A DNA stretch of 60,037 nt from a virus. Taxonomy: Duplodnaviria; Caudoviricetes. Made by a program: the position numbers and the translations under genes. The notes under the pieces were generated by a model. The model was not told the DNA's origin, did not search any database, and worked only from the letters and a program-made list of their open reading frames with translations. The stretch is from positions 1 through 60,037 of IMG/VR virus record IMGVR_UViG_3300025652_000072; one strand, given 5' to 3'. This document shows positions 1 to 60,037 of the stretch, piece after piece (within the stretch, counting starts at the first letter, position 1; each line of letters starts with the position of its first letter).

Positions 1-126
1 TGGGTCACTGTTTGGGCCACCAAGCAGGTTGTCATGGTGGTTGTCAGTGTATGGTGCTAACCCTGCGTCAGTAATAAACTTATCAAAAAGTGGTTGTTGT
101 GTCATTTGTAAACCCTTTCTCGGTTT
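1..126. repeat. Terminal direct repeat, left copy (identical to 59906-60031); probable circular-assembly overlap
   Basis: Exact 126-nt match read by eye; it duplicates part of ORF 59654..60010. Confidence 0.95.
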
Positions 127-176
127 AATTGGTACTACATAAATGGTAGCCCAAGCCGTAGTCAAGGGCTACCATT
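106..176 (-). promoter_or_regulatory. Early-gene leader cassette: inverted repeat, -10-like TACCAT, ACCGAGAAAGGGTT RBS
   Basis: IR aatggtagccc (142-152) / gggctaccatt (166-176); same leader layout at 609-674 and 58617-58662. Confidence 0.6.
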
Positions 177-197
177 ATTACCTCTTTTGTGTTCGGG

Positions 198-608
198 TTA
201 TTGGGGCAACGGTACGACAAACATTTCTTGTCCTTCTTGGCTTGGTGTTTCGTGTAGCACTAATCTACACATTTTCTGCCCTAGCCCTGCATGATAAGTG
301 ATTACTTTATTAGTCACATTATGGTGCATCAAAGCCCCTGTAAGTTTCACCTTGTTGCGTGGGGTAGTTTCAACCCAGTCGTGCAGTTTTGGGCAGTCGT
401 TGGTTTCAGGGTCGTACAAGGCAAAAATCACATCGCCATGCCCTGAGCATAAATCAAGTAATTGTCTTTTAATAAACGTTTTTGTATCGGGGTCATTGCA
501 TGAAGCACGATTGGCAATTTGGGTAAGGCTTTTGAACTCCCACCCATATGTGGCTACTTGAAACGTAGAGGGGGGCAGGTTGCAGAAGTGAAAAAACTTG
601 TGTGTCAT
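198..608 (-). CDS. Hypothetical early protein (136 aa)
   Basis: ORF preceded by the conserved AACCGAGAAAGGGTT leader. Confidence 0.75.
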   Translation of the reverse strand: MTHKFFHFCNLPPSTFQVATYGWEFKSLTQIANRASCNDPDTKTFIKRQLLDLCSGHGDVIFALYDPETNDCPKLHDWVETTPRNKVKLTGALMHHNVTNKVITYHAGLGQKMCRLVLHETPSQEGQEMFVVPLPQ

Positions 609-674
609 GGTAAACCCTTTCTCGGTTTAGTTAGTACTATATAAATAATAGCCCCTAACAATGTCAGGGGCTAT
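609..674 (-). promoter_or_regulatory. Early-gene leader cassette: inverted repeat, TATTAT, ACCGAGAAAGGGTT
   Basis: IR atagcccct (648-656) / aggggctat (666-674); 18-nt spacing from -10-like hexamer to ACCGAG, as in the other copies. Confidence 0.6.
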
Positions 675-686
675 ATTTAATTAGTC

Positions 687-1193
687 TTACTTGTTCACAA
701 TTAATTTAACGTATGGCGTCCCCCAATACTTACTGCTAGGAGAGTAACCGCCATTTAACAGGGCGAGCAGAACGTTGGGTTTTTTGCGTGAATGCCCGAG
801 CTTAGCACATTGGTTAAGGATAAACCCTAACCGTTTGTCACCATTTATGCCTGTTAAAAACGAAGATTGAATGAAGTGCCGTACACCTCCTTTTTTACCA
901 CCCCATCCAAAGGGTACATCTTCAGGGCTTGGTACAAGGCATTGTATTTCAACGTTGTTTTCGTTGCCACCTGCTTCGGTTCTCACAAAATTGGTAATAT
1001 CATCGTAAGTAAGTTCTTCGCCGTTAAGTAATAACTCAGCAGGAAAGCCAGAAAGTTTGATCTTAGTTGGTTTTTTCTTGGCAACGGCTTTTACTATTTT
1101 TTTAGAGGATGCCTTAGTAGTTTTAGCGGCATCTTTTTTCAAGAAATCTAAAGTTTCCTTATTAATTTGTACTACTTTTGTCATAATATCCAC
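687..1193 (-). CDS. Hypothetical basic protein, paralog of 56546..57037 (likely true start ATG 1184)
   Basis: Shared blocks AGGNxNNV, GVR, LLALLNGG(Y/F)SxSxxxWGxPxVxLxV; AGAAAGG RBS upstream of ATG 1184. Confidence 0.8.
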   Translation of the reverse strand: MDIMTKVVQINKETLDFLKKDAAKTTKASSKKIVKAVAKKKPTKIKLSGFPAELLLNGEELTYDDITNFVRTEAGGNENNVEIQCLVPSPEDVPFGWGGKKGGVRHFIQSSFLTGINGDKRLGFILNQCAKLGHSRKKPNVLLALLNGGYSPSSKYWGTPYVKLIVNK

Positions 1194-1244
1194 CTTTCTA
1201 TGTGGGTTACAATTAAGTTATAGGTACAGTATATAAGTTGACTT

Positions 1245-1565
1245 TTAAGTACGCAACCCTTGTTTTATCCTAATTGTTCGCGCTTCTTGAATATCCTTTA
1301 ACAGTTTAGTCAACACCGCACCTTTCTTGTACTTCTTTCTTGCGAGTCTTTTTAATGCTTCGCGTGTTGTGTAGTTTGGAGGTAACCCATTATGAATCCA
1401 GTTATTTACAGTGACAGGACTTACCTTTGGTATTTCAATTAAATCGGCTACTGCTTTCACACCACCGAGTCTCCTGACGATTGAAAGTGCCATTGGTTGT
1501 CCAATTTCAACTGCTTTTTCTCCGTTCCTTATTAGTTCTTCTTTTAATTCTTTTGTGGTTAACAT
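1245..1565 (-). CDS. Cro/YdaS-like helix-turn-helix DNA-binding protein
   Basis: LGGVKAVADLIEIPKVSPVTVNNW resembles a Cro-type HTH. Confidence 0.55.
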   Translation of the reverse strand: MLTTKELKEELIRNGEKAVEIGQPMALSIVRRLGGVKAVADLIEIPKVSPVTVNNWIHNGLPPNYTTREALKRLARKKYKKGAVLTKLLKDIQEARTIRIKQGLRT

Positions 1566-1591
1566 CTACGCGCTCTCTCTCGTCGTAATCT
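1562..1591. repeat. 30-bp motif acatctacgcgctctctctcgtcgtaatct, 28/30 identical to 57251-57280
   Basis: Direct comparison; core cgtcgtaatct also occurs three times in 57549-57645. Confidence 0.9.
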
Positions 1592-1594
1592 CAT

Positions 1595-1635
1595 AAAAAA
1601 GCCCCCGACAAGGGAAAAGGAAAACTTGTCGGGGG
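1595..1635 (-). terminator. Rho-independent terminator
   Basis: Stem cccccgacaag (1602-1612) / cttgtcggggg (1625-1635) followed by a T-run on the minus strand. Confidence 0.7.
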
Positions 1636-1685
1636 AGTTCCAGGGAGTGGTAGACTAAGGATGAGGTTAGCCTTACCACACATTA

Positions 1686-1874
1686 TCATTGATAAATAAC
1701 CATGCCAAGCACAATGATACTAAAAATCAAAATGCAACAAACAGTGAACTGCCAAAAATATGAAAGTTCTGTGAATTGATCTTTTAAATGTATAAACATA
1801 TTTTTTATCGTTTTCATATCAGGGGGATGCTCCTTTACTTTAAATTTAATGAGGTAAACCCATAACATCCCCAT
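1686..1874 (-). CDS. Small membrane protein
   Basis: Hydrophobic C-terminal segment; abuts the upstream gene; start uncertain. Confidence 0.45.
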   Translation of the reverse strand: MGMLWVYLIKFKVKEHPPDMKTIKNMFIHLKDQFTELSYFWQFTVCCILIFSIIVLGMVIYQ

Positions 1875-1877
1875 ACA

Positions 1878-2123
1878 TTACCGTTTTTTCTGCAATGTCG
1901 CAATGAACTGTTGTTTTTGATTAATCATTTTATCTAACCTGTCCCTTGCCTGTGGGACATGTAAACAGATAGTAGCTAGAGCAAAAGATAAAACACCTAG
2001 TTTGTGACTTTCAGTATACTCTACAGGCTGACCTAGGTTTTGTCTCTTTTCTAAATCATGTTCAGTTTCGGCTAAGTGTAAAAGATCATTTACACTTGCC
2101 CTGACGTTTGCGTAGTTTACCAT
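1878..2123 (-). CDS. Hypothetical protein
   Basis: Packed minus-strand ORF overlapping its neighbour. Confidence 0.65.
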   Translation of the reverse strand: MVNYANVRASVNDLLHLAETEHDLEKRQNLGQPVEYTESHKLGVLSFALATICLHVPQARDRLDKMINQKQQFIATLQKKR

Positions 2124-2422
2124 GGATTGTAACCCCTTAACCTTTCCTCAAGTTCTTTTACACGCTTTTCCAGTTTTAATATGAGTCGCGTATTAAACTG
2201 TATATGTTGCGCTTGGGCCTCTACAAATTCCTTTATGTTAAAGTCGTTAAGGCTAGTGTCAGCAGGTACAGTGCTGGAATTATACTTGTTATCACTAAGT
2301 AAGTTACCATTTCTTTCCTCCAATTCTTTTTTGTTTTCCGCTACTTGTTCTTTAAAAACGGCATGAGCTTTTGTTACTCTTAGCTCTTCTTTTTTACGTT
2401 TCATCCACTCCTCGGTCTGCAT
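2117..2422 (-). CDS. Hypothetical coiled-coil protein
   Basis: Packed ORF, AGAAAGG RBS. Confidence 0.65.
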   Translation of the reverse strand: MQTEEWMKRKKEELRVTKAHAVFKEQVAENKKELEERNGNLLSDNKYNSSTVPADTSLNDFNIKEFVEAQAQHIQFNTRLILKLEKRVKELEERLRGYNPW

Positions 2423-2426
2423 ACAC

Positions 2427-2840
2427 TTACCTTTCTACATAAAAAATGTGTTTGTTGATTTTAACGGTTGGCTTCATTTTTGTAGCCCATTGTGGGTAGA
2501 CATATACAGCATGATAGAACAATGCTCCTTTGCTGTAATCTGGTTTACCCATTACGAGTTCTCTCGCAAGAAATACTGCTTTCCTAAACGACGCATCGTT
2601 TTTAGGTTCATCACTTTTGCCATCACAGTAAAAGCTAAACTGACATTTGTGTTTTACTGGATAGGCTTGGTTCCATTTGTGTGTAGGCCCCTGAGTAATA
2701 ACACTACACACATCGTTAGGGAACCGTGGATCTTTGGCCCTGTTGAGTATAACATTGCCAACGGCTATCTGCCCATCTACAGGTTCGCCCCTTGCTTCAA
2801 AATAAATAGCTATTGCTAGACAAGTAATTGTTTCTAACAT
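2427..2840 (-). CDS. SleB-like cell wall hydrolase (Hydrolase_2 family)
   Basis: CLAIAIYFEARGE, GQIAVGNVILNR, FPNDVCSV, CQFSFYCDG, HIFY motifs. Confidence 0.9.
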   Translation of the reverse strand: MLETITCLAIAIYFEARGEPVDGQIAVGNVILNRAKDPRFPNDVCSVITQGPTHKWNQAYPVKHKCQFSFYCDGKSDEPKNDASFRKAVFLARELVMGKPDYSKGALFYHAVYVYPQWATKMKPTVKINKHIFYVER

Positions 2841-2842
2841 TA

Positions 2843-2998
2843 CTACTTCTCCTCTTTACGCCTCCACTGGTTACCCTGCTTTTCCCACGCGTGAGGTCTA
2901 AGCAATGCTTCAAAGGGTATACCTTCCTCTGTACCCATATCATCAAGGAGCGTGTCATAAATATCACGCTCGAGTGTTTTACTATCTTTTTTTACCAT
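2843..2998 (-). CDS. Small hypothetical protein, 51 aa (MVKKDSKTLERD...); not in the ORF track
   Basis: Manual translation; GGAG RBS; fills the gap between neighbours. Confidence 0.55.
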   Translation of the reverse strand: MVKKDSKTLERDIYDTLLDDMGTEEGIPFEALLRPHAWEKQGNQWRRKEEK

Positions 2999-3219
2999 GC
3001 TCCGTCTCCGTTAAATATGCCGTACTTTTCAACATCATCATCGGTAGGCACATCAGTTTCTCTGCGGGTTAGCTCTTCAGCATAATCTTTAGCAATGCGT
3101 TCATTCATTTCTGCTTTGTTATGCCCTAATGCGCTGAAATATGTTCTGCGAGCATTGCAATAGCACTGGAACAACTTGGCGTTGTCGTGGTGCTTGTATT
3201 CTCTGGGAATAATAATCAT
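2992..3219 (-). CDS. Hypothetical protein
   Basis: AGAAAGAGG RBS and upstream promoter-like sequence. Confidence 0.7.
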   Translation of the reverse strand: MIIIPREYKHHDNAKLFQCYCNARRTYFSALGHNKAEMNERIAKDYAEELTRRETDVPTDDDVEKYGIFNGDGAW

Positions 3220-3255
3220 GTGAAATACCTCTTTCTACAGGTTATGTTGTTACTA

Positions 3256-3288
3256 ATTATATTGTACATATAAAAAAGTCAATGTTAA
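3256..3288 (-). promoter_or_regulatory. Sigma70-like promoter
   Basis: Minus strand TTGACT-15nt-TATAAT, or TTAACA-16nt-TACAAT. Confidence 0.45.
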
Positions 3289-3302
3289 GTAAAAAGTATT
3301 CG

Positions 3303-3482
3303 CTACTTATCGCGATCTTTATCACGCATTGTATTGAAAAGAGTAAACAATGTTTCAACTTTTTTAGTGAGATGTTCTACATCTATTTTAGTTTTGATGA
3401 TCGCATAAACAATACCAGAAAGAATCGCAAAAATTGCGATCCCAGTATTAATTAAATCAAATACATCAAACTCACTGCCCAT
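3303..3482 (-). CDS. Small membrane-anchored protein, 59 aa (MGSEFDVFDLINTGIAIFAILSGIVYAII...); not in the ORF track
   Basis: Manual translation; one TM helix plus charged tail; overlaps the upstream stop. Confidence 0.55.
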   Translation of the reverse strand: MGSEFDVFDLINTGIAIFAILSGIVYAIIKTKIDVEHLTKKVETLFTLFNTMRDKDRDK

Positions 3483-3762
3483 CAGGAATAATCCAATGTG
3501 TTGACGTTAAGTACCCACAACTAGAGCATCCTACTGTACGTTTATCATCGTTTACTAGAAAAAACTTATTGCTTTCACATAGAGAGCATACGAGCACATC
3601 TACCTCTGTTTCTAAAAACGTACCTTTTTCTTGCTTTTTTTGTTTAAACGTAGCTTCTGCATATTTTTCTGCGTCACTAATGGTTTGTTTTGACGTAAAT
3701 GGTATGACATTGTTACCTACAGTGTCATGAACGGTGGGGTTTCCCTTTTTTTCCATGAACAT
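3472..3762 (-). CDS. Zn-ribbon protein
   Basis: CSLC...CSSC. Confidence 0.6.
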   Translation of the reverse strand: MFMEKKGNPTVHDTVGNNVIPFTSKQTISDAEKYAEATFKQKKQEKGTFLETEVDVLVCSLCESNKFFLVNDDKRTVGCSSCGYLTSTHWIIPDGQ

Positions 3763-4181
3763 ATCCTTGCTTTTTCGTTTATGTAATAATCGTGATAAGC
3801 CTGTATAGGATCACTACATTTGTACTCATCTGGCATCGCTTGCGGATGTTTTGTTACGCCCCTTGCTTTCAGCAATATAGGGGGACACCGTAAAATGGCA
3901 AGAACTGTTTCGCAAGCATGGACTTTTTCATACCTGTAAGTATACTCCTTGCACAACGCAATGCCTAACCTCCATAGCCAAATGTAGTTTTCTACTGTTT
4001 GTCCTGCCCATAACGTACATGGGTGTTTTGGATGTACAGGCAGGTAAGGCCCTTCGTTTTCATAACGCCAATGCACAGTAGATAACATTTGTGTGGTTTC
4101 TAGTGGCATCTTTACAACGTGCTTGTCACAATGGTACTTAGCACATTGGGTAACGTTATAATCCAGTAAAAAAATATTAAT
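3717..4181 (-). CDS. Pyrimidine-dimer DNA glycosylase-like protein (endonuclease V / Pyr_excise family); probable ATT start
   Basis: NIFLLD, CDKHVVKMPLETTQML, HPKHPCTLW, QAMPDEYK, AYHDYY motifs. Confidence 0.8.
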   Translation of the reverse strand: MNIFLLDYNVTQCAKYHCDKHVVKMPLETTQMLSTVHWRYENEGPYLPVHPKHPCTLWAGQTVENYIWLWRLGIALCKEYTYRYEKVHACETVLAILRCPPILLKARGVTKHPQAMPDEYKCSDPIQAYHDYYINEKARICSWKKRETPPFMTL

Positions 4182-4182
4182 G

Positions 4183-4347
4183 TTACGGCCTTTCGTCAAG
4201 ATGTTCGTGTTCGTTTACTAAATACGCAATAACTTGAGTAAAACTAGGTTTAAACCCAAAGCTAACTTCAAGGTGTTGTTGTAGACGTTGTAACTGTTCA
4301 TACAGTTCAAAACTAACGCCCACGTTTTTGTTTCTTGGCTTTGCCAT
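4183..4347 (-). CDS. Small putative ribbon-helix-helix-like DNA-binding protein, 54 aa; not in the ORF track
   Basis: Manual translation MAKPRNKNVGVSFELYEQLQRLQQHLEVSFGFKPSFTQVIAYLVNEHEHLDERP; AGAAAGGA RBS. Confidence 0.6.
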   Translation of the reverse strand: MAKPRNKNVGVSFELYEQLQRLQQHLEVSFGFKPSFTQVIAYLVNEHEHLDERP

Positions 4348-4415
4348 AGTAAATCCTTTCTAGGTTGTATTGTTTACTATGGTAAATATACCCTACAAAA
4401 CATAAAGGACCATGT

Positions 4416-4961
4416 TTATTTACTCAAATTATGTAAGCGTATTATCATTTTTAATGCTCTGCTTACTTGTTTCTCGTGAGGGTACTTTTCCTTTAAATAC
4501 CGTATACCTCTATTCATTACATCTTCAGCAGATTTGTTGCCCTGAGTAATCAATTCATAACAATGTAGCACGAGTTCTAATTTATCTGCGGCATCACATG
4601 CTTTTGCCTCTTCTACTGTGATCGGTATAAACAGTTCACCAATACCGATAGAACTTTCAAAATCATTTTCTATACGTTTAAGTAGAGAGTGTACTTCTGA
4701 GTAATTCCATTTAGTTGTAGCAGGTAGATCACCTACCGCTATTTCAGCTACATCATGATACATCATATGTAACAGGCAGTTTTTACTAGCTTCAGGCCAA
4801 AGGGTATGGAGTATCACCATTGCTCGCCAAGTATGAGCAGCTACGTTTTGTCCATTAGTTAACTCTGGTCTTGTATGGTATCGGGTTACATGCCCACCTC
4901 TAATTTTTGCATACAGGTGTTTCAGGTTGGCGTTTTTGTGTGTTTTTCTTCTTTTTTCCAT
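4416..4961 (-). CDS. HD-domain (YfbR-like) deoxynucleotide phosphohydrolase
   Basis: VTRYH, NVAAH, HDVAE..GDLP, DAADKLE; GGAG RBS before ATG 4961. Confidence 0.85.
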   Translation of the reverse strand: MEKRRKTHKNANLKHLYAKIRGGHVTRYHTRPELTNGQNVAAHTWRAMVILHTLWPEASKNCLLHMMYHDVAEIAVGDLPATTKWNYSEVHSLLKRIENDFESSIGIGELFIPITVEEAKACDAADKLELVLHCYELITQGNKSAEDVMNRGIRYLKEKYPHEKQVSRALKMIIRLHNLSK

Positions 4962-6832
4962 AAATTCTCCGTTAAGGGTTGTTTTGCTTCCCCCCAATTA
5001 GGCCCAAACTCTGCATCAACTACGGAGGGAACTTCTAGCTTGACGCAGGTTTCCATTATCTCCGTAATTTTCTTAGCTTGGTCTTCACTTTCTACGGAGA
5101 CGTCTAGTTCATCATGTACTTGTATCATAGGCAACATGCCCTCTTCTGCCAAAGCTACCATCGCGGCTTTAGTTTGATCTGCGGCACTGCCCTGAATTAA
5201 CTTGTTTAATGCTTTGTATGTAAACGCCCTACGAATCGCAGGGCCATGTTCATTATATGCTTCTTGGTAGTTCATTGGTTTCCAACTGCCATACTTAGTT
5301 GGTTCCCATTTATCAAAACGGCACCGTCTGCCTAATACAGTACGGATAACACCTTTACTACTTGCACGATTAACAGCATAATTACTGAGTTCTCGTACAA
5401 ACGGTACTGAGCTATGGTACATAGCAAACAGCTCATTAGCATCGTCTATTTCTAAACCTAATGTTGCCGCCAGTTTTTTAGACCCCATACCATAGAATAA
5501 TCCTAGGTTTATGTCTTTAGCCTGTTTGCGTGGAACGCCCACAATGTCAGCCGCCATTTGGTGAAAGTCTGTGCGTGGGTCTTCATTGTACTGTTCAGCA
5601 AACGTATCAGCCCCTTTAAAGCCCATTAGCTTACTGTAATGAACAACTATGCGTGGTTCTTGGCTAGAGTAATCAAATGCCCCCCACAAGGCCCCTTCTT
5701 CGGGTAAAAACAGGCTTCGTATTAACGGCCCTATTTCAGGGTGACGAGCAGGTATTTGTTGCAGGTTCGGGTTACTATAACTGAATCGGCCTGTAACTGT
5801 ACCACCATCATCACTGCGTAGTGGGTGGAGCTCTGCATGTATCCTACCGTTTTGTTGGTGCTTTAAAATAGTTTCAATAAAAGTACCTCTTGCCTTTTGG
5901 TACTCTCTAGCTTCTACTATCATTTGTGGTACTTTGTGGGGGTGGTTAGTAAGGAACCCTTTAGTAAATGATGGAGCACTTGTCTTTTCGGTTTTATTAT
6001 AAGTAAGGTCTAACGCATCAAATGCTTTAGCTACACTTTCTGCGGCCCATATCTCTACGTCAACCCCTGTTTGCTTTTTTACTTCGGCAAGTAATTCTTG
6101 TTCTCTTTTAAGTAAATCGTTTTGTATTACTTCAGCTCTATTTAAATCTACCCTTACACCTCTTTGCCTCATAGGTATTATTGTTTTGAGAACTTTTAAC
6201 TCTAGTTCTACAATATCTTGTATATCCTCTTTTACTATTAACGATTTGAAAAATGTCCATAGTTTTAATGTCAAAGCGGCATCTTGTTCTGCATATGCCC
6301 CTACATAGGTTGCAGGGAGTTTATACATTTCGCTTTTAGCATTGATACCAAACGCATCAGCGGCCTCGCGTAGCTCTTTCTCTGACTTACGCTCTTGCAG
6401 GTAATCACGACCAATAGCATTTAACGCATAGCTAAATCTGTTTTCATCTAACAGGGGCGCAATAACCATTGTGTCAATGATTCGCCCTGAAACAGGCACA
6501 CCTTCTGCGAGCAACCACCCAACATCATAAGGAGCATTATGGAAAATATAATTCCTGTTAACCGAACATACATCTCGCAACCAATTCATTGTCATTTTAG
6601 GGTCTAAGTTAGAACCTATCTCGTGCCGTATGGGAAAGTACCATTGGTCACCCTGTACAGCAACGGCGATACCAATTATATGCCCATCTTTTCTAGGCCA
6701 ACCCGAACCCATTGTTGTAAGGTTTGGGTCTCTTGTTTCTAAATCTATAGCAACTTCTTTTGCTTCACTTAAATCAGGGTAACCATCCGGCACAACCCAT
6801 TCTACAGGTGGTTTAAACAGAGGATACTGCAT
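4922..6832 (-). CDS. polA: DNA polymerase family A with 3'-5' exonuclease
   Basis: DLET, HNAPYD, TGRFS..PNLQQIP, DYSSQEPR, RKQAKDINLGLFYG, IQGSAAD, VHDEL. Confidence 0.97.
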   Translation of the reverse strand: MQYPLFKPPVEWVVPDGYPDLSEAKEVAIDLETRDPNLTTMGSGWPRKDGHIIGIAVAVQGDQWYFPIRHEIGSNLDPKMTMNWLRDVCSVNRNYIFHNAPYDVGWLLAEGVPVSGRIIDTMVIAPLLDENRFSYALNAIGRDYLQERKSEKELREAADAFGINAKSEMYKLPATYVGAYAEQDAALTLKLWTFFKSLIVKEDIQDIVELELKVLKTIIPMRQRGVRVDLNRAEVIQNDLLKREQELLAEVKKQTGVDVEIWAAESVAKAFDALDLTYNKTEKTSAPSFTKGFLTNHPHKVPQMIVEAREYQKARGTFIETILKHQQNGRIHAELHPLRSDDGGTVTGRFSYSNPNLQQIPARHPEIGPLIRSLFLPEEGALWGAFDYSSQEPRIVVHYSKLMGFKGADTFAEQYNEDPRTDFHQMAADIVGVPRKQAKDINLGLFYGMGSKKLAATLGLEIDDANELFAMYHSSVPFVRELSNYAVNRASSKGVIRTVLGRRCRFDKWEPTKYGSWKPMNYQEAYNEHGPAIRRAFTYKALNKLIQGSAADQTKAAMVALAEEGMLPMIQVHDELDVSVESEDQAKKITEIMETCVKLEVPSVVDAEFGPNWGEAKQPLTENLWKKEEKHTKTPT

Positions 6833-6974
6833 TACTTTTCACTTTCATAGATAGTTTACATTTACAGCGAGGCCATTTGTTTTTTAAATTACGGAAAGTA
6901 ATTACTTTTTTATACTTTCCACATTCACAAACAGCTTCTACCTCTTTGTCCATGGGGTCGGGGTTATTTATCAT
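6813..6974 (-). CDS. Small Cys-rich (CEC...CKC) protein, ~53 aa; not in the ORF track
   Basis: Manual translation; bridges the gap between 6964..7266 and polA with short overlaps. Confidence 0.45.
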   Translation of the reverse strand: MINNPDPMDKEVEAVCECGKYKKVITFRNLKNKWPRCKCKLSMKVKSNAVSSV

Positions 6975-7266
6975 GCCCTAACATTTCTGCTTCCACTAAT
7001 AATAAGTACCTTCTTAAATCGCGTATGTCGTCTAAAATACCTTCTTCCCTTGGGTCTTTACGAATAGTTTCAAATATATCATAGTTTTCTTTTTTAGCTT
7101 GGTTTTCTATTCTATCCCATTTGCGGGCTAACATCATAAAAGCACCAGTGCCTCCACGTTGTTTCCAACTATTGCCATAACTTTGTTCTGCCACATGCAA
7201 GCCTTCTACATCGGCATGTGCTAAATCGTTTACCTTTGTAAGAATATTACTTAACTCACGTTTCAC
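6964..7266 (-). CDS. Nucleotide-modification-associated MazG-like protein (DUF1599/Nmad1-like)
   Basis: SYGNSWKQRG..G.FMMLARKWDRI...DDIRDLRRYLLL; located within a modification cluster. Confidence 0.7.
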   Translation of the reverse strand: MKRELSNILTKVNDLAHADVEGLHVAEQSYGNSWKQRGGTGAFMMLARKWDRIENQAKKENYDIFETIRKDPREEGILDDIRDLRRYLLLVEAEMLGHDK

Positions 7267-7267
7267 T

Positions 7268-8236
7268 TTACCATCTCCTCATTAGCCACTCTACACAAGC
7301 CTTACGCCATGCTAGGTCTTCAATGTTTTCGGCATGGCGTACTGCTTCATCTATATTTTTTTCCTTCCAAGCACCCCAAGATAAATCCATAGGTGTAAGC
7401 ACTTGATCAAAGTAAGAGTTAGTATATGTATTGGTTTCATTGTTCATCCACCGTTCTAACTCTTTATCAAAACAAGCAGGTTCATCAACCAATGGTTTAG
7501 GGTTGTAATGCCCACTATCACCTAAATGCAGGTAAGGGTCGTAATCGGGTTCAATATTTTTTACTTTTTCTAACGTATCCACGTAAGCGTGTAAGTTATT
7601 ACTAAATTGATAATATGTACCTACCGCGCAATCTATCCTTGCCGCCATATATTCTAACAGTATAGACATATGAACAGCGTTTGCTCCATACGCCCCCCAT
7701 ATCATATCATTGCTCCTATTACATACAGTCATGTTTAACGTGTCGTCACGAACCCAAAACATAATCTGCGTATTGCAGGGATAATCTTTACCATCGTTAT
7801 CTGTAGAAAAATCTTTTGTAGGATCCCACATACCAATAACTGTACGACGATCGTTTTCATAATGAAGCAGACGGTGGATAGCTACTTCTAGTTGATCAAA
7901 GCCGAACCAGTTTTTCCACCTATGTCCATATGCACCGTGGAAGGTTACGCCATCGTCACTGTAATTATTAATTCTGCCATTATACTTAGAAATCCAATCA
8001 ACATCATTTCTACCTGCTAACATCCAAAACGATTCCATTAAATGGAAATAAGGGTTAGCGTCACGCATAGGGTAAAACAATACTCTTTCCCTGCTATGGC
8101 TGTAAGAAGTTACTACAGGACAAGCAAACTCTAATGCTTTACCATTGCGTGTGTCTACCTCAACACCTTTAGTTTCTAATGCCTGTACTGCTAGGTACAA
8201 TGCTTCACTTACATTTCTTGCACTTATATACTGCAT
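7268..8236 (-). CDS. Thymidylate-synthase-fold dUMP hydroxymethylase
   Basis: RDANPYFHLMESFWMLAG, YSDDG..FHGAYGHR, catalytic PC, RSNDMIWGAYGAN (Asn indicates dUMP specificity), NLHAY; adjacent to a 5-hmdU kinase. Confidence 0.85.
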   Translation of the reverse strand: MQYISARNVSEALYLAVQALETKGVEVDTRNGKALEFACPVVTSYSHSRERVLFYPMRDANPYFHLMESFWMLAGRNDVDWISKYNGRINNYSDDGVTFHGAYGHRWKNWFGFDQLEVAIHRLLHYENDRRTVIGMWDPTKDFSTDNDGKDYPCNTQIMFWVRDDTLNMTVCNRSNDMIWGAYGANAVHMSILLEYMAARIDCAVGTYYQFSNNLHAYVDTLEKVKNIEPDYDPYLHLGDSGHYNPKPLVDEPACFDKELERWMNNETNTYTNSYFDQVLTPMDLSWGAWKEKNIDEAVRHAENIEDLAWRKACVEWLMRRW

Positions 8237-8282
8237 TTAAAGCCTTTCTGAGCTCTCTAAGGTTTATAGGGGGGGCTAACTA

Positions 8283-9596
8283 CTAAAAACTAAGTTGAGT
8301 GCCTGTATGGGCGTTAAAATGGGGTGGTATATTGAAAAAGTCTAAGTTTTTGTCACAAGAGTTTTTTAACCCCACACTTGGGACACCTATCGGCATTGTC
8401 ACCCACCTATTAGCATCAGCTATTAAATCTATATACTCTTGTGCTACTGTTTTCATTTCAAACATTTTTAGTAAAGAAATGTTATTTGCACGGATACTTT
8501 CCCACTGATAACGGTTGTTCATGCTATCATTAATTATACTTGCAAACTCTTTAGGTGTAGCTGTATGGGGAACCTCTATAAAATTTTCTCCACCATAAAA
8601 TATCTCGCTATTTTTCATACCTAAATCGGTAGCAACTGGTACAGCACCCATCATCATAGCTTCTACAGTTGTTCTATTAAAATGCGCTCCGTACCCAGAA
8701 TATTTTTTAGACCAACTAGGGTCTATCTGTAACTTACGGTCTTTTAGTATTTCAAGTACATGGCTGTTTGGAATAGTGCCTACATACTCCATACCATTTG
8801 CAAGTGCGACATCCCAAATTTTATTACCGTCTGTATCAAAATACTGTGGCTTACACTTTTCTTTACTGGTCATATACCTGTACTCAATACCTGCACCACC
8901 AATACACTTGGTCACTTTTCTAAGAGGGTTTGAATCATACTCGTCGATGTAAGGTATGGCACGAATAAGTGTATCAACTCGTTTCCACGCTTTAAATACT
9001 TGTATCGCGGCAAACCCCTCTCTACGTTCCCAATCTATTTCAGTAACCGTATTGCTAAGATCAAAAGGGTTTACAATCATTTTCCTAGGTATGTCAAGAT
9101 TTACCGCTGAATGAAAAGCACTTTCATGAACACATACAGCCCCATGAAACCATTTAGAAACCAATAACAAATGAGGGTATAGCTTGGGTAAATTACCGTC
9201 ATGTATAATAGCTATGTTTTTAGTACCATTATTATATAACTCTACCCATTCGTCTACCCCTTTATTATCTTTGTTCAGGGTAGGTACAGGGATGTGCCAA
9301 AGTACAGCATCATACTTACTACAGTTCTCCCTAAACCGTTGCCTTACCCTATCATTTAAATAAGGATATTTGCGTAGGTTAGCCCAACCTTTTGCTTGAT
9401 GGTGACTGTAGCCTGTGCCAACTTTATCATAGTCACCCCCTATTAGTTTAAAACGTTCTTTAATTTCGTGTTTGGGAACAAGCATACAAAAGTCTACCTC
9501 ATGCCCTAATTCTTTTAACCCTTTTGCTAAAAACTCAACATGGTTAATGATACCGCCATAATCTTGTATTTGGTACAAGGTCATTAATATTTTCAT
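8283..9596 (-). CDS. GT-B fold glycosyltransferase, putative DNA-modifying
   Basis: MKILM...GGIINHVEFLAKGLKELGHEVD N-terminus; WKRVDTLIRA; TTVEAMMMGAVPVATDLG. Confidence 0.85.
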   Translation of the reverse strand: MKILMTLYQIQDYGGIINHVEFLAKGLKELGHEVDFCMLVPKHEIKERFKLIGGDYDKVGTGYSHHQAKGWANLRKYPYLNDRVRQRFRENCSKYDAVLWHIPVPTLNKDNKGVDEWVELYNNGTKNIAIIHDGNLPKLYPHLLLVSKWFHGAVCVHESAFHSAVNLDIPRKMIVNPFDLSNTVTEIDWERREGFAAIQVFKAWKRVDTLIRAIPYIDEYDSNPLRKVTKCIGGAGIEYRYMTSKEKCKPQYFDTDGNKIWDVALANGMEYVGTIPNSHVLEILKDRKLQIDPSWSKKYSGYGAHFNRTTVEAMMMGAVPVATDLGMKNSEIFYGGENFIEVPHTATPKEFASIINDSMNNRYQWESIRANNISLLKMFEMKTVAQEYIDLIADANRWVTMPIGVPSVGLKNSCDKNLDFFNIPPHFNAHTGTQLSF

Positions 9597-10507
9597 TGTA
9601 CAACTCCTTGCGGTAAGGGCTCACTGCTCTGTGTAAACTTACTGCGAGGTTTACCTTGGCCTAACCTTACTCGTTCGTACTTATCCCATTCACACAAGCT
9701 ATGCTCTATAGTACGCATATCTACTTGCCCAACAGGAACATGGTCATCTACGGAGAAAGCGGCTAAAGCATTCAGTTGTTTCATTTCTTCGTTGGCTACA
9801 TATTGAGTCATGCTTTTTGTTAAGGGCCTGTCCCAAATTCTATTCAACCCACGTTTTGCTCCAGGACCTGCATTGGCCCATGAGAACCTATCTACGGCGT
9901 TGTTCAAAACAGGTGTGTAGTTTAAATCAGTTACAACTTCGTAAGACATAAACCCACCACCTCCCCAACCTCTGTACTGTGATAACTTTCTGTGGGTAGT
10001 TTGCAAAGATTTAGACATACCTGCGGTAGCGGCAATGTCTCCTACATATTTATATATCGGTTTAAGGAAATGGTCAACAACAACATCTGCTTTAGGTAAT
10101 TTCAACCCTTGGTTTGTAATGATATACGCACCAGTGAAAGTACGCTTACCATCAGCTATCCTGTTTTTTATAATGTTTTTGGTACGCTCAGTGTCCCAAT
10201 CAAATTTGGTTGATGAAAGGGTAACCCAACCATGTTCCTCTGCAAATTCAGTTGTGCCTACCATCCTGAACAAACAACAGTTGAAAATTATTTCACTCCA
10301 GTTTTTATTATCGTGAGGTTTAGTCCAGTTGTTACGCATCCAAAGGGTAACCCTATCGTTTTCACGGAAAGGGTTTGTAAACTTATACTCTTGGAGTATG
10401 GGATCTTTTGTCCATTCAGACCTTGGTACACCCATGTTTCTCCGTTGGTATATGGCGTGTCTTTCATTTATCCAATAGAAAAACCTTTCTACGTTTTCCT
10501 TGTTCAT
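9593..10507 (-). CDS. 5-hmdU DNA kinase (5-HMUDK / aGPT-Pplase1 family)
   Basis: FFYWINERHAIY, WTKDPILQEYKFTNPFRENDR, FTGAYII, GFMSYEVVTDL, GPGAKRGL, IEHSLCEWDKY. Confidence 0.9.
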   Translation of the reverse strand: MNKENVERFFYWINERHAIYQRRNMGVPRSEWTKDPILQEYKFTNPFRENDRVTLWMRNNWTKPHDNKNWSEIIFNCCLFRMVGTTEFAEEHGWVTLSSTKFDWDTERTKNIIKNRIADGKRTFTGAYIITNQGLKLPKADVVVDHFLKPIYKYVGDIAATAGMSKSLQTTHRKLSQYRGWGGGGFMSYEVVTDLNYTPVLNNAVDRFSWANAGPGAKRGLNRIWDRPLTKSMTQYVANEEMKQLNALAAFSVDDHVPVGQVDMRTIEHSLCEWDKYERVRLGQGKPRSKFTQSSEPLPQGVVQ

Positions 10508-11191
10508 TTACTTTTCTCCTAGTGGTTGGAAGTGTGGGTTATCAACTTTTATAGCTCCGGCTTTTACAGCTATCCTAATATCTGTTTTGCCTCCTGGAGC
10601 AGGGTCTAACTTACGCAGGGCAGTTATCGCTTCGCCTACTGTTTGGGAAGCTAGAACAACCTGCATATTACGATAACGGTTTGTGCCTTGTTTAATAGGA
10701 GGCTCGTCCATTAACTTAATAATTTTGCATTCATTGCCCCACCCTTGTTTCACATCTACTATTTTTCTAATGGCATCAAAAGCTTGCCCTACAGTGGGTT
10801 CATCTTTTTCCATTTCATCTAGCTCTAATGTTATTCTAGTATGTGGGTCTACATCTGGTTGCTCTGTAACTACCCCAACGCTTGAAGTACTGCCTTTAAC
10901 AAACCTATTCATTTTTGTTTCCTCTTCTGGTTTCCAATATTTAGCTTTATCATGGGTAAGAACCCAAAAATTTTCTGCAGAACTATGTTTACCAAATGGT
11001 TCACAAACAGAAGCTATTTCCTCTTTTGTAAACAAATGGTTTAAACGGTCTACTGTTTCTTTACCATCAAACACATAAGAACATTCATTAACAGCCTTAC
11101 ATGATTTTACAGCTTTTAAGGTTTTAAATTTATAAAACAAAAACGGAGGCCCATCACTTCCAGGAACTCCGTCACATATTGCATAAAACAT
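10508..11191 (-). CDS. Hypothetical protein at the head of the modification operon (start ATG 11191)
   Basis: AGAAAGGA RBS; stop directly abuts the 5-HMUDK start. Confidence 0.7.
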   Translation of the reverse strand: MFYAICDGVPGSDGPPFLFYKFKTLKAVKSCKAVNECSYVFDGKETVDRLNHLFTKEEIASVCEPFGKHSSAENFWVLTHDKAKYWKPEEETKMNRFVKGSTSSVGVVTEQPDVDPHTRITLELDEMEKDEPTVGQAFDAIRKIVDVKQGWGNECKIIKLMDEPPIKQGTNRYRNMQVVLASQTVGEAITALRKLDPAPGGKTDIRIAVKAGAIKVDNPHFQPLGEK

Positions 11192-11265
11192 TTTTCTTCC
11201 TTTCTTAGAAGAAGTACCAGTGTGTACATTAACGTATACACACTGGTTAGACAACGGCTACTTTA

Positions 11266-12291
11266 TCAACTTCCTGCGTATTCCAACGCTTTGGTCAGAG
11301 CTTTGCGCTTGGTTTGCGCTCCTGAACCAAACCATGCCGAGTGCAAAGCATTACCCTCTATTTGGGAACGCTTTTGGTGGTCAACAACATGGGTAACTGC
11401 ATTCAATGCTCCCCACCATGTACCCTTGGCAGAAGACATGTCATGTCCAGGACTCGTTTCTACTGCTTGGTACACTAGGTCTGCGGTATTGCTAAACTCT
11501 TGGTGCAGAGGAGGTAGCGTATCAAGGTCGTCTGCTTTAGCCCTTTCTATTAACAGGTTAGGTTGGAACAGTTCGGCAATCCAATTATCTAGGTCAAACG
11601 ACTTAGCAGTTTTGCTTGCCAAAAATTCAGCTTGCTCCTTAAACAGTTTCATTTGGTTACCACTCAGCCCTAGCGCAAGCTCTGCGGCCTTGTGTATTTC
11701 CTCATCAAACATTTGTAGGTGCAACACTCTAAACCTGTTGTGTGCATCATTTAAAGCCATTGTAAGGGTGTTGTTACAAACAACTCGTATAGGCGTAAAC
11801 ATAATTGTCATTGCCTTGCCTACCTGATGGCTGTTGTTCAGTAACAAGTAACCTTTAATATGGTCACCACCAGTAAGACTAAACTCATCGGTAAGTTTTG
11901 CTAACCCCCAAATGTCTTTACCCTCTTTTAAACTACCTGCGGTTTCCATGGTCATTTTACCTGCGTCGGTAAACTTTTTAAAGAAGTGCATTACCTCTGA
12001 GTTTTGGAAGGGTACATAACTATCCCCACACTTGCCCATTACCTTGTTGTCGCTGTCGCGTACAAGGTGGTAATCACCTTCGCACCGTATAAAAGATGCT
12101 TCGCCTGTGGGGTCGATAATGTTCCAAACATCTGGTTTATCTACCGTGTAATCAGGCCGTTTGCTAACCGTCCAATCTAACTTGGCGGCTTCTAACATTT
12201 GTTCAGGAGACATAGTGTTGTCTACCTGTACGCCTAACCCATGCCAAGGAACTTGTCCTGCATAAGCCATTGTTTCTACTTGGTGTGCCAT
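11266..12291 (-). CDS. DUF932-family phage/plasmid protein
   Basis: MAHQVETMAY..VPWHGLG, LDWTV, ETAGSL, TPIRVVCNNTL, GTWWGALNAVT. Confidence 0.85.
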   Translation of the reverse strand: MAHQVETMAYAGQVPWHGLGVQVDNTMSPEQMLEAAKLDWTVSKRPDYTVDKPDVWNIIDPTGEASFIRCEGDYHLVRDSDNKVMGKCGDSYVPFQNSEVMHFFKKFTDAGKMTMETAGSLKEGKDIWGLAKLTDEFSLTGGDHIKGYLLLNNSHQVGKAMTIMFTPIRVVCNNTLTMALNDAHNRFRVLHLQMFDEEIHKAAELALGLSGNQMKLFKEQAEFLASKTAKSFDLDNWIAELFQPNLLIERAKADDLDTLPPLHQEFSNTADLVYQAVETSPGHDMSSAKGTWWGALNAVTHVVDHQKRSQIEGNALHSAWFGSGAQTKRKALTKALEYAGS

Positions 12292-12313
12292 AATTAATTA
12301 CCCTTTCTATGGT

Positions 12314-12613
12314 TTAATGTAATGAAGGTTCAGCGGGTATTTCGCTGTCTGGTATTTCTTGGCTAGGCAAAGCATTAAACTCATCAAAACTAATGTCTAC
12401 CCAACCAACGTGCATTGGACTAAATGCCACTTGTACACGCATCTCTACGTCATTGTGCGGCATACTAAAACAAACAGGTAGCATTGCTTCATCTGGTATT
12501 GTGTTCAACGCATCCTGCAACATGTCACGGTTCAGTGACCTGTTCCTGTTAGCTTGTATTGCGCTTTCGTTGCTCGCAATAAGCTGTTCTTTGGTAAAGT
12601 ACCTTACTATCAT
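12314..12613 (-). CDS. Hypothetical protein
   Basis: AGAAAGG RBS. Confidence 0.7.
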   Translation of the reverse strand: MIVRYFTKEQLIASNESAIQANRNRSLNRDMLQDALNTIPDEAMLPVCFSMPHNDVEMRVQVAFSPMHVGWVDISFDEFNALPSQEIPDSEIPAEPSLH

Positions 12614-12700
12614 TTAGCTTACCTTTCTATTTAAGCTGTTAATACAATTACTATATGGTAACCATTTATCTTGATAAAGCGTTAGTTTATCTTTTGTGTT

Positions 12701-14218
12701 CTAGTAAGGCAAAGCATACCCTTGACTAAACATTGGGTGTACTAGATGCAATTTTTCTTTAGCCCTTGTCAACCCTACATAAAATACTCTTGCTTCGTCT
12801 TCTTCATAAGTATTTATTTTTCGCCACATAGAATATGGCCTACGCATTACATCAGTTAAAAGCATAACATTAGTGGCTTCCGCGCCTTTAGCAGAGTGTA
12901 TGGTAGAAATCCTAAGTCTTGGTGTTTGGTTCAGCTTTTCACCCTTCCGCAAACAGGCTTTTAGATATACCTTATCACGTTCAGCTATTTTTCCTAACCC
13001 TTGATCCCAAGGTTGTGTATGCAATAACCCATGTGACTGTAGTAAATCTTCAATGCTGTACAGTACACCATCCTTACCATCGGGCATTGTTTTACACCCA
13101 TATGCAATCTGTTTATTCAACAACATGTATTTGTATATTAATCTTACTTGATCGGAGGTTATGCGTTCTCCATTTCTAACTGATTCCCAGAACCGTACCG
13201 CATCTATTACCTTACTGTCAATACTTCTTGAACCATTATAAATGTATAGGTGTCCTCTTTTTCTTACCTCTTCTTCTATTTGCTCTGCTCCTCTTGTTGT
13301 TCTGCTTAACAACAACCAATCGCCTTGTGAAAGATTAACCTCCTCAGAGTGCCTATGCCAAAAAATATCCCCCTTTTCAGTCTTAGGCGTGAACGATTTT
13401 TTCCTACGCCCAACAATTTTATGTATCACCTGTTTACTCAGTTCATGGTGTAATGATGGTATGCGGTAGCTTTTATCTAACAATGTTACTTCACCTTCTA
13501 ACCCTACAAAGTGTTCTACATCTGCTCCTGCATATCTAAATATTGCTTGGTCATCATCTCCTGCAACATAACAAATTTTACTTCGCTGTTCTAACCTCTG
13601 TACCATTTCCCACTGAATAGGTGATAAATCTTGTGCTTCATCTATAAATACAACTTCTAATTTAGGGCATAAGTCTCTATCTAAAAACGACTCTAACATG
13701 CCAGTATAATCAAACAGGCCGTATGCTCTTTTCCAATGCTCTAATCCTCTCCCAACATAATCTACTCTAGCCCAATCTGTTTTAAGTGGTACGACGCTTT
13801 GGTTATATATCTTTTGTAATGGTTGCCGTAAAATTCTAGCTATATTTATTATTTCTAAAAACTTATCCCCATAACCAAAATCTTTATACGGCCCCTGCTC
13901 TGTAACACCGCTAATGAAAAACTTACCTATTTTCAACCACTCTGCTATCTCTTGGTACTTTTCTGGTGTAATTACTTGAGAGTGTGTCAGCCCTGCCTGT
14001 TGGAAAGCTAAACTGTGTAGAGTGCGGAAGTAGGGCAGTTCCTTTTTGTTAAAGTTAAATTTGAAACAAGCCCTATCTATCGCCTCTTGTGCGGCTCTTC
14101 TTGTAAACGCAAAGTATCCTATACGATCAGGGGGTACACCTGATTCAAGGTAAGACTCTACCAAGCTAAGTAACTTAGTTGTCTTACCAGTTCCAGGAGG
14201 CCCCAGCACGATACGCAT
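12701..14218 (-). CDS. UvrD/Rep-like superfamily 1 helicase
   Basis: GPPGTGKTT, DEAQD, GDDDQAIF, SYR, STIHSAKGAE, YVGLTRA. Confidence 0.95.
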   Translation of the reverse strand: MRIVLGPPGTGKTTKLLSLVESYLESGVPPDRIGYFAFTRRAAQEAIDRACFKFNFNKKELPYFRTLHSLAFQQAGLTHSQVITPEKYQEIAEWLKIGKFFISGVTEQGPYKDFGYGDKFLEIINIARILRQPLQKIYNQSVVPLKTDWARVDYVGRGLEHWKRAYGLFDYTGMLESFLDRDLCPKLEVVFIDEAQDLSPIQWEMVQRLEQRSKICYVAGDDDQAIFRYAGADVEHFVGLEGEVTLLDKSYRIPSLHHELSKQVIHKIVGRRKKSFTPKTEKGDIFWHRHSEEVNLSQGDWLLLSRTTRGAEQIEEEVRKRGHLYIYNGSRSIDSKVIDAVRFWESVRNGERITSDQVRLIYKYMLLNKQIAYGCKTMPDGKDGVLYSIEDLLQSHGLLHTQPWDQGLGKIAERDKVYLKACLRKGEKLNQTPRLRISTIHSAKGAEATNVMLLTDVMRRPYSMWRKINTYEEDEARVFYVGLTRAKEKLHLVHPMFSQGYALPY

Positions 14219-15741
14219 TACAAAATTTCTTGTGATGCAGGTAAAGGAGGCAGATCAATTTCTGACTCATCTGTTTCAAAGTAAGCCTGTTCTAAAGACC
14301 ACACATGAACACCCTTACCCCTCACTCGCCAAAACATTTTTTCAGCATTTAAGTCGCGCAACCGCAACGTAACACGGTTGGAAGTGTAATGGTTGAAATC
14401 GTTTACAGACAAGTGCTTTTTTAAATCTTTAACTTGGAAGTAAACCCTGTCATCTAACCAAACAGCAACCCCTTGTAGTATGTCTTCGCGTTCTTCACCT
14501 TTAGCTCTTTCACAGGCAAACGCATGTAACAGGTCTTCAAACTCTCCTTTGAACGTAGCATCCGGTGGTACTTCTACAATGGTAACATTATCTAACAATG
14601 TTTGTATTCTCGTTTGCCAAGAGCGTTGATTAATAGCTACAGGAAACATGTTAATTTGCGATACACATTCTTTTTGAAACTGCGCTTGGCTAGTTAATCC
14701 TGTTGTAGTTAACTCTAACCTTTTGTTATCTACATTCAATATCCATATAGGTGGGTCACCATCTATTTTAGTGAGGCTAGACATATCGTTTGCAACACCA
14801 CTAGGCCCAACACCAAACTTCCTTGTTTTACATAGTTCTTTATCACAAAAAGGTTTTATTGGTTGGTCTTCGCATTTGTAAAAGTAATCTTTCTTTTTTA
14901 ACTGGCGAATAGTATTACCCACTTCGCTATGACTAAGGGGCGGTGACAGGTAATCTATATTGTATCTTTGTACTAACTGTTCCCAATTATCTTCATCAAA
15001 CAACCGCGCATACACACCAAGGTTGAAAAGGGCATTGTTTCTAGAACCTTCACTAAACCCCTTACTGCATAGGTGTTGTAAACAGGGAGGCCCTTCTTCT
15101 ATAACACCGTCTTCCGTACCAAAGCTGAGATTTAGTTTACGGAACTTAGCAGGGGTCAGTATAAATGTTTTAGCGTACTCTATAAAAGCAATAGGGTTTA
15201 ACGCTTCACCGTTTTGATCAAACGCATACCGTGTCGTTTTGTTTCCTGCATGATACGGCATGTTTAAAAAGTTACCTGTATCACCCCTGTCTTTTAAAAT
15301 AGTTGTCTGTTTAGGAAATATTTCACTACCAGAAAACCCTAGAGCCGCGCTTAGTTCTGTGATCCTACGTTGCATTTCTTCTGCTTCTATCGGTTCAGAT
15401 AAAAACATCCATACATGCGCTCCACCACTTTTAGTCCTACCAACAACCGCAGGTATTTTATTTTCGTTCAATACGTCTATTAATTTTTTATGGCTAACAT
15501 CGTATTGGTCTATATCTATTGCTCCCCACTGACACATATTGTCACTTTTTATAGGGATAATACCTAAACCTATACCTCCATTTAAATGCTCTTCCCACAT
15601 TTCTACTCTAGTGGGTTCTTTTATAACCTTTGCTATTCCTTGCTTCTTACCATCATTAGCTCTATTACCCTTTACCTCATACGTTCCGTGGGCAATATCA
15701 CTACCTTTAAATAAACTGTAAAATTCTTGGGCTAAATCCAT
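14218..15741 (-). CDS. Archaeo-eukaryotic-type primase with primase C-terminal domain (start likely ATG 15741)
   Basis: WGAIDID, RTKSGGAH, EIFPKQ, GNFLNMPY, PPCL..GSRNNALF; GGAG RBS. Confidence 0.85.
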   Translation of the reverse strand: MDLAQEFYSLFKGSDIAHGTYEVKGNRANDGKKQGIAKVIKEPTRVEMWEEHLNGGIGLGIIPIKSDNMCQWGAIDIDQYDVSHKKLIDVLNENKIPAVVGRTKSGGAHVWMFLSEPIEAEEMQRRITELSAALGFSGSEIFPKQTTILKDRGDTGNFLNMPYHAGNKTTRYAFDQNGEALNPIAFIEYAKTFILTPAKFRKLNLSFGTEDGVIEEGPPCLQHLCSKGFSEGSRNNALFNLGVYARLFDEDNWEQLVQRYNIDYLSPPLSHSEVGNTIRQLKKKDYFYKCEDQPIKPFCDKELCKTRKFGVGPSGVANDMSSLTKIDGDPPIWILNVDNKRLELTTTGLTSQAQFQKECVSQINMFPVAINQRSWQTRIQTLLDNVTIVEVPPDATFKGEFEDLLHAFACERAKGEEREDILQGVAVWLDDRVYFQVKDLKKHLSVNDFNHYTSNRVTLRLRDLNAEKMFWRVRGKGVHVWSLEQAYFETDESEIDLPPLPASQEIL

Positions 15742-15862
15742 AACTTTCTCCAATAAAAGGGTGGAGGCTACGCATTCAAATAAAGGGTTAAGAAATTTAA
15801 ATGGTAGCCTCCGCAGAACAAAGGAGATCAACCCTCCGTTCTGAACTGGGTTAAGCTATGAA

Positions 15863-16660
15863 CTAAAACGGTACTTGGTCGTCAGGATCTGACCCCATAC
15901 TACTAGAGCCATCGTTTACTTGCACATCACCTGCTTTTACTGATTTAGCAAAAGCAACTGCCATTTCAAAGAACCCCTTATCCATATCGTCAGATAGGTT
16001 TAAGGCACGTTCCCTAGCTATTTCCCAACCATACCAACTACCTTTATCGTTTTGCTCTGGTACGCTTGTAATTTTGTATATCTGGGACATTAACGGCAAT
16101 GTATACAATCCGTTCTTGCCTTGGGCAGTTAGCGATTGTGCTTGCGTCAACCACTTACGGCCCTTCTTTAATTGTGTAGAAGCCATCGTTACCAATGCTT
16201 TTTGTGGGCCTAACTCAGGATGTAACATTAACACGTAGAACTGTGCAGTGTTGGTCAACTGGTTGCCGTTTGGTAGTAGGTCTTGCCCTTGGTCACTACG
16301 CACCACAGTTTTTACAATAGGGTCATCTGGGGTGTATGAACCTACATATCCACCACCTTCTTCCCTACCGCGCCACTCTACAAAGCGACGATTGTAATGG
16401 CAGGGTATCACATAAATACCTTCCTTTTCTGCTTCGTACACTTCGTTCAGTACAGTATTAAATATCATACCTGCTTCCGCACCTTCCACATACGCACCAT
16501 CACGTTTTTTAACTTGTGGGCTAACATCGGCAAGCACTCGTAAGAACGGAATAGCTAGGTCTTCTGTTTTTACCTCGCTGAAACCCTCACCTTGGAACTG
16601 CTCAAAACCTTCGTACATTGCAACTTCATTATTTGCTTTCTTAGCTACTTCTTGTGCCAT
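15863..16660 (-). CDS. Putative ssDNA-binding protein
   Basis: Position in the replication block; acidic tail ending DPDDQVPF. Confidence 0.6.
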   Translation of the reverse strand: MAQEVAKKANNEVAMYEGFEQFQGEGFSEVKTEDLAIPFLRVLADVSPQVKKRDGAYVEGAEAGMIFNTVLNEVYEAEKEGIYVIPCHYNRRFVEWRGREEGGGYVGSYTPDDPIVKTVVRSDQGQDLLPNGNQLTNTAQFYVLMLHPELGPQKALVTMASTQLKKGRKWLTQAQSLTAQGKNGLYTLPLMSQIYKITSVPEQNDKGSWYGWEIARERALNLSDDMDKGFFEMAVAFAKSVKAGDVQVNDGSSSMGSDPDDQVPF

Positions 16661-16664
16661 CTTT

Positions 16665-17219
16665 CTATCCTTTTTTCGGTTTAGTTATTTTGGTTTTTTC
16701 ACCTATATACAACCCAAACAAATCAGCAGGGACATTGTTGCCTTGTTCAAATTGGTCTTTTACAAATGCCTTTAAGGTCATTGGCTCTACCCACTTTTTA
16801 GTGTTCACCGCCATACCCTTATGTATCAAGTCATCTGCAAACTGTTTAGCTTGTTCTTCTTGTCCGCGAACAAAGGTCGTTGCTACTTGGTTCTTTATTA
16901 AATCACCAAAATCATTTGCAACTAACCAACCAAATGCTTCATCTGATTTATCTTTACTTATTGAAGCACTGTAAAATTTACCAACGCTTACACGAGAACC
17001 ATCTTCTAATACAAGCTCACTTATACTATGTTCTGCCATAGCTGAAGGTAACTGTTCTTCCGCTATTTCACGCAGACTTCGTTTAGCTTGTTTTAGCTCA
17101 TCCTCTAACTGTGCTACTCGTTGTTCTAATGTAAGTTGTACATTGGCAAGTTTACTCACTAAACTTAACCCTTGTTCGTCCACCGTTTTAAGATCGGTGG
17201 CGGCATCTTCAAAATCCAT
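16665..17219 (-). CDS. Conserved replication-block hypothetical protein
   Basis: N-terminal coiled coil; AFGWL...GDLIKN, VEPMTLKAFV. Confidence 0.7.
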   Translation of the reverse strand: MDFEDAATDLKTVDEQGLSLVSKLANVQLTLEQRVAQLEDELKQAKRSLREIAEEQLPSAMAEHSISELVLEDGSRVSVGKFYSASISKDKSDEAFGWLVANDFGDLIKNQVATTFVRGQEEQAKQFADDLIHKGMAVNTKKWVEPMTLKAFVKDQFEQGNNVPADLFGLYIGEKTKITKPKKG

Positions 17220-17231
17220 TGTTAACCCTTT

Positions 17232-17426
17232 CTATTGGAATAATGTGTTGTATTCGTGGTCATATAAAAATTCTCCGAAACTGGAGCCATATGAACTAGC
17301 TATTTTCCACTCTTGACGAAAATGGTCTGCATCATCACCTTGCAGTAAAAAGCTCCAACCTGCTTCTCGTTCTGCAACTTCTATTGCAAACCCTTTATCT
17401 TCCATTGTGTATCCACCTATAATCAT
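17232..17426 (-). CDS. Small hypothetical protein
   Basis: TAGAAAGGGTTAA leader, also present before the next gene. Confidence 0.55.
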   Translation of the reverse strand: MIIGGYTMEDKGFAIEVAEREAGWSFLLQGDDADHFRQEWKIASSYGSSFGEFLYDHEYNTLFQ

Positions 17427-17444
17427 AACTATTAACCCTTTCTA

Positions 17445-17768
17445 TTAGTTAAAGTTTGCTTCAAGGGGGTAGTACTTGTTTTCTAGCCTATCCCATTTAA
17501 GCATTTTGTAACGGCCCATATTCTGCCGTGATGCAACGCTCGCAGCTAATGCAATAATTACAGGATCACCAGAAAGTAATAGGTAATCGTCATCTGTAAA
17601 CTTGCTCAACTTACGAGTTAGTTGTTTTATTAATGGCTGAGTAGAATAACTCGCCTGTTCAGAAGCAGGAACAAGTATTTCTATATCACCGAAGGTAACG
17701 GCATCGCTCAAATCGCGACCTCGCATTTCTTGAACTATGTACACTGTCATGCCTTTCTCCACATGCAA
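17445..17768 (-). CDS. Hypothetical protein (start probably ATG 17750)
   Basis: DDYLLLSGDPV motif; GGAGAAAGG RBS. Confidence 0.7.
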   Translation of the reverse strand: MHVEKGMTVYIVQEMRGRDLSDAVTFGDIEILVPASEQASYSTQPLIKQLTRKLSKFTDDDYLLLSGDPVIIALAASVASRQNMGRYKMLKWDRLENKYYPLEANFN

Positions 17769-17857
17769 AAGTTAATTATTTAGTATAGTAGCATATATTT
17801 TATATGTAACTAGCGTTTTTATGTCAAGAAAAAAATAAATATCTCAAGCTTACACCG

Positions 17858-18015
17858 ACTTTGCTATAATAGGGGCAAAACCCAAACAAACCCTAGAAAA
17901 AATAATTCCAAAAACGTCGCGCGTACCGAGAAAGTTGTATATTGTATATCGTATATCGGAAAATGTTAGAATTTAAATTCATCTTAATTCGTTTTTCCCC
18001 CCTATATAGTAAAGT
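17858..18015. repeat. Inverted-repeat-bounded non-coding element, copy 1 (homologous to 59263-59487)
   Basis: actttgctataatagg arm; identical 20-mer tcgcgcgtaccgagaaagtt; tatatcgtatat; cccctatatagtaaagt arm. Confidence 0.85.
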
Positions 18016-18091
18016 TGTTTGATAAACCTTTTATTGCTCGTTGTTTTGTTTAGGTTTAAAATATAAATATTCCCAATAGAAAGAGGGTAAA

Positions 18092-19531
18092 ATGCGTTAC
18101 AAATTTAAATACCAACCATATAAGCATCAGCTAGATGCTTTAGAAAAGTCGTGGGATAAAACCTTTTTTGCCTTGTTTATGGACATGGGTACAGGCAAAT
18201 CTAAAGTATTAATAGATACGATTTCTATGCTTTACGATAAAGGTAAAATAGATTCTGCTCTGATTATCGCACCCAAAGGTGTGTACCGTAACTGGGAAAG
18301 AAAAGAACTGCCCACCCATTTACCCGATCATATACAGGCAAACATTGTTGTATGGTCGCCAGAAAAAACAAAAAAGAAACAAGCAGAGTTAGCTACGTTA
18401 AATGAACCGTCAGATAAACTGCAAATATTTTTAATGAATGTAGAAGCATTGTCCAGTAGCAGAGGAGTATGGTCTGCCTCACAATTTATACTGTGCCATA
18501 AAACAATGCTTGCTGTAGATGAAAGTACAACCATTAAATCTAGAACAGCGAACAGAACAAAAAGCCTTATAAAAATATCAAGAAACGCCCCTTACCGTAG
18601 GATACTTACAGGGTCACCTGTTACTAAATCACCGTTAGACCTATACACACAATGCGAGTTTTTAGAAGAGTATGTATTAGGGCATTCTTCGTTCTGGACG
18701 TTCCAAAACCGTTATGCAAAATTGATACGCAAAACAATGGGAGCGCATTCATTTAACCATATTGTAGGATACCAAAACTTAGAAGAGTTAAATGGTATAA
18801 TAGAACCGTTTTCATTTAGAGTGCGTAAAGAAGATTGTTTAGACCTACCTGACAAAGTGTATACAAAGCGCAGTGTAGAGTTAACTAAAGAACAACGTGT
18901 TCTGTACGATCAAATGAAACGTAATGCTGTATCCTTTATAGAAAACGAAGGCATTATGTCTGCCTCTACCGTGCTAACTCAAATACTAAGGTTGCAACAA
19001 GTATGTTCTGGTTTTGCTAAACTGGAAGATGGGCGAATGATAAAAGTTCCCAACAACAAGTTGCCTGAGTTACTATCTGTATTAGAGGAAACAGATGGTA
19101 AGGTAATAATTTGGGGTAACTTTACACATGACCTAGAATTGATACAGGAAGCTCTTATAAAAACATATGGGGCAGAAACAGTAGAGCTGTTCTATGGTAA
19201 AACTCCGGCAGAAGAACGGCAGTTAATTGTAGAGCGGTTCCAAGACCCTAACGACCCATTGCGGTTTTTTGTAGGGCAACCCCGAACAGGGGGCTACGGA
19301 CTTACTCTTACAGAAGCGCATACAGTTATATACTACAGCAACGGCTATGACCTTGAAATAAGGTTACAGAGCGAAGATAGAGCGCATCGTATAGGACAAA
19401 CAAATAAAGTTACTTATATAGATATAACAGCAGAAAATACTGTAGACCAAAAAGTTATCCAAGCCCTGCGAAGCAAAATAGATATAAGTACAAAGGTACT
19501 AGCTGAAGGGTACAAAGAGTGGATAATCTAA
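18092..19531 (+). CDS. SNF2-family helicase
   Basis: MDMGTGKS, VDES, LTGSP, QSEDRAHRIGQ. Confidence 0.95.
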   Translation: MRYKFKYQPYKHQLDALEKSWDKTFFALFMDMGTGKSKVLIDTISMLYDKGKIDSALIIAPKGVYRNWERKELPTHLPDHIQANIVVWSPEKTKKKQAELATLNEPSDKLQIFLMNVEALSSSRGVWSASQFILCHKTMLAVDESTTIKSRTANRTKSLIKISRNAPYRRILTGSPVTKSPLDLYTQCEFLEEYVLGHSSFWTFQNRYAKLIRKTMGAHSFNHIVGYQNLEELNGIIEPFSFRVRKEDCLDLPDKVYTKRSVELTKEQRVLYDQMKRNAVSFIENEGIMSASTVLTQILRLQQVCSGFAKLEDGRMIKVPNNKLPELLSVLEETDGKVIIWGNFTHDLELIQEALIKTYGAETVELFYGKTPAEERQLIVERFQDPNDPLRFFVGQPRTGGYGLTLTEAHTVIYYSNGYDLEIRLQSEDRAHRIGQTNKVTYIDITAENTVDQKVIQALRSKIDISTKVLAEGYKEWII

Positions 19532-20166
19532 TACTTGGGGATAGCTCTGTTGTAATTAAAACATTTGCAGATGAGCAGTTTGATACAGTGTTTACCTCAC
19601 CCCCATACAATAGAAAAAGGAACGATAAGTATGAAGATTTTACTGATATTTCTGATAATTATTTCAATTTTCTTGTTGAATCGATAGAACAATGTCTACG
19701 AGTATGTAAGGGTAATGTGTTTTATAACCTTCAAAAAAACTTTTACAATCGAGTAGAAATATATAAAGTTTTTGGACATTTTGCAGAACGTATAATAGAA
19801 ACAATCGTTTGGCATAAATCAAACCCCATGCCAAACCCCCATGTCATTAACTCTTATGAATACATTTTAGTATTGAGTAATAAAAACAAATCATTAAAAG
19901 CAAACAAAACATATACAAAGAACCATTTTTCAACAGCCGTTTACTCAGAGAACCCATACAAAAAACAGCATAGAGCAGTCATGAACCCTAAAGCTGTAGA
20001 GTATATACTGAAGTCTTTTTGTAAACCAAACGAAAGTGTGCTTGACCCTTTTATGGGGACAGGAACGACAGGTGTTGTTTGTAAACAGTTTGGTATGACA
20101 TTTACAGGTATTGAGTTAGTAGAAGAGTATTACAACTTATCTAAACAACGGTTACTAACCCATTAA
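19519..20166 (+). CDS. Beta-class N4-C/N6-A DNA methyltransferase
   Basis: TSPPY (motif IV) precedes DPFMGTGTT (motif I) and GIEL. Confidence 0.9.
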   Translation: MDNLILGDSSVVIKTFADEQFDTVFTSPPYNRKRNDKYEDFTDISDNYFNFLVESIEQCLRVCKGNVFYNLQKNFYNRVEIYKVFGHFAERIIETIVWHKSNPMPNPHVINSYEYILVLSNKNKSLKANKTYTKNHFSTAVYSENPYKKQHRAVMNPKAVEYILKSFCKPNESVLDPFMGTGTTGVVCKQFGMTFTGIELVEEYYNLSKQRLLTH

Positions 20167-23100
20167 CGAACCGATACCTTGCCCTTGCTTTTGTTGCTGT
20201 CGTTTTTGTATAGCCGCAGATGTTGTATCAAACGGAAACAATGAAGCAATATCCATTTGCCCCCCACCTGTAGGTGCAGGGTTGGGAGGAGGAGCTACTT
20301 GTGTAAAATTCATTGGTGGTGGTGGAGCATTATCAATACGTCTACGCTCTTCTATTACTTCCGGAACAGGAGAACCACCTTGATCTATGAAATTGCGTAG
20401 CTGTTCTTCTGAAGCGGGAAAATTTAAAAATTTGTTTGTTTCTTCTTTTATTTCTTCACCTGCTTCTATACCTGACCCCACTAAATAGTTATTTACCTTC
20501 CTGCTTATAGGTCCTGGAATACGGCCTACAGGGTTTGTTTCAGGTAACTCTGTTGTAAGCATTTTAGCTAACTGTGGGTCTGTTATTGCTTCACGCATTA
20601 ACGCATTCATTCGTATTTCGTTTTGCGCTCCTATAGCTCTACTTGCCAAATAAATAAACGCTGTTCTAGGTGATATTCTGTTTTCTTTAACAGCAAGTAC
20701 CCTTGTAGAAACAGCCGCAGTAGAAGTACCGAGAGCTTCTGCTAAACGGCTTACAATTCCAGCAGAGCTTAAACTTTGTAGCTCTAAACGAGGAACGGTG
20801 TTTATTCTTTCTGAAGCATCAGCTAACAAGTACAGGTCTTTCATATGTGATTCAGAAAAACCTGCGTCTTTTAACAACTGGGTATTTTTGTCTTCTTGTA
20901 ACCATGCTTTGAATAATGCAGGGTCTGCCATGATATCCTGTTGTTGATCTAACTTTTCAAAAATAGTTCTTCTAAAAACGTTTTCTGCGTTTGTTTTCCC
21001 CATTGCTTTTGCTTCGTCGGAATTTAAAAAATCTCTTTTAGTTTTTACCATAGTACGTTCCCCACCTTCTTTTGTAGGTTTCGTAACTAATTGTGTGAGA
21101 AAATCTTCTTCTGGTTCTAAAGTGCCTTTTCTTGTTTGTGCTTGCAAAAACTTACCCAGTAATGTTCCTTCTATTTCTTTTTTACGAGCTGTAGCTTCTT
21201 TCCTACGTTGCAAAGATTTTTGAAGCAACGCTTGTGTGTTTGTTAATTCGTCTAAAAAAGTTTTTCCTTCTTGTCCAGGAAGAAGTTCTAAATAATTTCT
21301 GTTATCACCCATCCATTTATTCAGAGCTGTTTCATCCCAAGTTCCTTTATCTATTTTGTATGCTTTATCATACAAAGAATCTAACAAAACATTTTTCAAA
21401 TCATTTATTTCAGGAGCTTCATTAGTTACTGTATCTACAAACCTTCTTAGTATTTCAGGTTCATTGTCTAAAAATGTTTTAGTTACTTGCTCTCCTTGTG
21501 TTAAATAACGATCTATCGTTTTGTCTTTTGCAGCAACACCCATAATTAAAGAACGTTCAAAAGGGTCGTATAATGTCTTTTTTGCAAAATCTATAAATTC
21601 TCTATACTTAGGCCCAAGATTTTTAAACGCACCTACAGAAAAATCATCAAGCATATCTCTATACTGCATTAACGTAGGAACTTCAGGGCTACCAAACGCA
21701 GAGCCTTTGCTTATAGCAGCACTTACCTCTTCCCTTGCTAACAACCAATCTCGGAAACTATACGGTTTACTTGAATCCCATTCTACTAAATCTCTTATAC
21801 TAGGAGGAAGTTTTTTAAATCCAGCTGATTCAACTCCTGCTGCGGGTACAATTTCATTCAAAACTCTTTTTTGTAAAGCTAATACAGTTTCAGGTTCAAC
21901 TAAATCATCTGCTCTAACTAATGTCTTTTCACGCTTACCTGTCGCTTGTTTTATTGGTCTTTTCTCTTTTACAATGCCTAATGTTACTTTCTTTTCATCT
22001 ACTAATTTTTTAGCGTCTTCTACTCTTTTATTTAAACCTGCTTGAAATTTTTCTCTATCTGTTTGCCGCACACTACCTTCTCTTGCAATTTGAGAACCCT
22101 GTTGTTGTAAAAAATCATCTGCTGCTGTTATTTCTTTAGCTTGTTGTTCTACACTTAAATCAAATGTTTTTCTAGCATTATCTAAAATTAACAGGTTATT
22201 TCCTGTTACTCCTGTATCAGCACCTTCTATACCTATCGTTCCTTTGAACCGTGTAGCACCTGTTAAAAAACCATCTAACAAAGCATTCATGGCAGGTATT
22301 TGATCATTAGGGGTAGTTTCTAACGCTTCGTCAAACGTTTTTATTAACGCTTGGTTATTAAACACTTGTCCAGGAGCCATGTTTTCTAACTCAGGTATTT
22401 TAGCTACGATTTGTTGAAACCTATCAGCAGCTTCTTTTGCTTTTTCCGGTTCTATGTTTAACTGTCTTTGTATCATTGTTTGTGCTTTGTTAGTTAAAAA
22501 CGCACCTTCTTTTCCTTCAACAGCACTTTTTGTTCCTAAAGCAACATCTTTAACGTCACTCGTTGCAAGACCTTTCAACCATTTTACTCCCTGTACAACA
22601 GGTAATTTACTAACAATAGCAGGGAGAGCAGCAGGGGCAAAAGCAGATGCAATACCTAATGTAGGACTATCTGTTGTTTCTGTAACACCACCTGCTAATC
22701 CACTAATCCCTGCTTCTAAGGCAGCCATTTGTCCAGGATTAGATGCCTGAGTTCTTATTATATCGTCTACAACATTAGTTGTTGTTTGTCCAGGAGTGAT
22801 AGTTTCATCAATAAATTGTTTTGCTTTTTGTAAAGGTGTTCCTACTCCTTGCGTAAATGCAGACGGCCCCTGTAACGCTTTAGAAGATTCACTAACTACT
22901 CTCGTAGGCCCTGCTATAGGAGCTCCTTGTATTGGGGCTTGATATGTGGAAGGAGCAGTAGCAGGTGCAATTTTAGGGCCTAATACATTTGCCCCATATG
23001 GACCTATTCCTTTTGTAGCCAAATTAGCCGCGAGTTGTGTTCCCCCTGCTATGGGAGCTCCTTCTCCAATAAATTTACCTGCCCCATATACAAATTCGCT

Positions 23101-23577
23101 TGCTAAACCTTCTTCTGGCGTTACACCAATATCAGTACCTTCACCATAATTTAGTGGTATACCTAATACATTACTCATTATATTTTGTGTTTCAAAATCA
23201 CCCGATGCAAATATACGAGCCATTTCATTTCTGTCTGGTTTTATATTGGCTAAAAAAGGAAGACCTGCTTGTTCACCTATTTTTCTAAAAGCAACAGCAG
23301 CATTGTATATGACAGGGTCAACTAAACCCGCTAATCCTCTATTAAACCCTGTTATCGCTGTTGTTAAAATACTATCGCCAAACACAGGTTCTAATCCGTC
23401 ACCTATACCTGTAACACGAGCAGGTTGCGCTTTACCTTCAAAGCCAAGTGATGCACCTTCTACAGGATCACCAACTCTAGTCATATCCTGTGCAGATTTT
23501 AAAATTTCTACTTCGTCTATTTCAGGTCCAGAAACAGCTTGGAGCATTCGCTCATCTAATGAATCATCAAGGGACAT
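20155..23577 (-). CDS. Large putative internal virion/ejection protein (1140 aa)
   Basis: Size, helical composition, last gene of the structural operon. Confidence 0.55.
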   Translation of the reverse strand: MSLDDSLDERMLQAVSGPEIDEVEILKSAQDMTRVGDPVEGASLGFEGKAQPARVTGIGDGLEPVFGDSILTTAITGFNRGLAGLVDPVIYNAAVAFRKIGEQAGLPFLANIKPDRNEMARIFASGDFETQNIMSNVLGIPLNYGEGTDIGVTPEEGLASEFVYGAGKFIGEGAPIAGGTQLAANLATKGIGPYGANVLGPKIAPATAPSTYQAPIQGAPIAGPTRVVSESSKALQGPSAFTQGVGTPLQKAKQFIDETITPGQTTTNVVDDIIRTQASNPGQMAALEAGISGLAGGVTETTDSPTLGIASAFAPAALPAIVSKLPVVQGVKWLKGLATSDVKDVALGTKSAVEGKEGAFLTNKAQTMIQRQLNIEPEKAKEAADRFQQIVAKIPELENMAPGQVFNNQALIKTFDEALETTPNDQIPAMNALLDGFLTGATRFKGTIGIEGADTGVTGNNLLILDNARKTFDLSVEQQAKEITAADDFLQQQGSQIAREGSVRQTDREKFQAGLNKRVEDAKKLVDEKKVTLGIVKEKRPIKQATGKREKTLVRADDLVEPETVLALQKRVLNEIVPAAGVESAGFKKLPPSIRDLVEWDSSKPYSFRDWLLAREEVSAAISKGSAFGSPEVPTLMQYRDMLDDFSVGAFKNLGPKYREFIDFAKKTLYDPFERSLIMGVAAKDKTIDRYLTQGEQVTKTFLDNEPEILRRFVDTVTNEAPEINDLKNVLLDSLYDKAYKIDKGTWDETALNKWMGDNRNYLELLPGQEGKTFLDELTNTQALLQKSLQRRKEATARKKEIEGTLLGKFLQAQTRKGTLEPEEDFLTQLVTKPTKEGGERTMVKTKRDFLNSDEAKAMGKTNAENVFRRTIFEKLDQQQDIMADPALFKAWLQEDKNTQLLKDAGFSESHMKDLYLLADASERINTVPRLELQSLSSAGIVSRLAEALGTSTAAVSTRVLAVKENRISPRTAFIYLASRAIGAQNEIRMNALMREAITDPQLAKMLTTELPETNPVGRIPGPISRKVNNYLVGSGIEAGEEIKEETNKFLNFPASEEQLRNFIDQGGSPVPEVIEERRRIDNAPPPPMNFTQVAPPPNPAPTGGGQMDIASLFPFDTTSAAIQKRQQQKQGQGIGSLMG

Positions 23578-26500
23578 TTATCTGTTTCTCCTTTCTCTTC
23601 GAGTAAGGTTTGTTGTACTAGATCCGCTTATTGTAGTTCGTCCGTTTTGCCTAATTGTTTTTAATTTAACCGTTATTAGTTCCTGCGGATTAGCTTGTTT
23701 ACGTTTCCAAACATTTTCTGGTAACCCTAGTGCTTCAGCTTGTTTAACAGTCATTGTAGCAAATTGGTTTTGCAAGTCTCTACCACTTTCAGCTAACCTT
23801 TTAGCAAAATCAAAAGCAGGAAGATAACTCATTTGTTTTCCATCTGAGTTTGTAGTGGTAACAATTTCGTCAAACCTTAATGGGTCTTCTTTTGTGCCTC
23901 CCTGTATTTGATACACTCTTGCCGAAGGATTATCTACAGGGTTTAATAAATGTAAATCACCCAGTTGTTCATTCGTAACACGATTCATAAATGTTTGTAT
24001 CTGTTTAAGAGCTACCATAGGTTGTGTTAAAATTTCACCTGATTTTGGTAATAACTCTTGGAGTTGTTCTAATTCTCTTACAGGGAACCTTGGAGATAAG
24101 GCTAAAGATCGTTTAACCAATCTATCAAGTAACTGGCTTGTAGTTCTGTACTCTTCAGAATTTGCATCGGCTAATTTTCTACCTAACGCAGTATCACCAA
24201 AAACACCTGCAATATTACCAGAGATAAATGCAGTCATACCACCTTTAATGCCAAGAGTTTTTAAGAACTTTTTATTTATTACATTATCTTGTATTTCTCT
24301 AATCAATTCAGCTCTAGCCCCTGTTTTAGCTTGTAGTTCAGCCCTTTTAGGGTCAGGTAATCTGTACTGTCCGTCTTTGTTTACCTCATATGTAGCAGAA
24401 GGAGCTACTCTGTAAATTGTTGGGTTACCTAATTTAACACTATCGCCAACAGTTAATGATTTTCCATATGTGTTTTCTAGTTTAGCTTTGTTTTCTTCGG
24501 TAACTGTATATGTGCCATAAGGAGAGTTACCACCAGTAGCAGCACCAAAAGCATTCGGTGTGCGTGAATCTATAGGTGTGCGTGAAATTATAGAGTTATC
24601 GGATAGGTTTCTAACAACTTTAAATCTAATACCCTGTTCATCTTCTACAGAATAAATTTTTTCGCCATCATCCCTAAAATATTCTCCAGGATTTAATGCT
24701 GTAAACCCTCCTGTTGCATTGGGTATGTAATCTTTACCGTTAACGAAAAACCCTTCTACCCTTTTAAAACCAGTCGGTTTACCACTTGCATCTTTTTGCA
24801 TAAGTTGAAGAGTTTTAGGCTTTGCACTTTTGAGCGCACTTTTCAATGCTCCTGAGTTAGGCCCAAGAATTAAATCATCTACATCTATAGGTTTTACAGG
24901 GCGGTAGTCATTAGGGGGAGCTCCATCAACAAATTTGTTTGTTTTAGGATCTAAATATTTTCCGGCCTTATCATAAAAAACAAGGGTTTCCATTTCGCCT
25001 GTTGTTGGGTTTTTCCTTGCGTAAATTACTTGGTCACTTAGAGTATTATTGGATTTATCAATTGTATATCCAGCAGTTATTGCTTTAATTGCAGCATCTC
25101 TTGTTTTACCTGCTTCTTGTAATCCTTCGCTAACAAGGCGTGCAGTTTGATCATTAATTGTTTTAGCATTTGATCTTTTATTTGTAAGGGCTTCTTCAAT
25201 AGCTTTATTAGCAGTTGTTTCCCCAAAAGCCCTAACCTGCTCTTCTTGTTTTACTGATAAATCAAAAGCCGCACCTTTTGCTTCTCGTTCTTGTTGGCTT
25301 TTCTTAGCTTGTATTTTACTGAGGTTAGCAGCTAGAGGTCCTGCGGCTTGGGTTAAACCTGTAAGTAATGATCCTGGAGTAGAAGCGAGCCGTGACCCTG
25401 CATCAGCTAATGCTAAGTACCCTTGTATTGCTGTATCATCTGTATCTGTATCTCCCATAAACTCTTTGCGCCTAGCAAGAAGTTCTTCTGCGGTTTCTGC
25501 TTTAGGTGCAAACTTAGAACGTAACGCTTCTAGTTCTTCAAAAGTTTTTGTTGGGTCTGTTTCACCTTTTTGTAAATCAAGACTATCTAAAAGACCTCTA
25601 TAACCTTTTACAGTAGATTTTATTTCATCCATATCTATTTTAGGGTATTGAGGTATAGCTACAGGGGATAATGTTCTGCCACCTTGTAATTGACTCAATA
25701 GTCCTGGAGTATTTGGGTTTTGCTGTAAAGTAGCAGCAGTTATATCTTGAGCTCGTTGCGATGGAAACCCATAATTCTGTGCAAAAGGCATCGGCATACC
25801 ACCTAACGCCATACCCACTGGCATTTCCCCACGAGACATCGCTAGGACAGCCTCTGCCTGATCAGAAGGTTCTGTGGCAGAGGGCTGACTAAAATTTCCC
25901 TCGGATCCTTCCACACCCCCCATCGGGGCTTCTGCAATACCACCATCAGGAACAGCTTCTAATGTTTGGAATACAGGTTGCAATACTGTTAAAACAGACT
26001 CAGGTGTTTTCTTTGCATCAGCAGGGCCAACTAACTCAGCCAACTCACTATATCGCTCTGACAATGGTAAGTCGTTTCCTCGCATTGCATTAATAACATC
26101 TTCTATATTTTCCGCGTTATCTAAACCACTGTACACTTGCTCCATTTGCCCTGCCATTTGTTGCATCATTTGCATCCCTTCGGGTGGGGGTGGTTCCGGC
26201 ATCATACCTGAAGCAATACCTGAATTTTCAGAAGCAGGGGTCATTGGTTGCATACCCCCCATTACTTGTCCACCTTCTGCAAATTGTTGAGCACCTAATG
26301 GGTTCCGCGCTTGCCGACCTTCTGCTTTACCGTAATCTATAAAATGTTGGTATAAATCAAAAGGGGAAGTACCAAGTGCCTGTCTAACATCTGGGTTAGA
26401 AGTAGCATAAAATTCAGCATCAAAACTGTTAGGAACGTACCCATAATTTTGCATAGTATATTCTCTAGGAGTAAAATTGAGAACAGATCTATCTAACTCT

Positions 26501-26880
26501 CCTCGACCAACAGTAGGAAGACTTGCTATACCTCTGCCTTCTTTGCGACCAAAGTCTATATAATGTTGCCTAGCAAAATCATCTAAAATATTTTGGTATT
26601 CATTACTTATACCACCAGTAAATCGTGACCCCTGTTTAGGTACACCTGATTGTATAGCGGCATCAGTAGCTGCGCGGAACACATCTGGGTTAGATTCTAG
26701 ATACTGTTGCAAAATAGGGTCAGCTTGGTATCTACCTTGCGCTTGTTCTGTTTGTCTTTGTATATCTCGGTAAGCTTCTGCTTGCCTTTGAGCTTTCATC
26801 CGTTGTACAGCCATCGCATTATCATAAACACGTTGTTGATCTAATGCTTCTTGCTCAGGTGTTTGTTTTTGGTTCATCAT
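23578..26880 (-). CDS. Large putative internal virion protein (1100 aa) with two NPDV...G..EGR repeats
   Basis: Position; repeats and AxGG motifs. Confidence 0.55.
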   Translation of the reverse strand: MMNQKQTPEQEALDQQRVYDNAMAVQRMKAQRQAEAYRDIQRQTEQAQGRYQADPILQQYLESNPDVFRAATDAAIQSGVPKQGSRFTGGISNEYQNILDDFARQHYIDFGRKEGRGIASLPTVGRGELDRSVLNFTPREYTMQNYGYVPNSFDAEFYATSNPDVRQALGTSPFDLYQHFIDYGKAEGRQARNPLGAQQFAEGGQVMGGMQPMTPASENSGIASGMMPEPPPPEGMQMMQQMAGQMEQVYSGLDNAENIEDVINAMRGNDLPLSERYSELAELVGPADAKKTPESVLTVLQPVFQTLEAVPDGGIAEAPMGGVEGSEGNFSQPSATEPSDQAEAVLAMSRGEMPVGMALGGMPMPFAQNYGFPSQRAQDITAATLQQNPNTPGLLSQLQGGRTLSPVAIPQYPKIDMDEIKSTVKGYRGLLDSLDLQKGETDPTKTFEELEALRSKFAPKAETAEELLARRKEFMGDTDTDDTAIQGYLALADAGSRLASTPGSLLTGLTQAAGPLAANLSKIQAKKSQQEREAKGAAFDLSVKQEEQVRAFGETTANKAIEEALTNKRSNAKTINDQTARLVSEGLQEAGKTRDAAIKAITAGYTIDKSNNTLSDQVIYARKNPTTGEMETLVFYDKAGKYLDPKTNKFVDGAPPNDYRPVKPIDVDDLILGPNSGALKSALKSAKPKTLQLMQKDASGKPTGFKRVEGFFVNGKDYIPNATGGFTALNPGEYFRDDGEKIYSVEDEQGIRFKVVRNLSDNSIISRTPIDSRTPNAFGAATGGNSPYGTYTVTEENKAKLENTYGKSLTVGDSVKLGNPTIYRVAPSATYEVNKDGQYRLPDPKRAELQAKTGARAELIREIQDNVINKKFLKTLGIKGGMTAFISGNIAGVFGDTALGRKLADANSEEYRTTSQLLDRLVKRSLALSPRFPVRELEQLQELLPKSGEILTQPMVALKQIQTFMNRVTNEQLGDLHLLNPVDNPSARVYQIQGGTKEDPLRFDEIVTTTNSDGKQMSYLPAFDFAKRLAESGRDLQNQFATMTVKQAEALGLPENVWKRKQANPQELITVKLKTIRQNGRTTISGSSTTNLTRRERRNR

Positions 26881-26881
26881 G

Positions 26882-28636
26882 TTAACCTACTAAGCTCCTA
26901 TCAAATTCTCCTAAAGTTGTATAGCCCTCTTGAGGACTTTGGTCACCAAACGGAGCAAACCCACTAAAACCCATGTTATTAGGCAACGGGTCTATCATCT
27001 GAGTAAGAATGTTTGTGCCTGATAATGCCCTAGATTGATCTTGGTTAAAAGGGTTTGTACCAAAAGCAGGGTTTAAATCAGTGCCTCTTGAAGCAGTAAT
27101 TCCTGCATTTATGGTTCCTGCTCCTCCGAAAAGAGCTCCAATAGGTTCAAATTGTTCTGCTATTTCAGGAAGTTGATCCAAAACTTCTCCTAAACTTCCG
27201 AACCCTGTTTGAAATTCAACAGGGTTTCCTGTTCCAGGAATCAAAGCAGGAGCCATACTTCCATCAGGTAAAATAGAACCTGCTTCTGGGTTTATTTGTG
27301 CTGTATCATCATACCGAACAAAAGTAGCTCCTCCAGGACCTATATCATCTTCTTCATATGGCTCACGAGAGCTACCTGAATTAAATCTTGAATTTATGTC
27401 CCTTAATATATTTGCTTCAGATATATCCGCTAAACTAATAGGTCTTCCTCCAATAGTTTTGTATTGCATATTTTGACCATAAGTACCACTACCCATTATT
27501 CCTGTTGGGTCTATATCATACCCGCCTAATTCACCTAAAGCTCTTGTCAGCTCTGGTGTTCCCCCTGCACGGTCATATATAGAAGGTATTTCTCCTAAAT
27601 GTCCTCTGCGTACAAACAACCCTTTTAACGCATTGTCCATTTCTCTAGCAACCATGTCTTCATTGCTATCTCCTGACGTAGCTCCAATAATTCCTCTCCT
27701 GTAAACAGGATTAATTCTACCAAGGATATCATCTATTTGTCTTGTTGTTTGTTGGTATTCTGGTTCATAGTAACCCCCTTGTGGGTTTGTTCCAAAAAAG
27801 GCTGTACTATAAAGGTTTTCTGGGTCATTATATACTCTTCTAGTCCCCTTCAGTAACTCAGCAATAGCTAACATATGTGGGTTTACAGGGTTTGCAAAGA
27901 TACCTGTTTGCTCCATAGGCTCTGTAGGAGCAGGGGTAGGTAGCCTTTTGACTTCATCTAATAACAATGTTTTACCTAATTCAGGAAACCCTGCTATGTC
28001 CCTATTTTCGCGTATGCCAAAATCACGGAAATGTTCCCTAGCTGTATTTTCTACAATTCTTTGAAACTCTGATCCAGGAGCTACTCCTTGCGATTGTGCG
28101 ACTCGAGTAGCGTGAGCTAATATATCTGGGTTTGACCTAAGATATCCTTGTACAACAGAACTTGATTGATATTCATTGTTTGAATTTACCTCACCACCTT
28201 CAGCTAAAGAAACAATGCCACCTTCTGCAAAATTTGGTCCTCCTGCTTCAATTTCATCAATAGGAACAAGACCTACTAACCCTTCCGCAGGTTCTTCTGC
28301 TACTGGTGGGTTATCAATACCATCGCGTTCGTCTTCTAACTCTTTTTTACGCTCTGGGCTTAAACCAAAAGTATCACCTAACCTTGGCTCTAATAAACCA
28401 CCAAGGAACGTTCGCCCACCATACTCTCTGCCTTCACCTTGCCCATGGAAAGCATAATGTAAAGCAGCATCACGTTCAATTTGCCCTTGCATGTTTTGTC
28501 CTGAAAGCCCTCTTGCAGTCGCATTTGCAACAGAAGCATTAAACACATCAGGGTTTGATGCCATGTATCGCAATGCAGGAGGTATATATACCGAACCACC
28601 GTTAGCGAACATTGGTCTGTTTAAAGGGTTAGTCAT
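26882..28636 (-). CDS. Putative virion protein with two NPD(V/I)...G..E(G/N)R repeats
   Basis: Position; repeats; FANGG, FAEGG, LAEGG. Confidence 0.5.
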   Translation of the reverse strand: MTNPLNRPMFANGGSVYIPPALRYMASNPDVFNASVANATARGLSGQNMQGQIERDAALHYAFHGQGEGREYGGRTFLGGLLEPRLGDTFGLSPERKKELEDERDGIDNPPVAEEPAEGLVGLVPIDEIEAGGPNFAEGGIVSLAEGGEVNSNNEYQSSSVVQGYLRSNPDILAHATRVAQSQGVAPGSEFQRIVENTAREHFRDFGIRENRDIAGFPELGKTLLLDEVKRLPTPAPTEPMEQTGIFANPVNPHMLAIAELLKGTRRVYNDPENLYSTAFFGTNPQGGYYEPEYQQTTRQIDDILGRINPVYRRGIIGATSGDSNEDMVAREMDNALKGLFVRRGHLGEIPSIYDRAGGTPELTRALGELGGYDIDPTGIMGSGTYGQNMQYKTIGGRPISLADISEANILRDINSRFNSGSSREPYEEDDIGPGGATFVRYDDTAQINPEAGSILPDGSMAPALIPGTGNPVEFQTGFGSLGEVLDQLPEIAEQFEPIGALFGGAGTINAGITASRGTDLNPAFGTNPFNQDQSRALSGTNILTQMIDPLPNNMGFSGFAPFGDQSPQEGYTTLGEFDRSLVG

Positions 28637-28644
28637 AACCGCTC

Positions 28645-30270
28645 CTAAAATATTTTGCTTGCTGCACCTGCAATGCCTAGACCACTTGCCGCGCCACCGA
28701 CAACTTGGTTAAGTAAAGAAGGATTAGGTGTAGAAGATTGAGATATACTCATCTGTGTAGTGGGTGCGCCTCGTAATATATCACTGTAAAAGCCTAACCG
28801 TTGGTAAGGCTCGTATACTTCGGCTAACTGGTCTTGTTGTTGTGCATCTAATCTTGCTTGCTCTGTTTGGAATCGTTGTCCACCCAACTGGTTCATCATA
28901 CTAATATCATTAGACTGTAGCCCAGATTGTAACTCAGCCATAGCTGCACGTTGCGCGGCTTGCGCTCCTATATCATTAGCAACACTTTGTAACCCTTGCG
29001 CTCCCTGTAAATCAAGTTGCGCTCCTTGCAAACCAACATTTGCTCGTAACTCAGCTTCACTTAAACCTAACCTAGCTGCCTCACTAGCAAGGGAGCCTTG
29101 TTGCGCTGCTTCTCGCAATGCTAATTCTTCTGCACTTAACCCTAACTGTCCTCCCCTAAGAGCAAGGTCTGCAGCCGCTTGTGATGCACTTAATCCTAAT
29201 TGTCCAGAACCCAATGCTCCCTGTTGCGCTAACTGCTCCGCACTTAATTGTGTTCCTGCTCCTGCTTGCCCTAACTGTCCTGTTAACTGTGCTAAGTTTT
29301 GTTGTCTACCTTGCCCTGCTTCAAATGCTTGTTGGGCTTGTGTTAGAGCTTGCCCATAACCTTGTTGCCTGAGTTGTGCAGCAATCCTTGCTTGGGCGTC
29401 TAACAAGTTTCTATCGCGTTCTGCTTGTACAATACCTGCTCGTGAACCACCAAATGCTCCTGCTTGTGCCGCATTTGCATCTTCTTGCAACGCCGCAATA
29501 TCGCTTGCCCTTTTTAAATCAGCTAAACTTCTATCTACAACATTTGTTTCGTATGGGTTAAAAAACTTAGAAACTGTTGCACTAGGGTCAAAAACCCCAC
29601 CTATACCTTCAGCAGTAGGGCTAAAACCTGTTCCTGCTAATGCTGCTATTGCGTCTGTTGCTCTATCCTTACCAAAATCTCCTGCTGCACGAGCTTTTCT
29701 AACAGCCTCTACTTGGGCTAACCTTGCTCGCTCTGCATCAGCAGTACTAGCACGAGTAACCCCTTGGTCTATACCTAGCCGTTGTGCATCTATTGCACTT
29801 AAAGCACCTGTTCCAGCTTGTCCTGGAAGACCAAATATATTTTCACGAGCGTTTCCTGTAGCGGTATTTCCCCTAGCAATAGCACCAAGTATCCCTGTTA
29901 GATCAGCAGCGCTTCCTATGCCCGTTTCAATTCTAGTTCTTGCATTATTTAACAGGGTGTTTCTATCAGCATCTTCATAACCTGCAAGTGCATTTCTATA
30001 AGCGTCTGAAACTTCATTTCCAAGCATATTTGCTGCTTTTTGATTTCCTGCAAAAGCATCTGTTAAAAATGGAGCAAAAGAACCAATAGCCGAACTAGCC
30101 ATTGTCCTTGCTTGGTCTTGGAATGGGTCATATCCTGCGAACTGTGTTTGAGGTAACCCACCAACGGGGGCTGTTTCAGCAAGCCCTTTAGCGGCTCTTA
30201 TTAAACCTAGTTTAAGGGCTTCTACCTCAGGGGCTTCTCTTTGGATAATGGTTTGTTCTTCTACTGCCAT
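28645..30270 (-). CDS. Putative DNA-transfer/pilot (ejection) protein
   Basis: Ala/Gln/Gly-rich; FFNPYE..VV, AGAFGGSR; Gly-rich hydrophobic C-terminus. Confidence 0.6.
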   Translation of the reverse strand: MAVEEQTIIQREAPEVEALKLGLIRAAKGLAETAPVGGLPQTQFAGYDPFQDQARTMASSAIGSFAPFLTDAFAGNQKAANMLGNEVSDAYRNALAGYEDADRNTLLNNARTRIETGIGSAADLTGILGAIARGNTATGNARENIFGLPGQAGTGALSAIDAQRLGIDQGVTRASTADAERARLAQVEAVRKARAAGDFGKDRATDAIAALAGTGFSPTAEGIGGVFDPSATVSKFFNPYETNVVDRSLADLKRASDIAALQEDANAAQAGAFGGSRAGIVQAERDRNLLDAQARIAAQLRQQGYGQALTQAQQAFEAGQGRQQNLAQLTGQLGQAGAGTQLSAEQLAQQGALGSGQLGLSASQAAADLALRGGQLGLSAEELALREAAQQGSLASEAARLGLSEAELRANVGLQGAQLDLQGAQGLQSVANDIGAQAAQRAAMAELQSGLQSNDISMMNQLGGQRFQTEQARLDAQQQDQLAEVYEPYQRLGFYSDILRGAPTTQMSISQSSTPNPSLLNQVVGGAASGLGIAGAASKIF

Positions 30271-30272
30271 GA

Positions 30273-31922
30273 TTATGCCGCCGCTTCGTTTTCAAATTTT
30301 CGCATCATTGCATACATTTTCCTAGCACCTTCTTTACGGTCATTCCCACCTGCTCCTCGTACAGCTTTTGCTGTCATAACAAATTCACCATCACTTAACA
30401 TAGCAGGTATTGAATCACTTGTCCCTGTTCCAGGACCATCTATTTCCCCACCTTGCCTAGCTCGGGTAAACTGCCCTCGTTGGTAGTAAGGGTTGTTACC
30501 GTAAAAGTCCCTAGGATTAAACCCATATTGGAATGTACCAGAGCGGATATCTTCATCTAACAGATCTTGCCCTGTTCTGCCATCACCTAATTTCAACCGT
30601 TCTTGCTCTTCGGGCGGGAATAACGCATCTGCAGCTAGTATTCCTGCTCCACCAACCGCTAATAATGGCCCATACTTAGTTAATACTCCTGCATCCTCAC
30701 CTACTCCAGGACGGTTTGGCGATAAGTAGGTACTAAACAAATCGCCACCTTTATCAATTATATCGCTAATATACGAAGACTCCCCTGTACCCATACTAGG
30801 GCCTTGAGCAATTACTCCTGCTTTTCTAGCAGCATCTGCTACTTCATTTGAAGATAAGTTTCCAGTCGACATTTCCGCTATTGATCCTACATTGTTGTTA
30901 ACCATTTGAGGAGACATAGGAGCTTGGAAATTAGGATTAAACAACTCAGGAGGAGCTCCTGCTAACTGTCCACTTGGCATCGTTTGGTTAAGGGTTACTC
31001 CAGCAGGAGGAGGAGCCATACTTGCCTCAAACCCACTGAGGTTATCAGTACCTGCTCGCATATCTCCAAAACCAGTGCCTGTCCTTGCGGCTGCTTGCCC
31101 TGCTTCAGTCCCTGCAACAATAGGTCCTGCTAATTGATTATTAGCGATTCCTCCTGTACTTGTAGCAAAATCTAAACCAATATCTTCTACACCTAATCCA
31201 GCAAACACTTCCTTTGTAATAGGAGCAACATCAGCTGACACACCAAAAGCAGAACCGCCAAACTCTCCTGTTGCAGTAGCTAGGTTAGGACTTACTGGAG
31301 CAGGAGCTTGACCAAAAAACTCCCCTAGTTTAGAAGTGATACCTGTAGCATCATTTGTAAATCCACTCAAACTACCTGCAGATAAAGCAGAACCAATCCC
31401 TGCCATACCACCTGCAAGAACAGCATTTTTCAATGACGTTTTAAAATCATTACCTGCAATCAAATTACCTGCTAAACTTCCTAACCCTGCGGTAAGAAAC
31501 AACGGTGCAGCAGGTAAAAGAATTGGAGCAATAAGAGGTAGCACAATAGGAGCAACCTTCTTTGCTACATTAATGATTTTTTTACCGACCTTTTTAATTT
31601 TCTTAAATAGCTTTTTGAAAAAGAACTCTGGCTGTCCTGTTACAGGGTTCAAAGAGTTTAACTCATTACCAATAACATAACGCTCTGGCTGTAAACCAAG
31701 CTCTTCCATCTGAGCGTAAATCATTTTTTTAAGTTTAGGGCTACTTTCCAATACTTCCATTGGAAGAACTGTTTCACCTTCAGCGGCATGAACAACGTAA
31801 GTATCGCCATTCCTACCAAACTCAGCAAGTAAATCAGCCGCACCCTTTAGCTGTTGCATACCACCATCAGGGACTAATGGTTGGTCTCTTACCTCATATC
31901 CTAAAGATTCAATTCCTTGCAT
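30273..31922 (-). CDS. Putative internal virion/ejection protein
   Basis: GRNGDT..H...GE, NPVTGQPEF, hydrophobic helices, GPGTGTSDSIPAMLSDGEFV. Confidence 0.6.
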   Translation of the reverse strand: MQGIESLGYEVRDQPLVPDGGMQQLKGAADLLAEFGRNGDTYVVHAAEGETVLPMEVLESSPKLKKMIYAQMEELGLQPERYVIGNELNSLNPVTGQPEFFFKKLFKKIKKVGKKIINVAKKVAPIVLPLIAPILLPAAPLFLTAGLGSLAGNLIAGNDFKTSLKNAVLAGGMAGIGSALSAGSLSGFTNDATGITSKLGEFFGQAPAPVSPNLATATGEFGGSAFGVSADVAPITKEVFAGLGVEDIGLDFATSTGGIANNQLAGPIVAGTEAGQAAARTGTGFGDMRAGTDNLSGFEASMAPPPAGVTLNQTMPSGQLAGAPPELFNPNFQAPMSPQMVNNNVGSIAEMSTGNLSSNEVADAARKAGVIAQGPSMGTGESSYISDIIDKGGDLFSTYLSPNRPGVGEDAGVLTKYGPLLAVGGAGILAADALFPPEEQERLKLGDGRTGQDLLDEDIRSGTFQYGFNPRDFYGNNPYYQRGQFTRARQGGEIDGPGTGTSDSIPAMLSDGEFVMTAKAVRGAGGNDRKEGARKMYAMMRKFENEAAA

Positions 31923-32022
31923 ATTGCGATACCCTATATCGTTTATATCTATGCAGGGAGCGATTCCTGACTACGCTAAAAGAAGCATACAATCAAGATA
32001 AACTTTTCGCAACCTACTTTCA

Positions 32023-32316
32023 TCACACCGTTACCGTAACCGAGCCTACGCCCCCTGTTGCAGAAACACCTCTAACATCAGAATGGTCAATTGTTACTAT
32101 TTTAACAAACCCATCCCTTTGAAAAAGAGCTCCTGTTTCTAAACCAAACCCATCTTGTTGTAACGTAGTAAGGGTTAGGTTCGTATTCCTGCCTTCTCCT
32201 GGACTCAAAAACTGTTGGAGAAATACACTAAACGTTCTGACTACAGTAGCTAAATATTGTTGGTCGTACTCTTTTGGAGCAACAGGAAATTGTGGTGGGG
32301 GTAATATTCTAGCCAT
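32023..32316 (-). CDS. Small virion-associated protein
   Basis: Coupled to the nozzle gene. Confidence 0.55.
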   Translation of the reverse strand: MARILPPPQFPVAPKEYDQQYLATVVRTFSVFLQQFLSPGEGRNTNLTLTTLQQDGFGLETGALFQRDGFVKIVTIDHSDVRGVSATGGVGSVTVTV

Positions 32317-34241
32317 TATCTACGACCATCTGGTCTTACATCTACCCTAGGAGACCCTAACCTCCATCCTGCTGCTGTATCAGAAGACGACACTTTTAAC
32401 GCAAAAGACCTGCCTCTTAAACGAACATGCACTAAATCTGTAAATTGTTCTACGGTAGTAGTTGTTTCTGCAACGGTTTGTGTAATCGTTTTTGGGTTGT
32501 TTTGTGAATACGGGCTTCCAGGACCTTCTCTAGTTTGCAAAGTAAAAGAAGCAGAAGGTGAAGTATTGGTAGAGTTTCTAAACGTAATATCAGGAATCAA
32601 CCGTTGTATAAACGTAAACTGGTCGCCATCACCTATATCAAACTGGCTTGATTCAATATGTGCAGGGAGTGCAGAAGGAGGCTCTGTGCTACCATCATCA
32701 AACCCATTTTCGTGGTCATATACATAATGGTCTGTACCTACACTTACAGGGTATTGCTCTATACCTCTATCTATCCAAGCTGTTCTAGACAACGAACCTG
32801 TATACCAAACTTGTTGTTCATAATTATACACAACATATTTATCATTTTCTGTACTAGCTTCAGAAGGGTAGAACCACCATATTTCAGCAAACGAAGAGTT
32901 TAAACCAGAAACTATTTTCCTGCCTTGATTCCAGTTTAAGTCAGAAAACACATGGTCTCTTACCGAACAGGGCATTCTTTGCACTTGTCCTGTATACATA
33001 TAAAACTCATTTTTACCCATCCAAAAAACAGTATCTTGTACAGAAGTTACTGCTAACGGCCCTGCGATAGTTGTATTATCAGCTACCGTGCTTAACCCAA
33101 AAGTAAACGGAGGCCCTATAAACTGCATGGCATGGACACTAGTATCTGTAAACACAAGAATCTGTTGTCTAGTTTCAACCGCAGTTACAATTTCAGAACC
33201 AACACCTAGTTTTAAATCTCCTGCTGTATTTGTAGCGGTAGAGTTCCACTCTGTTAAACTTCCTTGGTCTGCAAAACGAATAAGCAAAGGGTCTTGTGTA
33301 CCAATATTATCAGCAGGATCACACCCAAATGCAATAACATGTCTATCTACATCTGAAACTAAAACCTGTTTAGCAATAGTAGGAGCTGATGTAGAACCAG
33401 ATAAACTGTTTAGTAAAACAGCTCTATTGTTTGTGCCTCCTGAACGATCCCAATAAGCAATTTGCCCATCTCTTACGTTTATTAACAGGTCTTCACCAAA
33501 ATTATCATGTGTCCATATTCGCAGGTTATTGATACTGATCGCAGTATCTGCATCTGAGTTCCATGTGCCTCTACCCCATGATCCTGCATTCCATCCTGTT
33601 CCTGGAACAGCTACGTCTAAACCAATGTTTACTTGATATGCGGCAACAGTAGAACCCCCACCATTACCTGAATCACTTCCACTAGCTGTTACAAGAGTAG
33701 GGTTTAAACCGCTCGTTGTTGTAATAGATGATATAGAAGTTCCTGCTGTTCTTGCTTGTATAGTAAAAGTAGAAGTAGAAGGAACAGAGGTTATTTGGTA
33801 TTCTTGGTTTAAAACTCCTGCCGTAATATTTCCCCCCAAAGAAGCCGCAGAGGTAAAAGTAACAAAATCGTTTAATACTGCTCCATGATCAATATCTGTA
33901 ACTGTTATTGTAGATGAACCATTAGTAGCCGCAAAAGTAGCTTGCCCTGTAACAGTAGAGCGAACAGGGGTTATATCAAAAAAAGTACCACCGATTAAAA
34001 TGTAATACTTTAAGTGAGTACCTAACCCTATCAACCTAGTATTATCTAATGCTACCCAATTATGTAATGCTCTTCCAGAACCTAAAAAAGCTTCTGTACT
34101 TCTTTTTAGCCAACCCCCTATTTTTTCAGGGTATCCTGCTCTAAAACGCACTTTGTCTGAATCAAACCAACCTCCTTCATTACTATATGAAGTTGTTTCC
34201 TTGTTGATTCCAGGACGAAAAGTTAGTTTGGTCAATGGCAT
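32316..34241 (-). CDS. Tail nozzle / packaged-DNA stabilisation protein
   Basis: FRPGINKE, DKVRFR.G.PEKIGGW, LLIRFADQ, WWFYPS, WRLG.PR; beta-rich; position. Confidence 0.7.
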   Translation of the reverse strand: MPLTKLTFRPGINKETTSYSNEGGWFDSDKVRFRAGYPEKIGGWLKRSTEAFLGSGRALHNWVALDNTRLIGLGTHLKYYILIGGTFFDITPVRSTVTGQATFAATNGSSTITVTDIDHGAVLNDFVTFTSAASLGGNITAGVLNQEYQITSVPSTSTFTIQARTAGTSISSITTTSGLNPTLVTASGSDSGNGGGSTVAAYQVNIGLDVAVPGTGWNAGSWGRGTWNSDADTAISINNLRIWTHDNFGEDLLINVRDGQIAYWDRSGGTNNRAVLLNSLSGSTSAPTIAKQVLVSDVDRHVIAFGCDPADNIGTQDPLLIRFADQGSLTEWNSTATNTAGDLKLGVGSEIVTAVETRQQILVFTDTSVHAMQFIGPPFTFGLSTVADNTTIAGPLAVTSVQDTVFWMGKNEFYMYTGQVQRMPCSVRDHVFSDLNWNQGRKIVSGLNSSFAEIWWFYPSEASTENDKYVVYNYEQQVWYTGSLSRTAWIDRGIEQYPVSVGTDHYVYDHENGFDDGSTEPPSALPAHIESSQFDIGDGDQFTFIQRLIPDITFRNSTNTSPSASFTLQTREGPGSPYSQNNPKTITQTVAETTTTVEQFTDLVHVRLRGRSFALKVSSSDTAAGWRLGSPRVDVRPDGRR

Positions 34242-34255
34242 AAAAACACACCTTT

Positions 34256-35728
34256 CTATCCTTTTACTATAAGTTCTGTTGCAGATATTGCCGTACCAGC
34301 TACTACACTAGGATCATCTGCACTAGTTCCTAATGTACCGTCAGTTTGCACAAAGTATGTCTGACCTGCTGTTAGTGATGTTTGGTCTTTGTTTACTGTT
34401 CCTACTACATCTATTGTAGCTTCTGCTGTATCAGCGTAAGTACCACCAGATGCTATGCCTATGTAGTTTTCTGAGGTTAGGTTGGTAGAAAGATTTGAAG
34501 AACTAAAGACGATACCAGTGCCGTAATTAGAGTTACCACCATCTTTATACGCAATGACTATTTTGTTAGCGTTGGAGTCAAAATCAGTTGATACGTCAAA
34601 ACTACTAGCACTTTCAAAAACTAATGCTGAACTAAAACTTATAGAAGTTCCAGATACTGTACCTTCAATGGCAGTGCCGTACTGACTGTTACCTTGATCT
34701 TGATAAGCAATAACAACTTTATTAGAGTTAGGGTCAAAAGTAGCTGAAGTGTAGATGGTAGCTCCAGTATTATTAAAAACCGTTGGAGAGCCAAAACTTA
34801 TAGATGTACTAGATACGGTTCCTACAATAGCTGTTCCATAGCTAGAGTTACCTTGATCGTCATAAGATATAACTACTTTATTGTTGCTAGAGTCAAAAGT
34901 AGCTGAAGTGTATTCAACTGAAGCACTTTCAAACACAACTGGTGTTCCAAAACTTATAGACGTACTAGATACGGTTCCTACAACGGCAGTGCCATATCTA
35001 GAGTTATCAAAATCTGAATATGTAATAACAACTTTATTGTTGCTAGAGTCAAAAGTAGCTGACCCTGCACTGATAAATTTGCTACTGGCACTTTCAAAAA
35101 CTGCTTCACTCCCAAAACTTATCCCTGTACCACTAACCGTTCCTACAATTGCAGTGCCGTAAGAAGAGTTACCTTGATCTGAATATGCAATAACAACTTT
35201 ATTAGAATTAGAGTCGAAAGTAGCTGATGTGTATTCAGTAGAGCCACTATTAAAAACCGTTGGTGATCCAAAACTTATACCTGTACCACTAACCGTTCCT
35301 ACAATGGCAGTACCATGACTACTATTACCATTATCTCGATAAGAAATAACTATTTTATTGTTGCTAGAGTCGAAAGTAGCTGACGTATAAAAAGTACTGG
35401 CACTTTCAAACACAACTGGTGTTCCAAAACTTATAGATGTATCACTTATTGTTCCTACTACAGCAGTGCCATATCCGCTGTTTCCCCCATCTCGATAAGC
35501 TATAACTACTTTATTAGAATTAGAGTCAAAAGTAGCTGATATGTAAGTGCTACCAGCACTTTCAAAAACCGTTGGAGAGCCAACTGAAGCATCCACTGCA
35601 TTAGCAGTTGAGCTAATCTCACTAACAGTACCAGTGCTATTAACAATTACAGGCTTACCATTTGTAATTGCACCAGATGCAACAGCTTTATATTTACCTG
35701 CTTGTTTCGGGGGAATAAATGCTACCAT
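34256..35728 (-). CDS. Beta-propeller-repeat tail/receptor-binding protein A
   Basis: Tandem ~52-aa repeats FDSxxNKVVIxYxDxGNSxYGTAxVGTVSGTxISFG. Confidence 0.7.
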   Translation of the reverse strand: MVAFIPPKQAGKYKAVASGAITNGKPVIVNSTGTVSEISSTANAVDASVGSPTVFESAGSTYISATFDSNSNKVVIAYRDGGNSGYGTAVVGTISDTSISFGTPVVFESASTFYTSATFDSSNNKIVISYRDNGNSSHGTAIVGTVSGTGISFGSPTVFNSGSTEYTSATFDSNSNKVVIAYSDQGNSSYGTAIVGTVSGTGISFGSEAVFESASSKFISAGSATFDSSNNKVVITYSDFDNSRYGTAVVGTVSSTSISFGTPVVFESASVEYTSATFDSSNNKVVISYDDQGNSSYGTAIVGTVSSTSISFGSPTVFNNTGATIYTSATFDPNSNKVVIAYQDQGNSQYGTAIEGTVSGTSISFSSALVFESASSFDVSTDFDSNANKIVIAYKDGGNSNYGTGIVFSSSNLSTNLTSENYIGIASGGTYADTAEATIDVVGTVNKDQTSLTAGQTYFVQTDGTLGTSADDPSVVAGTAISATELIVKG

Positions 35729-35731
35729 GTC

Positions 35732-37201
35732 TTACCCTTTCACAATCAGTTTAGTTGCAGTTACAGCAGTACCAGCTACGACTGAAGGGCTATCTGCCGA
35801 TGTGCCTATTGTACCATCTGTTTGTACAAAATACTGTTGTCCTGGAGTTAAACTCGTTTGATTTTCATCTACAGTGCCTTTAGTATTTACTGTAACAGGT
35901 TGCCCAGTAGCTACTGTATCTTCTGCAAAGCCTATGAAGTTTTCTGAGGTGAGGTTTGCTGTTGGCCCTGAAGTAAAAGCAACGTACAAACCATAACTAT
36001 TAGAACCACCTCTAAAGCTAAAAAACATTTGATCTGTATCAGGATCATAATCCATTCCGGGATAAACAAACGAAGTTGTTTCAAACTCGTATCCACTGCC
36101 AAAAGTTATTGATGTACCCGATATTGTTCCTTCGTAAGCAAAACCATCATCACCACCAGCAGCAGAAGCATTTCTGCAAATAATTATTGTTTTATTAGTA
36201 TCAGGATTATAATGTGCATCAATTATATTAGTACTTGCATTTTGAAAAACCGTTTCTGATCCAAAACTAATTCCTGTTCCAGAAACCGTTCCTACAATCG
36301 CTGTTCCAACACTTGAATTACCATTATCACAATAAGCTATAACAACTTTATTAGCAGTAGAATCAAAAGCAAGAGTTTGCCATGTTGCTACAGCACTTTG
36401 AAAAACTACCTCTGTTCCAAAACTTATATCTGTACCACTAACCGTTGCGACAACAGCAGTGCCGTAATTACTATTGTTTCCATCATAATATGCAAAAACA
36501 ACTTTATTATTACTACTGTCAAAAACAGATGCACATCCATAAGCAGATGCACCTGCAAATTGCACTGCCGTACCAAATGATATTGACGTTCCGCTAACTG
36601 TACCTACCCTTGCTTTAGAAACATTATTAGTTTGATCATCAGCAGAAACAACTACCTTGTTTGAATTTGAATCAAAAACACAAGTTTCAAAACCTGCTGT
36701 TTGACTGTCACTATATTGAACAGCAGTACCAAAAGTTATACTGTTATCAGAAGGATCAACATTTCCTACAATAGCTTTTGCGTAATTACTATCCCCACCA
36801 TCGTGATAAGCAATTACAACTTTATTACTATTACTATCAAAACAACCTCTTATATTAGTTGAACTATCAAGAGTAGTTACATCACCTTCTTCAAAAATTA
36901 CTGGCGTACCAAAAGATAAAGATGTTCCACTGACTGTTCCAACAATCGCTGTTCCTTTTCCTGAGTTACCTTCATCTCCATATACAATAACTACTCTATC
37001 AGAATTAGTATCATAAATAACATCACTATGCGTTATATTAGCACTTTCAAATACAGCAGGAGTACCTGCATCGGCAGCAACAAATGATGCACTTACAGTA
37101 CCGTCAGTATTTACAATTACAGGCTTACCTCCGGTAATAGCACCAGAGGCTGTACCTTGTGTCTGCCTAGATAGTTGTGGGTTATTACCGACTATACGCA
37201 T
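35732..37201 (-). CDS. Beta-propeller-repeat tail/receptor-binding protein B
   Basis: Same repeats and same N/C caps as proteins A and C. Confidence 0.7.
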   Translation of the reverse strand: MRIVGNNPQLSRQTQGTASGAITGGKPVIVNTDGTVSASFVAADAGTPAVFESANITHSDVIYDTNSDRVVIVYGDEGNSGKGTAIVGTVSGTSLSFGTPVIFEEGDVTTLDSSTNIRGCFDSNSNKVVIAYHDGGDSNYAKAIVGNVDPSDNSITFGTAVQYSDSQTAGFETCVFDSNSNKVVVSADDQTNNVSKARVGTVSGTSISFGTAVQFAGASAYGCASVFDSSNNKVVFAYYDGNNSNYGTAVVATVSGTDISFGTEVVFQSAVATWQTLAFDSTANKVVIAYCDNGNSSVGTAIVGTVSGTGISFGSETVFQNASTNIIDAHYNPDTNKTIIICRNASAAGGDDGFAYEGTISGTSITFGSGYEFETTSFVYPGMDYDPDTDQMFFSFRGGSNSYGLYVAFTSGPTANLTSENFIGFAEDTVATGQPVTVNTKGTVDENQTSLTPGQQYFVQTDGTIGTSADSPSVVAGTAVTATKLIVKG

Positions 37202-37209
37202 AACTGTCC

Positions 37210-37467
37210 TTACTCAGCAGTAGGGTCTACCCAATCAGGGTTATTTGTCCAACTGGTTCCATCAAAAAAATGTTTGTTACCTGACCATCCATCAGGTGCA
37301 GTTACATCTTCATACATTGTTGCATTGCTACTGTTTAAATCAGCAACGTAGAAATCTACTGGATCACTACCTACAGTGATCATGTCGGATCCTATAGTCA
37401 CTGGTTTATCATCATCAAATACATATTTACTTAGTTTAGTTGAGTTTTCTACTATTGTTTTAGCCAT
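37210..37467 (-). CDS. Small tail-associated protein
   Basis: AAGGA RBS; lies between fibre genes. Confidence 0.55.
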   Translation of the reverse strand: MAKTIVENSTKLSKYVFDDDKPVTIGSDMITVGSDPVDFYVADLNSSNATMYEDVTAPDGWSGNKHFFDGTSWTNNPDWVDPTAE

Positions 37468-37472
37468 GTGTA

Positions 37473-40070
37473 TTATCCTTTCACAATTATATCACTAGCA
37501 CCTATTGCAGTTCCTGCGATTACCGATGGACTATCTGCGCTAGTACCCAATGTTCCATCTGTTTGTACGAAATATTGTTGTCCTATGGTGAGGTCTTCTA
37601 GTGTTCCAGTAGGAGCTAGAACTATTGCTTTTCCCTTACTACTATCTCCATCATCTCTATAGAAAATAACAGCTTTATTTTCATTGCTGTCAAATGTAGT
37701 TGATGTATATTTAGTAGTTGCTGCATTAAAAGTTGCAGCAGTTGCAAAACTTATAGATGTACCTGATACAGTTCCTATAGCATATTTTCCATAATCACTG
37801 TCTGCATCATCATAGTAAGAAACAATTACTTTATTTAAATTGCTGTCAAATGCAATTCCTATAACTGCGGTAGTTCTACTTGTATCACCTGTTTCAAAAA
37901 CAGTAGCAGATCCAAAACTAATTCCAGTACCACTAACTGTTCCTACAATCGCTGTACCATCTCCACTGTTACCATTATCTTGATAAACAACAACTACTTT
38001 ATTATTACTACTATCAAAAGTTACATTTACCTCTCTTGTAGTAGCAGACTCAAATACAACAGCCGATCCAAAACTAATAGAAGTTCCAGAAATTGTACCT
38101 ACAATAGCTGTACCATAATTGCTATTTCCATTATCTTGATAAGCAACAACTATTTTGTTGTTACTACTATCAAATGTACAATTAATGTACTGAGTATCAC
38201 CACTTTCAAATACAGTTGCCGACCCAAAAGTTATATCTGTTCCTGATATAGTACCTACTTTAGCAGTACCGTACTGGCTATTTCCCCAATCTCTATAAAA
38301 TATTCCTACTTTGTTACTGTTAGAGTCAAAAACGACCTTATTATTACTATTATTAGCACTAGAATTAAATGTAGCAGGAGTACCAAAACTAATTGAATTA
38401 TCGGATGAATCTATAGTTCCTACAATAGCTTTACCAGTTTCACTAGTAGGTTGATGAGTATATACAATAACTACTTTATTTACATTGCTGTCAAAAGTTA
38501 TACCAAAGTTAAAAAGAAATGCACTCTCAATAACAGTTGGAGTACCAAATGTAATCGTTGTTCCGCTTACAGTACCCACACAAACTGTTCCGTAAGAAGA
38601 GTTACCTTGATCTGTATATGCTACAATTACTCTATTGTTAGAACTATCAAATGTTGATACTAATGATCCTTGCCCACTACCATCAGCTAATGCACCACTT
38701 TCAAAAACTGTTGCTGATCCAAGTGAGTCAGAAGCAGATGGTTGTTGCGGTATATTCCTAGCAATCGATCCAGTAGTTTTTACAGTAGCTTTTTGTCCAT
38801 CTGCATATGCTGCGTGTGCAAATCCTATGAAGTTTTCGGTTGTTATATTTGTTGTTATTGCAGGAGATAAAACTATTCCTGTACCATGCCCACTGTTTGC
38901 ACCATCTTGAAAGGTAAACAAAGCCCTTTTACTGTTACTATCGTATGCGTTTCCTTTTGGGGTAGTTGTAGTACTGTTCTCAAAAACAACAGCAGAACCG
39001 AAACTAATACTCGTACCTGATATTGTTCCTATACAAGTACTTCCTTTACTGTTTGTATCTTTATAAGAAAGAATTATTTTATTATTTGTAGAATCAAAAG
39101 AATTATTAAATGGGCTTTTAGCAGTAGGAACTACGGAAGCAGAGCCAAAACTAACACTAGTTCCACTTATAGTTGCTACTTTTGCTGTACCCACATCAGA
39201 GCCACTTGAAGAGTCATTATAAGTTATAACAAACTTATTGCTATTCGTATCAAAAACAGTGCCTTTATTAAATGAATCGGTAGCAGCAGCATGAAAAACA
39301 GCAGCGGAACCGTAGGATATAGAAGTGCCAGACACCGTTCCTACAATAGCCGTACCATGACTGCTGTTGTCTGAATCTTTATAAACAATTAACATTTTAT
39401 TTACATTGCTATCAAAAGCAATATCCATTTCCCCTGTTTCTGCACTTTCAAATACAGACTCTGAACCGAATGAAATAGAAGTACTAGACACCGTTCCTAC
39501 AATAGCAGTGCCATGTTTAGAATTACTGAAATCTTCATACGCTATGACTACTTTGTTACTATTGCTATCGAAAGCAATTGCAAGTTTTGAAGTTCTTGCA
39601 TTAAATGTTTCAGCAGAACCGAAACTAATAGACGTACCCGATACCGTGCCTACGATTGCTTGAGCATTTGATGTACCATTTGCCCATGCAATAACAACTT
39701 TGTTAGAGTTAGTATCGTATGTAATATCAGTTTCACTAGAAGCGGCTGAATTAAAAACAACTTTTGACCCAAAACTTACACTGTTATCAGAAGGATCAAT
39801 TGTTGCAACTATAGCTGTACCGTAATTAGAGTTTCCCTCATCTCTACCTGCCCAAATAATTTTATTTGTATCTGGATCGAATACAGAATTTCCATCTGTT
39901 GTATCTGCTTCATTAAAAACTACAGCAGTTCCTAATGCTTGGGATGATGGTGTAATAATACCACTAACAGTACCAGTAGAGTTTACGATAACAGGTTCAC
40001 CATCTGTTATTGCACCACTAGCAAGAGCTCGTACTTCAGCGTCTTCTGCTATGTCACCGACAAATCTCAT
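37473..40070 (-). CDS. Double beta-propeller-repeat tail/receptor-binding protein C
   Basis: Two repeat arrays separated by an ENFIGFA..ATV.T.G block. Confidence 0.7.
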   Translation of the reverse strand: MRFVGDIAEDAEVRALASGAITDGEPVIVNSTGTVSGIITPSSQALGTAVVFNEADTTDGNSVFDPDTNKIIWAGRDEGNSNYGTAIVATIDPSDNSVSFGSKVVFNSAASSETDITYDTNSNKVVIAWANGTSNAQAIVGTVSGTSISFGSAETFNARTSKLAIAFDSNSNKVVIAYEDFSNSKHGTAIVGTVSSTSISFGSESVFESAETGEMDIAFDSNVNKMLIVYKDSDNSSHGTAIVGTVSGTSISYGSAAVFHAAATDSFNKGTVFDTNSNKFVITYNDSSSGSDVGTAKVATISGTSVSFGSASVVPTAKSPFNNSFDSTNNKIILSYKDTNSKGSTCIGTISGTSISFGSAVVFENSTTTTPKGNAYDSNSKRALFTFQDGANSGHGTGIVLSPAITTNITTENFIGFAHAAYADGQKATVKTTGSIARNIPQQPSASDSLGSATVFESGALADGSGQGSLVSTFDSSNNRVIVAYTDQGNSSYGTVCVGTVSGTTITFGTPTVIESAFLFNFGITFDSNVNKVVIVYTHQPTSETGKAIVGTIDSSDNSISFGTPATFNSSANNSNNKVVFDSNSNKVGIFYRDWGNSQYGTAKVGTISGTDITFGSATVFESGDTQYINCTFDSSNNKIVVAYQDNGNSNYGTAIVGTISGTSISFGSAVVFESATTREVNVTFDSSNNKVVVVYQDNGNSGDGTAIVGTVSGTGISFGSATVFETGDTSRTTAVIGIAFDSNLNKVIVSYYDDADSDYGKYAIGTVSGTSISFATAATFNAATTKYTSTTFDSNENKAVIFYRDDGDSSKGKAIVLAPTGTLEDLTIGQQYFVQTDGTLGTSADSPSVIAGTAIGASDIIVKG

Positions 40071-40078
40071 TTAACTTC

Positions 40079-40453
40079 CTATGAAAGCTCTTCATAAGTA
40101 ACTGTATATGTTAAATCGTTAGCTGCACTTGCTGTAACACCAAGGGATTTATCTTCTTCTAAATACAACCCTTGATTTTTATCTATAATAACTACAAATG
40201 AATCTGCGGGTACTGCTATAGTAGAAGCAATAACTACTGCTGTTCCTGCTAAATCGTCATTCGGATATATTGCTACAGTTATGGTAGCTGAGTTTGTACC
40301 ATCTACGTTAGATATAATCAAGCTATTAACTTTCATTACCTTGCCAGATGATGCAGGGTTATTCAAAGCATTTACTGCTCCTGTTCCTGCTAATAATGCT
40401 GTTGCTGTCTTTGCCGTGATCGTAGCGACATTGACAATATTAGGTGCTGCCAT
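40079..40453 (-). CDS. Virion structural protein
   Basis: MAAPNIVNV..., IISNVDG, YLEE; beta-rich. Confidence 0.6.
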   Translation of the reverse strand: MAAPNIVNVATITAKTATALLAGTGAVNALNNPASSGKVMKVNSLIISNVDGTNSATITVAIYPNDDLAGTAVVIASTIAVPADSFVVIIDKNQGLYLEEDKSLGVTASAANDLTYTVTYEELS

Positions 40454-40466
40454 CTTTTATCTCCTT

Positions 40467-41303
40467 TTAACCAAAAACCATTGCCATTGCGATCGCTTTT
40501 CCTGTACTTGCTTTACTAGTTACAGAATTTATTTCTGCTCCTGTGACAGTAACTAGAGTAGAACCTAATACTAATCCATTACTACCATCATGGGACGCAA
40601 CTGTAAAATTATTAGTTCCATCTGCTATAGTTGCATTCCCATTTATAGTTGTTGCTCCTGTTATAAGTAAGGTATCTGTCCCATCTTCATCATATTCCAT
40701 AGTGACATCTTGACCACTACCAAATTTGATTTGTTTATCATCAGCTATATAAACATCACCCCACTCTAAAGAAGCTGTTCCTATATCAGCTCCCCCAGAA
40801 GTATCAGGGACAATAGCTGTGGAAGCACTTAATGTAGATGCTTTAGTCGTTCCTGCTAAACTTACATCAGTAAAAGCATCATAAACAATAGCACCAGAAC
40901 CTCCACCATCTGTAACAATTACCTTTACATTGCCGTTTGGAATCGTAACTGAAGCACCGCCGCCACTTCCTTGTTTAATAATAGTAGAGTAAGGGCCACT
41001 AGAACCTGAATCTGTAGTAGCGTTTTCAATTATCCATATTTTAGAAACAGTATCAGGAGCTAACGTAACGGTACAGTTTTGTCCTAACGCCCCTGTAAGT
41101 TTAAGATAAAAAGATCTTACACCATCAGAAGTTGCATCTGCCATTGTAATCGTAGCTGTAGACGCATTACTTAATGCCTCTGTACCATAACCAAAAGCCT
41201 CACCTATCAGCTCTAAATTAGTGTTTGTTGCTGTTCCCCACGTTCCAGAACGCTCTCCTGAGCCTATTTCTTCTAATCTTAAATTGTTTACATATGTGCT
41301 CAT
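40467..41303 (-). CDS. Tail fibre/adaptor protein
   Basis: GERSGTWGTATNTNL N-terminus; GKAIAMAMVFG C-terminus. Confidence 0.6.
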   Translation of the reverse strand: MSTYVNNLRLEEIGSGERSGTWGTATNTNLELIGEAFGYGTEALSNASTATITMADATSDGVRSFYLKLTGALGQNCTVTLAPDTVSKIWIIENATTDSGSSGPYSTIIKQGSGGGASVTIPNGNVKVIVTDGGGSGAIVYDAFTDVSLAGTTKASTLSASTAIVPDTSGGADIGTASLEWGDVYIADDKQIKFGSGQDVTMEYDEDGTDTLLITGATTINGNATIADGTNNFTVASHDGSNGLVLGSTLVTVTGAEINSVTSKASTGKAIAMAMVFG

Positions 41304-41312
41304 ATTAACTCC

Positions 41313-42116
41313 TTATGCTGCAATTTCTTTCCAATTAGGTTCTTGGTCAGGTACATTTAATCCCCAAACAAACCCTACTCCCACAATACCAACCGCACCT
41401 GATCCTGTGACATCAATAGGAATATTTGCATCTCCTGTTACATTAACACTATTAACTGCTCCGGTAGCAAAGAGACTAGCAACGTTTATAGAAAAGTTTG
41501 CATCTCCTTCTACACTAACTGCAGACAACCCTCCTGTACCTGCAACACCTGAAACAGTGACTGTAGCTGTTCCATCTAAATTAGCAGTACCTACTCCTCC
41601 TGTACCAACAATATCTGTGGTGGTTATGGTAACCGTACTTGCACCTGAAACAGAACCTGCACCCCCTGTTGCCATTCTTCCTACAGGCACTACAGATATA
41701 TTATACATCGTTACTGAACCGCCCATACCACTATGATTAGTGCAATAATAATAGAGCGTATTGGGAGCATCATGTGGAACAGCAAAGGTAACATTTGCCC
41801 CTGATTGTCCTGCGGTTCCGTTAACAGTTACCCCTGATGTATAAGCTGACCCACCTCCATGTGTACCATCAGAAGTAGTAGAAAATCGGAATGGATGACC
41901 ACTAACAGAGGAGTCAGATACATCAAATACATACGTTTTTTCTCTTGCTAAAACAAGAGTGATTTGTTGAACGCCTCCTATAAAATATTTATTTCCGCTT
42001 CCCGTAGAAACTACGGTAACCGTTTTATTTAGAACTATTTCCGTATTCCACGACTGCGTGTTCCACGCTTGACTAAGGCTCCCCCAACCTAGATATGGAA
42101 CAACTGCATCGGCCAT
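41313..42116 (-). CDS. Virion protein with a cupredoxin-like insert
   Basis: TYVFD.SD....GHPFRFS...LYYYCTNHSGMGG. Confidence 0.55.
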   Translation of the reverse strand: MADAVVPYLGWGSLSQAWNTQSWNTEIVLNKTVTVVSTGSGNKYFIGGVQQITLVLAREKTYVFDVSDSSVSGHPFRFSTTSDGTHGGGSAYTSGVTVNGTAGQSGANVTFAVPHDAPNTLYYYCTNHSGMGGSVTMYNISVVPVGRMATGGAGSVSGASTVTITTTDIVGTGGVGTANLDGTATVTVSGVAGTGGLSAVSVEGDANFSINVASLFATGAVNSVNVTGDANIPIDVTGSGAVGIVGVGFVWGLNVPDQEPNWKEIAA

Positions 42117-42575
42117 TTAAGCAATCCGAATAATCGCATTTGAAGCATCAGCGGTAGGAAAAACAATGGTAAAATCGCCAGAACTTGCCGCTTTATCTGC
42201 ACTAAAATCTAAAACTAATACGGTAGGGTTAGTAACAGAAATAGAAGTAGTATCAGGGCTAGTATTATAAACTAATGCACCCCTAACAGCAGAAAGAGTA
42301 ACGTTTGAAAAAACTAAATCATCAAAATCTACTAACGCTGTTGTTCCAGAAGTAGTAGGGTCTACTGAGTTAAGCGTTCCTCCCCCTGCACTGTAGTTTG
42401 TGCCAGATACTTCATTACCTGTAGTATATGCAGTCGTAGCTGCGTTGAAAGAAGCACTATTTGTATACAATGCGAGTTTGAATGTATCTCCTGAAGCAGA
42501 GGTATCAAAATCATGTACGCCAAAAAGTAGCTCTTTTTTAAAAGAGGTACACATAAAATTCCCACTAAACGCCAT
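42117..42575 (-). CDS. Virion structural protein
   Basis: CTSFKKELL.G.HDF, FKLALYT, AIIRIA. Confidence 0.65.
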   Translation of the reverse strand: MAFSGNFMCTSFKKELLFGVHDFDTSASGDTFKLALYTNSASFNAATTAYTTGNEVSGTNYSAGGGTLNSVDPTTSGTTALVDFDDLVFSNVTLSAVRGALVYNTSPDTTSISVTNPTVLVLDFSADKAASSGDFTIVFPTADASNAIIRIA

Positions 42576-42576
42576 A

Positions 42577-42870
42577 TTAAAGTCTCCTTATAAGTTCCGC
42601 TAGTTCTGGGTGTCCTGCGTCTACTAAAGCGTTAAAAACAGTTGTTCTATCACTTTGTACCGCCTGTTTCATGTAAGAAGCAATCACTTTCTCAATATGA
42701 ACACTAAATGCACGAGCTTGCTCTCTTATCGCAGGTTCTGCTTTGTCAGAAACAAAAACTAGTTTTTTAACACATCGAGAAGCTACCTCTTCAGGAGAAG
42801 CCCCCCTATTATTAGTTGTATGCACCTCTACCGCAAAATCATCAGGTAGTTTTAAACTATCTGTAAACAT
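42577..42870 (-). CDS. Hypothetical protein
   Basis: Packed ORF in the structural operon. Confidence 0.65.
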   Translation of the reverse strand: MFTDSLKLPDDFAVEVHTTNNRGASPEEVASRCVKKLVFVSDKAEPAIREQARAFSVHIEKVIASYMKQAVQSDRTTVFNALVDAGHPELAELIRRL

Positions 42871-43724
42871 TATGTCCTAGCTTTCTTTATATATCCTGCA
42901 GAATAATCATCAGTAACTTCTAACGCTTCACCCATGTTTTTCAACCGACTAATTGCTTCTGCGTATCTTTGATTATACATAGTCATTATATCCTGTTCGC
43001 CTTTCATGAAAAGGTAACACTCAGAAAGAGAAGCATACAACAATGCTATTTCTCCGTTTTCACTAAGCCAACTATTAGTAGTATCTGCACCCAATGAAGT
43101 TATCACACCAGTTGCGCCACTTGTACCTCCTGTTACAGTTTCACCCACTGTATAGTTCTGGCTCGGTATCCTAACAGTGATACTTGTAGCTGTATCTACA
43201 ACCGATATAGGTGAGCTTTGTCCACTTGTACCTCCCGTTATTGTTTCGCCTATAACAAAAGTACCTGAAACATCGCTCATGCTTACCAAGTAAGAGCTTT
43301 CAGTTAAACTGAGAGGTCTGTAAAAATAACTCAAATTAGCCGTAAAAGTATCATTCGGTGTAGGGGCTAAAACAAAATAATTTACATCAAACTGTCCATA
43401 ATATTTAGGAACACCTGTTGTTGCCGCATTAGGGTTGTAAGACTGAACAAACTCTAACTCTTTAAACTGTAAATATTCATATGAGCTACTGTTCGTAATG
43501 CTCAAAGAATGTGGGGATAAAAAATCGCTAGGAACAGCTAGATACGCATTACCTGTAGATAAATCCCCTGTTACATTTTTTTGAAAAACATTTAACTGAG
43601 TAGATTTTAATATCCGCTCTTCTGCTAAACGAATAAACATATCCATAGAATTAAGGAACGTACTTTCCGTATTTTGCGTATAGTTTTGTAACGTTTCTTT
43701 TAATGTTGTGTAGGTAAAACTCAT
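42870..43724 (-). CDS. Head-tail adaptor (tail tubular A-like) with a GETITGGTSG insert
   Basis: FIRLAEERI, GVPKYY, APTP, WLSEN..LLY. Confidence 0.65.
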   Translation of the reverse strand: MSFTYTTLKETLQNYTQNTESTFLNSMDMFIRLAEERILKSTQLNVFQKNVTGDLSTGNAYLAVPSDFLSPHSLSITNSSSYEYLQFKELEFVQSYNPNAATTGVPKYYGQFDVNYFVLAPTPNDTFTANLSYFYRPLSLTESSYLVSMSDVSGTFVIGETITGGTSGQSSPISVVDTATSITVRIPSQNYTVGETVTGGTSGATGVITSLGADTTNSWLSENGEIALLYASLSECYLFMKGEQDIMTMYNQRYAEAISRLKNMGEALEVTDDYSAGYIKKART

Positions 43725-44023
43725 GAAATAACAACCTCCACTTTACCAATAGAAGTAATTGCATGTGTGGAAGCAATTTTCAAAGGTGGAAATATTTCCT
43801 GCCCAACAAAAACATCTAACCCTTCAGCCCTATCTGGTCTAGGGTCATACAATGCCTCTGGTTCAAAAGGAGGTGGGGGTGGTTCTAATTGTGGGTGTTT
43901 AGGTTCAAAACACTCAGGACATACTTTCAAATTGTTCCACTCTTTTTGCAAAGAAGTATATGGGTACTCAAACCCACAACGATCACAAATTGCTTTTGCG
44001 TATTTTCCAGATACATACTTCAT
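43721..44023 (-). CDS. Small Zn-binding protein
   Basis: ICDRCGF...VCPECFEPKHPQL. Confidence 0.65.
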   Translation of the reverse strand: MKYVSGKYAKAICDRCGFEYPYTSLQKEWNNLKVCPECFEPKHPQLEPPPPPFEPEALYDPRPDRAEGLDVFVGQEIFPPLKIASTHAITSIGKVEVVIS

Positions 44024-44922
44024 CGTATAAACGTATAGTAGTCGCGACTAGGGGTTAAACTTAGGCTTGCTCTATCTCTATCTTCAGCGGCTGCTCTTTC
44101 AAACTCTTCTTCATATACTGCTTTTAAAATTTGAGTTCGTTGCGGAGCGCGTTTAAGAGAAATGTAATAAGCTAATCCTGCAGACAAACAGGGGTAAAAC
44201 CTAAAAGGTACATCTACCGTATTTTGTGGGTTATCTACATCATCTATTCTAGTTAATTTATCATATACTAATGTGTAAGTATTATTATCTGGAGTAGGCC
44301 ACAGTTTTATAGAGGGAGTAATTAACCTATCCACATAAAATTGTGTGGGTCGTGAGGTACTGTTTTTAGTAGCAATGTTGATGTAAGCATCTCTACTAAT
44401 TCTACTTATAGCAACATCTGTTTGGCCTGAACCTGTTCCTGTTCTAATAACAGCAGACAATACATCAATAGTTGACTGTATGGGTGTTAAAGAAATAGCA
44501 GCGGAAACGGTGGTGGTTGCCCCACTTGTTGCACCTGTTATCGTTTCCGCTGCAACAAATGTTCCTTCAGGTATTGTAATATCTATAGCAGTAGAAGAGC
44601 GAATACTCGTAATACTTGCTGTAGCTCCACTAGTACCCCCTGTTATTGTTTCTGCTACTGAAAAAGAGCCACTAGCTGCAACGGTCATAGTAAGCGTTCC
44701 GGCAGGGTAAATAGCAATTCCTGATGCAAGAGGCAAAGTAGCTTGCTCTATTGTCCATCTGTTTAAGCCTCTATTAGCCCAATCAGCAAACAATAAATTT
44801 AAAGACCTACGCGCACTCGTGAGGTCCCAACCTGTACGCACTTCGAGGCCGCATCTTTCAAATGCTTCCTCGACGTACTCAGCTACATCAAGCTCAAAAT
44901 CAGTAGAACCAGAAACTGCCAT
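44020..44922 (-). CDS. Head-tail connector-like protein with an ETITGGTSG insert
   Basis: EEAFERCG, ARRSLNLLFADWANRG, LWPTPD, PFRFYPCL. Confidence 0.65.
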   Translation of the reverse strand: MAVSGSTDFELDVAEYVEEAFERCGLEVRTGWDLTSARRSLNLLFADWANRGLNRWTIEQATLPLASGIAIYPAGTLTMTVAASGSFSVAETITGGTSGATASITSIRSSTAIDITIPEGTFVAAETITGATSGATTTVSAAISLTPIQSTIDVLSAVIRTGTGSGQTDVAISRISRDAYINIATKNSTSRPTQFYVDRLITPSIKLWPTPDNNTYTLVYDKLTRIDDVDNPQNTVDVPFRFYPCLSAGLAYYISLKRAPQRTQILKAVYEEEFERAAAEDRDRASLSLTPSRDYYTFIR

Positions 44923-44932
44923 AAACTACACC

Positions 44933-45190
44933 TTAACTGTAAGGGCCTTTGACCATACCGCCACGGGCCATTTTCTTAACCTTGCCTCCGCGAGCCATTT
45001 TCTTAACGCTACCGCCATATCGTTTTTTCATTGGTTCTTTTTTATCTTTCTTTTTAGGCATTTTGCCTGTTTTAGGATCTCTCAAATCATCTGCATTGTC
45101 TTGAGACATTTGATCCATCTTTTTTTGTTTTAAAGCATCTGCTCTTGATCTAGGTACTGGTGGGCTTTTCTTCTTAGTTTTAGCAGCCAT
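44933..45190 (-). CDS. Small Lys-rich protein with repeated MARGG motifs
   Basis: KKRYGGSVKKMARGGKVKKMARGGMV. Confidence 0.6.
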   Translation of the reverse strand: MAAKTKKKSPPVPRSRADALKQKKMDQMSQDNADDLRDPKTGKMPKKKDKKEPMKKRYGGSVKKMARGGKVKKMARGGMVKGPYS

Positions 45191-45405
45191 TATGCTCTCC
45201 TTTTTTTGCGGTTTTCTGATTGTCTAATTTTTGCAAACGCATCTCTTGCAGGAGCTCCAGGAGCTCCTTTTTTACGCATTTTTTCACCGCTTCCTGCAGC
45301 TATCCTTTTTCTTTTTGCATTGATATTAGCATAAAGTCCAGGAGGTTTTTTGCGTCCAGATTTTTTAATTTGTTGTGCCATTTGTTTCCTCGAAATAGTC
45401 ATCAA
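45190..45405 (-). CDS. Small basic protein
   Basis: GLYANINAKRKRI..GSGEKMRK.G..GAP. Confidence 0.65.
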   Translation of the reverse strand: MMTISRKQMAQQIKKSGRKKPPGLYANINAKRKRIAAGSGEKMRKKGAPGAPARDAFAKIRQSENRKKRRA

Positions 45406-45560
45406 ACTAATTTATCTAAAGCAGCCGCACCGATAATTAAAATAACGATACCCCACATTCTTAAATCTAACTTATCTAAAACTTTTTCTATATGAGAGTA
45501 TCTTCTGTTGCATTCTGCTTCATGCTTTTCTAGCAATTTCAACACTTCTTTTGCATCCAT
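45402..45560 (-). CDS. Small coiled-coil plus TM protein, 52 aa (MDAKEVLKLLEKHEAECNRRY...); not in the ORF track
   Basis: Manual translation; fills the gap exactly. Confidence 0.6.
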   Translation of the reverse strand: MDAKEVLKLLEKHEAECNRRYSHIEKVLDKLDLRMWGIVILIIGAAALDKLV

Positions 45561-45562
45561 AG

Positions 45563-45847
45563 CTACCATGCCTTACACGACCAATATCGCGCACTGAATT
45601 TATCTTTTGCAGTAGCGCAATTATGCCTTGCTCTAAATGATTTTCTTCTAGCAGGTTGTTCTTTTTTAATAGACATATTAGGGTCTCCAAACCGCACTAA
45701 CTTTATCTCGTTACCTTTTTTAGCTAGAACAGCTGACTTCTTTGGCCCATCTGGTGTTCTTTTCGGTTTATTAAAACCTGAAAAAGACATTCCACGGTAA
45801 GTAATTCTACCAGACGGGCTTCTTTTGACATCTTTCGTAGTAGCCAT
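45563..45847 (-). CDS. Small basic conserved phage protein
   Basis: LVRFGDPNM, ARRKSFRARHNC, ARYWSCKAW. Confidence 0.7.
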   Translation of the reverse strand: MATTKDVKRSPSGRITYRGMSFSGFNKPKRTPDGPKKSAVLAKKGNEIKLVRFGDPNMSIKKEQPARRKSFRARHNCATAKDKFSARYWSCKAW

Positions 45848-45855
45848 AGGGTTCC

Positions 45856-46131
45856 TTACGCATAAAATATAGTCATAGCAGTAATGTTTGTCGCCGTAGC
45901 AACATACACATCTGAGGTAAACAACACCCCTTCATCTGGAATGTTTACAGAGTGTGTTTGACTTGCTGTGAAATCTAAATCTAAAAGGGTTGAACCTCCA
46001 TTGCCATCAGAAAAAGTTAAACGACCTGCTCCTGCGGCTACCAAAACTTGTACCTGACGTAGCCGAGCACGACCAGTAGAGGCCGCACCCGTCCCTGTCA
46101 GACGTTTAGCTTGTACATCTGAGTTTGCCAT
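45856..46131 (-). CDS. Small virion protein
   Basis: GGAGAGG RBS; beta-rich. Confidence 0.6.
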   Translation of the reverse strand: MANSDVQAKRLTGTGAASTGRARLRQVQVLVAAGAGRLTFSDGNGGSTLLDLDFTASQTHSVNIPDEGVLFTSDVYVATATNITAMTIFYA

Positions 46132-46143
46132 TTAGACCTCTCC

Positions 46144-46626
46144 TTATGAAGCATCAGACGAGCTAGAAATCCCGAAAAATTTCAAAACAATTACTGTATC
46201 ACTTCCAGGATCACCAGAAACAACTAACTCAACTTCATCTGCTGTAGCACCACTAGCCGCAGTAGTATAACCAGACATGCCAAGAACACCATTACACCCA
46301 AAAAATCCTTTAAACCCAACCGAATTAACAGCGGCAGAAATACCATCTACATAACCGTCTGTATCTGCATCTGTACCAATATCATTTAGATTAACAGCGT
46401 TTGTTGATGCAGTAGTTACTGCTACAGTGACGCCCATCGGTATAAAGTTAGAAGGAATACCAATAGCCGCTTCTTTACCCGTAGTAGCACCATTTGCAAC
46501 GGTGATTGTTGCTTCATATGTTTGTAGAGTCATAGTGCTTGTGACAGCACCTGTTGTTGTATTTTTAGTTATATCTGAAAAACCGTTTTCAGAACGCACT
46601 GGTCCTGAGAAAGTAGTATTAGCCAT
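46144..46626 (-). CDS. Virion (capsid-associated) protein
   Basis: MANTTFSGPVRS N-terminus; follows the major capsid gene. Confidence 0.6.
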   Translation of the reverse strand: MANTTFSGPVRSENGFSDITKNTTTGAVTSTMTLQTYEATITVANGATTGKEAAIGIPSNFIPMGVTVAVTTASTNAVNLNDIGTDADTDGYVDGISAAVNSVGFKGFFGCNGVLGMSGYTTAASGATADEVELVVSGDPGSDTVIVLKFFGISSSSDAS

Positions 46627-46694
46627 ATGTGTTTCTCCTGTCTTGGCTAGTGTCAGTTACACGATGCAACTGTCAGGGATAAGTTACCGTACAC

Positions 46695-46721
46695 AAAAAA
46701 ACCCCCTTGCACAAGGGGGTT
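46695..46721 (-). terminator. Rho-independent terminator
   Basis: acccccttg / caagggggt stem with a T-run on the minus strand. Confidence 0.6.
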
Positions 46722-46723
46722 GA

Positions 46724-46739
46724 TGTTTCACGTGAAACA
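46724..46739. promoter_or_regulatory. parS: parS-consensus palindrome TGTTTCACGTGAAACA
   Basis: Perfect 16-bp match to the bacterial chromosomal parS consensus; intergenic. Confidence 0.75.
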
Positions 46740-46755
46740 ATTTTCACGTTTAAAT

Positions 46756-46781
46756 AAAAAAGGGGGGAATAATCCCCCCTT
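46756..46781 (-). terminator. Terminator after the major capsid gene
   Basis: G-run / C-run stem with a T-run on the minus strand. Confidence 0.75.
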
Positions 46782-46785
46782 AATA

Positions 46786-47697
46786 TTAAGCGGCTCCTGG
46801 AGAACCAAACACACACCTAGGGTCTGAAACCCCAAAACTGTATCTTTCACGAGCTTTATAACGAGCATTACCTGTATCAAAATCACCTTCCATAGAAGTT
46901 TTGATTGCGCTACGCTCAAAATGTTTAAAGCCGTTAGGAGCATCTGTTTTAATGAAAAACGCATCCGTATCGGTTAGGAAGTGGTTTACCACATAACCTT
47001 CTGGGAGCATTCCCATATTACGAACAGCGTTTATATCATTGTCTGCTGTTCCCGTACGAAGATTAGAAGCCATCAACCTTTCAGCTACGAACTGAAGTGC
47101 AGGTGGAATAATCATCTTACGGCCTTGCAGAGCAATTTTCAACCCACGCTCATCAATGAAAGCAGAAATGTCTATAAGAGACTGCTCTAGTGATGTTTCG
47201 TTAAGGTCAGCTGCTGTCGCTAACTCGTTAGCAAAGTTACCACCACCTACAGTTGGATGGTCTGTAGCACAAAGCTCTTTTCCATCACCATAAGTAGTAC
47301 CACTGTCAAACGCATTGTTTAGAACAGCGGCTGCTTTAACTTGCTTCGTGTTTGCCATGGAACGAGCTAATGCCTTTGTGTAACGAGAGCTAAGTCGGTC
47401 ATAGAGGTTATCCTCTACAGCTTCTTCAGTTATCGCAAACGCAAGGGAAATTGTTTCATGGGTGTAACGAGCAGTGTAAGCTTCGTTGGCAGTATCAAAA
47501 GAAACTGCTTGTCCTTCGCCTTTCACTGGTGCGCTACCAAACCCTGATAACATTACCTCTTCTTCAAACGCTCTGTCTGAAGATTCCGTTTCAAAAATTT
47601 CAGCATGTTCATTGTCATACCGATCGTATTCCAATCCAAAAAGCGCATGAAGTCCGGGTTCAAGCTCTTTAAGGAGTTGAGATCTTGCTATAGCCAT
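46786..47697 (-). CDS. Major capsid protein
   Basis: MAIARSQLLKELEPGLHALFGLEY, AITEEAVEDNLY, GDFDTGN.RYKARERYSFG; follows scaffold genes; strong RBS and terminator. Confidence 0.9.
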   Translation of the reverse strand: MAIARSQLLKELEPGLHALFGLEYDRYDNEHAEIFETESSDRAFEEEVMLSGFGSAPVKGEGQAVSFDTANEAYTARYTHETISLAFAITEEAVEDNLYDRLSSRYTKALARSMANTKQVKAAAVLNNAFDSGTTYGDGKELCATDHPTVGGGNFANELATAADLNETSLEQSLIDISAFIDERGLKIALQGRKMIIPPALQFVAERLMASNLRTGTADNDINAVRNMGMLPEGYVVNHFLTDTDAFFIKTDAPNGFKHFERSAIKTSMEGDFDTGNARYKARERYSFGVSDPRCVFGSPGAA

Positions 47698-47709
47698 ATC
47701 ATATCCTCC

Positions 47710-48324
47710 TTAGATTCCGGTTGTAGCTACATGGAAGGGAAGGTTCAACTTAACTAAAGCAATAACACCTGCTGCCGCATAATCAATACCTTCTACGTCT
47801 TTAAATCCGACGATTCTGAAGTTATCTGTTGCAGTAGTAGCTCCTGCTGTAGCTACAGAAAGCTCGCCAATAGAAATATTAGCACTCCCTGTTGTAGAAC
47901 CAAAACCTGCACCCTCAGCATTAGAATGAATTAGTGCTGTTGCAGTTGCTAGATTAGTTAGCGTTGCATCACACGATATTTCAAACACTTGCATAGGATC
48001 ATCATAAATAAACACAGTCGCTTCTGTGCCTGATTTAAGAGATGCTGTTCCAGGATAGTAGTTATTAAAAGTAGGCGTTCCGTCTAAAGCAGTATACTGA
48101 CAACCGCCCATAACACCAAGAATCGCTACCGAACCACCGTCTGCCGCACTTACATCTACAAGACCGTTTGTAAGAGGAATCACCATATCGCCTTGATATA
48201 TTGCGCTTGATGAACCTGCTACTCCAGGAATTTGTACTTTATAAGGCGTCAATCCATTGCCGTTCGGTGTAGACCCTATCTTGTTATGTGGACGAAGACC
48301 AAATGGGGAATCAATGTTCGCCAT
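47710..48324 (-). CDS. Capsid decoration/cement-like protein
   Basis: MANIDSPFGLRP, IYQGD; immediately upstream of the major capsid gene. Confidence 0.6.
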   Translation of the reverse strand: MANIDSPFGLRPHNKIGSTPNGNGLTPYKVQIPGVAGSSSAIYQGDMVIPLTNGLVDVSAADGGSVAILGVMGGCQYTALDGTPTFNNYYPGTASLKSGTEATVFIYDDPMQVFEISCDATLTNLATATALIHSNAEGAGFGSTTGSANISIGELSVATAGATTATDNFRIVGFKDVEGIDYAAAGVIALVKLNLPFHVATTGI

Positions 48325-48345
48325 GAGTTTTTCTCCTATAAAAGA

Positions 48346-48822
48346 TTAAGAATCGGATCCATTATCGGATCCACCAAAGGTTACACGAGACTGCCTATCA
48401 GGTTTACTAATAGGCATTGATGGATGTTGTTCCCTTAACAAATCATTATCAACGGCTTTCATTTGATCATCTGTTTTGTTTTTGAAATAATCGTTCCGTT
48501 GTTTATTTGTTTCAACAGGAAACCTTGCAAGTATCAGACCGCCAACCCCTATTACTCCGGCATGTTTGCCATCTTGTACTGTAGGGGCTTCAAAATCTGG
48601 ATACTCATCAGCGCGAACAAGTTCAAAGCCTTCGCGAAGGCGGGCAGAAAGGTTTTTTCTATCGTCGTAACCCATAACAGTTTCACGGATCCAACGATGA
48701 TGATAGCCTTCTGGGGGTGGTGGTGCGTCTAATTGAGACGGGGGTCGCCAAGGTTTAATTCGGCTTTCTTTTTCCCTTGATTGGGAAGAGCGTGGGCTTC
48801 TTTCAGACATAGTTATCCTCAC
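48346..48822 (-). CDS. Conserved head-module protein
   Basis: WRPPSQLDAP, HRWIR, REGFELVR, IGVGGLILAR. Confidence 0.65.
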   Translation of the reverse strand: MRITMSERSPRSSQSREKESRIKPWRPPSQLDAPPPPEGYHHRWIRETVMGYDDRKNLSARLREGFELVRADEYPDFEAPTVQDGKHAGVIGVGGLILARFPVETNKQRNDYFKNKTDDQMKAVDNDLLREQHPSMPISKPDRQSRVTFGGSDNGSDS

Positions 48823-49724
48823 GATGTTTGGAGGCGTTGCTTTTGCCTCGCATATTGTTCATAACTTACACCGAGTTTGTCAGCAATAGCAACCTCAGAT
48901 TTTGTAAGTTTGATTTTTTGTTGCTTTGATCTGGTCGAACCACGGTTTGCACTAGCAACCGCAGGACCAGAATTACGGTTACGAGCAGGGGCGGTTCCAA
49001 ACTTATGTGGGAACTCTGTTCGCATTCTTCTATCAACTTCATTATAATACTCATCGCTCTGTGGGTCATACCCTTCAGTATCAACCAACGTTTTATGAAT
49101 ACTAAATGCTGTTAATGTCATAGGCTCATCCGTACCAAACCATTCGTTTTTAGATGCCCAATCAGAGGCTTTAGGGTCTGGTGGGGGAGGCGTTTTTGCT
49201 AACTGTTGTTGGTATGGAGTAAGTTGTTGTGGCTGTTGTGGCTGTTGTGCCTGTCGCTCTCTTTGTGTTTTTACTTGAGCTAATCGTTCAGTGTGTACAC
49301 CAAGCTCGCCAAGTTTACCTTGAGCTTCAACCTGTGCATCAATATCTCCACGATCTATAGCCTCTTTCAGTGTGCTTTTCCAAAGTTCTTTTTCAGCCGT
49401 TACTCTGTTTTCAAACTCTGCTACATAAGAATTATCTAATGTACTTGTTTTTCTACGAACATCATCAAGTTCTTGTTTTGTTGCTTGAGCAAATGTTAAC
49501 GCTGCTTTTTCACGACGTTCTGCTTCTCGCATTTTTGCCGTCAGTTTGCTTATACGTTTTTGTACCCCTTCACTATACTGTTCTAACTCAGAAGAATCTT
49601 TTTCTTCAGGTGCGTCATCAACAACTTCAACATCAGATTGCTCCTGTTTTTCTGAAAGGTCTACTTCAACATTTTCTTCGTTTTCAGATTCTTCAAATTC
49701 TATTTCTTGTTGTGCTTCAGCCAT
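48819..49724 (-). CDS. Scaffolding protein
   Basis: Acidic N-terminus, coiled coil, WASKNEWFG, C-terminal LTKSEVAIADKLGVSYEQYA. Confidence 0.7.
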   Translation of the reverse strand: MAEAQQEIEFEESENEENVEVDLSEKQEQSDVEVVDDAPEEKDSSELEQYSEGVQKRISKLTAKMREAERREKAALTFAQATKQELDDVRRKTSTLDNSYVAEFENRVTAEKELWKSTLKEAIDRGDIDAQVEAQGKLGELGVHTERLAQVKTQRERQAQQPQQPQQLTPYQQQLAKTPPPPDPKASDWASKNEWFGTDEPMTLTAFSIHKTLVDTEGYDPQSDEYYNEVDRRMRTEFPHKFGTAPARNRNSGPAVASANRGSTRSKQQKIKLTKSEVAIADKLGVSYEQYARQKQRLQTS

Positions 49725-49737
49725 TTTCTACTCCGTC

Positions 49738-50229
49738 CTAAAAATGCAGTATGTCGTCAGGGTCAGTTATACGAGCAATGATTTCATCATCGTTAAGAAG
49801 ACGAACTTCACCCCCTTCTATTTTAAACCGACTTCCTGCATACCTTCCAAAAATAACCCAATCACCTTCTTTGCACCAAGGCTCTGAGTTTTCACCAAAC
49901 TTATCTGTATCTAAATAAGCTAAAGGGCCAACTTTAAGTACATATCCACAAACAGTACCTAATGCTTCTCTTTCTCTAACTTCTGTTGGTACGATAATGC
50001 CTCCATCAGTTTGCTTTTTACCTTGGTAGGGGAGTAACAATACTCGCCATCCTGTAGGTTGAGGCAATCTTCCTAATGCGCTACCAGATATTTTTGAAGG
50101 GTCTAAAAAACGGTCTTCCGCGCGAACATACGCTTGTTCTAAAGCTCCAACTTTTTTCTTTTCTTTTGGGGGGGCTTTTGGCTTTTTGTCCACATAATGA
50201 TCGGGAACAAGTAGTGTCTTAGTCATCAT
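49738..50229 (-). CDS. groES: GroES-like co-chaperonin
   Basis: PTGWRVLL, TDGGIIVP, VLKVGP, EGDWVIFGRYAG, LLNDDEIIA. Confidence 0.9.
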   Translation of the reverse strand: MMTKTLLVPDHYVDKKPKAPPKEKKKVGALEQAYVRAEDRFLDPSKISGSALGRLPQPTGWRVLLLPYQGKKQTDGGIIVPTEVREREALGTVCGYVLKVGPLAYLDTDKFGENSEPWCKEGDWVIFGRYAGSRFKIEGGEVRLLNDDEIIARITDPDDILHF

Positions 50230-50413
50230 CAGTTACCTTTTCTAGCAGGTCTTTAAGATCCTGTTCAGTTATAGCAAGTTCCCCAAGCCTCGCTCGGAGT
50301 TCCTTGAATGCAGTAAAATCTGGTACAGGCCCAAAACAAAGAGCATCTTGTACTACATTTTGCCGTTCACGGACATTCTTCAACATTTTTTCGTAGATGT
50401 AAAGGTCCGACAT
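50219..50413 (-). CDS. Small hypothetical protein
   Basis: Packed ORF. Confidence 0.6.
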   Translation of the reverse strand: MSDLYIYEKMLKNVRERQNVVQDALCFGPVPDFTAFKELRARLGELAITEQDLKDLLEKVTDDD

Positions 50414-50862
50414 TACATTAACTCAAAATGAGGGCCATCTATAAACGGCCTTTTGCCTTCTCCCCTACGAATGTCTATATAGTTCATCATAGCTTCTTCC
50501 ATTGTACCTTCCCATGCAGCAATATTTGCTGTAGTCCATGCACCGCCCCAACGGACGACGACGTTAAGTTCACGACATGCCTCTGCCATAGCATCAGCAA
50601 TTTCATCGTAAACGCTTAACTCCCAAGAAGCACGTCCATCAATATAAGCCATAAGGTCTACTGCTCTGCCGTCTAAATGTTTAGACTTCATCGTTTTTGT
50701 TGCACCTTTAGCAAATAAAGACTCTTGCTCTTCTATTGTTCGTTTACCACAAATAACACCAAAATCTACTGTAGTTACTGTAATTGCTTTTTTCACAACT
50801 TTGACTAAAGTGCTGTTTACACCCTCTAATCGTTCATTGCTTCTTGTTGATAGCATAAACAT
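50413..50862 (-). CDS. Endolysin, M15-family peptidase
   Basis: GKRTIEEQ, SKHLDGRAVD, WGGAW, DGPHFEL. Confidence 0.9.
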   Translation of the reverse strand: MFMLSTRSNERLEGVNSTLVKVVKKAITVTTVDFGVICGKRTIEEQESLFAKGATKTMKSKHLDGRAVDLMAYIDGRASWELSVYDEIADAMAEACRELNVVVRWGGAWTTANIAAWEGTMEEAMMNYIDIRRGEGKRPFIDGPHFELM

Positions 50863-51263
50863 TATTTAGAAATCCCCTTGTATTTCTCAAAACTTCTCAA
50901 ACCACCTAACCCTAACATTCCCATCAACACAGGCATCATTTCACTTAGGTCTAACGCAGGGATAGCAACTAAGTAATTAAATTGTGCTAATGTAAACATC
51001 AGTATGGGGTGGATTACATAGTTGTAAGCCATTGCAACACCACATGTCCAACCAATAAATGGACGCCATCCTGCTATAAAAACATTCCTGCTTTGTGCCT
51101 CTGCCTTGTTTATTTCAAGCTGACCTTTGGCAAGCTCTTGGGCATGGCGTTCTGCCATTGTAGATATTTCATGGGCAAGTTGGTTCTTTTGATCTTTATC
51201 TTCTATAAATTTATCAAGCAGTCCTGTAACTGGTTGGACTAAAGAGCCTAATAAATTTATCAT
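50862..51263 (-). CDS. Holin (GTA-type 3TM family)
   Basis: GWRPFIGW, GMLGLGGLRSFEK; adjacent to the endolysin. Confidence 0.8.
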   Translation of the reverse strand: MINLLGSLVQPVTGLLDKFIEDKDQKNQLAHEISTMAERHAQELAKGQLEINKAEAQSRNVFIAGWRPFIGWTCGVAMAYNYVIHPILMFTLAQFNYLVAIPALDLSEMMPVLMGMLGLGGLRSFEKYKGISK

Positions 51264-51538
51264 TTTTTATTCGCCCATGTTGTAAATCCCATATATGCTC
51301 CGCAAAGACTAGCGAGAGCAAAATACATAGAACTAATCAGCCCACTTAGCGCAGTTACTCTTGCTTCAGGAACAATAGGCGTACACATGAGGATTGTAAT
51401 ACAAACCATCAATACAAAAGCGCAAATAGCCATGTACCTCTGCGTTTCTTGTTTATCATGAGCATCGCTTGCCTCTTGTAAAGCGATATCATCTGCATCG
51501 ATGTTACCATCGCCATCCATATCTTTTATAGGGGTCAT
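51260..51538 (-). CDS. Two-TM membrane protein with an EF-hand-like loop
   Basis: DMDGDGNIDADD plus two hydrophobic helices. Confidence 0.6.
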   Translation of the reverse strand: MTPIKDMDGDGNIDADDIALQEASDAHDKQETQRYMAICAFVLMVCITILMCTPIVPEARVTALSGLISSMYFALASLCGAYMGFTTWANKK

Positions 51539-52233
51539 TTTTTCTTCCCTTTCTTTTTACCTTCTGAATATAAATTATTAAAAGTAGTAATAGGGTCTAA
51601 GTAAGAATCATGCCCTTCTGCAGAATGCACCCATTGTGAAGGAGCAAAATCTGGCGCACCTTCCCCTGTTCTCCACAAAGCAGGACTCGTAGCTCGCACT
51701 CTATTATTGGGCAATGCTACAAAATTACCTGTCCAACTACCTGCATCGGTAAGGTAAATTACATGAGATTGTTTATGTTGTGCAGGGTCATCTGCTATAT
51801 CGTTTCCTGTATAATCTACCGTAAACATATACTTACCTGTGTAAAATTCACCATCTATTTTACAAAGCCAAGGCGAAGAACTCACTCTATCCATAACAAC
51901 TACACTATGCTCTCTAGATTCGCAATCCCAAGGTTGACACAAATGGTCTAACATAGGTTCAGGCCACTCTTCTACAGGTATATCGGCAACTAAACCTTCT
52001 ATTGGCATCCTTGCCCACATAGCTCCACCATGTAAGTTTTGCCCCATATCATTACCTTCAAGCTCTTCACAACCTGTAAAAACAACCTGAAAACTTAACG
52101 ACCTATCGGGTATTGTATTTACAGCAATAGCAATAGCATGAAGAAACTCACCATGATAATTGGTATGGTTGCAAGTAAATTCTTTCCGCACCCAACAATT
52201 AAAGTGCGGAATATTACTAATAAGATAGGACAT
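51535..52233 (-). CDS. Conserved hypothetical phage protein
   Basis: HGGAMWARMP, QPWDC, FTVDY, HKQSH, ALPNNR. Confidence 0.7.
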   Translation of the reverse strand: MSYLISNIPHFNCWVRKEFTCNHTNYHGEFLHAIAIAVNTIPDRSLSFQVVFTGCEELEGNDMGQNLHGGAMWARMPIEGLVADIPVEEWPEPMLDHLCQPWDCESREHSVVVMDRVSSSPWLCKIDGEFYTGKYMFTVDYTGNDIADDPAQHKQSHVIYLTDAGSWTGNFVALPNNRVRATSPALWRTGEGAPDFAPSQWVHSAEGHDSYLDPITTFNNLYSEGKKKGKKK

Positions 52234-52239
52234 TACCTA

Positions 52240-54615
52240 TCAACCTCTAGTATTTGCATTTTTCTGTTGTGCTATCCTCGCTCGCATTTGAGCAATATCT
52301 TCTGTACTGTTAATTCTATCTTGACCTAACTGGAACTGTTGCTGTTGCCGTTGTTGGTCAAGTGCTAATTTCCTTTGATCTATTTGTTGGTCTGCCATCA
52401 TTTCCTGTTCACGCAACTGCAACTCTTGCTGTTTTATCTGCACTAATGGGTCTTGGTCTTGTGCAGGTGGTTGTGATTGTTGAAACTGAGCAAATAACTG
52501 TGCTTGCATCTGGGCAACCATAGCTTCCTGTTGCTCTGGCGGTACTTGTTGCCCCTGCATTTGTTGTTGAACAGCAACTTTCGCTTTTAACCCTAAATGC
52601 TCGTATATATGTTTTTCTAACAATATCGCAACAGGTGGTTGTATCTGCGCTACTTTACTATTCATGTATGCTAGATGCACCGCAATATGAGCATCGTGGT
52701 CCTGTTCTGGAAACGCCTGTAATGTACCCTGTCCATTTGCAACATTACTTGTTTCCATGTTTTCCATAGCAGGATCCATGGGACGTTGTTCAGGTTCCGG
52801 TTTTAGTATTTGGTCTATATTATTCACACCTAACGCTTCATACACACGGTGGTATGCCTCATACAAATTGTGCATATCGGGGGCCGCTACCGCTAATTTT
52901 AACTGCTCTTGAGCTAAAACAACCCTTTGTGACATACTAAAGATGTTCGGGTCACTTACTGGTAGTATATCTATCCTACCATCAAAATCTTGGCTTTTTA
53001 TCTGCCCATCTACACCTGTATCGTAAGGGTAAGGCCGTGGATCTTGGGCAAATAACGCTCCTAACATCTTTAATTCATGTTTTAATGACGCATGTAGCCG
53101 TTTATGCACCGCTGAAACTATACGGCTTCCTCGCTCAAGTAACGCAATGGTCGTACCAACTGGCATTTCTTGGTTACCCTGACCAACACCCATATCAGTC
53201 GTACCAATAAAGCGTTGCGCGGCCTCAACAACAAAACCCATAAGCTGAAACAGGGTAGCACTCGGCTCTTTATACGGTAATGGCATCAAAGACGCCTTTA
53301 AATCTCCTCCAGGAACATCAACATCCCTAAATTCTCCAGGACTCAACGGGTTTTGCTCATCTGCAATCCGCAAACCGCGAGCTTTAAACCCTGCGGGCAT
53401 ATTTGCCAACGTTCCTGAGTCAATTAACTGGCGTAAATTAGCCGTTGCCGTACGAGACAAGTTGCCAAGCAAATGTATCAGCCCAAAACCATAAAAACCA
53501 AGTCCTGGAGTAAATTTATACTGCACGAAATGTTGAATTTTATCTTTATTTGGGTCATCTTGTAGGTAATTACGCCTAATTGACAATACATCCCCTGTAT
53601 CTTTACATACAGTTACGATATAAGGCAGTTTTAAACCTGTTTCTTCGTCATTTTCTCCCTTATCTGCATATTCTTCTAGGTCTAAGAAACAATGACATTC
53701 GTACAAAGTAAACTGTTCATCATTATATGTAGGGCTTATGCCTTCTATATCATCATAAGCTGATTGAACTTCATCCGTAGAGGAAGAAGCACTGCTTTCC
53801 CCCTCCATATCCATGTAAAAACCAGAAAGTTGTAACTTCTTCAACTCATTTTGTGAGATTTTTATAACATGTGTTATACGTTCTGCCGACTGTAAGTCCG
53901 TAGCAATGTATGGAACAATCACTTCTTCAGCAGGAACAAACTTACTTACTGGCCTATCTAGCATTTCATCACGATAAACCTTCTTAAACGCACTTCCTGC
54001 CAAACCTAAGTAATAAAGCATCTGGTCAAACTCAGGCTCGTACTCTTCCATTTCATACATTATCTGGTAATTCATGTATTCCTGCACACGTTGAGCCTGT
54101 TGCTCTATCGCAGGAGTAGGCATACCAATAATATTCGCGCGGACAGGGCCTCCACTTGGCAACATCTCCTTATAAGCAGATGCCTGAAACTGTGTAATAG
54201 CCTCGTTCAGTAATGGGTGGATAACACCAGTTGCACCTTCAAACGGTTCCGTACGAGTTTCGTACCGCATACCCAGTAAATCCAAACCCTTTACATAAGT
54301 ATCTTCCCAATCACTACGGCTGTTTTTATCCTCCTCTACAGAAGACGTAACATAACTCGCAACCTCACCTAATGTAGTATCTTTTAAATTTTCCGCTAAA
54401 TTATCGTAAAAGTTTTCTGGCTCCTCACCAAAAACAACCTCTTCCATACCTGTAGTTATTTCTACCCCACCATCATCATCTTCTACAATTTCAACCTCGC
54501 CATCAAAAAACATATCCTGCTGAGCTTGTAGATCCTCCTCTTCAAAACTCATATCCTCTACAGGAGCCTGTATCAACGCCCGATCTACATTATTTACCTT
54601 AGGAGACAATGCCAT
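52240..54615 (-). CDS. Portal protein
   Basis: PFEGATGVIHPLL, GSAFKKVY, GFYGFGLIHL, PYKEPS; follows terL. Confidence 0.9.
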   Translation of the reverse strand: MALSPKVNNVDRALIQAPVEDMSFEEEDLQAQQDMFFDGEVEIVEDDDGGVEITTGMEEVVFGEEPENFYDNLAENLKDTTLGEVASYVTSSVEEDKNSRSDWEDTYVKGLDLLGMRYETRTEPFEGATGVIHPLLNEAITQFQASAYKEMLPSGGPVRANIIGMPTPAIEQQAQRVQEYMNYQIMYEMEEYEPEFDQMLYYLGLAGSAFKKVYRDEMLDRPVSKFVPAEEVIVPYIATDLQSAERITHVIKISQNELKKLQLSGFYMDMEGESSASSSTDEVQSAYDDIEGISPTYNDEQFTLYECHCFLDLEEYADKGENDEETGLKLPYIVTVCKDTGDVLSIRRNYLQDDPNKDKIQHFVQYKFTPGLGFYGFGLIHLLGNLSRTATANLRQLIDSGTLANMPAGFKARGLRIADEQNPLSPGEFRDVDVPGGDLKASLMPLPYKEPSATLFQLMGFVVEAAQRFIGTTDMGVGQGNQEMPVGTTIALLERGSRIVSAVHKRLHASLKHELKMLGALFAQDPRPYPYDTGVDGQIKSQDFDGRIDILPVSDPNIFSMSQRVVLAQEQLKLAVAAPDMHNLYEAYHRVYEALGVNNIDQILKPEPEQRPMDPAMENMETSNVANGQGTLQAFPEQDHDAHIAVHLAYMNSKVAQIQPPVAILLEKHIYEHLGLKAKVAVQQQMQGQQVPPEQQEAMVAQMQAQLFAQFQQSQPPAQDQDPLVQIKQQELQLREQEMMADQQIDQRKLALDQQRQQQQFQLGQDRINSTEDIAQMRARIAQQKNANTRG

Positions 54616-56081
54616 TAATAGTAACTCCTCATTCTAGGGGCAGACTCTTCATCCTCATAATCTTCCGGATGTTGAATAAAACCGCCCTCTCTAAATCTTC
54701 GCAACGCCTGTGTCACCGTATCAACATAATCATCATGCTCTCCGGCAGGAAACGCCGCACACTCCTCAATAACTTCTTCCGACCAACGTGTATCTGGAGC
54801 CCATACTAATCCTGATTCTAGTAAAGGTGCAATAGAATTCACTCTCGTATGTTTATCATTTCCTCTCGACGGGCTGTAATTCTGTACCGGAATGCCCATG
54901 TTCCGCAACTCCTGAGTCAACGGCATACCCGACGCTTTCGCCTCAATCAACACACACTCGGGGTCCCAATACTTATACTCCTCTAACGCCTTACGACGCA
55001 AGTCCGGAAAATCCCATCTGCCTCTCTGCGCATCAACCAATAATATATTCGCAGGAGCACCATCATATGGATAAAAAACACCCCACGTTGTTATAGCACT
55101 AAAATCCGCAGACTCCTTCTTACTATACGCTGTATCATAAGACTGCATCACATAATCTAAATTAGGCAAATCCTCCTTCTTCCACTCCTGCCACCACTCA
55201 CGTTTAAGTATCGCGGCTCCCTCACTCGTCGGGTTCTGCTGCCACTGCGCTTCCCACTTACCTACAGACAAACTTCCCTTAACCGCTAATAAATCTTCTT
55301 GCTTCCAATACTCAGGCCACAACGGTTTATTTGTCTCGGGCATCAAAGCAGGGAACTCCACAACCTCCCACTTATCAGCCAATATATCTCGCGCTTGCTG
55401 TCGCAACAACTTCCCCGTCAAATCGTTTTCTGCCCAACGAGTCATTATAATTACTATACTCCCTCCGGGCTGTAACCTTTGACGTGGCCCAGAAGTATAC
55501 CACTCATACGCATGTTCCAACGCAGTAGGGGACAAAGCATCTTGCTCGGAATGGGGGTCATCGATAATTAACAAATCCGCACCACGGCCCGTCACCGCTC
55601 CACCAACTCCAGCCGCAAAATATTCACCACCCTTAGAAGTTTCCCATCTTCCAGCAGCTTGGCTATCCGCTCGCAACTCCACATCAAATATTCCACGGTA
55701 CTCCTGCGAATTCATCAGGTTTCTCGTCTTACGTCCAAACCTAAACGCCAACTCCGCAGTATGCGTAGTCTGCATTATCTTCAACGTAGGCCTCTTACCC
55801 ATCAACCACGAAGGCAGCAAATAACTTCCAAACTCACTCTTCGTATGTCGGGGGGGCATATTCACAATTAAACGCTTTAAATCACCAGTAGCCAAACGAT
55901 TAAACTTCTCAGCCATAATTCCATGGTGGCGACCATTCACAAACTCAGGCCAAACCATTTTACAATACGTCATAAAATCATTCTGCGCAGCTTCAGTCTT
56001 ACTCAAATAACTCGCACGGTCCAATAACGTAGCAAACTTCTTCAAATGTTCCTCAGGAACATACTCTAAACCACTATCCAT
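54615..56081 (-). CDS. terL: Terminase large subunit
   Basis: NMPPRHTKS, TGRGADLLIIDDP, MTRW, DTA, IEAKASG, HDDYVD. Confidence 0.95.
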   Translation of the reverse strand: MDSGLEYVPEEHLKKFATLLDRASYLSKTEAAQNDFMTYCKMVWPEFVNGRHHGIMAEKFNRLATGDLKRLIVNMPPRHTKSEFGSYLLPSWLMGKRPTLKIMQTTHTAELAFRFGRKTRNLMNSQEYRGIFDVELRADSQAAGRWETSKGGEYFAAGVGGAVTGRGADLLIIDDPHSEQDALSPTALEHAYEWYTSGPRQRLQPGGSIVIIMTRWAENDLTGKLLRQQARDILADKWEVVEFPALMPETNKPLWPEYWKQEDLLAVKGSLSVGKWEAQWQQNPTSEGAAILKREWWQEWKKEDLPNLDYVMQSYDTAYSKKESADFSAITTWGVFYPYDGAPANILLVDAQRGRWDFPDLRRKALEEYKYWDPECVLIEAKASGMPLTQELRNMGIPVQNYSPSRGNDKHTRVNSIAPLLESGLVWAPDTRWSEEVIEECAAFPAGEHDDYVDTVTQALRRFREGGFIQHPEDYEDEESAPRMRSYY

Positions 56082-56087
56082 TATAAA

Positions 56088-56243
56088 CTAATCACTCAAC
56101 TCATTAGCAACCTCTCCTTGGCAACACTCATCTATGTTTTTTCCACAAGCACACTGCAAATGTCCTCCTACATAATGGTTTCCCAAAGGGTTCTTTTCAC
56201 AACCACACTTTTCACAAATTTCAAAATCATTTTCAACCAACAA
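56088..56243 (-). CDS. Small Cys-rich Zn-finger protein, 51 aa, TTG start; not in the ORF track
   Basis: CEKC...GHLQCACGKNIDECCQGE; GAGGAG RBS. Confidence 0.6.
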   Translation of the reverse strand: MLVENDFEICEKCGCEKNPLGNHYVGGHLQCACGKNIDECCQGEVANELSD

Positions 56244-56505
56244 AACATTTCTCCTCAATATTCAATAATTTCTTATATATCGAAAATTTTTCAAGGACAA
56301 TGAACCTATAATCAATAACAACAATAAAGGGGGGTAGGTCAACTGTTTAAGGACTCATATAGTTGACTTTTTGTGAAATGTTTTTGGATCATGTAGAAAT
56401 GTTCAGAACAGGGTAAAGGGTGCTACTAATACCACCCTTTTTGCTCAGGGGGGGCGGGCAAAAACCGTGCCAGTTTTACCGCACCAAATTTTAGGGGTAC
56501 CTTAT

Positions 56506-56534
56506 AAAAAAGGGGCGGGTAAAAAACCCGCCCC
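56506..56534 (-). terminator. Rho-independent terminator of the TC-free gene
   Basis: ggggcgggt / acccgcccc stem with a T6 run on the minus strand. Confidence 0.8.
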
Positions 56535-56545
56535 AAATTAAAACC

Positions 56546-57037
56546 CTACTTTTTAGGGGCCTTGGTTTGTGGCTTAACTACTAGCTGTACTTGTGGTACG
56601 CCCCATGTACTTGCGCTACGGCTAAACCCGCCGTTAAGCAATGCCAGTAAAACAATAGGTTTTACCGCACTTTGGCCGCCGCTTGGTATACCCAACGCGC
56701 CCTTGCTTTTACAGGCGTTTAACCAAGCACCTAATGTTAGCTGGCCATTAAGTGCGTGCCATAACATAGTTTGGCGCACGCCGTATTGCTTGGCATTAAA
56801 ACCACCTAGCGTTTTACTAGGGGCCTTGCCGCCTTTGCCCATTGTAAAACTAGCAAAGGTAACGCCGTTGCATGGTACTATTGCAACGTTGTTAGGGTTG
56901 CCGCCAGCGTGGGTAGCTAGCCATTGGTTTACAGCTGCATAATTAAATGCCCCTGTTTTGGTAAGTAGTGGGCCTTTAAGTGTAGCACCTGTAACAACCG
57001 TGTTACTTGGTGCAGTAGTGGTATTTGCTTGTGCCAT
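56546..57037 (-). CDS. Asp/Glu-free basic protein (163 aa), paralog of 687..1193
   Basis: Own promoter, AAAGGGTT RBS and terminator; homologous blocks to 687..1193. Confidence 0.85.
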   Translation of the reverse strand: MAQANTTTAPSNTVVTGATLKGPLLTKTGAFNYAAVNQWLATHAGGNPNNVAIVPCNGVTFASFTMGKGGKAPSKTLGGFNAKQYGVRQTMLWHALNGQLTLGAWLNACKSKGALGIPSGGQSAVKPIVLLALLNGGFSRSASTWGVPQVQLVVKPQTKAPKK

Positions 57038-57100
57038 TTTTTTAACCCTTTAAATGGTGGGGCCTTGCCCCGTTAACCGCCAGCGGTTGCTGGCATGCCT

Positions 57101-57131
57101 ATTATATAACACCCCATTAAATGTAATACAA
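57101..57131 (-). promoter_or_regulatory. Sigma70-like promoter of the TC-free gene
   Basis: Minus strand TTGTAT...TGTTATATAAT with an AT-rich upstream tract. Confidence 0.55.
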
Positions 57132-57189
57132 CCCCATACATGCACTTTTTTTAATTTATTTTATCACGGTATTTTTGGGCCTTGCCCGC

Positions 57190-57215
57190 GACTTGACTTG
57201 ACTTGACTTGACGTG
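57190..57215. repeat. Tandem pentamer (gactt)x4 plus a degenerate copy
   Basis: gacttgacttgacttgacttgacgtg. Confidence 0.9.
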
Positions 57216-57450
57216 ATATATGTATATACACGCAGATCAGTGACGATCATACATGTACACGCTCTCTCTCGTCGTAATCTTAATCTCAGTATGGGTCGCT
57301 GTAAAACGCCAGTAAACAAACGACAACAAGACAAATCACAAATACCATTGGTCTATACCTTTGCTAGTTAACAATGGCTATTGTATACCCTAGTGCAATG
57401 GTCAGTTGTTGTCTTATGTTGTACTTTTTGCTCTCCTCAATTATTAGTCG

Positions 57451-57500
57451 TCCCCGATCAAGGCCGATCAACGTTGATCAAAGCCGATCGTTATTGATCA
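57451..57500. repeat. Five GATC sites at exact 10-bp spacing
   Basis: GATC at 57456, 57466, 57476, 57486, 57496. Confidence 0.9.
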
Positions 57501-57530
57501 ATATATATAGGACTATCGGTATATTAATCC

Positions 57531-57645
57531 TCAATCATCATCAATCATTCTCTCTCCGTCGTAATCTTAATCTCCGTCGTAATCTCAGTGTGTGTTCGAC
57601 CTGAATCAATCATCATCAATCATTCTCTCGTCGTAATCTTAATCT
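57531..57645. repeat. TC-rich ~40-bp imperfect direct repeats
   Basis: tcaatcatcatcaatcattctctc..cgtcgtaatcttaatct at 57531-57573 and 57606-57645. Confidence 0.85.
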
Positions 57646-58073
57646 TTGTCAGGATCGTCCGAGGATGATAGAATGTGATTGATAACCCCATGCCAATCAA
57701 AAGGGGACTCGCAACTCCAGTCCGGTATCAATGGTTCACTGACCTTGGATTCTCCCATTTTAATCGCACGACCACCCCCAAATATATTTAGGGTAGAGGA
57801 AGAAGGATGATGAACCAAGTTGTAGACTTTGCCTTTATTCATAAAATATCTGGTTTGCCACGCAATTTGGTGAGGGCGTAGCGCGATGTTTTTTAATGAC
57901 TTTAACCTGTGGACCTTCAATTCTAGCCAAAATGCCTGACCATTCAGTATGCCATGCAGGTCAGGGATTCCTGGAGTCGCCCAAGACTCTAAGCGTGTCC
58001 AAAACACGCCTAGGTCTTGCGTTCCTTCTCTTAGTTTATACCAAAGTTTGCTCTCAGGCTTACTTGTTGCGAT
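57639..58073 (-). CDS. VRR-NUC / Holliday-junction-resolvase-like PD-(D/E)xK nuclease; start probably upstream of the track's 58007
   Basis: TRLES.ATPGIPD, FWLELK, LRPHQIAW; in-frame upstream KPESKLW. Confidence 0.75.
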   Translation of the reverse strand: MATSKPESKLWYKLREGTQDLGVFWTRLESWATPGIPDLHGILNGQAFWLELKVHRLKSLKNIALRPHQIAWQTRYFMNKGKVYNLVHHPSSSTLNIFGGGRAIKMGESKVSEPLIPDWSCESPFDWHGVINHILSSSDDPDKD

Positions 58074-58076
58074 ATT

Positions 58077-58616
58077 TCAAACCCCCTGCCAAGCTGACTC
58101 TAACATTGCATAAGGGTTATCATCTATGCCCTTTAACCCAAGCTCGGGCATGTATTGGTTAAAGCTATCGCGGTCATACTCACTTATGGCACAAACCTTG
58201 TGATATGTTTTATCAATGGTAATAACGTATAGGTAATCAATGTCACCATGTATGCCGTTGGTTACCTCATACTTGCCCTCTAACTGCATAGGCTCGTAAT
58301 GTGTGTGGGCGTCCCGTGTTTTGGGCGCAACTAACAAAGTCTGCAACATTTCGTCCCATGCTTTATGTTTAACTAACACGTCAGCATACAAACCTAGTAA
58401 CAGCTTCGGGTCATTTTGCAGTGCTTCAGCTCCTGCTTTGGCCTTGCTTCCTGCAAGCTCTTGGCAAAACGTGGTGTAGTTGTCTGCATACCAACGTATA
58501 GCCTCAGCATATTTTTTTAGCTCAGGCCCCACACTACTAGGGTAACCATCGTAATGTCTGTAAATATACTTAACTTGGTCACCGCACTCTAAAACTATGT
58601 TACATCTTGTACCCAT
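58077..58616 (-). CDS. Hypothetical early protein
   Basis: MGTRCNI..IYRHYDGYP..VG, HGDIDYLY; conserved early leader. Confidence 0.75.
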   Translation of the reverse strand: MGTRCNIVLECGDQVKYIYRHYDGYPSSVGPELKKYAEAIRWYADNYTTFCQELAGSKAKAGAEALQNDPKLLLGLYADVLVKHKAWDEMLQTLLVAPKTRDAHTHYEPMQLEGKYEVTNGIHGDIDYLYVITIDKTYHKVCAISEYDRDSFNQYMPELGLKGIDDNPYAMLESAWQGV

Positions 58617-58662
58617 TTGTCTAACCCTTTCTCGGTTATTTATTAACTATAATTAGTATAGC
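58617..58662 (-). promoter_or_regulatory. Early-gene leader: TGcTATACT extended -10, 18 nt, ACCGAGAAAGGGTT
   Basis: Same spacing as the leaders at 106-176 and 609-674. Confidence 0.6.
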
Positions 58663-58696
58663 AACAGCATTTACATTGAGTAACCTTTTTTATGTC

Positions 58697-59239
58697 TTAT
58701 TTTGTCTTGTCATCCGCTTGGTTTTCTATCAGTACATTGCCGTCAGCAACAGCGGCAAGTGCAGGGAACTCCTTTTGGAGTTTCTGTATTTCTTTCATCA
58801 CTTGCTCCCTGTCCATCTGGTCTATTTTTCCATGCAGTATTTCCTTACGATCAATGTAGAGACCTGCGGCTTGTCCTCGTGATTTTTCAGCGGCAACAGC
58901 TGCGGCGAAGTTACCACCTGTCATTGCTTGGTCTCTTATTTCAGCTAACTTTTTTACATGGCTTTCAAAGCTGACTTCATACTTTTTGGCTAACTCAGCT
59001 TTTAGTTCACCTATTCTCGCTACTACGTTGGGGTAGCGTTGACCATTTAATAATTGTGATGCAATGGCGTGTGCAGATTTTACTGAGTATCCTGCCCTGA
59101 CTGCGGCCTCTGTTTGGCTGATGTCCTCACAAACATACAGTCTTGCAAACTCTTCTTGCTTGGGTGTTATGTTCTTTTCTGTTCGTGGGTTGGCTACAAT
59201 TTCAAGCGTTGGCTTGTGAGTAGCTTTGGCTAAAACCAT
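58697..59239 (-). CDS. terS: Terminase small subunit
   Basis: TPKQEEFARLY, TEAAVRAGYS..SA...ASQLL, AAVAAEKSRG..GLY. Confidence 0.85.
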   Translation of the reverse strand: MVLAKATHKPTLEIVANPRTEKNITPKQEEFARLYVCEDISQTEAAVRAGYSVKSAHAIASQLLNGQRYPNVVARIGELKAELAKKYEVSFESHVKKLAEIRDQAMTGGNFAAAVAAEKSRGQAAGLYIDRKEILHGKIDQMDREQVMKEIQKLQKEFPALAAVADGNVLIENQADDKTK

Positions 59240-59262
59240 GTTGATGTCCTCTTTGTTTTGCT

Positions 59263-59487
59263 ACTTTGCTATAATAGGAAGAATTACGAAAAGTTACTAG
59301 TCTTAAAAAATTCCAAATTAATCGCGCGTACCGAGAAAGTTACTGATTAATTGAACCATTGACCATGTACAATATCTCAATACCCCTGCTAACTCATTGT
59401 TTATATGTGTATAGTCATATATCGTATATTTTCAAATGTTAAAAAACCATTTCATCGTAAATCGTATTTACCCCTATTATACAAAGT
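59263..59487. repeat. Inverted-repeat-bounded non-coding element, copy 2
   Basis: Same ordered blocks as 17858-18015 plus ~68 extra bp in the middle. Confidence 0.85.
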
Positions 59488-59616
59488 TGCCTTTATTGAG
59501 GGTTTTTGTTGACTATTTTAAGGCCTTTGTGATAATCTCAAAGTATTTATGTAGGGGTACATACCCCTTGGTAGTTTGAGTGTTACTGGTGCGTCGTTAA
59601 GTTGAGATGTGCGGGT

Positions 59617-59644
59617 AAAAAGTGAGGGGCAATAAGCCCCCCAC
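59617..59644 (-). terminator. Probable terminator
   Basis: gtg.ggggc / gcccc.cac stem with a T-run on the minus strand. Confidence 0.55.
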
Positions 59645-59653
59645 CTTCAAGGG

Positions 59654-60010
59654 TTATAGGTTCAGTATTGGTTTTACTGCGTCAACGGCGACAGCGCATT
59701 GGTAAGGCGTCGTTATAATGTGCATTTGGCTGATGTAGTCACGGCTTGGTATATTTTTTGCGTCAAGCACTAGTGTAACTGGGGTGTCAACACGTTGGTA
59801 TACCATCACGGTAACAATGCCCCCAAAAGCGTGGCTCGTTATTACTAGCCTTGTGTCATTGTCAATATGGTGTATGTATGCGTCCATACCCTCGTGTGCT
59901 GGTACTGGGTCACTGTTTGGGCCACCAAGCAGGTTGTCATGGTGGTTGTCAGTGTATGGTGCTAACCCTGCGTCAGTAATAAACTTATCAAAAAGTGGTT
60001 GTTGTGTCAT
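59654..60010 (-). CDS. Hypothetical early protein (118 aa)
   Basis: Conserved AACCGAGAAAGGGTT leader. Confidence 0.75.
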   Translation of the reverse strand: MTQQPLFDKFITDAGLAPYTDNHHDNLLGGPNSDPVPAHEGMDAYIHHIDNDTRLVITSHAFGGIVTVMVYQRVDTPVTLVLDAKNIPSRDYISQMHIITTPYQCAVAVDAVKPILNL

Positions 60011-60031
60011 TTGTAAACCCTTTCTCGGTTT
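59906..60031. repeat. Terminal direct repeat, right copy
   Basis: Identical to 1-126; the last 6 nt of the window diverge. Confidence 0.95.
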
Positions 60032-60037
60032 GTTGTG

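What the first reader, a model, noticed from the sequence alone, without database searches (positions are those of the whole stretch)
6964..10507. Thymidine hypermodification cluster pairing 5-hmdU DNA kinase with a glycosyltransferase and no amino-acid transferase
Seen: tightly packed 5-HMUDK, GT-B glycosyltransferase, dUMP hydroxymethylase and MazG-like genes directly upstream of polA. Established: in phages M6, ViI and PhiW-14, hmdU replaces T, 5-HMUDK phosphorylates it in DNA, and an amino-acid:DNA transferase (aGPT-Pplase2) installs the substituent. No such transferase, PLP enzyme or radical SAM gene is recognisable here; a glycosyltransferase overlaps the kinase stop instead. Inference: the product is a sugar-phosphate-linked or base-J-like glycosylated hmU, possibly an uncharacterised nucleoside.
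Basis: partly seen in the sequence, partly recalled or inferred. Interest (0 to 1): 0.88.

Follow-up and report, generated by a model that had tools for sequence, protein, structure and literature searches.

The report
Phage gene set for sugar-coated thymine
A marine phage carries a compact gene set that most likely replaces thymine with hydroxymethyluracil and then attaches a sugar to it, but the gene read as a DNA kinase is a kinase-less helper enzyme of unknown role, so the chemistry differs from the textbook pathway.

Summary
The four genes are real and tightly packed on the minus strand. One key label is wrong. The 304-aa "5-HMUDK" (9593-10507) matches only Pfam PF18723 (HMUDK_hel, the former aGPT-Pplase clade 1). 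It is an all-helical, DNA-glycosylase-like protein with no Walker A motif. The true kinase family (PF18748) and the amino-acid:DNA transferase family (PF18724) are absent from this complete 60-kb genome and from 5 of 5 complete relatives. M6 and Pam3 served as positive controls. The GT-B glycosyltransferase and the dUMP-type hydroxymethylase are confirmed. "MazG-like" is not.

In 66 related viral loci with adequate flanks, the slot next to the helical gene holds TAGT, this GT-B, an AGT-like protein, an unknown family or radical SAM. A kinase appears once. Of 55 GT-B loci, 53 carry the helical gene.

Best reading: hmU replaces T and is glycosylated directly, without phosphate. The helical Cys enzyme's role stays open.

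The phage is HTVC023P-type. A 2022 paper already noted TS + PPlase1 (+ glucosyltransferase) there. This scan flagged look-alike modules on other DNA (8 notes shown).

In passing: a 719-bp TC/GA-free island, shared to varying degree with module-bearing relatives and absent from two module-less ones.

The parts
9593..10507 (-). Stand-alone aGPT-Pplase clade-1 protein (Pfam HMUDK_hel), 304 aa. HhH-DNA-glycosylase-like helical enzyme with invariant Cys272-Glu273-Lys276. It is not a kinase.
   Evidence: PF18723 at 1.9e-50, 172 bits. No Walker A motif. Model pLDDT 94.8. Best structural match is PUGT 8z2n, Z 11.3, rmsd 4.2, 230 residues aligned, followed by QNG1 and OGG/Mag glycosylases. Invariant residues from 46 sequences.
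8283..9596 (-). GT-B (GT4-like) glycosyltransferase, 437 aa, translationally coupled to the gene above (ATGA overlap). Predicted DNA hmU glycosyltransferase.
   Evidence: PF13692 at 27.4 bits. Model pLDDT 92.2. Foldseek: HepE 1.2e-13, PimA, BshA; T4 alpha-GT 1y6f at rank 42. 53 of 55 related GT loci with flanks carry the helical gene. Overlap confirmed.
7268..8236 (-). Thymidylate-synthase-fold enzyme, predicted dUMP hydroxymethylase, 322 aa.
   Evidence: PF00303 at 1.9e-22 and phrog_5131 at 1.8e-108. Cys and Asn aligned to TS motifs, whereas MilA has Asp at the Asn position. 43-46% identity to M6/YuA/Bordetella-phage homologs.
6964..7266 (-). Conserved 100-aa acidic helical protein of unknown family.
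   Evidence: No significant Pfam, PHROG or PDB match: 0 families at E<=0.01, chance-level rows only at laxer limits. ESM Atlas lead to DUF1599, 17 of 30 hits. The family was found in 88 of 102 loci in the first local scan, including Pam3 gene 54. 32 invariant columns in 13 sequences.
6813..6974 (-). 53-aa ORF between the module and polA, conserved in relatives.
   Evidence: tblastn hits at 56-64% identity in 17 of 19 related loci. The other two loci end before this position.
4922..6832 (-). Family A DNA polymerase with 3'-5' exonuclease.
   Evidence: PF00476 at 1.2e-60 and PF01612 at 1.1e-07. 52-56% identity to HTVC023P-type phage polymerases.
4416..4997 (-). HD-domain YfbR-like 5'-deoxynucleotidase directly after polA. 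The longest ORF overlaps polA by 76 nt, so the true start is probably internal.
   Evidence: PF12917 at 4e-11 and PF13023 at 2.1e-08. Local HMM seeded from M6 gp59, PhiJL001 gp25 and Pam3 gene 53 gives 2.7e-68.
10508..11254 (-). 248-aa protein of unknown function directly upstream of the helical gene, conserved in position.
   Evidence: No Pfam or PHROG match. Homologs found in 59 loci.

Best explanation
This is a kinase-less thymidine hypermodification module of an HTVC023P-type marine phage.

Step 1 (inferred from homology): the TS-fold enzyme makes 5-hydroxymethyl-dUMP. The HD 5'-deoxynucleotidase, and perhaps the 100-aa protein, bias the nucleotide pool. The phage polymerase then puts hmdU in place of dT.

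Step 2 (inferred from context): after replication, the GT-B enzyme transfers a sugar from a host NDP-sugar straight onto the 5-CH2OH of hmU in DNA. This gives an O-glycosylated hmU. It would be alpha-linked if the enzyme is retaining like its GT4 structural neighbours. No phosphate intermediate is involved.

Step 3 (open): the clade-1 aGPT-Pplase is a conserved, Cys-dependent, base-flipping-type enzyme that acts on the same hmU DNA independently of which glycosyltransferase sits beside it. It is not the kinase. I favour a role in choosing or processing a subset of hmU sites over a role as an obligate subunit of the GT.
For: No kinase and no AADT:
- PF18748 has 0 matches at E<=10 and PF18724 matches only inside the helical gene itself, in a genome rated 100% complete.
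- Walker A motifs occur in 3 of 78 ORFs, none of them a small kinase.
- Local HMMs run with --max found only noise.
- Both families are absent at E<=1 from 5 of 5 relatives that are 94-100% complete.
- The same searches find both families in M6 and Pam3.

Link between GT and the module:
- 53 of 55 GT-B loci with at least 1.2 kb on both sides carry the helical gene, within 300 bp in 46 of them. 52 of 55 carry the TS homolog. GT identity runs down to 28% and the gene orders differ.

The slot holds DNA glycosyltransferases:
- Among 66 of 80 helical-gene loci with adequate flanks the counts are TAGT 19, TAGT + radical SAM 14, GT-B 13, AGT-like 11, unknown family 3, radical SAM + unknown family 3, none 2, kinase 1, AADT 0. 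The TS homolog is present in 65 of 66.
- 5 of 5 checked TAGT labels pass Pfam PF20691.
- TAGT is the family of the T6 DNA glucosyltransferase (PMC13390438, passages).

The cultured phage PhiJL001 has the same logic: helical gene, TAGT, Nmad5 and TS homolog, with no kinase anywhere in its genome.

The helical gene does not track the GT family. There are at least 21 label changes on a 93-sequence tree, and L051 (GT-B) differs from L049/L050 (AGT-like) by branch lengths under 0.01.
Against: - There is no chemical evidence. Nothing here shows that the DNA is modified at all.
- The GT's acceptor is untested. Its closest solved structures act on lipids and small molecules, and T4 alpha-GT is no closer than they are.
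- The model leaves the invariant Cys272/Glu273/Lys276 of the helical protein without a defined reaction. In every characterised case, aGPT-Pplase-type chemistry uses phosphorylated hmU (PMC8989533 and PMC11472151, passages). A host kinase or an unrecognised phage kinase therefore cannot be excluded.
- 2 of 55 GT-B loci (L153, L161) lack the helical gene.
- The related loci are the best 80 of at least 576 hits and are mostly one marine lineage, so the counts are not independent events.
- The 'AGT-like' label rests on one language-model look-up.
Confidence: 0.55

Rival explanations
1. The clade-1 aGPT-Pplase is itself the group-transfer enzyme. It activates hmU through Cys-C6 addition and loss of water, with no kinase, and installs a small hydroxyl- or amine-bearing nucleophile. 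The GT then glycosylates that linker. The product would be a linker-plus-sugar base of the SP-15/YerA41/Carin-5 kind, not a direct O-glycoside of hmU.
For: - Cys272, Glu273 and Lys276 are invariant in 46 sequences.
- Cys272 aligns with the catalytic Cys247 of M6 gp51 in two weak comparisons, and the weak ADDT Pfam hit covers it.
- The best structural match is the clade-2 enzyme PUGT.
- In SP10 the only aG/PT-PPlase listed is a clade-1 domain fused to the kinase (Table 3 of PMC5889632, passage).
- The helical gene is the constant partner while the tailoring enzymes vary.
- Linker-plus-sugar thymidines exist in other phages (PMC12686479, passages).
Against: - No precedent was seen for aGPT-Pplase chemistry without a phosphate leaving group.
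- M6 gp55 (clade 1) was dispensable for group transfer in vitro (PMC8989533, passage).
- Sequence similarity to clade 2 is marginal (hhalign probability under 1%).
- TAGT and AGT-family enzymes in other phages act directly on hydroxymethyl-pyrimidines or on sugars.
Confidence: 0.17
2. One reading: the 304-aa protein phosphorylates hmU in DNA, and the GT builds a sugar-phosphate-linked or phosphate-dependent product.
For: The Pfam name 'HMUDK_hel' contains the word kinase. The gene is translationally coupled to the GT.
Against: - PF18723 is the helical, glycosylase-like domain, not the P-loop domain. M6 carries the two on separate proteins: gp55 is PF18723 and gp54 is PF18748.
- The protein has no Walker A motif.
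- Its fold is HhH-glycosylase-like.
- PF18748 is absent from the genome and from 5 of 5 complete relatives.
Confidence: 0.03
3. The glycosyltransferase does not act on DNA. It might act on a host envelope precursor, a virion protein or a metabolite. In that case the TS homolog and the clade-1 enzyme alone determine the DNA modification.
For: The nearest solved structures are lipid and small-molecule GT4 enzymes. HTVC023P and HTVC027P carry other group-1 GTs among their structural genes. Earlier literature read pelagiphage GTs as possible LPS modifiers (PMC9599517, passage).
Against: - The GT sits inside the nucleotide and replication module, coupled to the helical gene.
- 53 of 55 GT-B loci keep that neighbour, down to 28% GT identity and in different gene orders.
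- The same slot holds TAGT in relatives, a family of DNA glycosyltransferases.
- The structural-region GTs of HTVC023P and HTVC027P do not match this family at E<=1e-3.
Confidence: 0.1
4. There is no hypermodification. The TS homolog is an ordinary thymidylate synthase and the neighbours are unrelated auxiliary genes.
For: PHROGs and most GenBank records name the family 'thymidylate synthase'. The Asn is also the TS state.
Against: - The best solved match is a hydroxymethylase (MilA, 1.3e-15), ahead of any TS.
- The closest phage homologs, at 43-46% identity, belong to M6/YuA-type phages. M6 DNA carries hmdU-derived bases (PMC5889632).
- The TS homolog co-occurs with the clade-1 gene in 65 of 66 loci.
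- An HD 5'-deoxynucleotidase sits next door.
Confidence: 0.04

Closest known systems
M6 / ViI / PhiW-14 / PaMx11 thymidine hypermodification pathway (dUMP hydroxymethylase, 5-HMUDK PF18748, AADT/aGPT-Pplase2 PF18724, PLP / radical SAM / FAD tailoring, plus a clade-1 aGPT-Pplase of unassigned role)
   Same: A TS-fold hydroxymethylase 43-46% identical to the M6/YuA-type one. A clade-1 aGPT-Pplase 33% identical to M6 gp55. An HD nucleotidase. The same position just upstream of polA.
   Different: No P-loop kinase, no AADT and no PLP enzyme. A glycosyltransferase takes the place of the variable tailoring genes. The phosphate-activated substitution that defines the known pathway therefore cannot run as described.
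TS + aG/PT-PPlase1 'partner AMGs' of HTVC023P-type pelagiphages (PMC9599517, mSystems 2022; passages read)
   Same: Same phage lineage: polA 52-56% and TerL 59-62% identical to HTVC023P, HTVC027P, 023Pt_psg01 and DSL-LC04. Same pairing near PolA. [quoted passage not shown]
   Different: In the passages I read, the paper treats the system as M6-like. I saw no remark on the missing kinase and AADT, on the GT-B family found here, or on turnover of the GT slot. Its supplements could not be seen.
T-even phage hmC glucosylation (dCMP hydroxymethylase, then alpha-GT, beta-GT or TAGT acting on DNA)
   Same: The same logic of pre-replicative hydroxymethyl-pyrimidine followed by direct post-replicative O-glycosylation. 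GT-B fold as in T4 alpha-GT (1y6f, Foldseek E 7.5e-10, TMq 0.58). TAGT and an AGT-like family sit in the same slot in relatives.
   Different: The base is uracil-derived (Asn), not cytosine-derived. An extra conserved Cys enzyme (clade 1) is present that T-even phages do not need. The GT shows no tblastn match in 50,697 phage records.
Base J (JBP1/2 dioxygenase + JGT) of kinetoplastids
   Same: The predicted product class is a glycosylated 5-hydroxymethyluracil in DNA.
   Different: Here hmU would come from a TS-fold enzyme before replication, not from oxidation of T in DNA. By recall, JGT is a GT-A inverting enzyme that gives a beta-glucoside. This GT is GT-B and GT4-like.
Alphaproteobacteria phage PhiJL001 gp19-gp24 (cultured)
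   Same: A stand-alone PF18723 gene, a glycosyltransferase and a TS homolog upstream of polA. No PF18748 match in the whole genome, and the only PF18724 hit is a weak one inside gp19.
   Different: The GT is TAGT (GT-A type, PF20691). Nmad5 is present. It belongs to a different virus family (Mesyanzhinovviridae). I found no report on its DNA chemistry.

Membership tests
5-hmdU DNA kinase (5-HMUDK, Pfam PF18748 HMUDK_HMUD1) | P-loop kinase domain matching PF18748 | tested here: not met
   0 matches at E<=10 in the whole genome. A local HMM run with --max gave a best E of 0.3 in a structural ORF. The control M6 gp54 scores 65 bits.
5-hmdU DNA kinase (5-HMUDK, Pfam PF18748 HMUDK_HMUD1) | Walker A motif in the candidate protein | tested here: not met
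   No [AG]xxxxGK[ST] in the 304-aa protein. The motif occurs in only 3 of 78 ORFs: the UvrD helicase and two large ORFs.
aGPT-Pplase clade 1 (Pfam PF18723 HMUDK_hel) | Full-length match above the curated cut-off | tested here: met
   172.3 bits against a cut-off of 25, residues 6-283 on profile positions 4-277 of 281. All 120 listed homologs carry PF18723.
aGPT-Pplase clade 1 (Pfam PF18723 HMUDK_hel) | Helix-hairpin-helix DNA-glycosylase-like fold | tested here: met
   VIA-align gave 57 of 698 chains at Z>=5; the 48 best-scoring entries among the 50 shown (Z 5.3-11.3) are PUGT, QNG1 and HhH glycosylases. Top match is 8z2n at Z 11.3, rmsd 4.2, 230 residues aligned. Caveat: helical models often reach Z around 13 by chance, and Foldseek alone gave no E<=0.001.
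aGPT-Pplase clade 1 (Pfam PF18723 HMUDK_hel) | Co-occurrence with a TS-fold dUMP hydroxymethylase | tested here: met
   65 of 66 related loci with adequate flanks, and this window.
Amino-acid:DNA transferase (AADT / aGPT-Pplase clade 2, Pfam PF18724) | Match above the curated cut-off | tested here: not met
   18.2 bits against a cut-off of 26.2, partial, residues 188-277 only.
Amino-acid:DNA transferase (AADT / aGPT-Pplase clade 2, Pfam PF18724) | Catalytic cysteine (Cys247 in PUGT and M6 gp51) | tested here: inconclusive
   The invariant Cys272 aligns with gp51 Cys247 in hhalign, but at probability under 1%.
Amino-acid:DNA transferase (AADT / aGPT-Pplase clade 2, Pfam PF18724) | Supply of 5-phosphomethyl-dU by a partner kinase | tested here: not met
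   No kinase gene in the genome. A host kinase is not excluded.
GT-B glycosyltransferase, GT4-like (Pfam Glycos_transf_1 clan) | Two-Rossmann-domain GT-B fold and a group-1 GT signature | tested here: met
   PF13692 at 27.4 bits against 27; PF00534 at 24.3 bits is below its cut-off of 26.4. At least 500 Foldseek matches at E<=0.001, led by HepE, PimA and BshA. Model pLDDT 92.2.
DNA hydroxymethyl-pyrimidine glycosyltransferases (T4 AGT/BGT, TAGT) | DNA-borne hydroxymethyl base as acceptor | not testable with these tools
   Only context is available: slot sharing with TAGT and AGT-like genes and 53 of 55 co-occurrence with the helical gene.
dUMP hydroxymethylase (TS superfamily) | TS fold with catalytic Cys and uracil-specifying Asn | tested here: met
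   YPCNTQ aligns with PCH, and GAN aligns with PFN of solved TS chains. MilA has Asp at the Asn position.
dUMP hydroxymethylase (TS superfamily) | Hydration rather than reduction of the exocyclic methylene | not testable with these tools
   Inferred from 43-46% identity to the homologs of M6/YuA-type phages and from the best PDB hit being a hydroxymethylase.
   No significant match: 0 Pfam families at E<=0.01; at E<=5 one chance-level row (E 0.18); 8 chance-level families among 13 members (best E 0.026); PF07659 gave 0 matches at E<=10 in the genome. The profile against PDB gave only a chance-level row at E 0.52. The ESM Atlas gives a DUF1599 lead, 17 of 30 hits.
Base J pathway | JBP-type thymidine dioxygenase | not tested
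   No dedicated search was made. None appeared among the 39 window ORFs that I scanned against Pfam, of 78 selected plus one alternative ORF.

The most novel reading that the evidence does not exclude
The clade-1 aGPT-Pplase is a kinase-independent, cysteine-dependent DNA enzyme that selects hmU at TpC steps. It prepares or edits those sites for a hot-swappable glycosyltransferase slot. HTVC023P-type phages that carry the module would thereby diversify the sugar on their DNA by cassette exchange. They would also keep one recoded, TC/GA-free 'starter' gene that escapes their own modification. Under this reading the 719-bp island shows the dinucleotide context of a still unknown base.
Probability: 0.18. 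Interest if true: 0.85.

Novelty: new variant of a known kind. Interest (0 to 1): 0.62.

Why it matters
- **Ecological reach.** HTVC023P-type phages infect SAR11. If the module-bearing members carry a glycosylated hmU, that base would be present in an ocean-wide phage lineage. It would also affect how well such phages are sequenced and counted.
- **An open enzyme role.** In the papers I could read, clade-1 aGPT-Pplase had no assigned function. These kinase-less genomes isolate it from the kinase/AADT route, and a cultured phage (PhiJL001) offers the same setting for experiments.
- **Turnover of the tailoring slot.** At least four enzyme families exchange next to a nearly unchanged neighbour. 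This is a compact natural example of counter-defence diversification.
- **Annotation error.** The Pfam name 'HMUDK_hel' invites calling a non-kinase a kinase. At least two other notes in this scan make the same call.

Tried and rejected
- **Complex prediction.** Complex prediction on the helical protein plus the GT, with alignments A2 and A1, returned no verdict (score 0.00). It is not used either way.
- **Foldseek on the helical model.** No match at E<=0.001. VIA-align on the same candidates gave the glycosylase list.
- **'MazG-like' label.** Tested by Pfam at lax thresholds, PHROGs, PF07659 on the genome, a 13-sequence profile against PDB, and Pfam on 13 family members. Only chance-level rows came back. 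The label is rejected as unsupported, not disproved.
- **Clade 1 versus clade 2 by profile.** Compared against M6 gp51 alone and against 7 clade-2 sequences. The -glob run was meaningless. The local run aligned only 39 columns ending on the Cys, at probability 0.8%.
- **Phage-collection searches.** blastn of the whole region found one 160-bp match. tblastn of the GT found none.
- **Gene-context look-ups.** I used the search for related loci instead, as the tool's message allowed.
- **Literature.** Searches found no paper describing chemistry for a kinase-less PPlase1 + GT module. Iyer et al. 2013 (PMC3763556) is not held; by recall it may already discuss TAGT/aGPT-Pplase contexts. The RDJLPhi1 paper has no relevant words. 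Supplements of all papers were closed, so Data Set S1 and Figs S4-S6 of PMC9599517 and the supplementary figures of PMC8989533 may hold relevant detail.
- **Weak hit in HTVC027P.** One hit to the helical-protein HMM (E 7.7e-4) was not followed up.
- **Steps not run.** No sequencing-run search and no read laying were done.

Full report
**What is there.** The window is a whole viral record of 60,037 bp, rated 100% complete. On the minus strand, 10507 to 4416 reads in this order:
- a 304-aa protein (9593-10507);
- a 437-aa protein (8283-9596);
- a 322-aa protein (7268-8236);
- a 100-aa protein (6964-7266);
- a 53-aa ORF;
- polA (4922-6832);
- an HD-domain protein (4416-4997).

The first two genes share ATGA, with an AAGGAG ribosome-binding site 8 nt upstream.

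**The 'kinase' is not a kinase.** The 304-aa protein matches Pfam PF18723 'HMUDK_hel' over its whole length (172 bits) and matches no kinase family. It has no Walker A motif. In phage M6 the three activities sit on separate proteins:
- gp54 is PF18748, the P-loop 5-hmdU DNA kinase;
- gp51 is PF18724, the amino-acid:DNA transferase;
- gp55 is PF18723.

The window protein is 33% identical to gp55. GenBank records call this family 'aGPT-Pplase clade 1'. In SP10 it is fused to the kinase (Table 3 of PMC5889632, passage), which probably explains the Pfam name.

PF18748 has 0 matches at E<=10 in the genome. PF18724 matches only weakly, inside the same gene. Local HMMs run without filters over all six frames found nothing else. 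The same Pfam searches find both families in M6 and Pam3, and neither in 5 of 5 relatives that are 94-100% complete.

**What the helical protein looks like.** A model built from 46 sequences (pLDDT 94.8) aligns best with PUGT, the clade-2 glycinyltransferase of PaMx11 (8z2n; Z 11.3, rmsd 4.2 over 230 residues). Next come the queuine-salvage enzyme QNG1 and many HhH DNA glycosylases. Foldseek alone was not significant, and helical models often reach such Z values by chance, so this is fold-level support only.

Sixteen columns are invariant, among them G214-P215-G216 and C272-E273-K276. Two weak profile comparisons place C272 on Cys247 of M6 gp51. Cys247 is the catalytic residue in PUGT (PMC11472151, passages). 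The family is therefore probably an enzyme that attacks C6 of a 5-substituted uracil. M6 gp55 was dispensable for glycine transfer in vitro (PMC8989533, passage). I found no paper that assigns the clade a function.

**The other genes.**
- *GT.* Its model (pLDDT 92.2) is a GT-B fold closest to GT4 retaining enzymes such as HepE, PimA and BshA. T4 alpha-glucosyltransferase lies in the same score range.
- *TS homolog.* It aligns its Cys and Asn with those of solved thymidylate synthases, whereas the CMP hydroxymethylase MilA has Asp at the Asn position. Its closest phage relatives are the homologs of M6/YuA-type phages.
- *HD protein.* It is YfbR-like.
- *100-aa protein.* It belongs to a strongly conserved family with no detectable relative in Pfam, PHROGs or the PDB. 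'MazG-like' is unconfirmed.

**Comparative evidence.** I searched the viral collection with the GT alignment and obtained 70 loci at 28-62% identity.
- Of the 55 loci with at least 1.2 kb on both sides, 53 carry the helical gene, within 300 bp in 46.
- 52 of the 55 carry the TS homolog.
- Gene orders differ among the distant ones.

I then searched with the helical-protein alignment. 576 of 595 candidate stretches were confirmed and the best 80 were kept. Of those, 66 have adequate flanks. Their neighbouring tailoring genes are:

| Neighbour | Loci |
|---|---|
| TAGT | 19 |
| TAGT + SPASM radical SAM | 14 |
| This GT-B family | 13 |
| 320-364-aa family (language model places it with T4-type alpha-glucosyltransferases; a lead only) | 11 |
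| Unknown 332-353-aa family | 3 |
| That unknown family + radical SAM | 3 |
| None (L048 has the GT-B further upstream; L075 has nothing) | 2 |
| Kinase | 1 |
| AADT | 0 |

I checked these labels with Pfam on samples:
- 5 of 5 TAGT-labelled ORFs passed PF20691.
- 3 of 3 radical SAM/SPASM-labelled ORFs passed.
- Of 4 GT-B-labelled ORFs, 2 passed a group-1 GT model, 1 was weak and 1 had no hit.

On a tree of 93 distinct helical proteins the neighbour type changes at least 21 times. One GT-B locus (L051) and two AGT-like loci (L049, L050) have almost identical helical proteins. The helical gene, the TS homolog, the 100-aa gene, polA and the HD gene thus form a constant frame, and the glycosyltransferase is an exchangeable cassette. 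The cultured phage PhiJL001 shows the same logic with TAGT and has no kinase in its genome.

**Reading.** The most economical mechanism is the T-even logic applied to uracil: hmdUMP is made before replication, hmdU is incorporated, and it is then O-glycosylated on the DNA by whichever GT occupies the slot.

The role of the helical enzyme is the real open point. Its constancy beside unrelated GT families argues against a tight, family-specific complex. It argues instead for an independent action on hmU DNA. A rival reading, which I hold at about 0.17, is that it performs a kinase-independent substitution at the 5-methylene and the GT decorates the group it installs.

**What is already known.** The phage is of the HTVC023P type. 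A 2022 study of 80 such genomes reported TS and aG/PT-PPlase1 as co-located 'partner' genes in all members of clades V, VIII and IX. [quoted passage not shown] It interpreted the system by analogy with M6.

A 2023 preprint mined about 25,000 GT-containing viral contigs, many of them next to ThyS homologs (10.1101/2023.12.21.572611, passages). So the gene association is in print.

In my searches I did not find:
- a statement that the kinase and AADT are missing;
- this GT-B family;
- the turnover of the slot;
- any chemistry for the product.

Iyer et al. 2013 and all supplements could not be read. This scan had also flagged look-alike modules on other DNA: 8 notes were shown, and look-alike stretches occur in 42 windows.

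**Seen in passing.** Following a note on this genome, I confirmed a 719-bp stretch, 56445-57164, with no TC or GA dinucleotide on either strand. The next longest such gap is 66 bp and the genome mean is 38 per 400 bp. It covers a 163-aa gene.

| Genome | Module | Longest TC/GA gap | Ratio to rough expected maximum |
|---|---|---|---|
| Window | yes (GT-B) | 719 bp | 7.9 |
| G002 | yes (TAGT) | 733 bp | 8.6 |
| G003 | yes (AGT-like) | 424 bp | 5.2 |
| G001 | yes (GT-B) | 274 bp | 3.1 |
| G004 | yes (AGT-like + FkbM) | 167 bp | 2.1 |
| G005 | yes (TAGT) | 153 bp | 1.8 |
| HTVC023P | no | 87 bp | 1.1 |
| HTVC027P | no | 80 bp | 1.0 |

The excess appears whatever GT family the relative carries. 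Neither module-less phage has the helical, TS, GT, HD or 100-aa genes in my local HMM scan. Six genomes against two, all related, is only a lead. It does suggest a TpC-specific process tied to the module.

**Verdict.** This is a new variant of a known kind of system. It is of real but not exceptional interest, and a cultured phage is available for the decisive chemistry.

Noticed in passing
window 56445-57164: A 719-bp stretch with no TC or GA dinucleotide on either strand. The next longest gap is 66 bp and the genome mean is 38 per 400 bp. It covers the 163-aa ORF 56546-57037(-), a paralog of 687-1193. In five module-bearing relatives the longest TC/GA gaps are 733, 424, 274, 167 and 153 bp, whatever GT family they carry. 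In HTVC023P and HTVC027P, which lack the module, the longest gaps are 87 and 80 bp.
   Followed up: partly
L024-L103, between the helical gene and the TS homolog: The slot is a variable cassette. It holds TAGT, TAGT + SPASM radical SAM, GT-B, an AGT-like family, an unknown 332-353-aa family, or once a P-loop kinase (L080, PF18748 at 25.2 bits, below cut-off). L055 adds an FkbM methyltransferase.
   Followed up: yes
L051 versus L049 and L050: The helical proteins are nearly identical (tree end branches 0.009, 0 and 0.007), yet they sit next to different glycosyltransferase families (GT-B versus AGT-like). This implies a very recent cassette swap.
   Followed up: partly
L166 and L169: Distant relatives carry both a GT-B and a TAGT gene next to the helical gene, which may mean two sugars are added. 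L164 has GT-B plus radical SAM.
   Followed up: no
window 4416-4997 (-): An HD YfbR-like 5'-deoxynucleotidase lies directly after polA. The longest ORF overlaps the end of polA by 76 nt.
   Followed up: yes
window 18092-20166 (+): The only long plus-strand genes in this part of the genome are an SNF2-type helicase (PF00176 at 2.7e-25) and an N6/N4 DNA methylase (PF01555 at 3.2e-33). The phage may therefore methylate its DNA as well.
   Followed up: no
window 3717-4199 (-): A weak match to the T4 endonuclease V-type pyrimidine dimer DNA glycosylase family (PF03013, 24 bits against a cut-off of 23). The gene is conserved at 66-81% identity in relatives.
   Followed up: no
window 15863-17768 (-): Three consecutive genes match the families named after cyanophage Pam3 gp34, gp33 and gp32 (PF23977, PF23984, PF23992). 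Pam3 itself carries a full M6-type set, with kinase, AADT, PLP enzyme and radical SAM.
   Followed up: partly
L203 962-1891 (HTVC023P gp77) and L204 47265-48212 (HTVC027P gp80): The module-less cultured relatives carry group-1 glycosyltransferases among late genes. These do not match the GT-B family of this window at E<=1e-3.
   Followed up: partly

What the first reader, a model, noticed from the sequence alone, without database searches (positions are those of the whole stretch)
56446..57164. A whole transcription unit with no TC/GA dinucleotide: candidate modification-free 'bootstrap' island
Seen: 718 consecutive dinucleotide steps contain no TC and no GA, so there is no 5'-TC-3' on either strand. 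Only two TCs occur in ~56408-57189. The gap spans the promoter, RBS, CDS and terminator. The 163-aa protein has no Asp or Glu (all GAN codons), no TCN Ser codons, and a TAG stop. Its RBS is TTTAAAGGGTT where sister leaders have CGAGAAAGGGTT, and the candidate -35 is TTGTAT rather than TTGACA. Assuming a conservative 8% per-step TC+GA rate, the chance is about 0.92^718, or ~1e-26. Non-coding flanks and the non-coding strand are also purged, so the selection acts on DNA rather than protein. Inference: the phage's own hmU-kinase/glycosyltransferase system places a bulky adduct on T in TC, which would impede host RNA polymerase. One first-expressed gene would then be kept unmodified, and its product would enable expression of the rest. 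An alternative is escape from a host TC-targeting defence such as DarT-type thymidine ADP-ribosylation or a TC-specific deaminase.
Basis: partly seen in the sequence, partly recalled or inferred. Interest (0 to 1): 0.97.

Follow-up and report, generated by a model that had tools for sequence, protein, structure and literature searches.

The report
Phage gene cassette lacking TC/GA
A marine phage and most of its relatives keep one small gene, with its promoter and terminator, entirely free of the two-letter DNA step TC/GA, so its protein has no aspartate or glutamate; something in the infected cell must read that step, most likely the phage's own thymine modification.

Summary
Window 56446-57164 has no TC or GA for 719 nt; the next longest gap is 66, and the largest in 300 simulations was 125. 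It holds a promoter-like site, leader, a 163-aa gene on the minus strand without Asp or Glu, and a terminator. A normal paralogue lies at 687-1193.

Selection maintains it. Of 22 near-complete genomes of this phage clade, 19 carry a TC/GA-free or nearly free unit, always encoding this protein superfamily. Of 90 family representatives, 42 have at most one acidic residue.

All 22 clade genomes carry a 5-hmdU DNA kinase. Four related phages without the kinase lack both the family and the island.

Published work supports a TG/TC context and reduced transcription of kinase-treated DNA.

Three facts count against it. Three kinase-bearing relatives and two cultured kinase phages (M6, PhiJL001) have no island. 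The ban also splits into two separable strand-specific rules, which a symmetric DNA mark does not predict.

Enzymes that act on single-stranded DNA or on mRNA remain live rivals. This scan has noted similar TC/GA-free islands on other phage DNA.

The parts
56446..57164 (.). TC/GA-free island: 719 nt with no TC or GA on either strand
56546..57037 (-). Island gene: 163 aa, no Asp or Glu, TAG stop, net basic. It belongs to a virus-only protein family with no Pfam or PHROG match.
   Evidence: Differences from homologues concentrate at third codon positions (77 of 118 against L029).
57101..57131 (-). Sigma-70-like promoter inside the island: GGGG-TTGTAT (57131-57126), 17-nt spacer, TATATA(AT) (57108-57101). 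It is inferred from sequence; no transcription start has been mapped.
   Evidence: The same GGGG-TTKWWA-N16-17-TATAAT layout appears in relatives. The consensus scan did not list it.
57038..57094 (-). 5' leader with two short hairpins (57094-57079 and 57071-57059) and the GA-free ribosome-binding site AAAGGG (57051-57046)
   Evidence: read by eye, not folded
56512..56534 (-). Intrinsic terminator hairpin (9 pairs, 8 G-C, then a T run). The void continues about 60 nt beyond it, to a C-rich run that ends in ...CCCCCCCTGA.
687..1193 (-). Unconstrained paralogue of the island protein: 168 aa, 36% identity, E=1e-18, with 17 TC, 25 GA and 15 Asp+Glu
6964..11254 (-). Thymidine-modification cluster: unknown 248-aa gene (10508-11254), 5-hmdU DNA kinase (9593-10507), GT-B glycosyltransferase (8283-9596), thymidylate-synthase-like gene (7268-8236), 100-aa gene (6964-7266)
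58077..58616 (-). Neighbouring gene with a coding-strand-only TC ban: 2 TC against 15.1 expected, GA 32 against 36.4
59654..60010 (-). A second gene with a coding-strand-only TC ban: 2 TC against 14.8 expected, GA 18 against 19.2
12314..12613 (-). A third gene with a coding-strand-only TC ban: 3 TC against 13.3 expected, GA 21 against 22.0

Best explanation
The island is a self-contained expression cassette (promoter, leader, one gene, terminator) from which selection has removed the DNA step 5'-TC-3'/5'-GA-3' on both strands. The cost was every aspartate and glutamate codon.

The most likely reason is that TC is the context in which the phage's own 5-hmdU-kinase pathway hypermodifies thymine. 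The cassette would then stay plain (hmU-only) DNA. Host RNA polymerase could still recognise and transcribe it while the rest of the genome carries the bulky mark, whether on the incoming virion DNA or late in infection.

The product is a small basic protein whose normal paralogue lies elsewhere in the genome. It probably works on DNA and is functionally tied to the modification system.

Shown: the void, its conservation under selection, its restriction to this protein family, and its co-occurrence with the kinase clade.

Inferred: the TC context, the effect on transcription, the timing of expression, and the protein's role.
For: 1. The void spans 719 nt and includes untranscribed promoter DNA. 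In 13 of 13 fully free lineages inspected, the void starts 6-72 nt upstream of the -35-like hexamer. Unpurged relatives have 2-4 TC/GA within the same promoter.

2. Selection maintains it. One third of all single-base changes in the island would create TC/GA. The window and L029 differ by 66 synonymous changes and none creates one (P about 1e-12).

3. It is conserved. All 13 loci found with the protein have it. So do 19 of 22 near-complete clade genomes, always in the same superfamily. Of 90 family representatives of at least 100 aa, 20 have no Asp or Glu and 22 have one.

4. A kinase, glycosyltransferase and thymidylate-synthase-like cluster is present. The kinase is in 8 of 8 relatives that were found through TerL and are at least 90% complete. 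Four related phages without the kinase have no family member and a maximum gap of 65-83.

5. Published passages I read give further support. Hypermodified T lies mainly at TG/TC in M6, ViI and PhiW-14 (PMC6449724) and at TG, less at TC, in SH-Ab 15599 (PMC13458397). hmU templates raise E. coli RNA polymerase output to 350%. Treatment with 5-HMUDK cuts it to 10% of that, and bulky C5 groups abolish it (PMC6457204).

6. As unchecked leads only: earlier notes of this scan report TC/GA-free islands in other thymine-modifying phages.
Against: 1. G006 and G010 have the same syntenic cluster (kinase, glycosyltransferase and thymidylate-synthase-like gene) but no void; G011 has the kinase but not this glycosyltransferase or the 248-aa gene, and only a decayed void.

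2. Two cultured phages with a kinase homologue, M6 and PhiJL001, have no dinucleotide-free island of any kind.

3. The ban splits into two strand-specific rules. Three genes of the window and four of G005 ban TC on the coding strand only and keep GA (template-strand TC) at expectation. Lineages such as L061 keep GA out while TC returns: 11 new TC to 1 new GA, against 47% TC expected (p=0.0017). A symmetric double-strand mark does not predict this, and a template-strand block predicts the opposite of the first rule.

4. Work with T7 RNA polymerase found little effect of such marks outside the promoter (PMC11550810, passages).

5. At codon junctions, T|C is depleted genome-wide (o/e 0.59-0.88) and C|C is enriched. 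That looks like avoidance of a harmful site rather than of a protective one.

6. No modification has been measured for this phage, and no isolate exists.
Confidence: 0.4

Rival explanations
1. Immunity to an enzyme that reads a dinucleotide on single-stranded nucleic acid. The coding-strand TC ban would protect the non-template DNA strand or the mRNA (UC). The coding-strand GA ban would protect the mRNA (GA) or the template strand. Known precedents are host abortive-infection ADP-ribosyltransferases: CmdT modifies A in GA of mRNA and blocks translation, and DarT modifies T in TNTC of single-stranded DNA. The island gene would be the one product that must still be made under such attack, for example a counter-defence factor.
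For: The two rules are separable and strand-specific. In the coding-strand-only genes the ban covers the transcribed leader, while the -35 of gene 58077..58616 keeps a TC. Purged, half-purged and normal states are interspersed on the tree, with at least 5 changes forced. The cassette is hypervariable on a conserved backbone: G005 is 98-99% identical to the window in most genes but only 39% in the island protein. T|C is depleted at codon junctions genome-wide. The GA-free ribosome-binding site fits CmdT's expected hit on Shine-Dalgarno GA (PMC11618068, passages). DarT's TNTC motif contains TC (PMC5179494, passages).
Against: The ban is near-universal (19 of 22 genomes) across phages with 36-49% G+C, which probably infect different hosts. 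That argues for an agent intrinsic to the phage. Promoter DNA upstream of the likely transcription start is also purged. No known enzyme reads plain TC or UC. No host is known, so no defence system can be checked. The island protein resembles no known ADP-ribosyl hydrolase or other anti-defence fold.
Confidence: 0.25
2. The protein family itself reads the TC step or the modified TC step, for example as a DNA-binding protein that silences, coats or marks such DNA. Its own gene lacks the target so that it escapes its own action and stays on.
For: The void is always on a member of this one superfamily, even between branches that BLAST barely links. The family and the kinase cluster occur together and are absent together. 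The protein is basic, and its model gives weak winged-helix-like matches (Z about 3, best Z 4.5). Direct TC-containing repeats such as (TCAAG)4-5, (TCA)12 and TCGCG lie just upstream of the promoter.
Against: The TC repeats also occur in lineages without the ban (L073, L080). L061 differs from the fully free L062 by 9 non-synonymous base differences yet carries 11 TC in the coding sequence and one more in the leader. Unrelated neighbouring genes show the one-strand ban. The structural match is too weak to claim DNA binding.
Confidence: 0.12
3. A mutational footprint rather than selection: a TC-specific cytosine deaminase, like APOBEC3 in animal viruses, converted TC to TT and GA to AA in this stretch.
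For: TC/GA is the APOBEC3-type target, and such footprints deplete NTC codons and G|A junctions (PMC7449416, passages). NTC codons and T|C and G|A junctions are somewhat depleted here.
Against: The island is richer in G+C (47%) than the genome (40%). At junctions T|C is replaced by C|C (o/e 1.7-1.8), the opposite of C-to-T decay. The protein is conserved, with an excess of third-position changes. T|C at junctions, where C-to-T would change the amino acid, is the most depleted class.
Confidence: 0.02

Closest known systems
Context-specific thymidine hypermodification through 5-hmdU DNA kinase (Pseudomonas phage M6, Salmonella ViI, Delftia PhiW-14, Acinetobacter SH-Ab 15599)
   Same: The window has the kinase (PF18723, E=1.9e-50), a thymidylate-synthase-like gene and a transferase gene beside polA. 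In the characterised phages the modified thymines lie in a dinucleotide context, TG and/or TC (PMC6449724 and PMC13458397, passages).
   Different: No modification has been measured here. The partner enzyme is a GT-B glycosyltransferase rather than a clear amino-acid:DNA transferase; the ADDT hit is below its cut-off. None of the passages I read mentions a gene kept free of the context, and M6 itself has no such island.
Recognition-motif avoidance in phage genomes: restriction-site avoidance, and the early anti-restriction gene in the first-entering DNA of T7 (recalled, not from a call)
   Same: A short DNA word is removed by selection where it would be harmful. The cassette is self-contained and sits in a hypervariable slot among small accessory genes.
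   Different: The word here is only two letters. It is banned completely in one transcription unit and only mildly genome-wide. The ban overrides protein chemistry, leaving no Asp or Glu. No enzyme with that specificity is known in phage or host.
Dinucleotide- or tetranucleotide-specific nucleic-acid ADP-ribosyltransferases of anti-phage toxin-antitoxin systems: CmdT (GA in mRNA) and DarT (TNTC in single-stranded DNA)
   Same: They read exactly GA, or a motif containing TC, on single strands. A transcript or strand without the word would be immune (PMC11618068 and PMC5179494, passages).
   Different: No such system can be tied to this phage's unknown host. Promoter DNA is purged too. The passages I read report no immune, word-free genes.
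APOBEC3 TC footprint in animal DNA viruses
   Same: The same dinucleotide is involved, with both strands affected and depletion that depends on codon position (PMC7449416, passages).
   Different: There the footprint is genome-wide, partial and driven by C-to-T editing. Here it is total, local and selective, with T replaced by C.
Other dinucleotide-free islands noted by this scan (TC/GA in other thymine-modifying phages; GG/CC, CA/TG and CT in others)
   Same: The anatomy is the same: one small gene unit with its control DNA, amino acids sacrificed, and relatives that keep the rule. One note also reports a both-strand ban in the first gene and a message-strand-only ban in the next genes.
   Different: These are unchecked AI notes on other DNA. 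I tested none of them.

Membership tests
5-hmdU-kinase thymidine hypermodification system | 5-hmdU DNA kinase gene | tested here: met
   PF18723 E=1.9e-50, 172 bits against a cut-off of 25; confirmed by a genome search
5-hmdU-kinase thymidine hypermodification system | dUMP hydroxymethylase to make hmdUTP | tested here: inconclusive
   The Thymidylat_synt hit (E=1.9e-22) shows the fold only. Hydroxymethylase and methylase cannot be told apart here.
5-hmdU-kinase thymidine hypermodification system | Transferase that replaces the phosphate (amino-acid:DNA transferase / Pplase type) | tested here: inconclusive
   There is only a sub-threshold ADDT hit (18 bits against a cut-off of 26) inside the kinase ORF. 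A GT-B glycosyltransferase and an unknown 248-aa gene are adjacent. The slot holds other genes in G005 and G011.
5-hmdU-kinase thymidine hypermodification system | Hypermodified thymine in virion DNA, in a defined dinucleotide context | not testable with these tools
   There is no isolate and no native-DNA signal data. The RNA and DNA runs available were contigs only.
Selective motif avoidance | Word far below expectation and kept so through sequence divergence | tested here: met
   0 observed against about 68-90 expected. No TC/GA is created in 38-67 synonymous differences per pair. 19 of 22 genomes show it.
Selective motif avoidance | An identified enzyme whose target is the avoided word | not testable with these tools
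   The kinase's specificity and the host are unknown. The N6/N4 methylase is not the agent: it is absent from 7 of 8 complete relatives, 5 of which keep a nearly TC/GA-free unit.
Immunity to CmdT-/DarT-type enzymes | Transcript or exposed strand lacks the enzyme's word | tested here: met
   There is no GA or UC in the CDS, the leader or the ribosome-binding site.
Immunity to CmdT-/DarT-type enzymes | Host carries such a system and the ban stops at the transcript ends | tested here: inconclusive
   The host is unknown. The void reaches 6-72 nt upstream of the -35-like hexamer in 13 of 13 lineages, but no transcription start has been mapped.
Winged-helix DNA-binding proteins | Clear structural match to a winged-helix domain | tested here: inconclusive
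   The model has pLDDT 76.9 and pTM 0.73. Foldseek gave nothing at E<=0.001. With VIA-align the best Z was 4.5, with many winged-helix rows at Z 2.6-3.4.
Deaminase (APOBEC-like) mutational footprint | C-to-T and G-to-A decay, with an AT-enriched product | tested here: not met
   The island has 47% G+C against 40% for the genome. C|C is enriched where T|C is lost. The frame is under purifying selection.

The most novel reading that the evidence does not exclude
The phage encodes an epigenetic on/off logic in its own sequence. Its thymine hypermodification at TC shuts DNA off for host RNA polymerase. One regulator gene is written without the kinase's dinucleotide context, so it is the only unit expressible from fully decorated DNA. 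Its product, one of a two-paralogue family found so far only in this kinase-bearing clade and absent from four relatives that lack the kinase, reads or adapts to hypermodified DNA and lets the programme start or continue. The same trick, with other dinucleotides, would recur in unrelated modified phages.
Probability: 0.2. Interest if true: 0.9.

Novelty: new variant of a known kind. Interest (0 to 1): 0.8.

Why it matters
A complete ban on a two-letter DNA step, held for hundreds of bases over deep divergence and paid for with two amino acids, is a sequence-level readout of an activity nobody has measured.

If TC is the context of the thymine hypermodification, the island gives the specificity of an uncharacterised kinase from sequence alone. 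It would also show that phages must spare some DNA from their own protective marks, and it would name a protein family tied to modified DNA.

Either way, the natural series of fully purged, half-purged, one-strand-purged and relaxed alleles, together with an unconstrained paralogue in the same genome, makes the question directly testable.

Tried and rejected
**Function of the protein.** Pfam and PHROGs gave no hit for the island protein or its paralogue. tblastn against 50,697 phage records found nothing for either. The ESM Atlas gave only unnamed viral clusters. Foldseek against PDB and BFVD found nothing at E<=0.001. VIA-align gave Z<=4.5.

**Expression.** The look-up of sequencing runs listed 14 DNA runs holding half of the words or more and 6 RNA runs holding 0.08-0.11 of them. 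I laid four RNA runs, all as contigs. They gave sparse pieces, mostly of relatives 90-95% alike, with two short pieces inside the island in one run. There is no information on level, start or end, so this says nothing about early or high expression.

**The N6/N4 methylase (19519-20166) as the agent.** Rejected. It occurs only in G000, G005 and G002, which form one clade, while nearly free islands exist in genomes without it.

**A phage accessory gene that tracks the island state.** No window gene is present in the purged genomes G005, G008 and G012 and absent from the unpurged G006 and G010. The modification clusters are syntenic in both groups.

**Another banned dinucleotide in the unpurged relatives.** None was found.

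**Link between genome-wide T|C junction depletion and island state.** It looked clean with 7 genomes. With 22 it is weak: the three genomes with no island or only a decayed one have 0.79, 0.81 and 0.88, against 0.59-0.85 for the rest.

**General purge of intergenic or promoter DNA in the window.** Not seen: the rate is 0.094 against 0.095 genome-wide.

**Contig ends inside the island as physical genome ends.** Rejected. Long contigs are permuted and run through the island. A hypervariable cassette on a conserved backbone explains the assembly breaks better.

**Print search.** Searches listed no paper that describes a gene unit kept free of a dinucleotide in a phage.

Full report
**1. Observation.**
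The window is a complete 60,037-bp viral record. On its + strand TC occurs at 56445 and again at 57164, with no TC or GA between: a gap of 719 nt. The next longest gap is 66. In 300 first-order Markov simulations of the window the longest gap averaged 82, and the largest was 125. From the island's own base composition about 90 TC+GA are expected. Every other dinucleotide is present, and the only missing trinucleotides are the 16 that contain TC or GA. No other symmetric dinucleotide pair has a comparable gap. The island has 47% G+C, against 40% for the window.

**2. Anatomy.**
All parts lie on the minus strand and read as one unit:
- an A/T-rich stretch;
- GGGG-TTGTAT, then 17 nt, then TATATA(AT);
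- a leader of about 50 nt with two short hairpins;
- the GA-free ribosome-binding site AAAGGG;
- a 163-aa ORF (57037 to 56546) with a TAG stop;
- a strong intrinsic terminator (56534-56512);
- about 60 further TC/GA-free bases, ending in a C-rich run.

The protein has no Asp, no Glu and no TCN serine. The ORF is a real gene. It has 38 homologues in metagenomes, 37 of them without any acidic residue. Differences from those homologues pile up at third codon positions, for example 77 of 118 against L029.

The unit lies between the small terminase gene (58697-59239; PHROG terminase small subunit, E=4.8e-18) and the large terminase gene (54615-56081). Upstream of it is a repeat-rich non-coding region.

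**3. A normal twin.**
ORF 687-1193 is a paralogue: 36% identity, E=1e-18. It has 17 TC, 25 GA and 15 Asp+Glu, all at or near expectation. The fold therefore does not require the absence of acidic residues.

**4. Conservation and selection.**
All 13 viral loci found with the protein carry the void at the gene, 709-862 nt long where complete.

Around 80 TerL-related loci the family typically occurs twice upstream of TerL. The distal copy is always normal, with TC 18-33, GA 18-33 and Asp+Glu 10-15. The proximal copy ranges from fully free to normal.

I then assembled 22 near-complete genomes: the window, 8 found through TerL and 13 found through the kinase. The longest TC/GA-free gap exceeds 200 nt in 19 of the 22 and 530 nt in 9. 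The exceptions are G006 and G010 (58 nt each) and G011 (167 nt).

In 21 of the 22 the unit encodes a member of one superfamily, including a second branch that only weak profile hits and BLAST chains connect. The 221-aa protein of G038 could not be linked to it.

A profile search of 1.84 billion representatives found only 105 family clusters. Of the 90 that are at least 100 aa long, 20 have no Asp or Glu and 22 have one. The acid-free state is therefore old and widespread.

One third of all possible single-base changes in the island would create TC or GA. The 38-67 synonymous differences that separate the window's gene from six free homologues created none, giving P between 1e-7 and 1e-12 per pair.

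On a quick tree the purged, nearly purged and normal proximal genes are interspersed, and well-supported branches force at least 5 changes of state. G005 is 98-99% identical to the window in most genes, yet its equally free island protein is only 39% identical. The slot is a swapped, hypervariable cassette. That also explains why short contigs often break there.

**5. Two separable strand rules.**
The ban is not a single symmetric rule.

*Rule A, no TC on the coding strand.* This also holds in genes outside the family, while GA stays at expectation. The comparison is with 2000 resamplings of synonymous codons:

| Genome | Gene | TC observed / expected | GA observed / expected |
|---|---|---|---|
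| window | 58077-58616 | 2 / 15.1 | 32 / 36.4 |
| window | 59654-60010 | 2 / 14.8 | 18 / 19.2 |
| window | 12314-12613 | 3 / 13.3 | 21 / 22.0 |
| G005 | 46442-46933 | 1 / 14.3 | 34 / 37.1 |
| G005 | 47974-48417 | 1 / 20.6 | 21 / 22.7 |
| G005 | 50463-50984 | 4 / 17.5 | 37 / 32.7 |

In every one of these genes, 0 of 2000 resamplings reached a TC count as low as observed. A fourth G005 gene, 51004-51501, has TC 6 against 16.4 (also 0 of 2000), but its GA is low as well: 28 against 35.3, reached by 10 of 2000.

*Rule B, no GA on the coding strand.* This persists in lineages where rule A has lapsed. L061 is 96% identical to the fully free L062 but has gained 11 TC and 1 GA in the CDS. Synonymous opportunities would give 47% TC (p=0.0017). 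L079/L080, L095, G037 and G041 show 8/6, 7, 2 and 1 TC with 0 GA.

Conversely, many proximal genes have 0 TC and only 1-5 GA, which sit in Asp/Glu codons in all lineages but L072 (5 GA, 4 Asp+Glu). Examples are L059, L066, L070, L088, G031, G034 and G036.

In fully free lineages even the ribosome-binding site and the promoter are purged. In nearly free ones a GA survives in the ribosome-binding site or the -35.

**6. Is it DNA or RNA?**
In 13 of 13 fully free lineages the void begins 6-72 nt upstream of the conserved -35-like hexamer. Unpurged relatives have 2-4 TC/GA within the same promoter. This argues that untranscribed DNA is under the rule, but no transcription start has been mapped.

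The strand-specific rules argue that transcription, the exposed strand or the mRNA matters. Direct TC-containing repeats just upstream, such as (TCAAG)n and (TCA)12, occur with and without the ban and so are not tied to it. Intergenic DNA in general is not depleted.

**7. Link to thymine modification.**
The window encodes the following:
- a thymidylate-synthase-like protein;
- a 5-hmdU DNA kinase;
- a GT-B glycosyltransferase;
- an unknown 248-aa protein;
- DUF932, an HD-domain nucleotidase and PolA;
- an N6/N4 methylase.

The kinase is in 8 of 8 TerL-found relatives that are at least 90% complete. The other 13 genomes were found through the kinase, so they carry it by construction.

The nearest other relatives have TerL 59-62% identical. 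These are HTVC027P (whole record searched for the kinase, 13 kb scanned for gaps), and HTVC023P, 023Pt_psg01 and DSL-LC04 (first 50 kb of each). They have no kinase, no family member and a maximum gap of 65-83.

Against a simple rule:
- G006 and G010 share the same syntenic cluster yet lack the void; G011, whose void has decayed, has the kinase but not this glycosyltransferase or the 248-aa gene.
- The transferase slot varies without relation to the void.
- The methylase is confined to one clade.
- The cultured kinase phages M6 and PhiJL001 have no dinucleotide-free island.

**8. What is known in print (passages read).**
- Hypermodified thymines lie mainly at TG/TC in M6, ViI and PhiW-14 (PMC6449724), and at TG, less at TC, in SH-Ab 15599 (PMC13458397).
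- The pathway acts after replication on hmU in sequence-specific contexts (PMC8989533).
- hmU templates raise E. coli RNA polymerase output to 350%. Treatment with 5-HMUDK lowers it to 10% of that, and bulky C5 groups abolish it (PMC6457204).
- With T7 RNA polymerase the effects lie mostly in the promoter (PMC11550810).
- CmdT ADP-ribosylates A in GA of mRNA and blocks translation (PMC11618068).
- DarT modifies T in TNTC of single-stranded DNA (PMC5179494).
- APOBEC3 leaves TC footprints in animal viruses (PMC7449416).
- Six searches found no description of a gene unit kept free of a dinucleotide in a phage.
- This scan's earlier notes, unchecked, report TC/GA-free islands in other thymine-modifying phages and other banned dinucleotides elsewhere.

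**9. Genome-wide signal.**
At codon junctions T|C is depleted (o/e 0.59-0.88 across the 22 genomes) and C|C is enriched, up to 1.78. T has therefore been replaced by C. Together with the island's higher G+C, this rules out C-to-T hypermutation as the cause. The relation between this depletion and the island state is weak in the full sample.

**10. Verdict.**
The best single explanation, at about 0.4, is that the cassette avoids the TC context of the phage's own thymine hypermodification and so remains usable by host RNA polymerase.

An enzyme that reads TC/UC and GA on exposed single strands or on mRNA is the main rival, at about 0.25. It accounts better for the two strand rules.

A self-reading protein (0.12) and a mutational footprint (0.02) follow.

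The function of the protein is unknown. It is basic and virus-only, it was found only in the kinase-bearing clade (absent from the four relatives without the kinase), and its model is at most faintly winged-helix-like.

Noticed in passing
window 57190-57216 (minus-strand sense); also L023, L029, L081, L082, L019, L073, L080, L088: Tandem short repeats that each contain TC on the gene-sense strand lie directly upstream of the cassette promoter: (TCAAG)4-5, (TCA)12, TCGCG and TCCCA. They occur whether or not the gene is purged.
   Followed up: partly
window 57451-57500: Five GATC sites at 10-bp spacing lie in non-coding DNA, inside a repeat-rich region (57250-57650) with several copies of a GAGATTAAGATTACGACG-like motif. 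This looks like an origin or another protein-binding array.
   Followed up: no
window 3240-3415; G005 54576-54751; G011 21104-21279: A 175-nt stretch has no CC or GG, the longest such gap in each of three genomes. It may be a conserved element with a different banned step.
   Followed up: no
window 56080-56264: Contigs of relatives in two RNA runs skip these 185 nt, which hold the 56-aa Cys-rich ORF 56088-56258. This small gene between the island and TerL is therefore an indel among strains.
   Followed up: no
window 19519-20166 (+): The N6/N4 DNA methylase occurs only in the window's own clade (G000, G005, G002). It is absent from 24 of the 26 related records searched (no N6/N4-methylase match), including 7 of the 8 that are at least 90% complete.
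   Followed up: yes
window 8283-9596; G005 435-1439; G011 35813-37677: The gene slot next to the kinase holds a GT-B glycosyltransferase in five genomes. It holds an unrelated 334-aa gene in G005 and two other genes (364 and 246 aa) in G011. The final modification probably differs between close relatives.
   Followed up: partly
G012 29-460 and 58614-59042; G030 58944-59603 plus 1-711: Some relatives carry two purged units. G012 has two nearly free family genes plus a normal one. In G030 the void runs across the contig ends for about 1.37 kb and holds two acid-free ORFs.
   Followed up: partly
downstream of the cassette in all lineages (window about 56446-56460): The void ends at a conserved C-rich run followed by TGA or GAGA(C)GA and a hairpin, even where the island proteins are only 30-40% identical. 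This is a conserved boundary element of unknown role, possibly a Rho-utilisation-like site or the start of the TerL control region.
   Followed up: no
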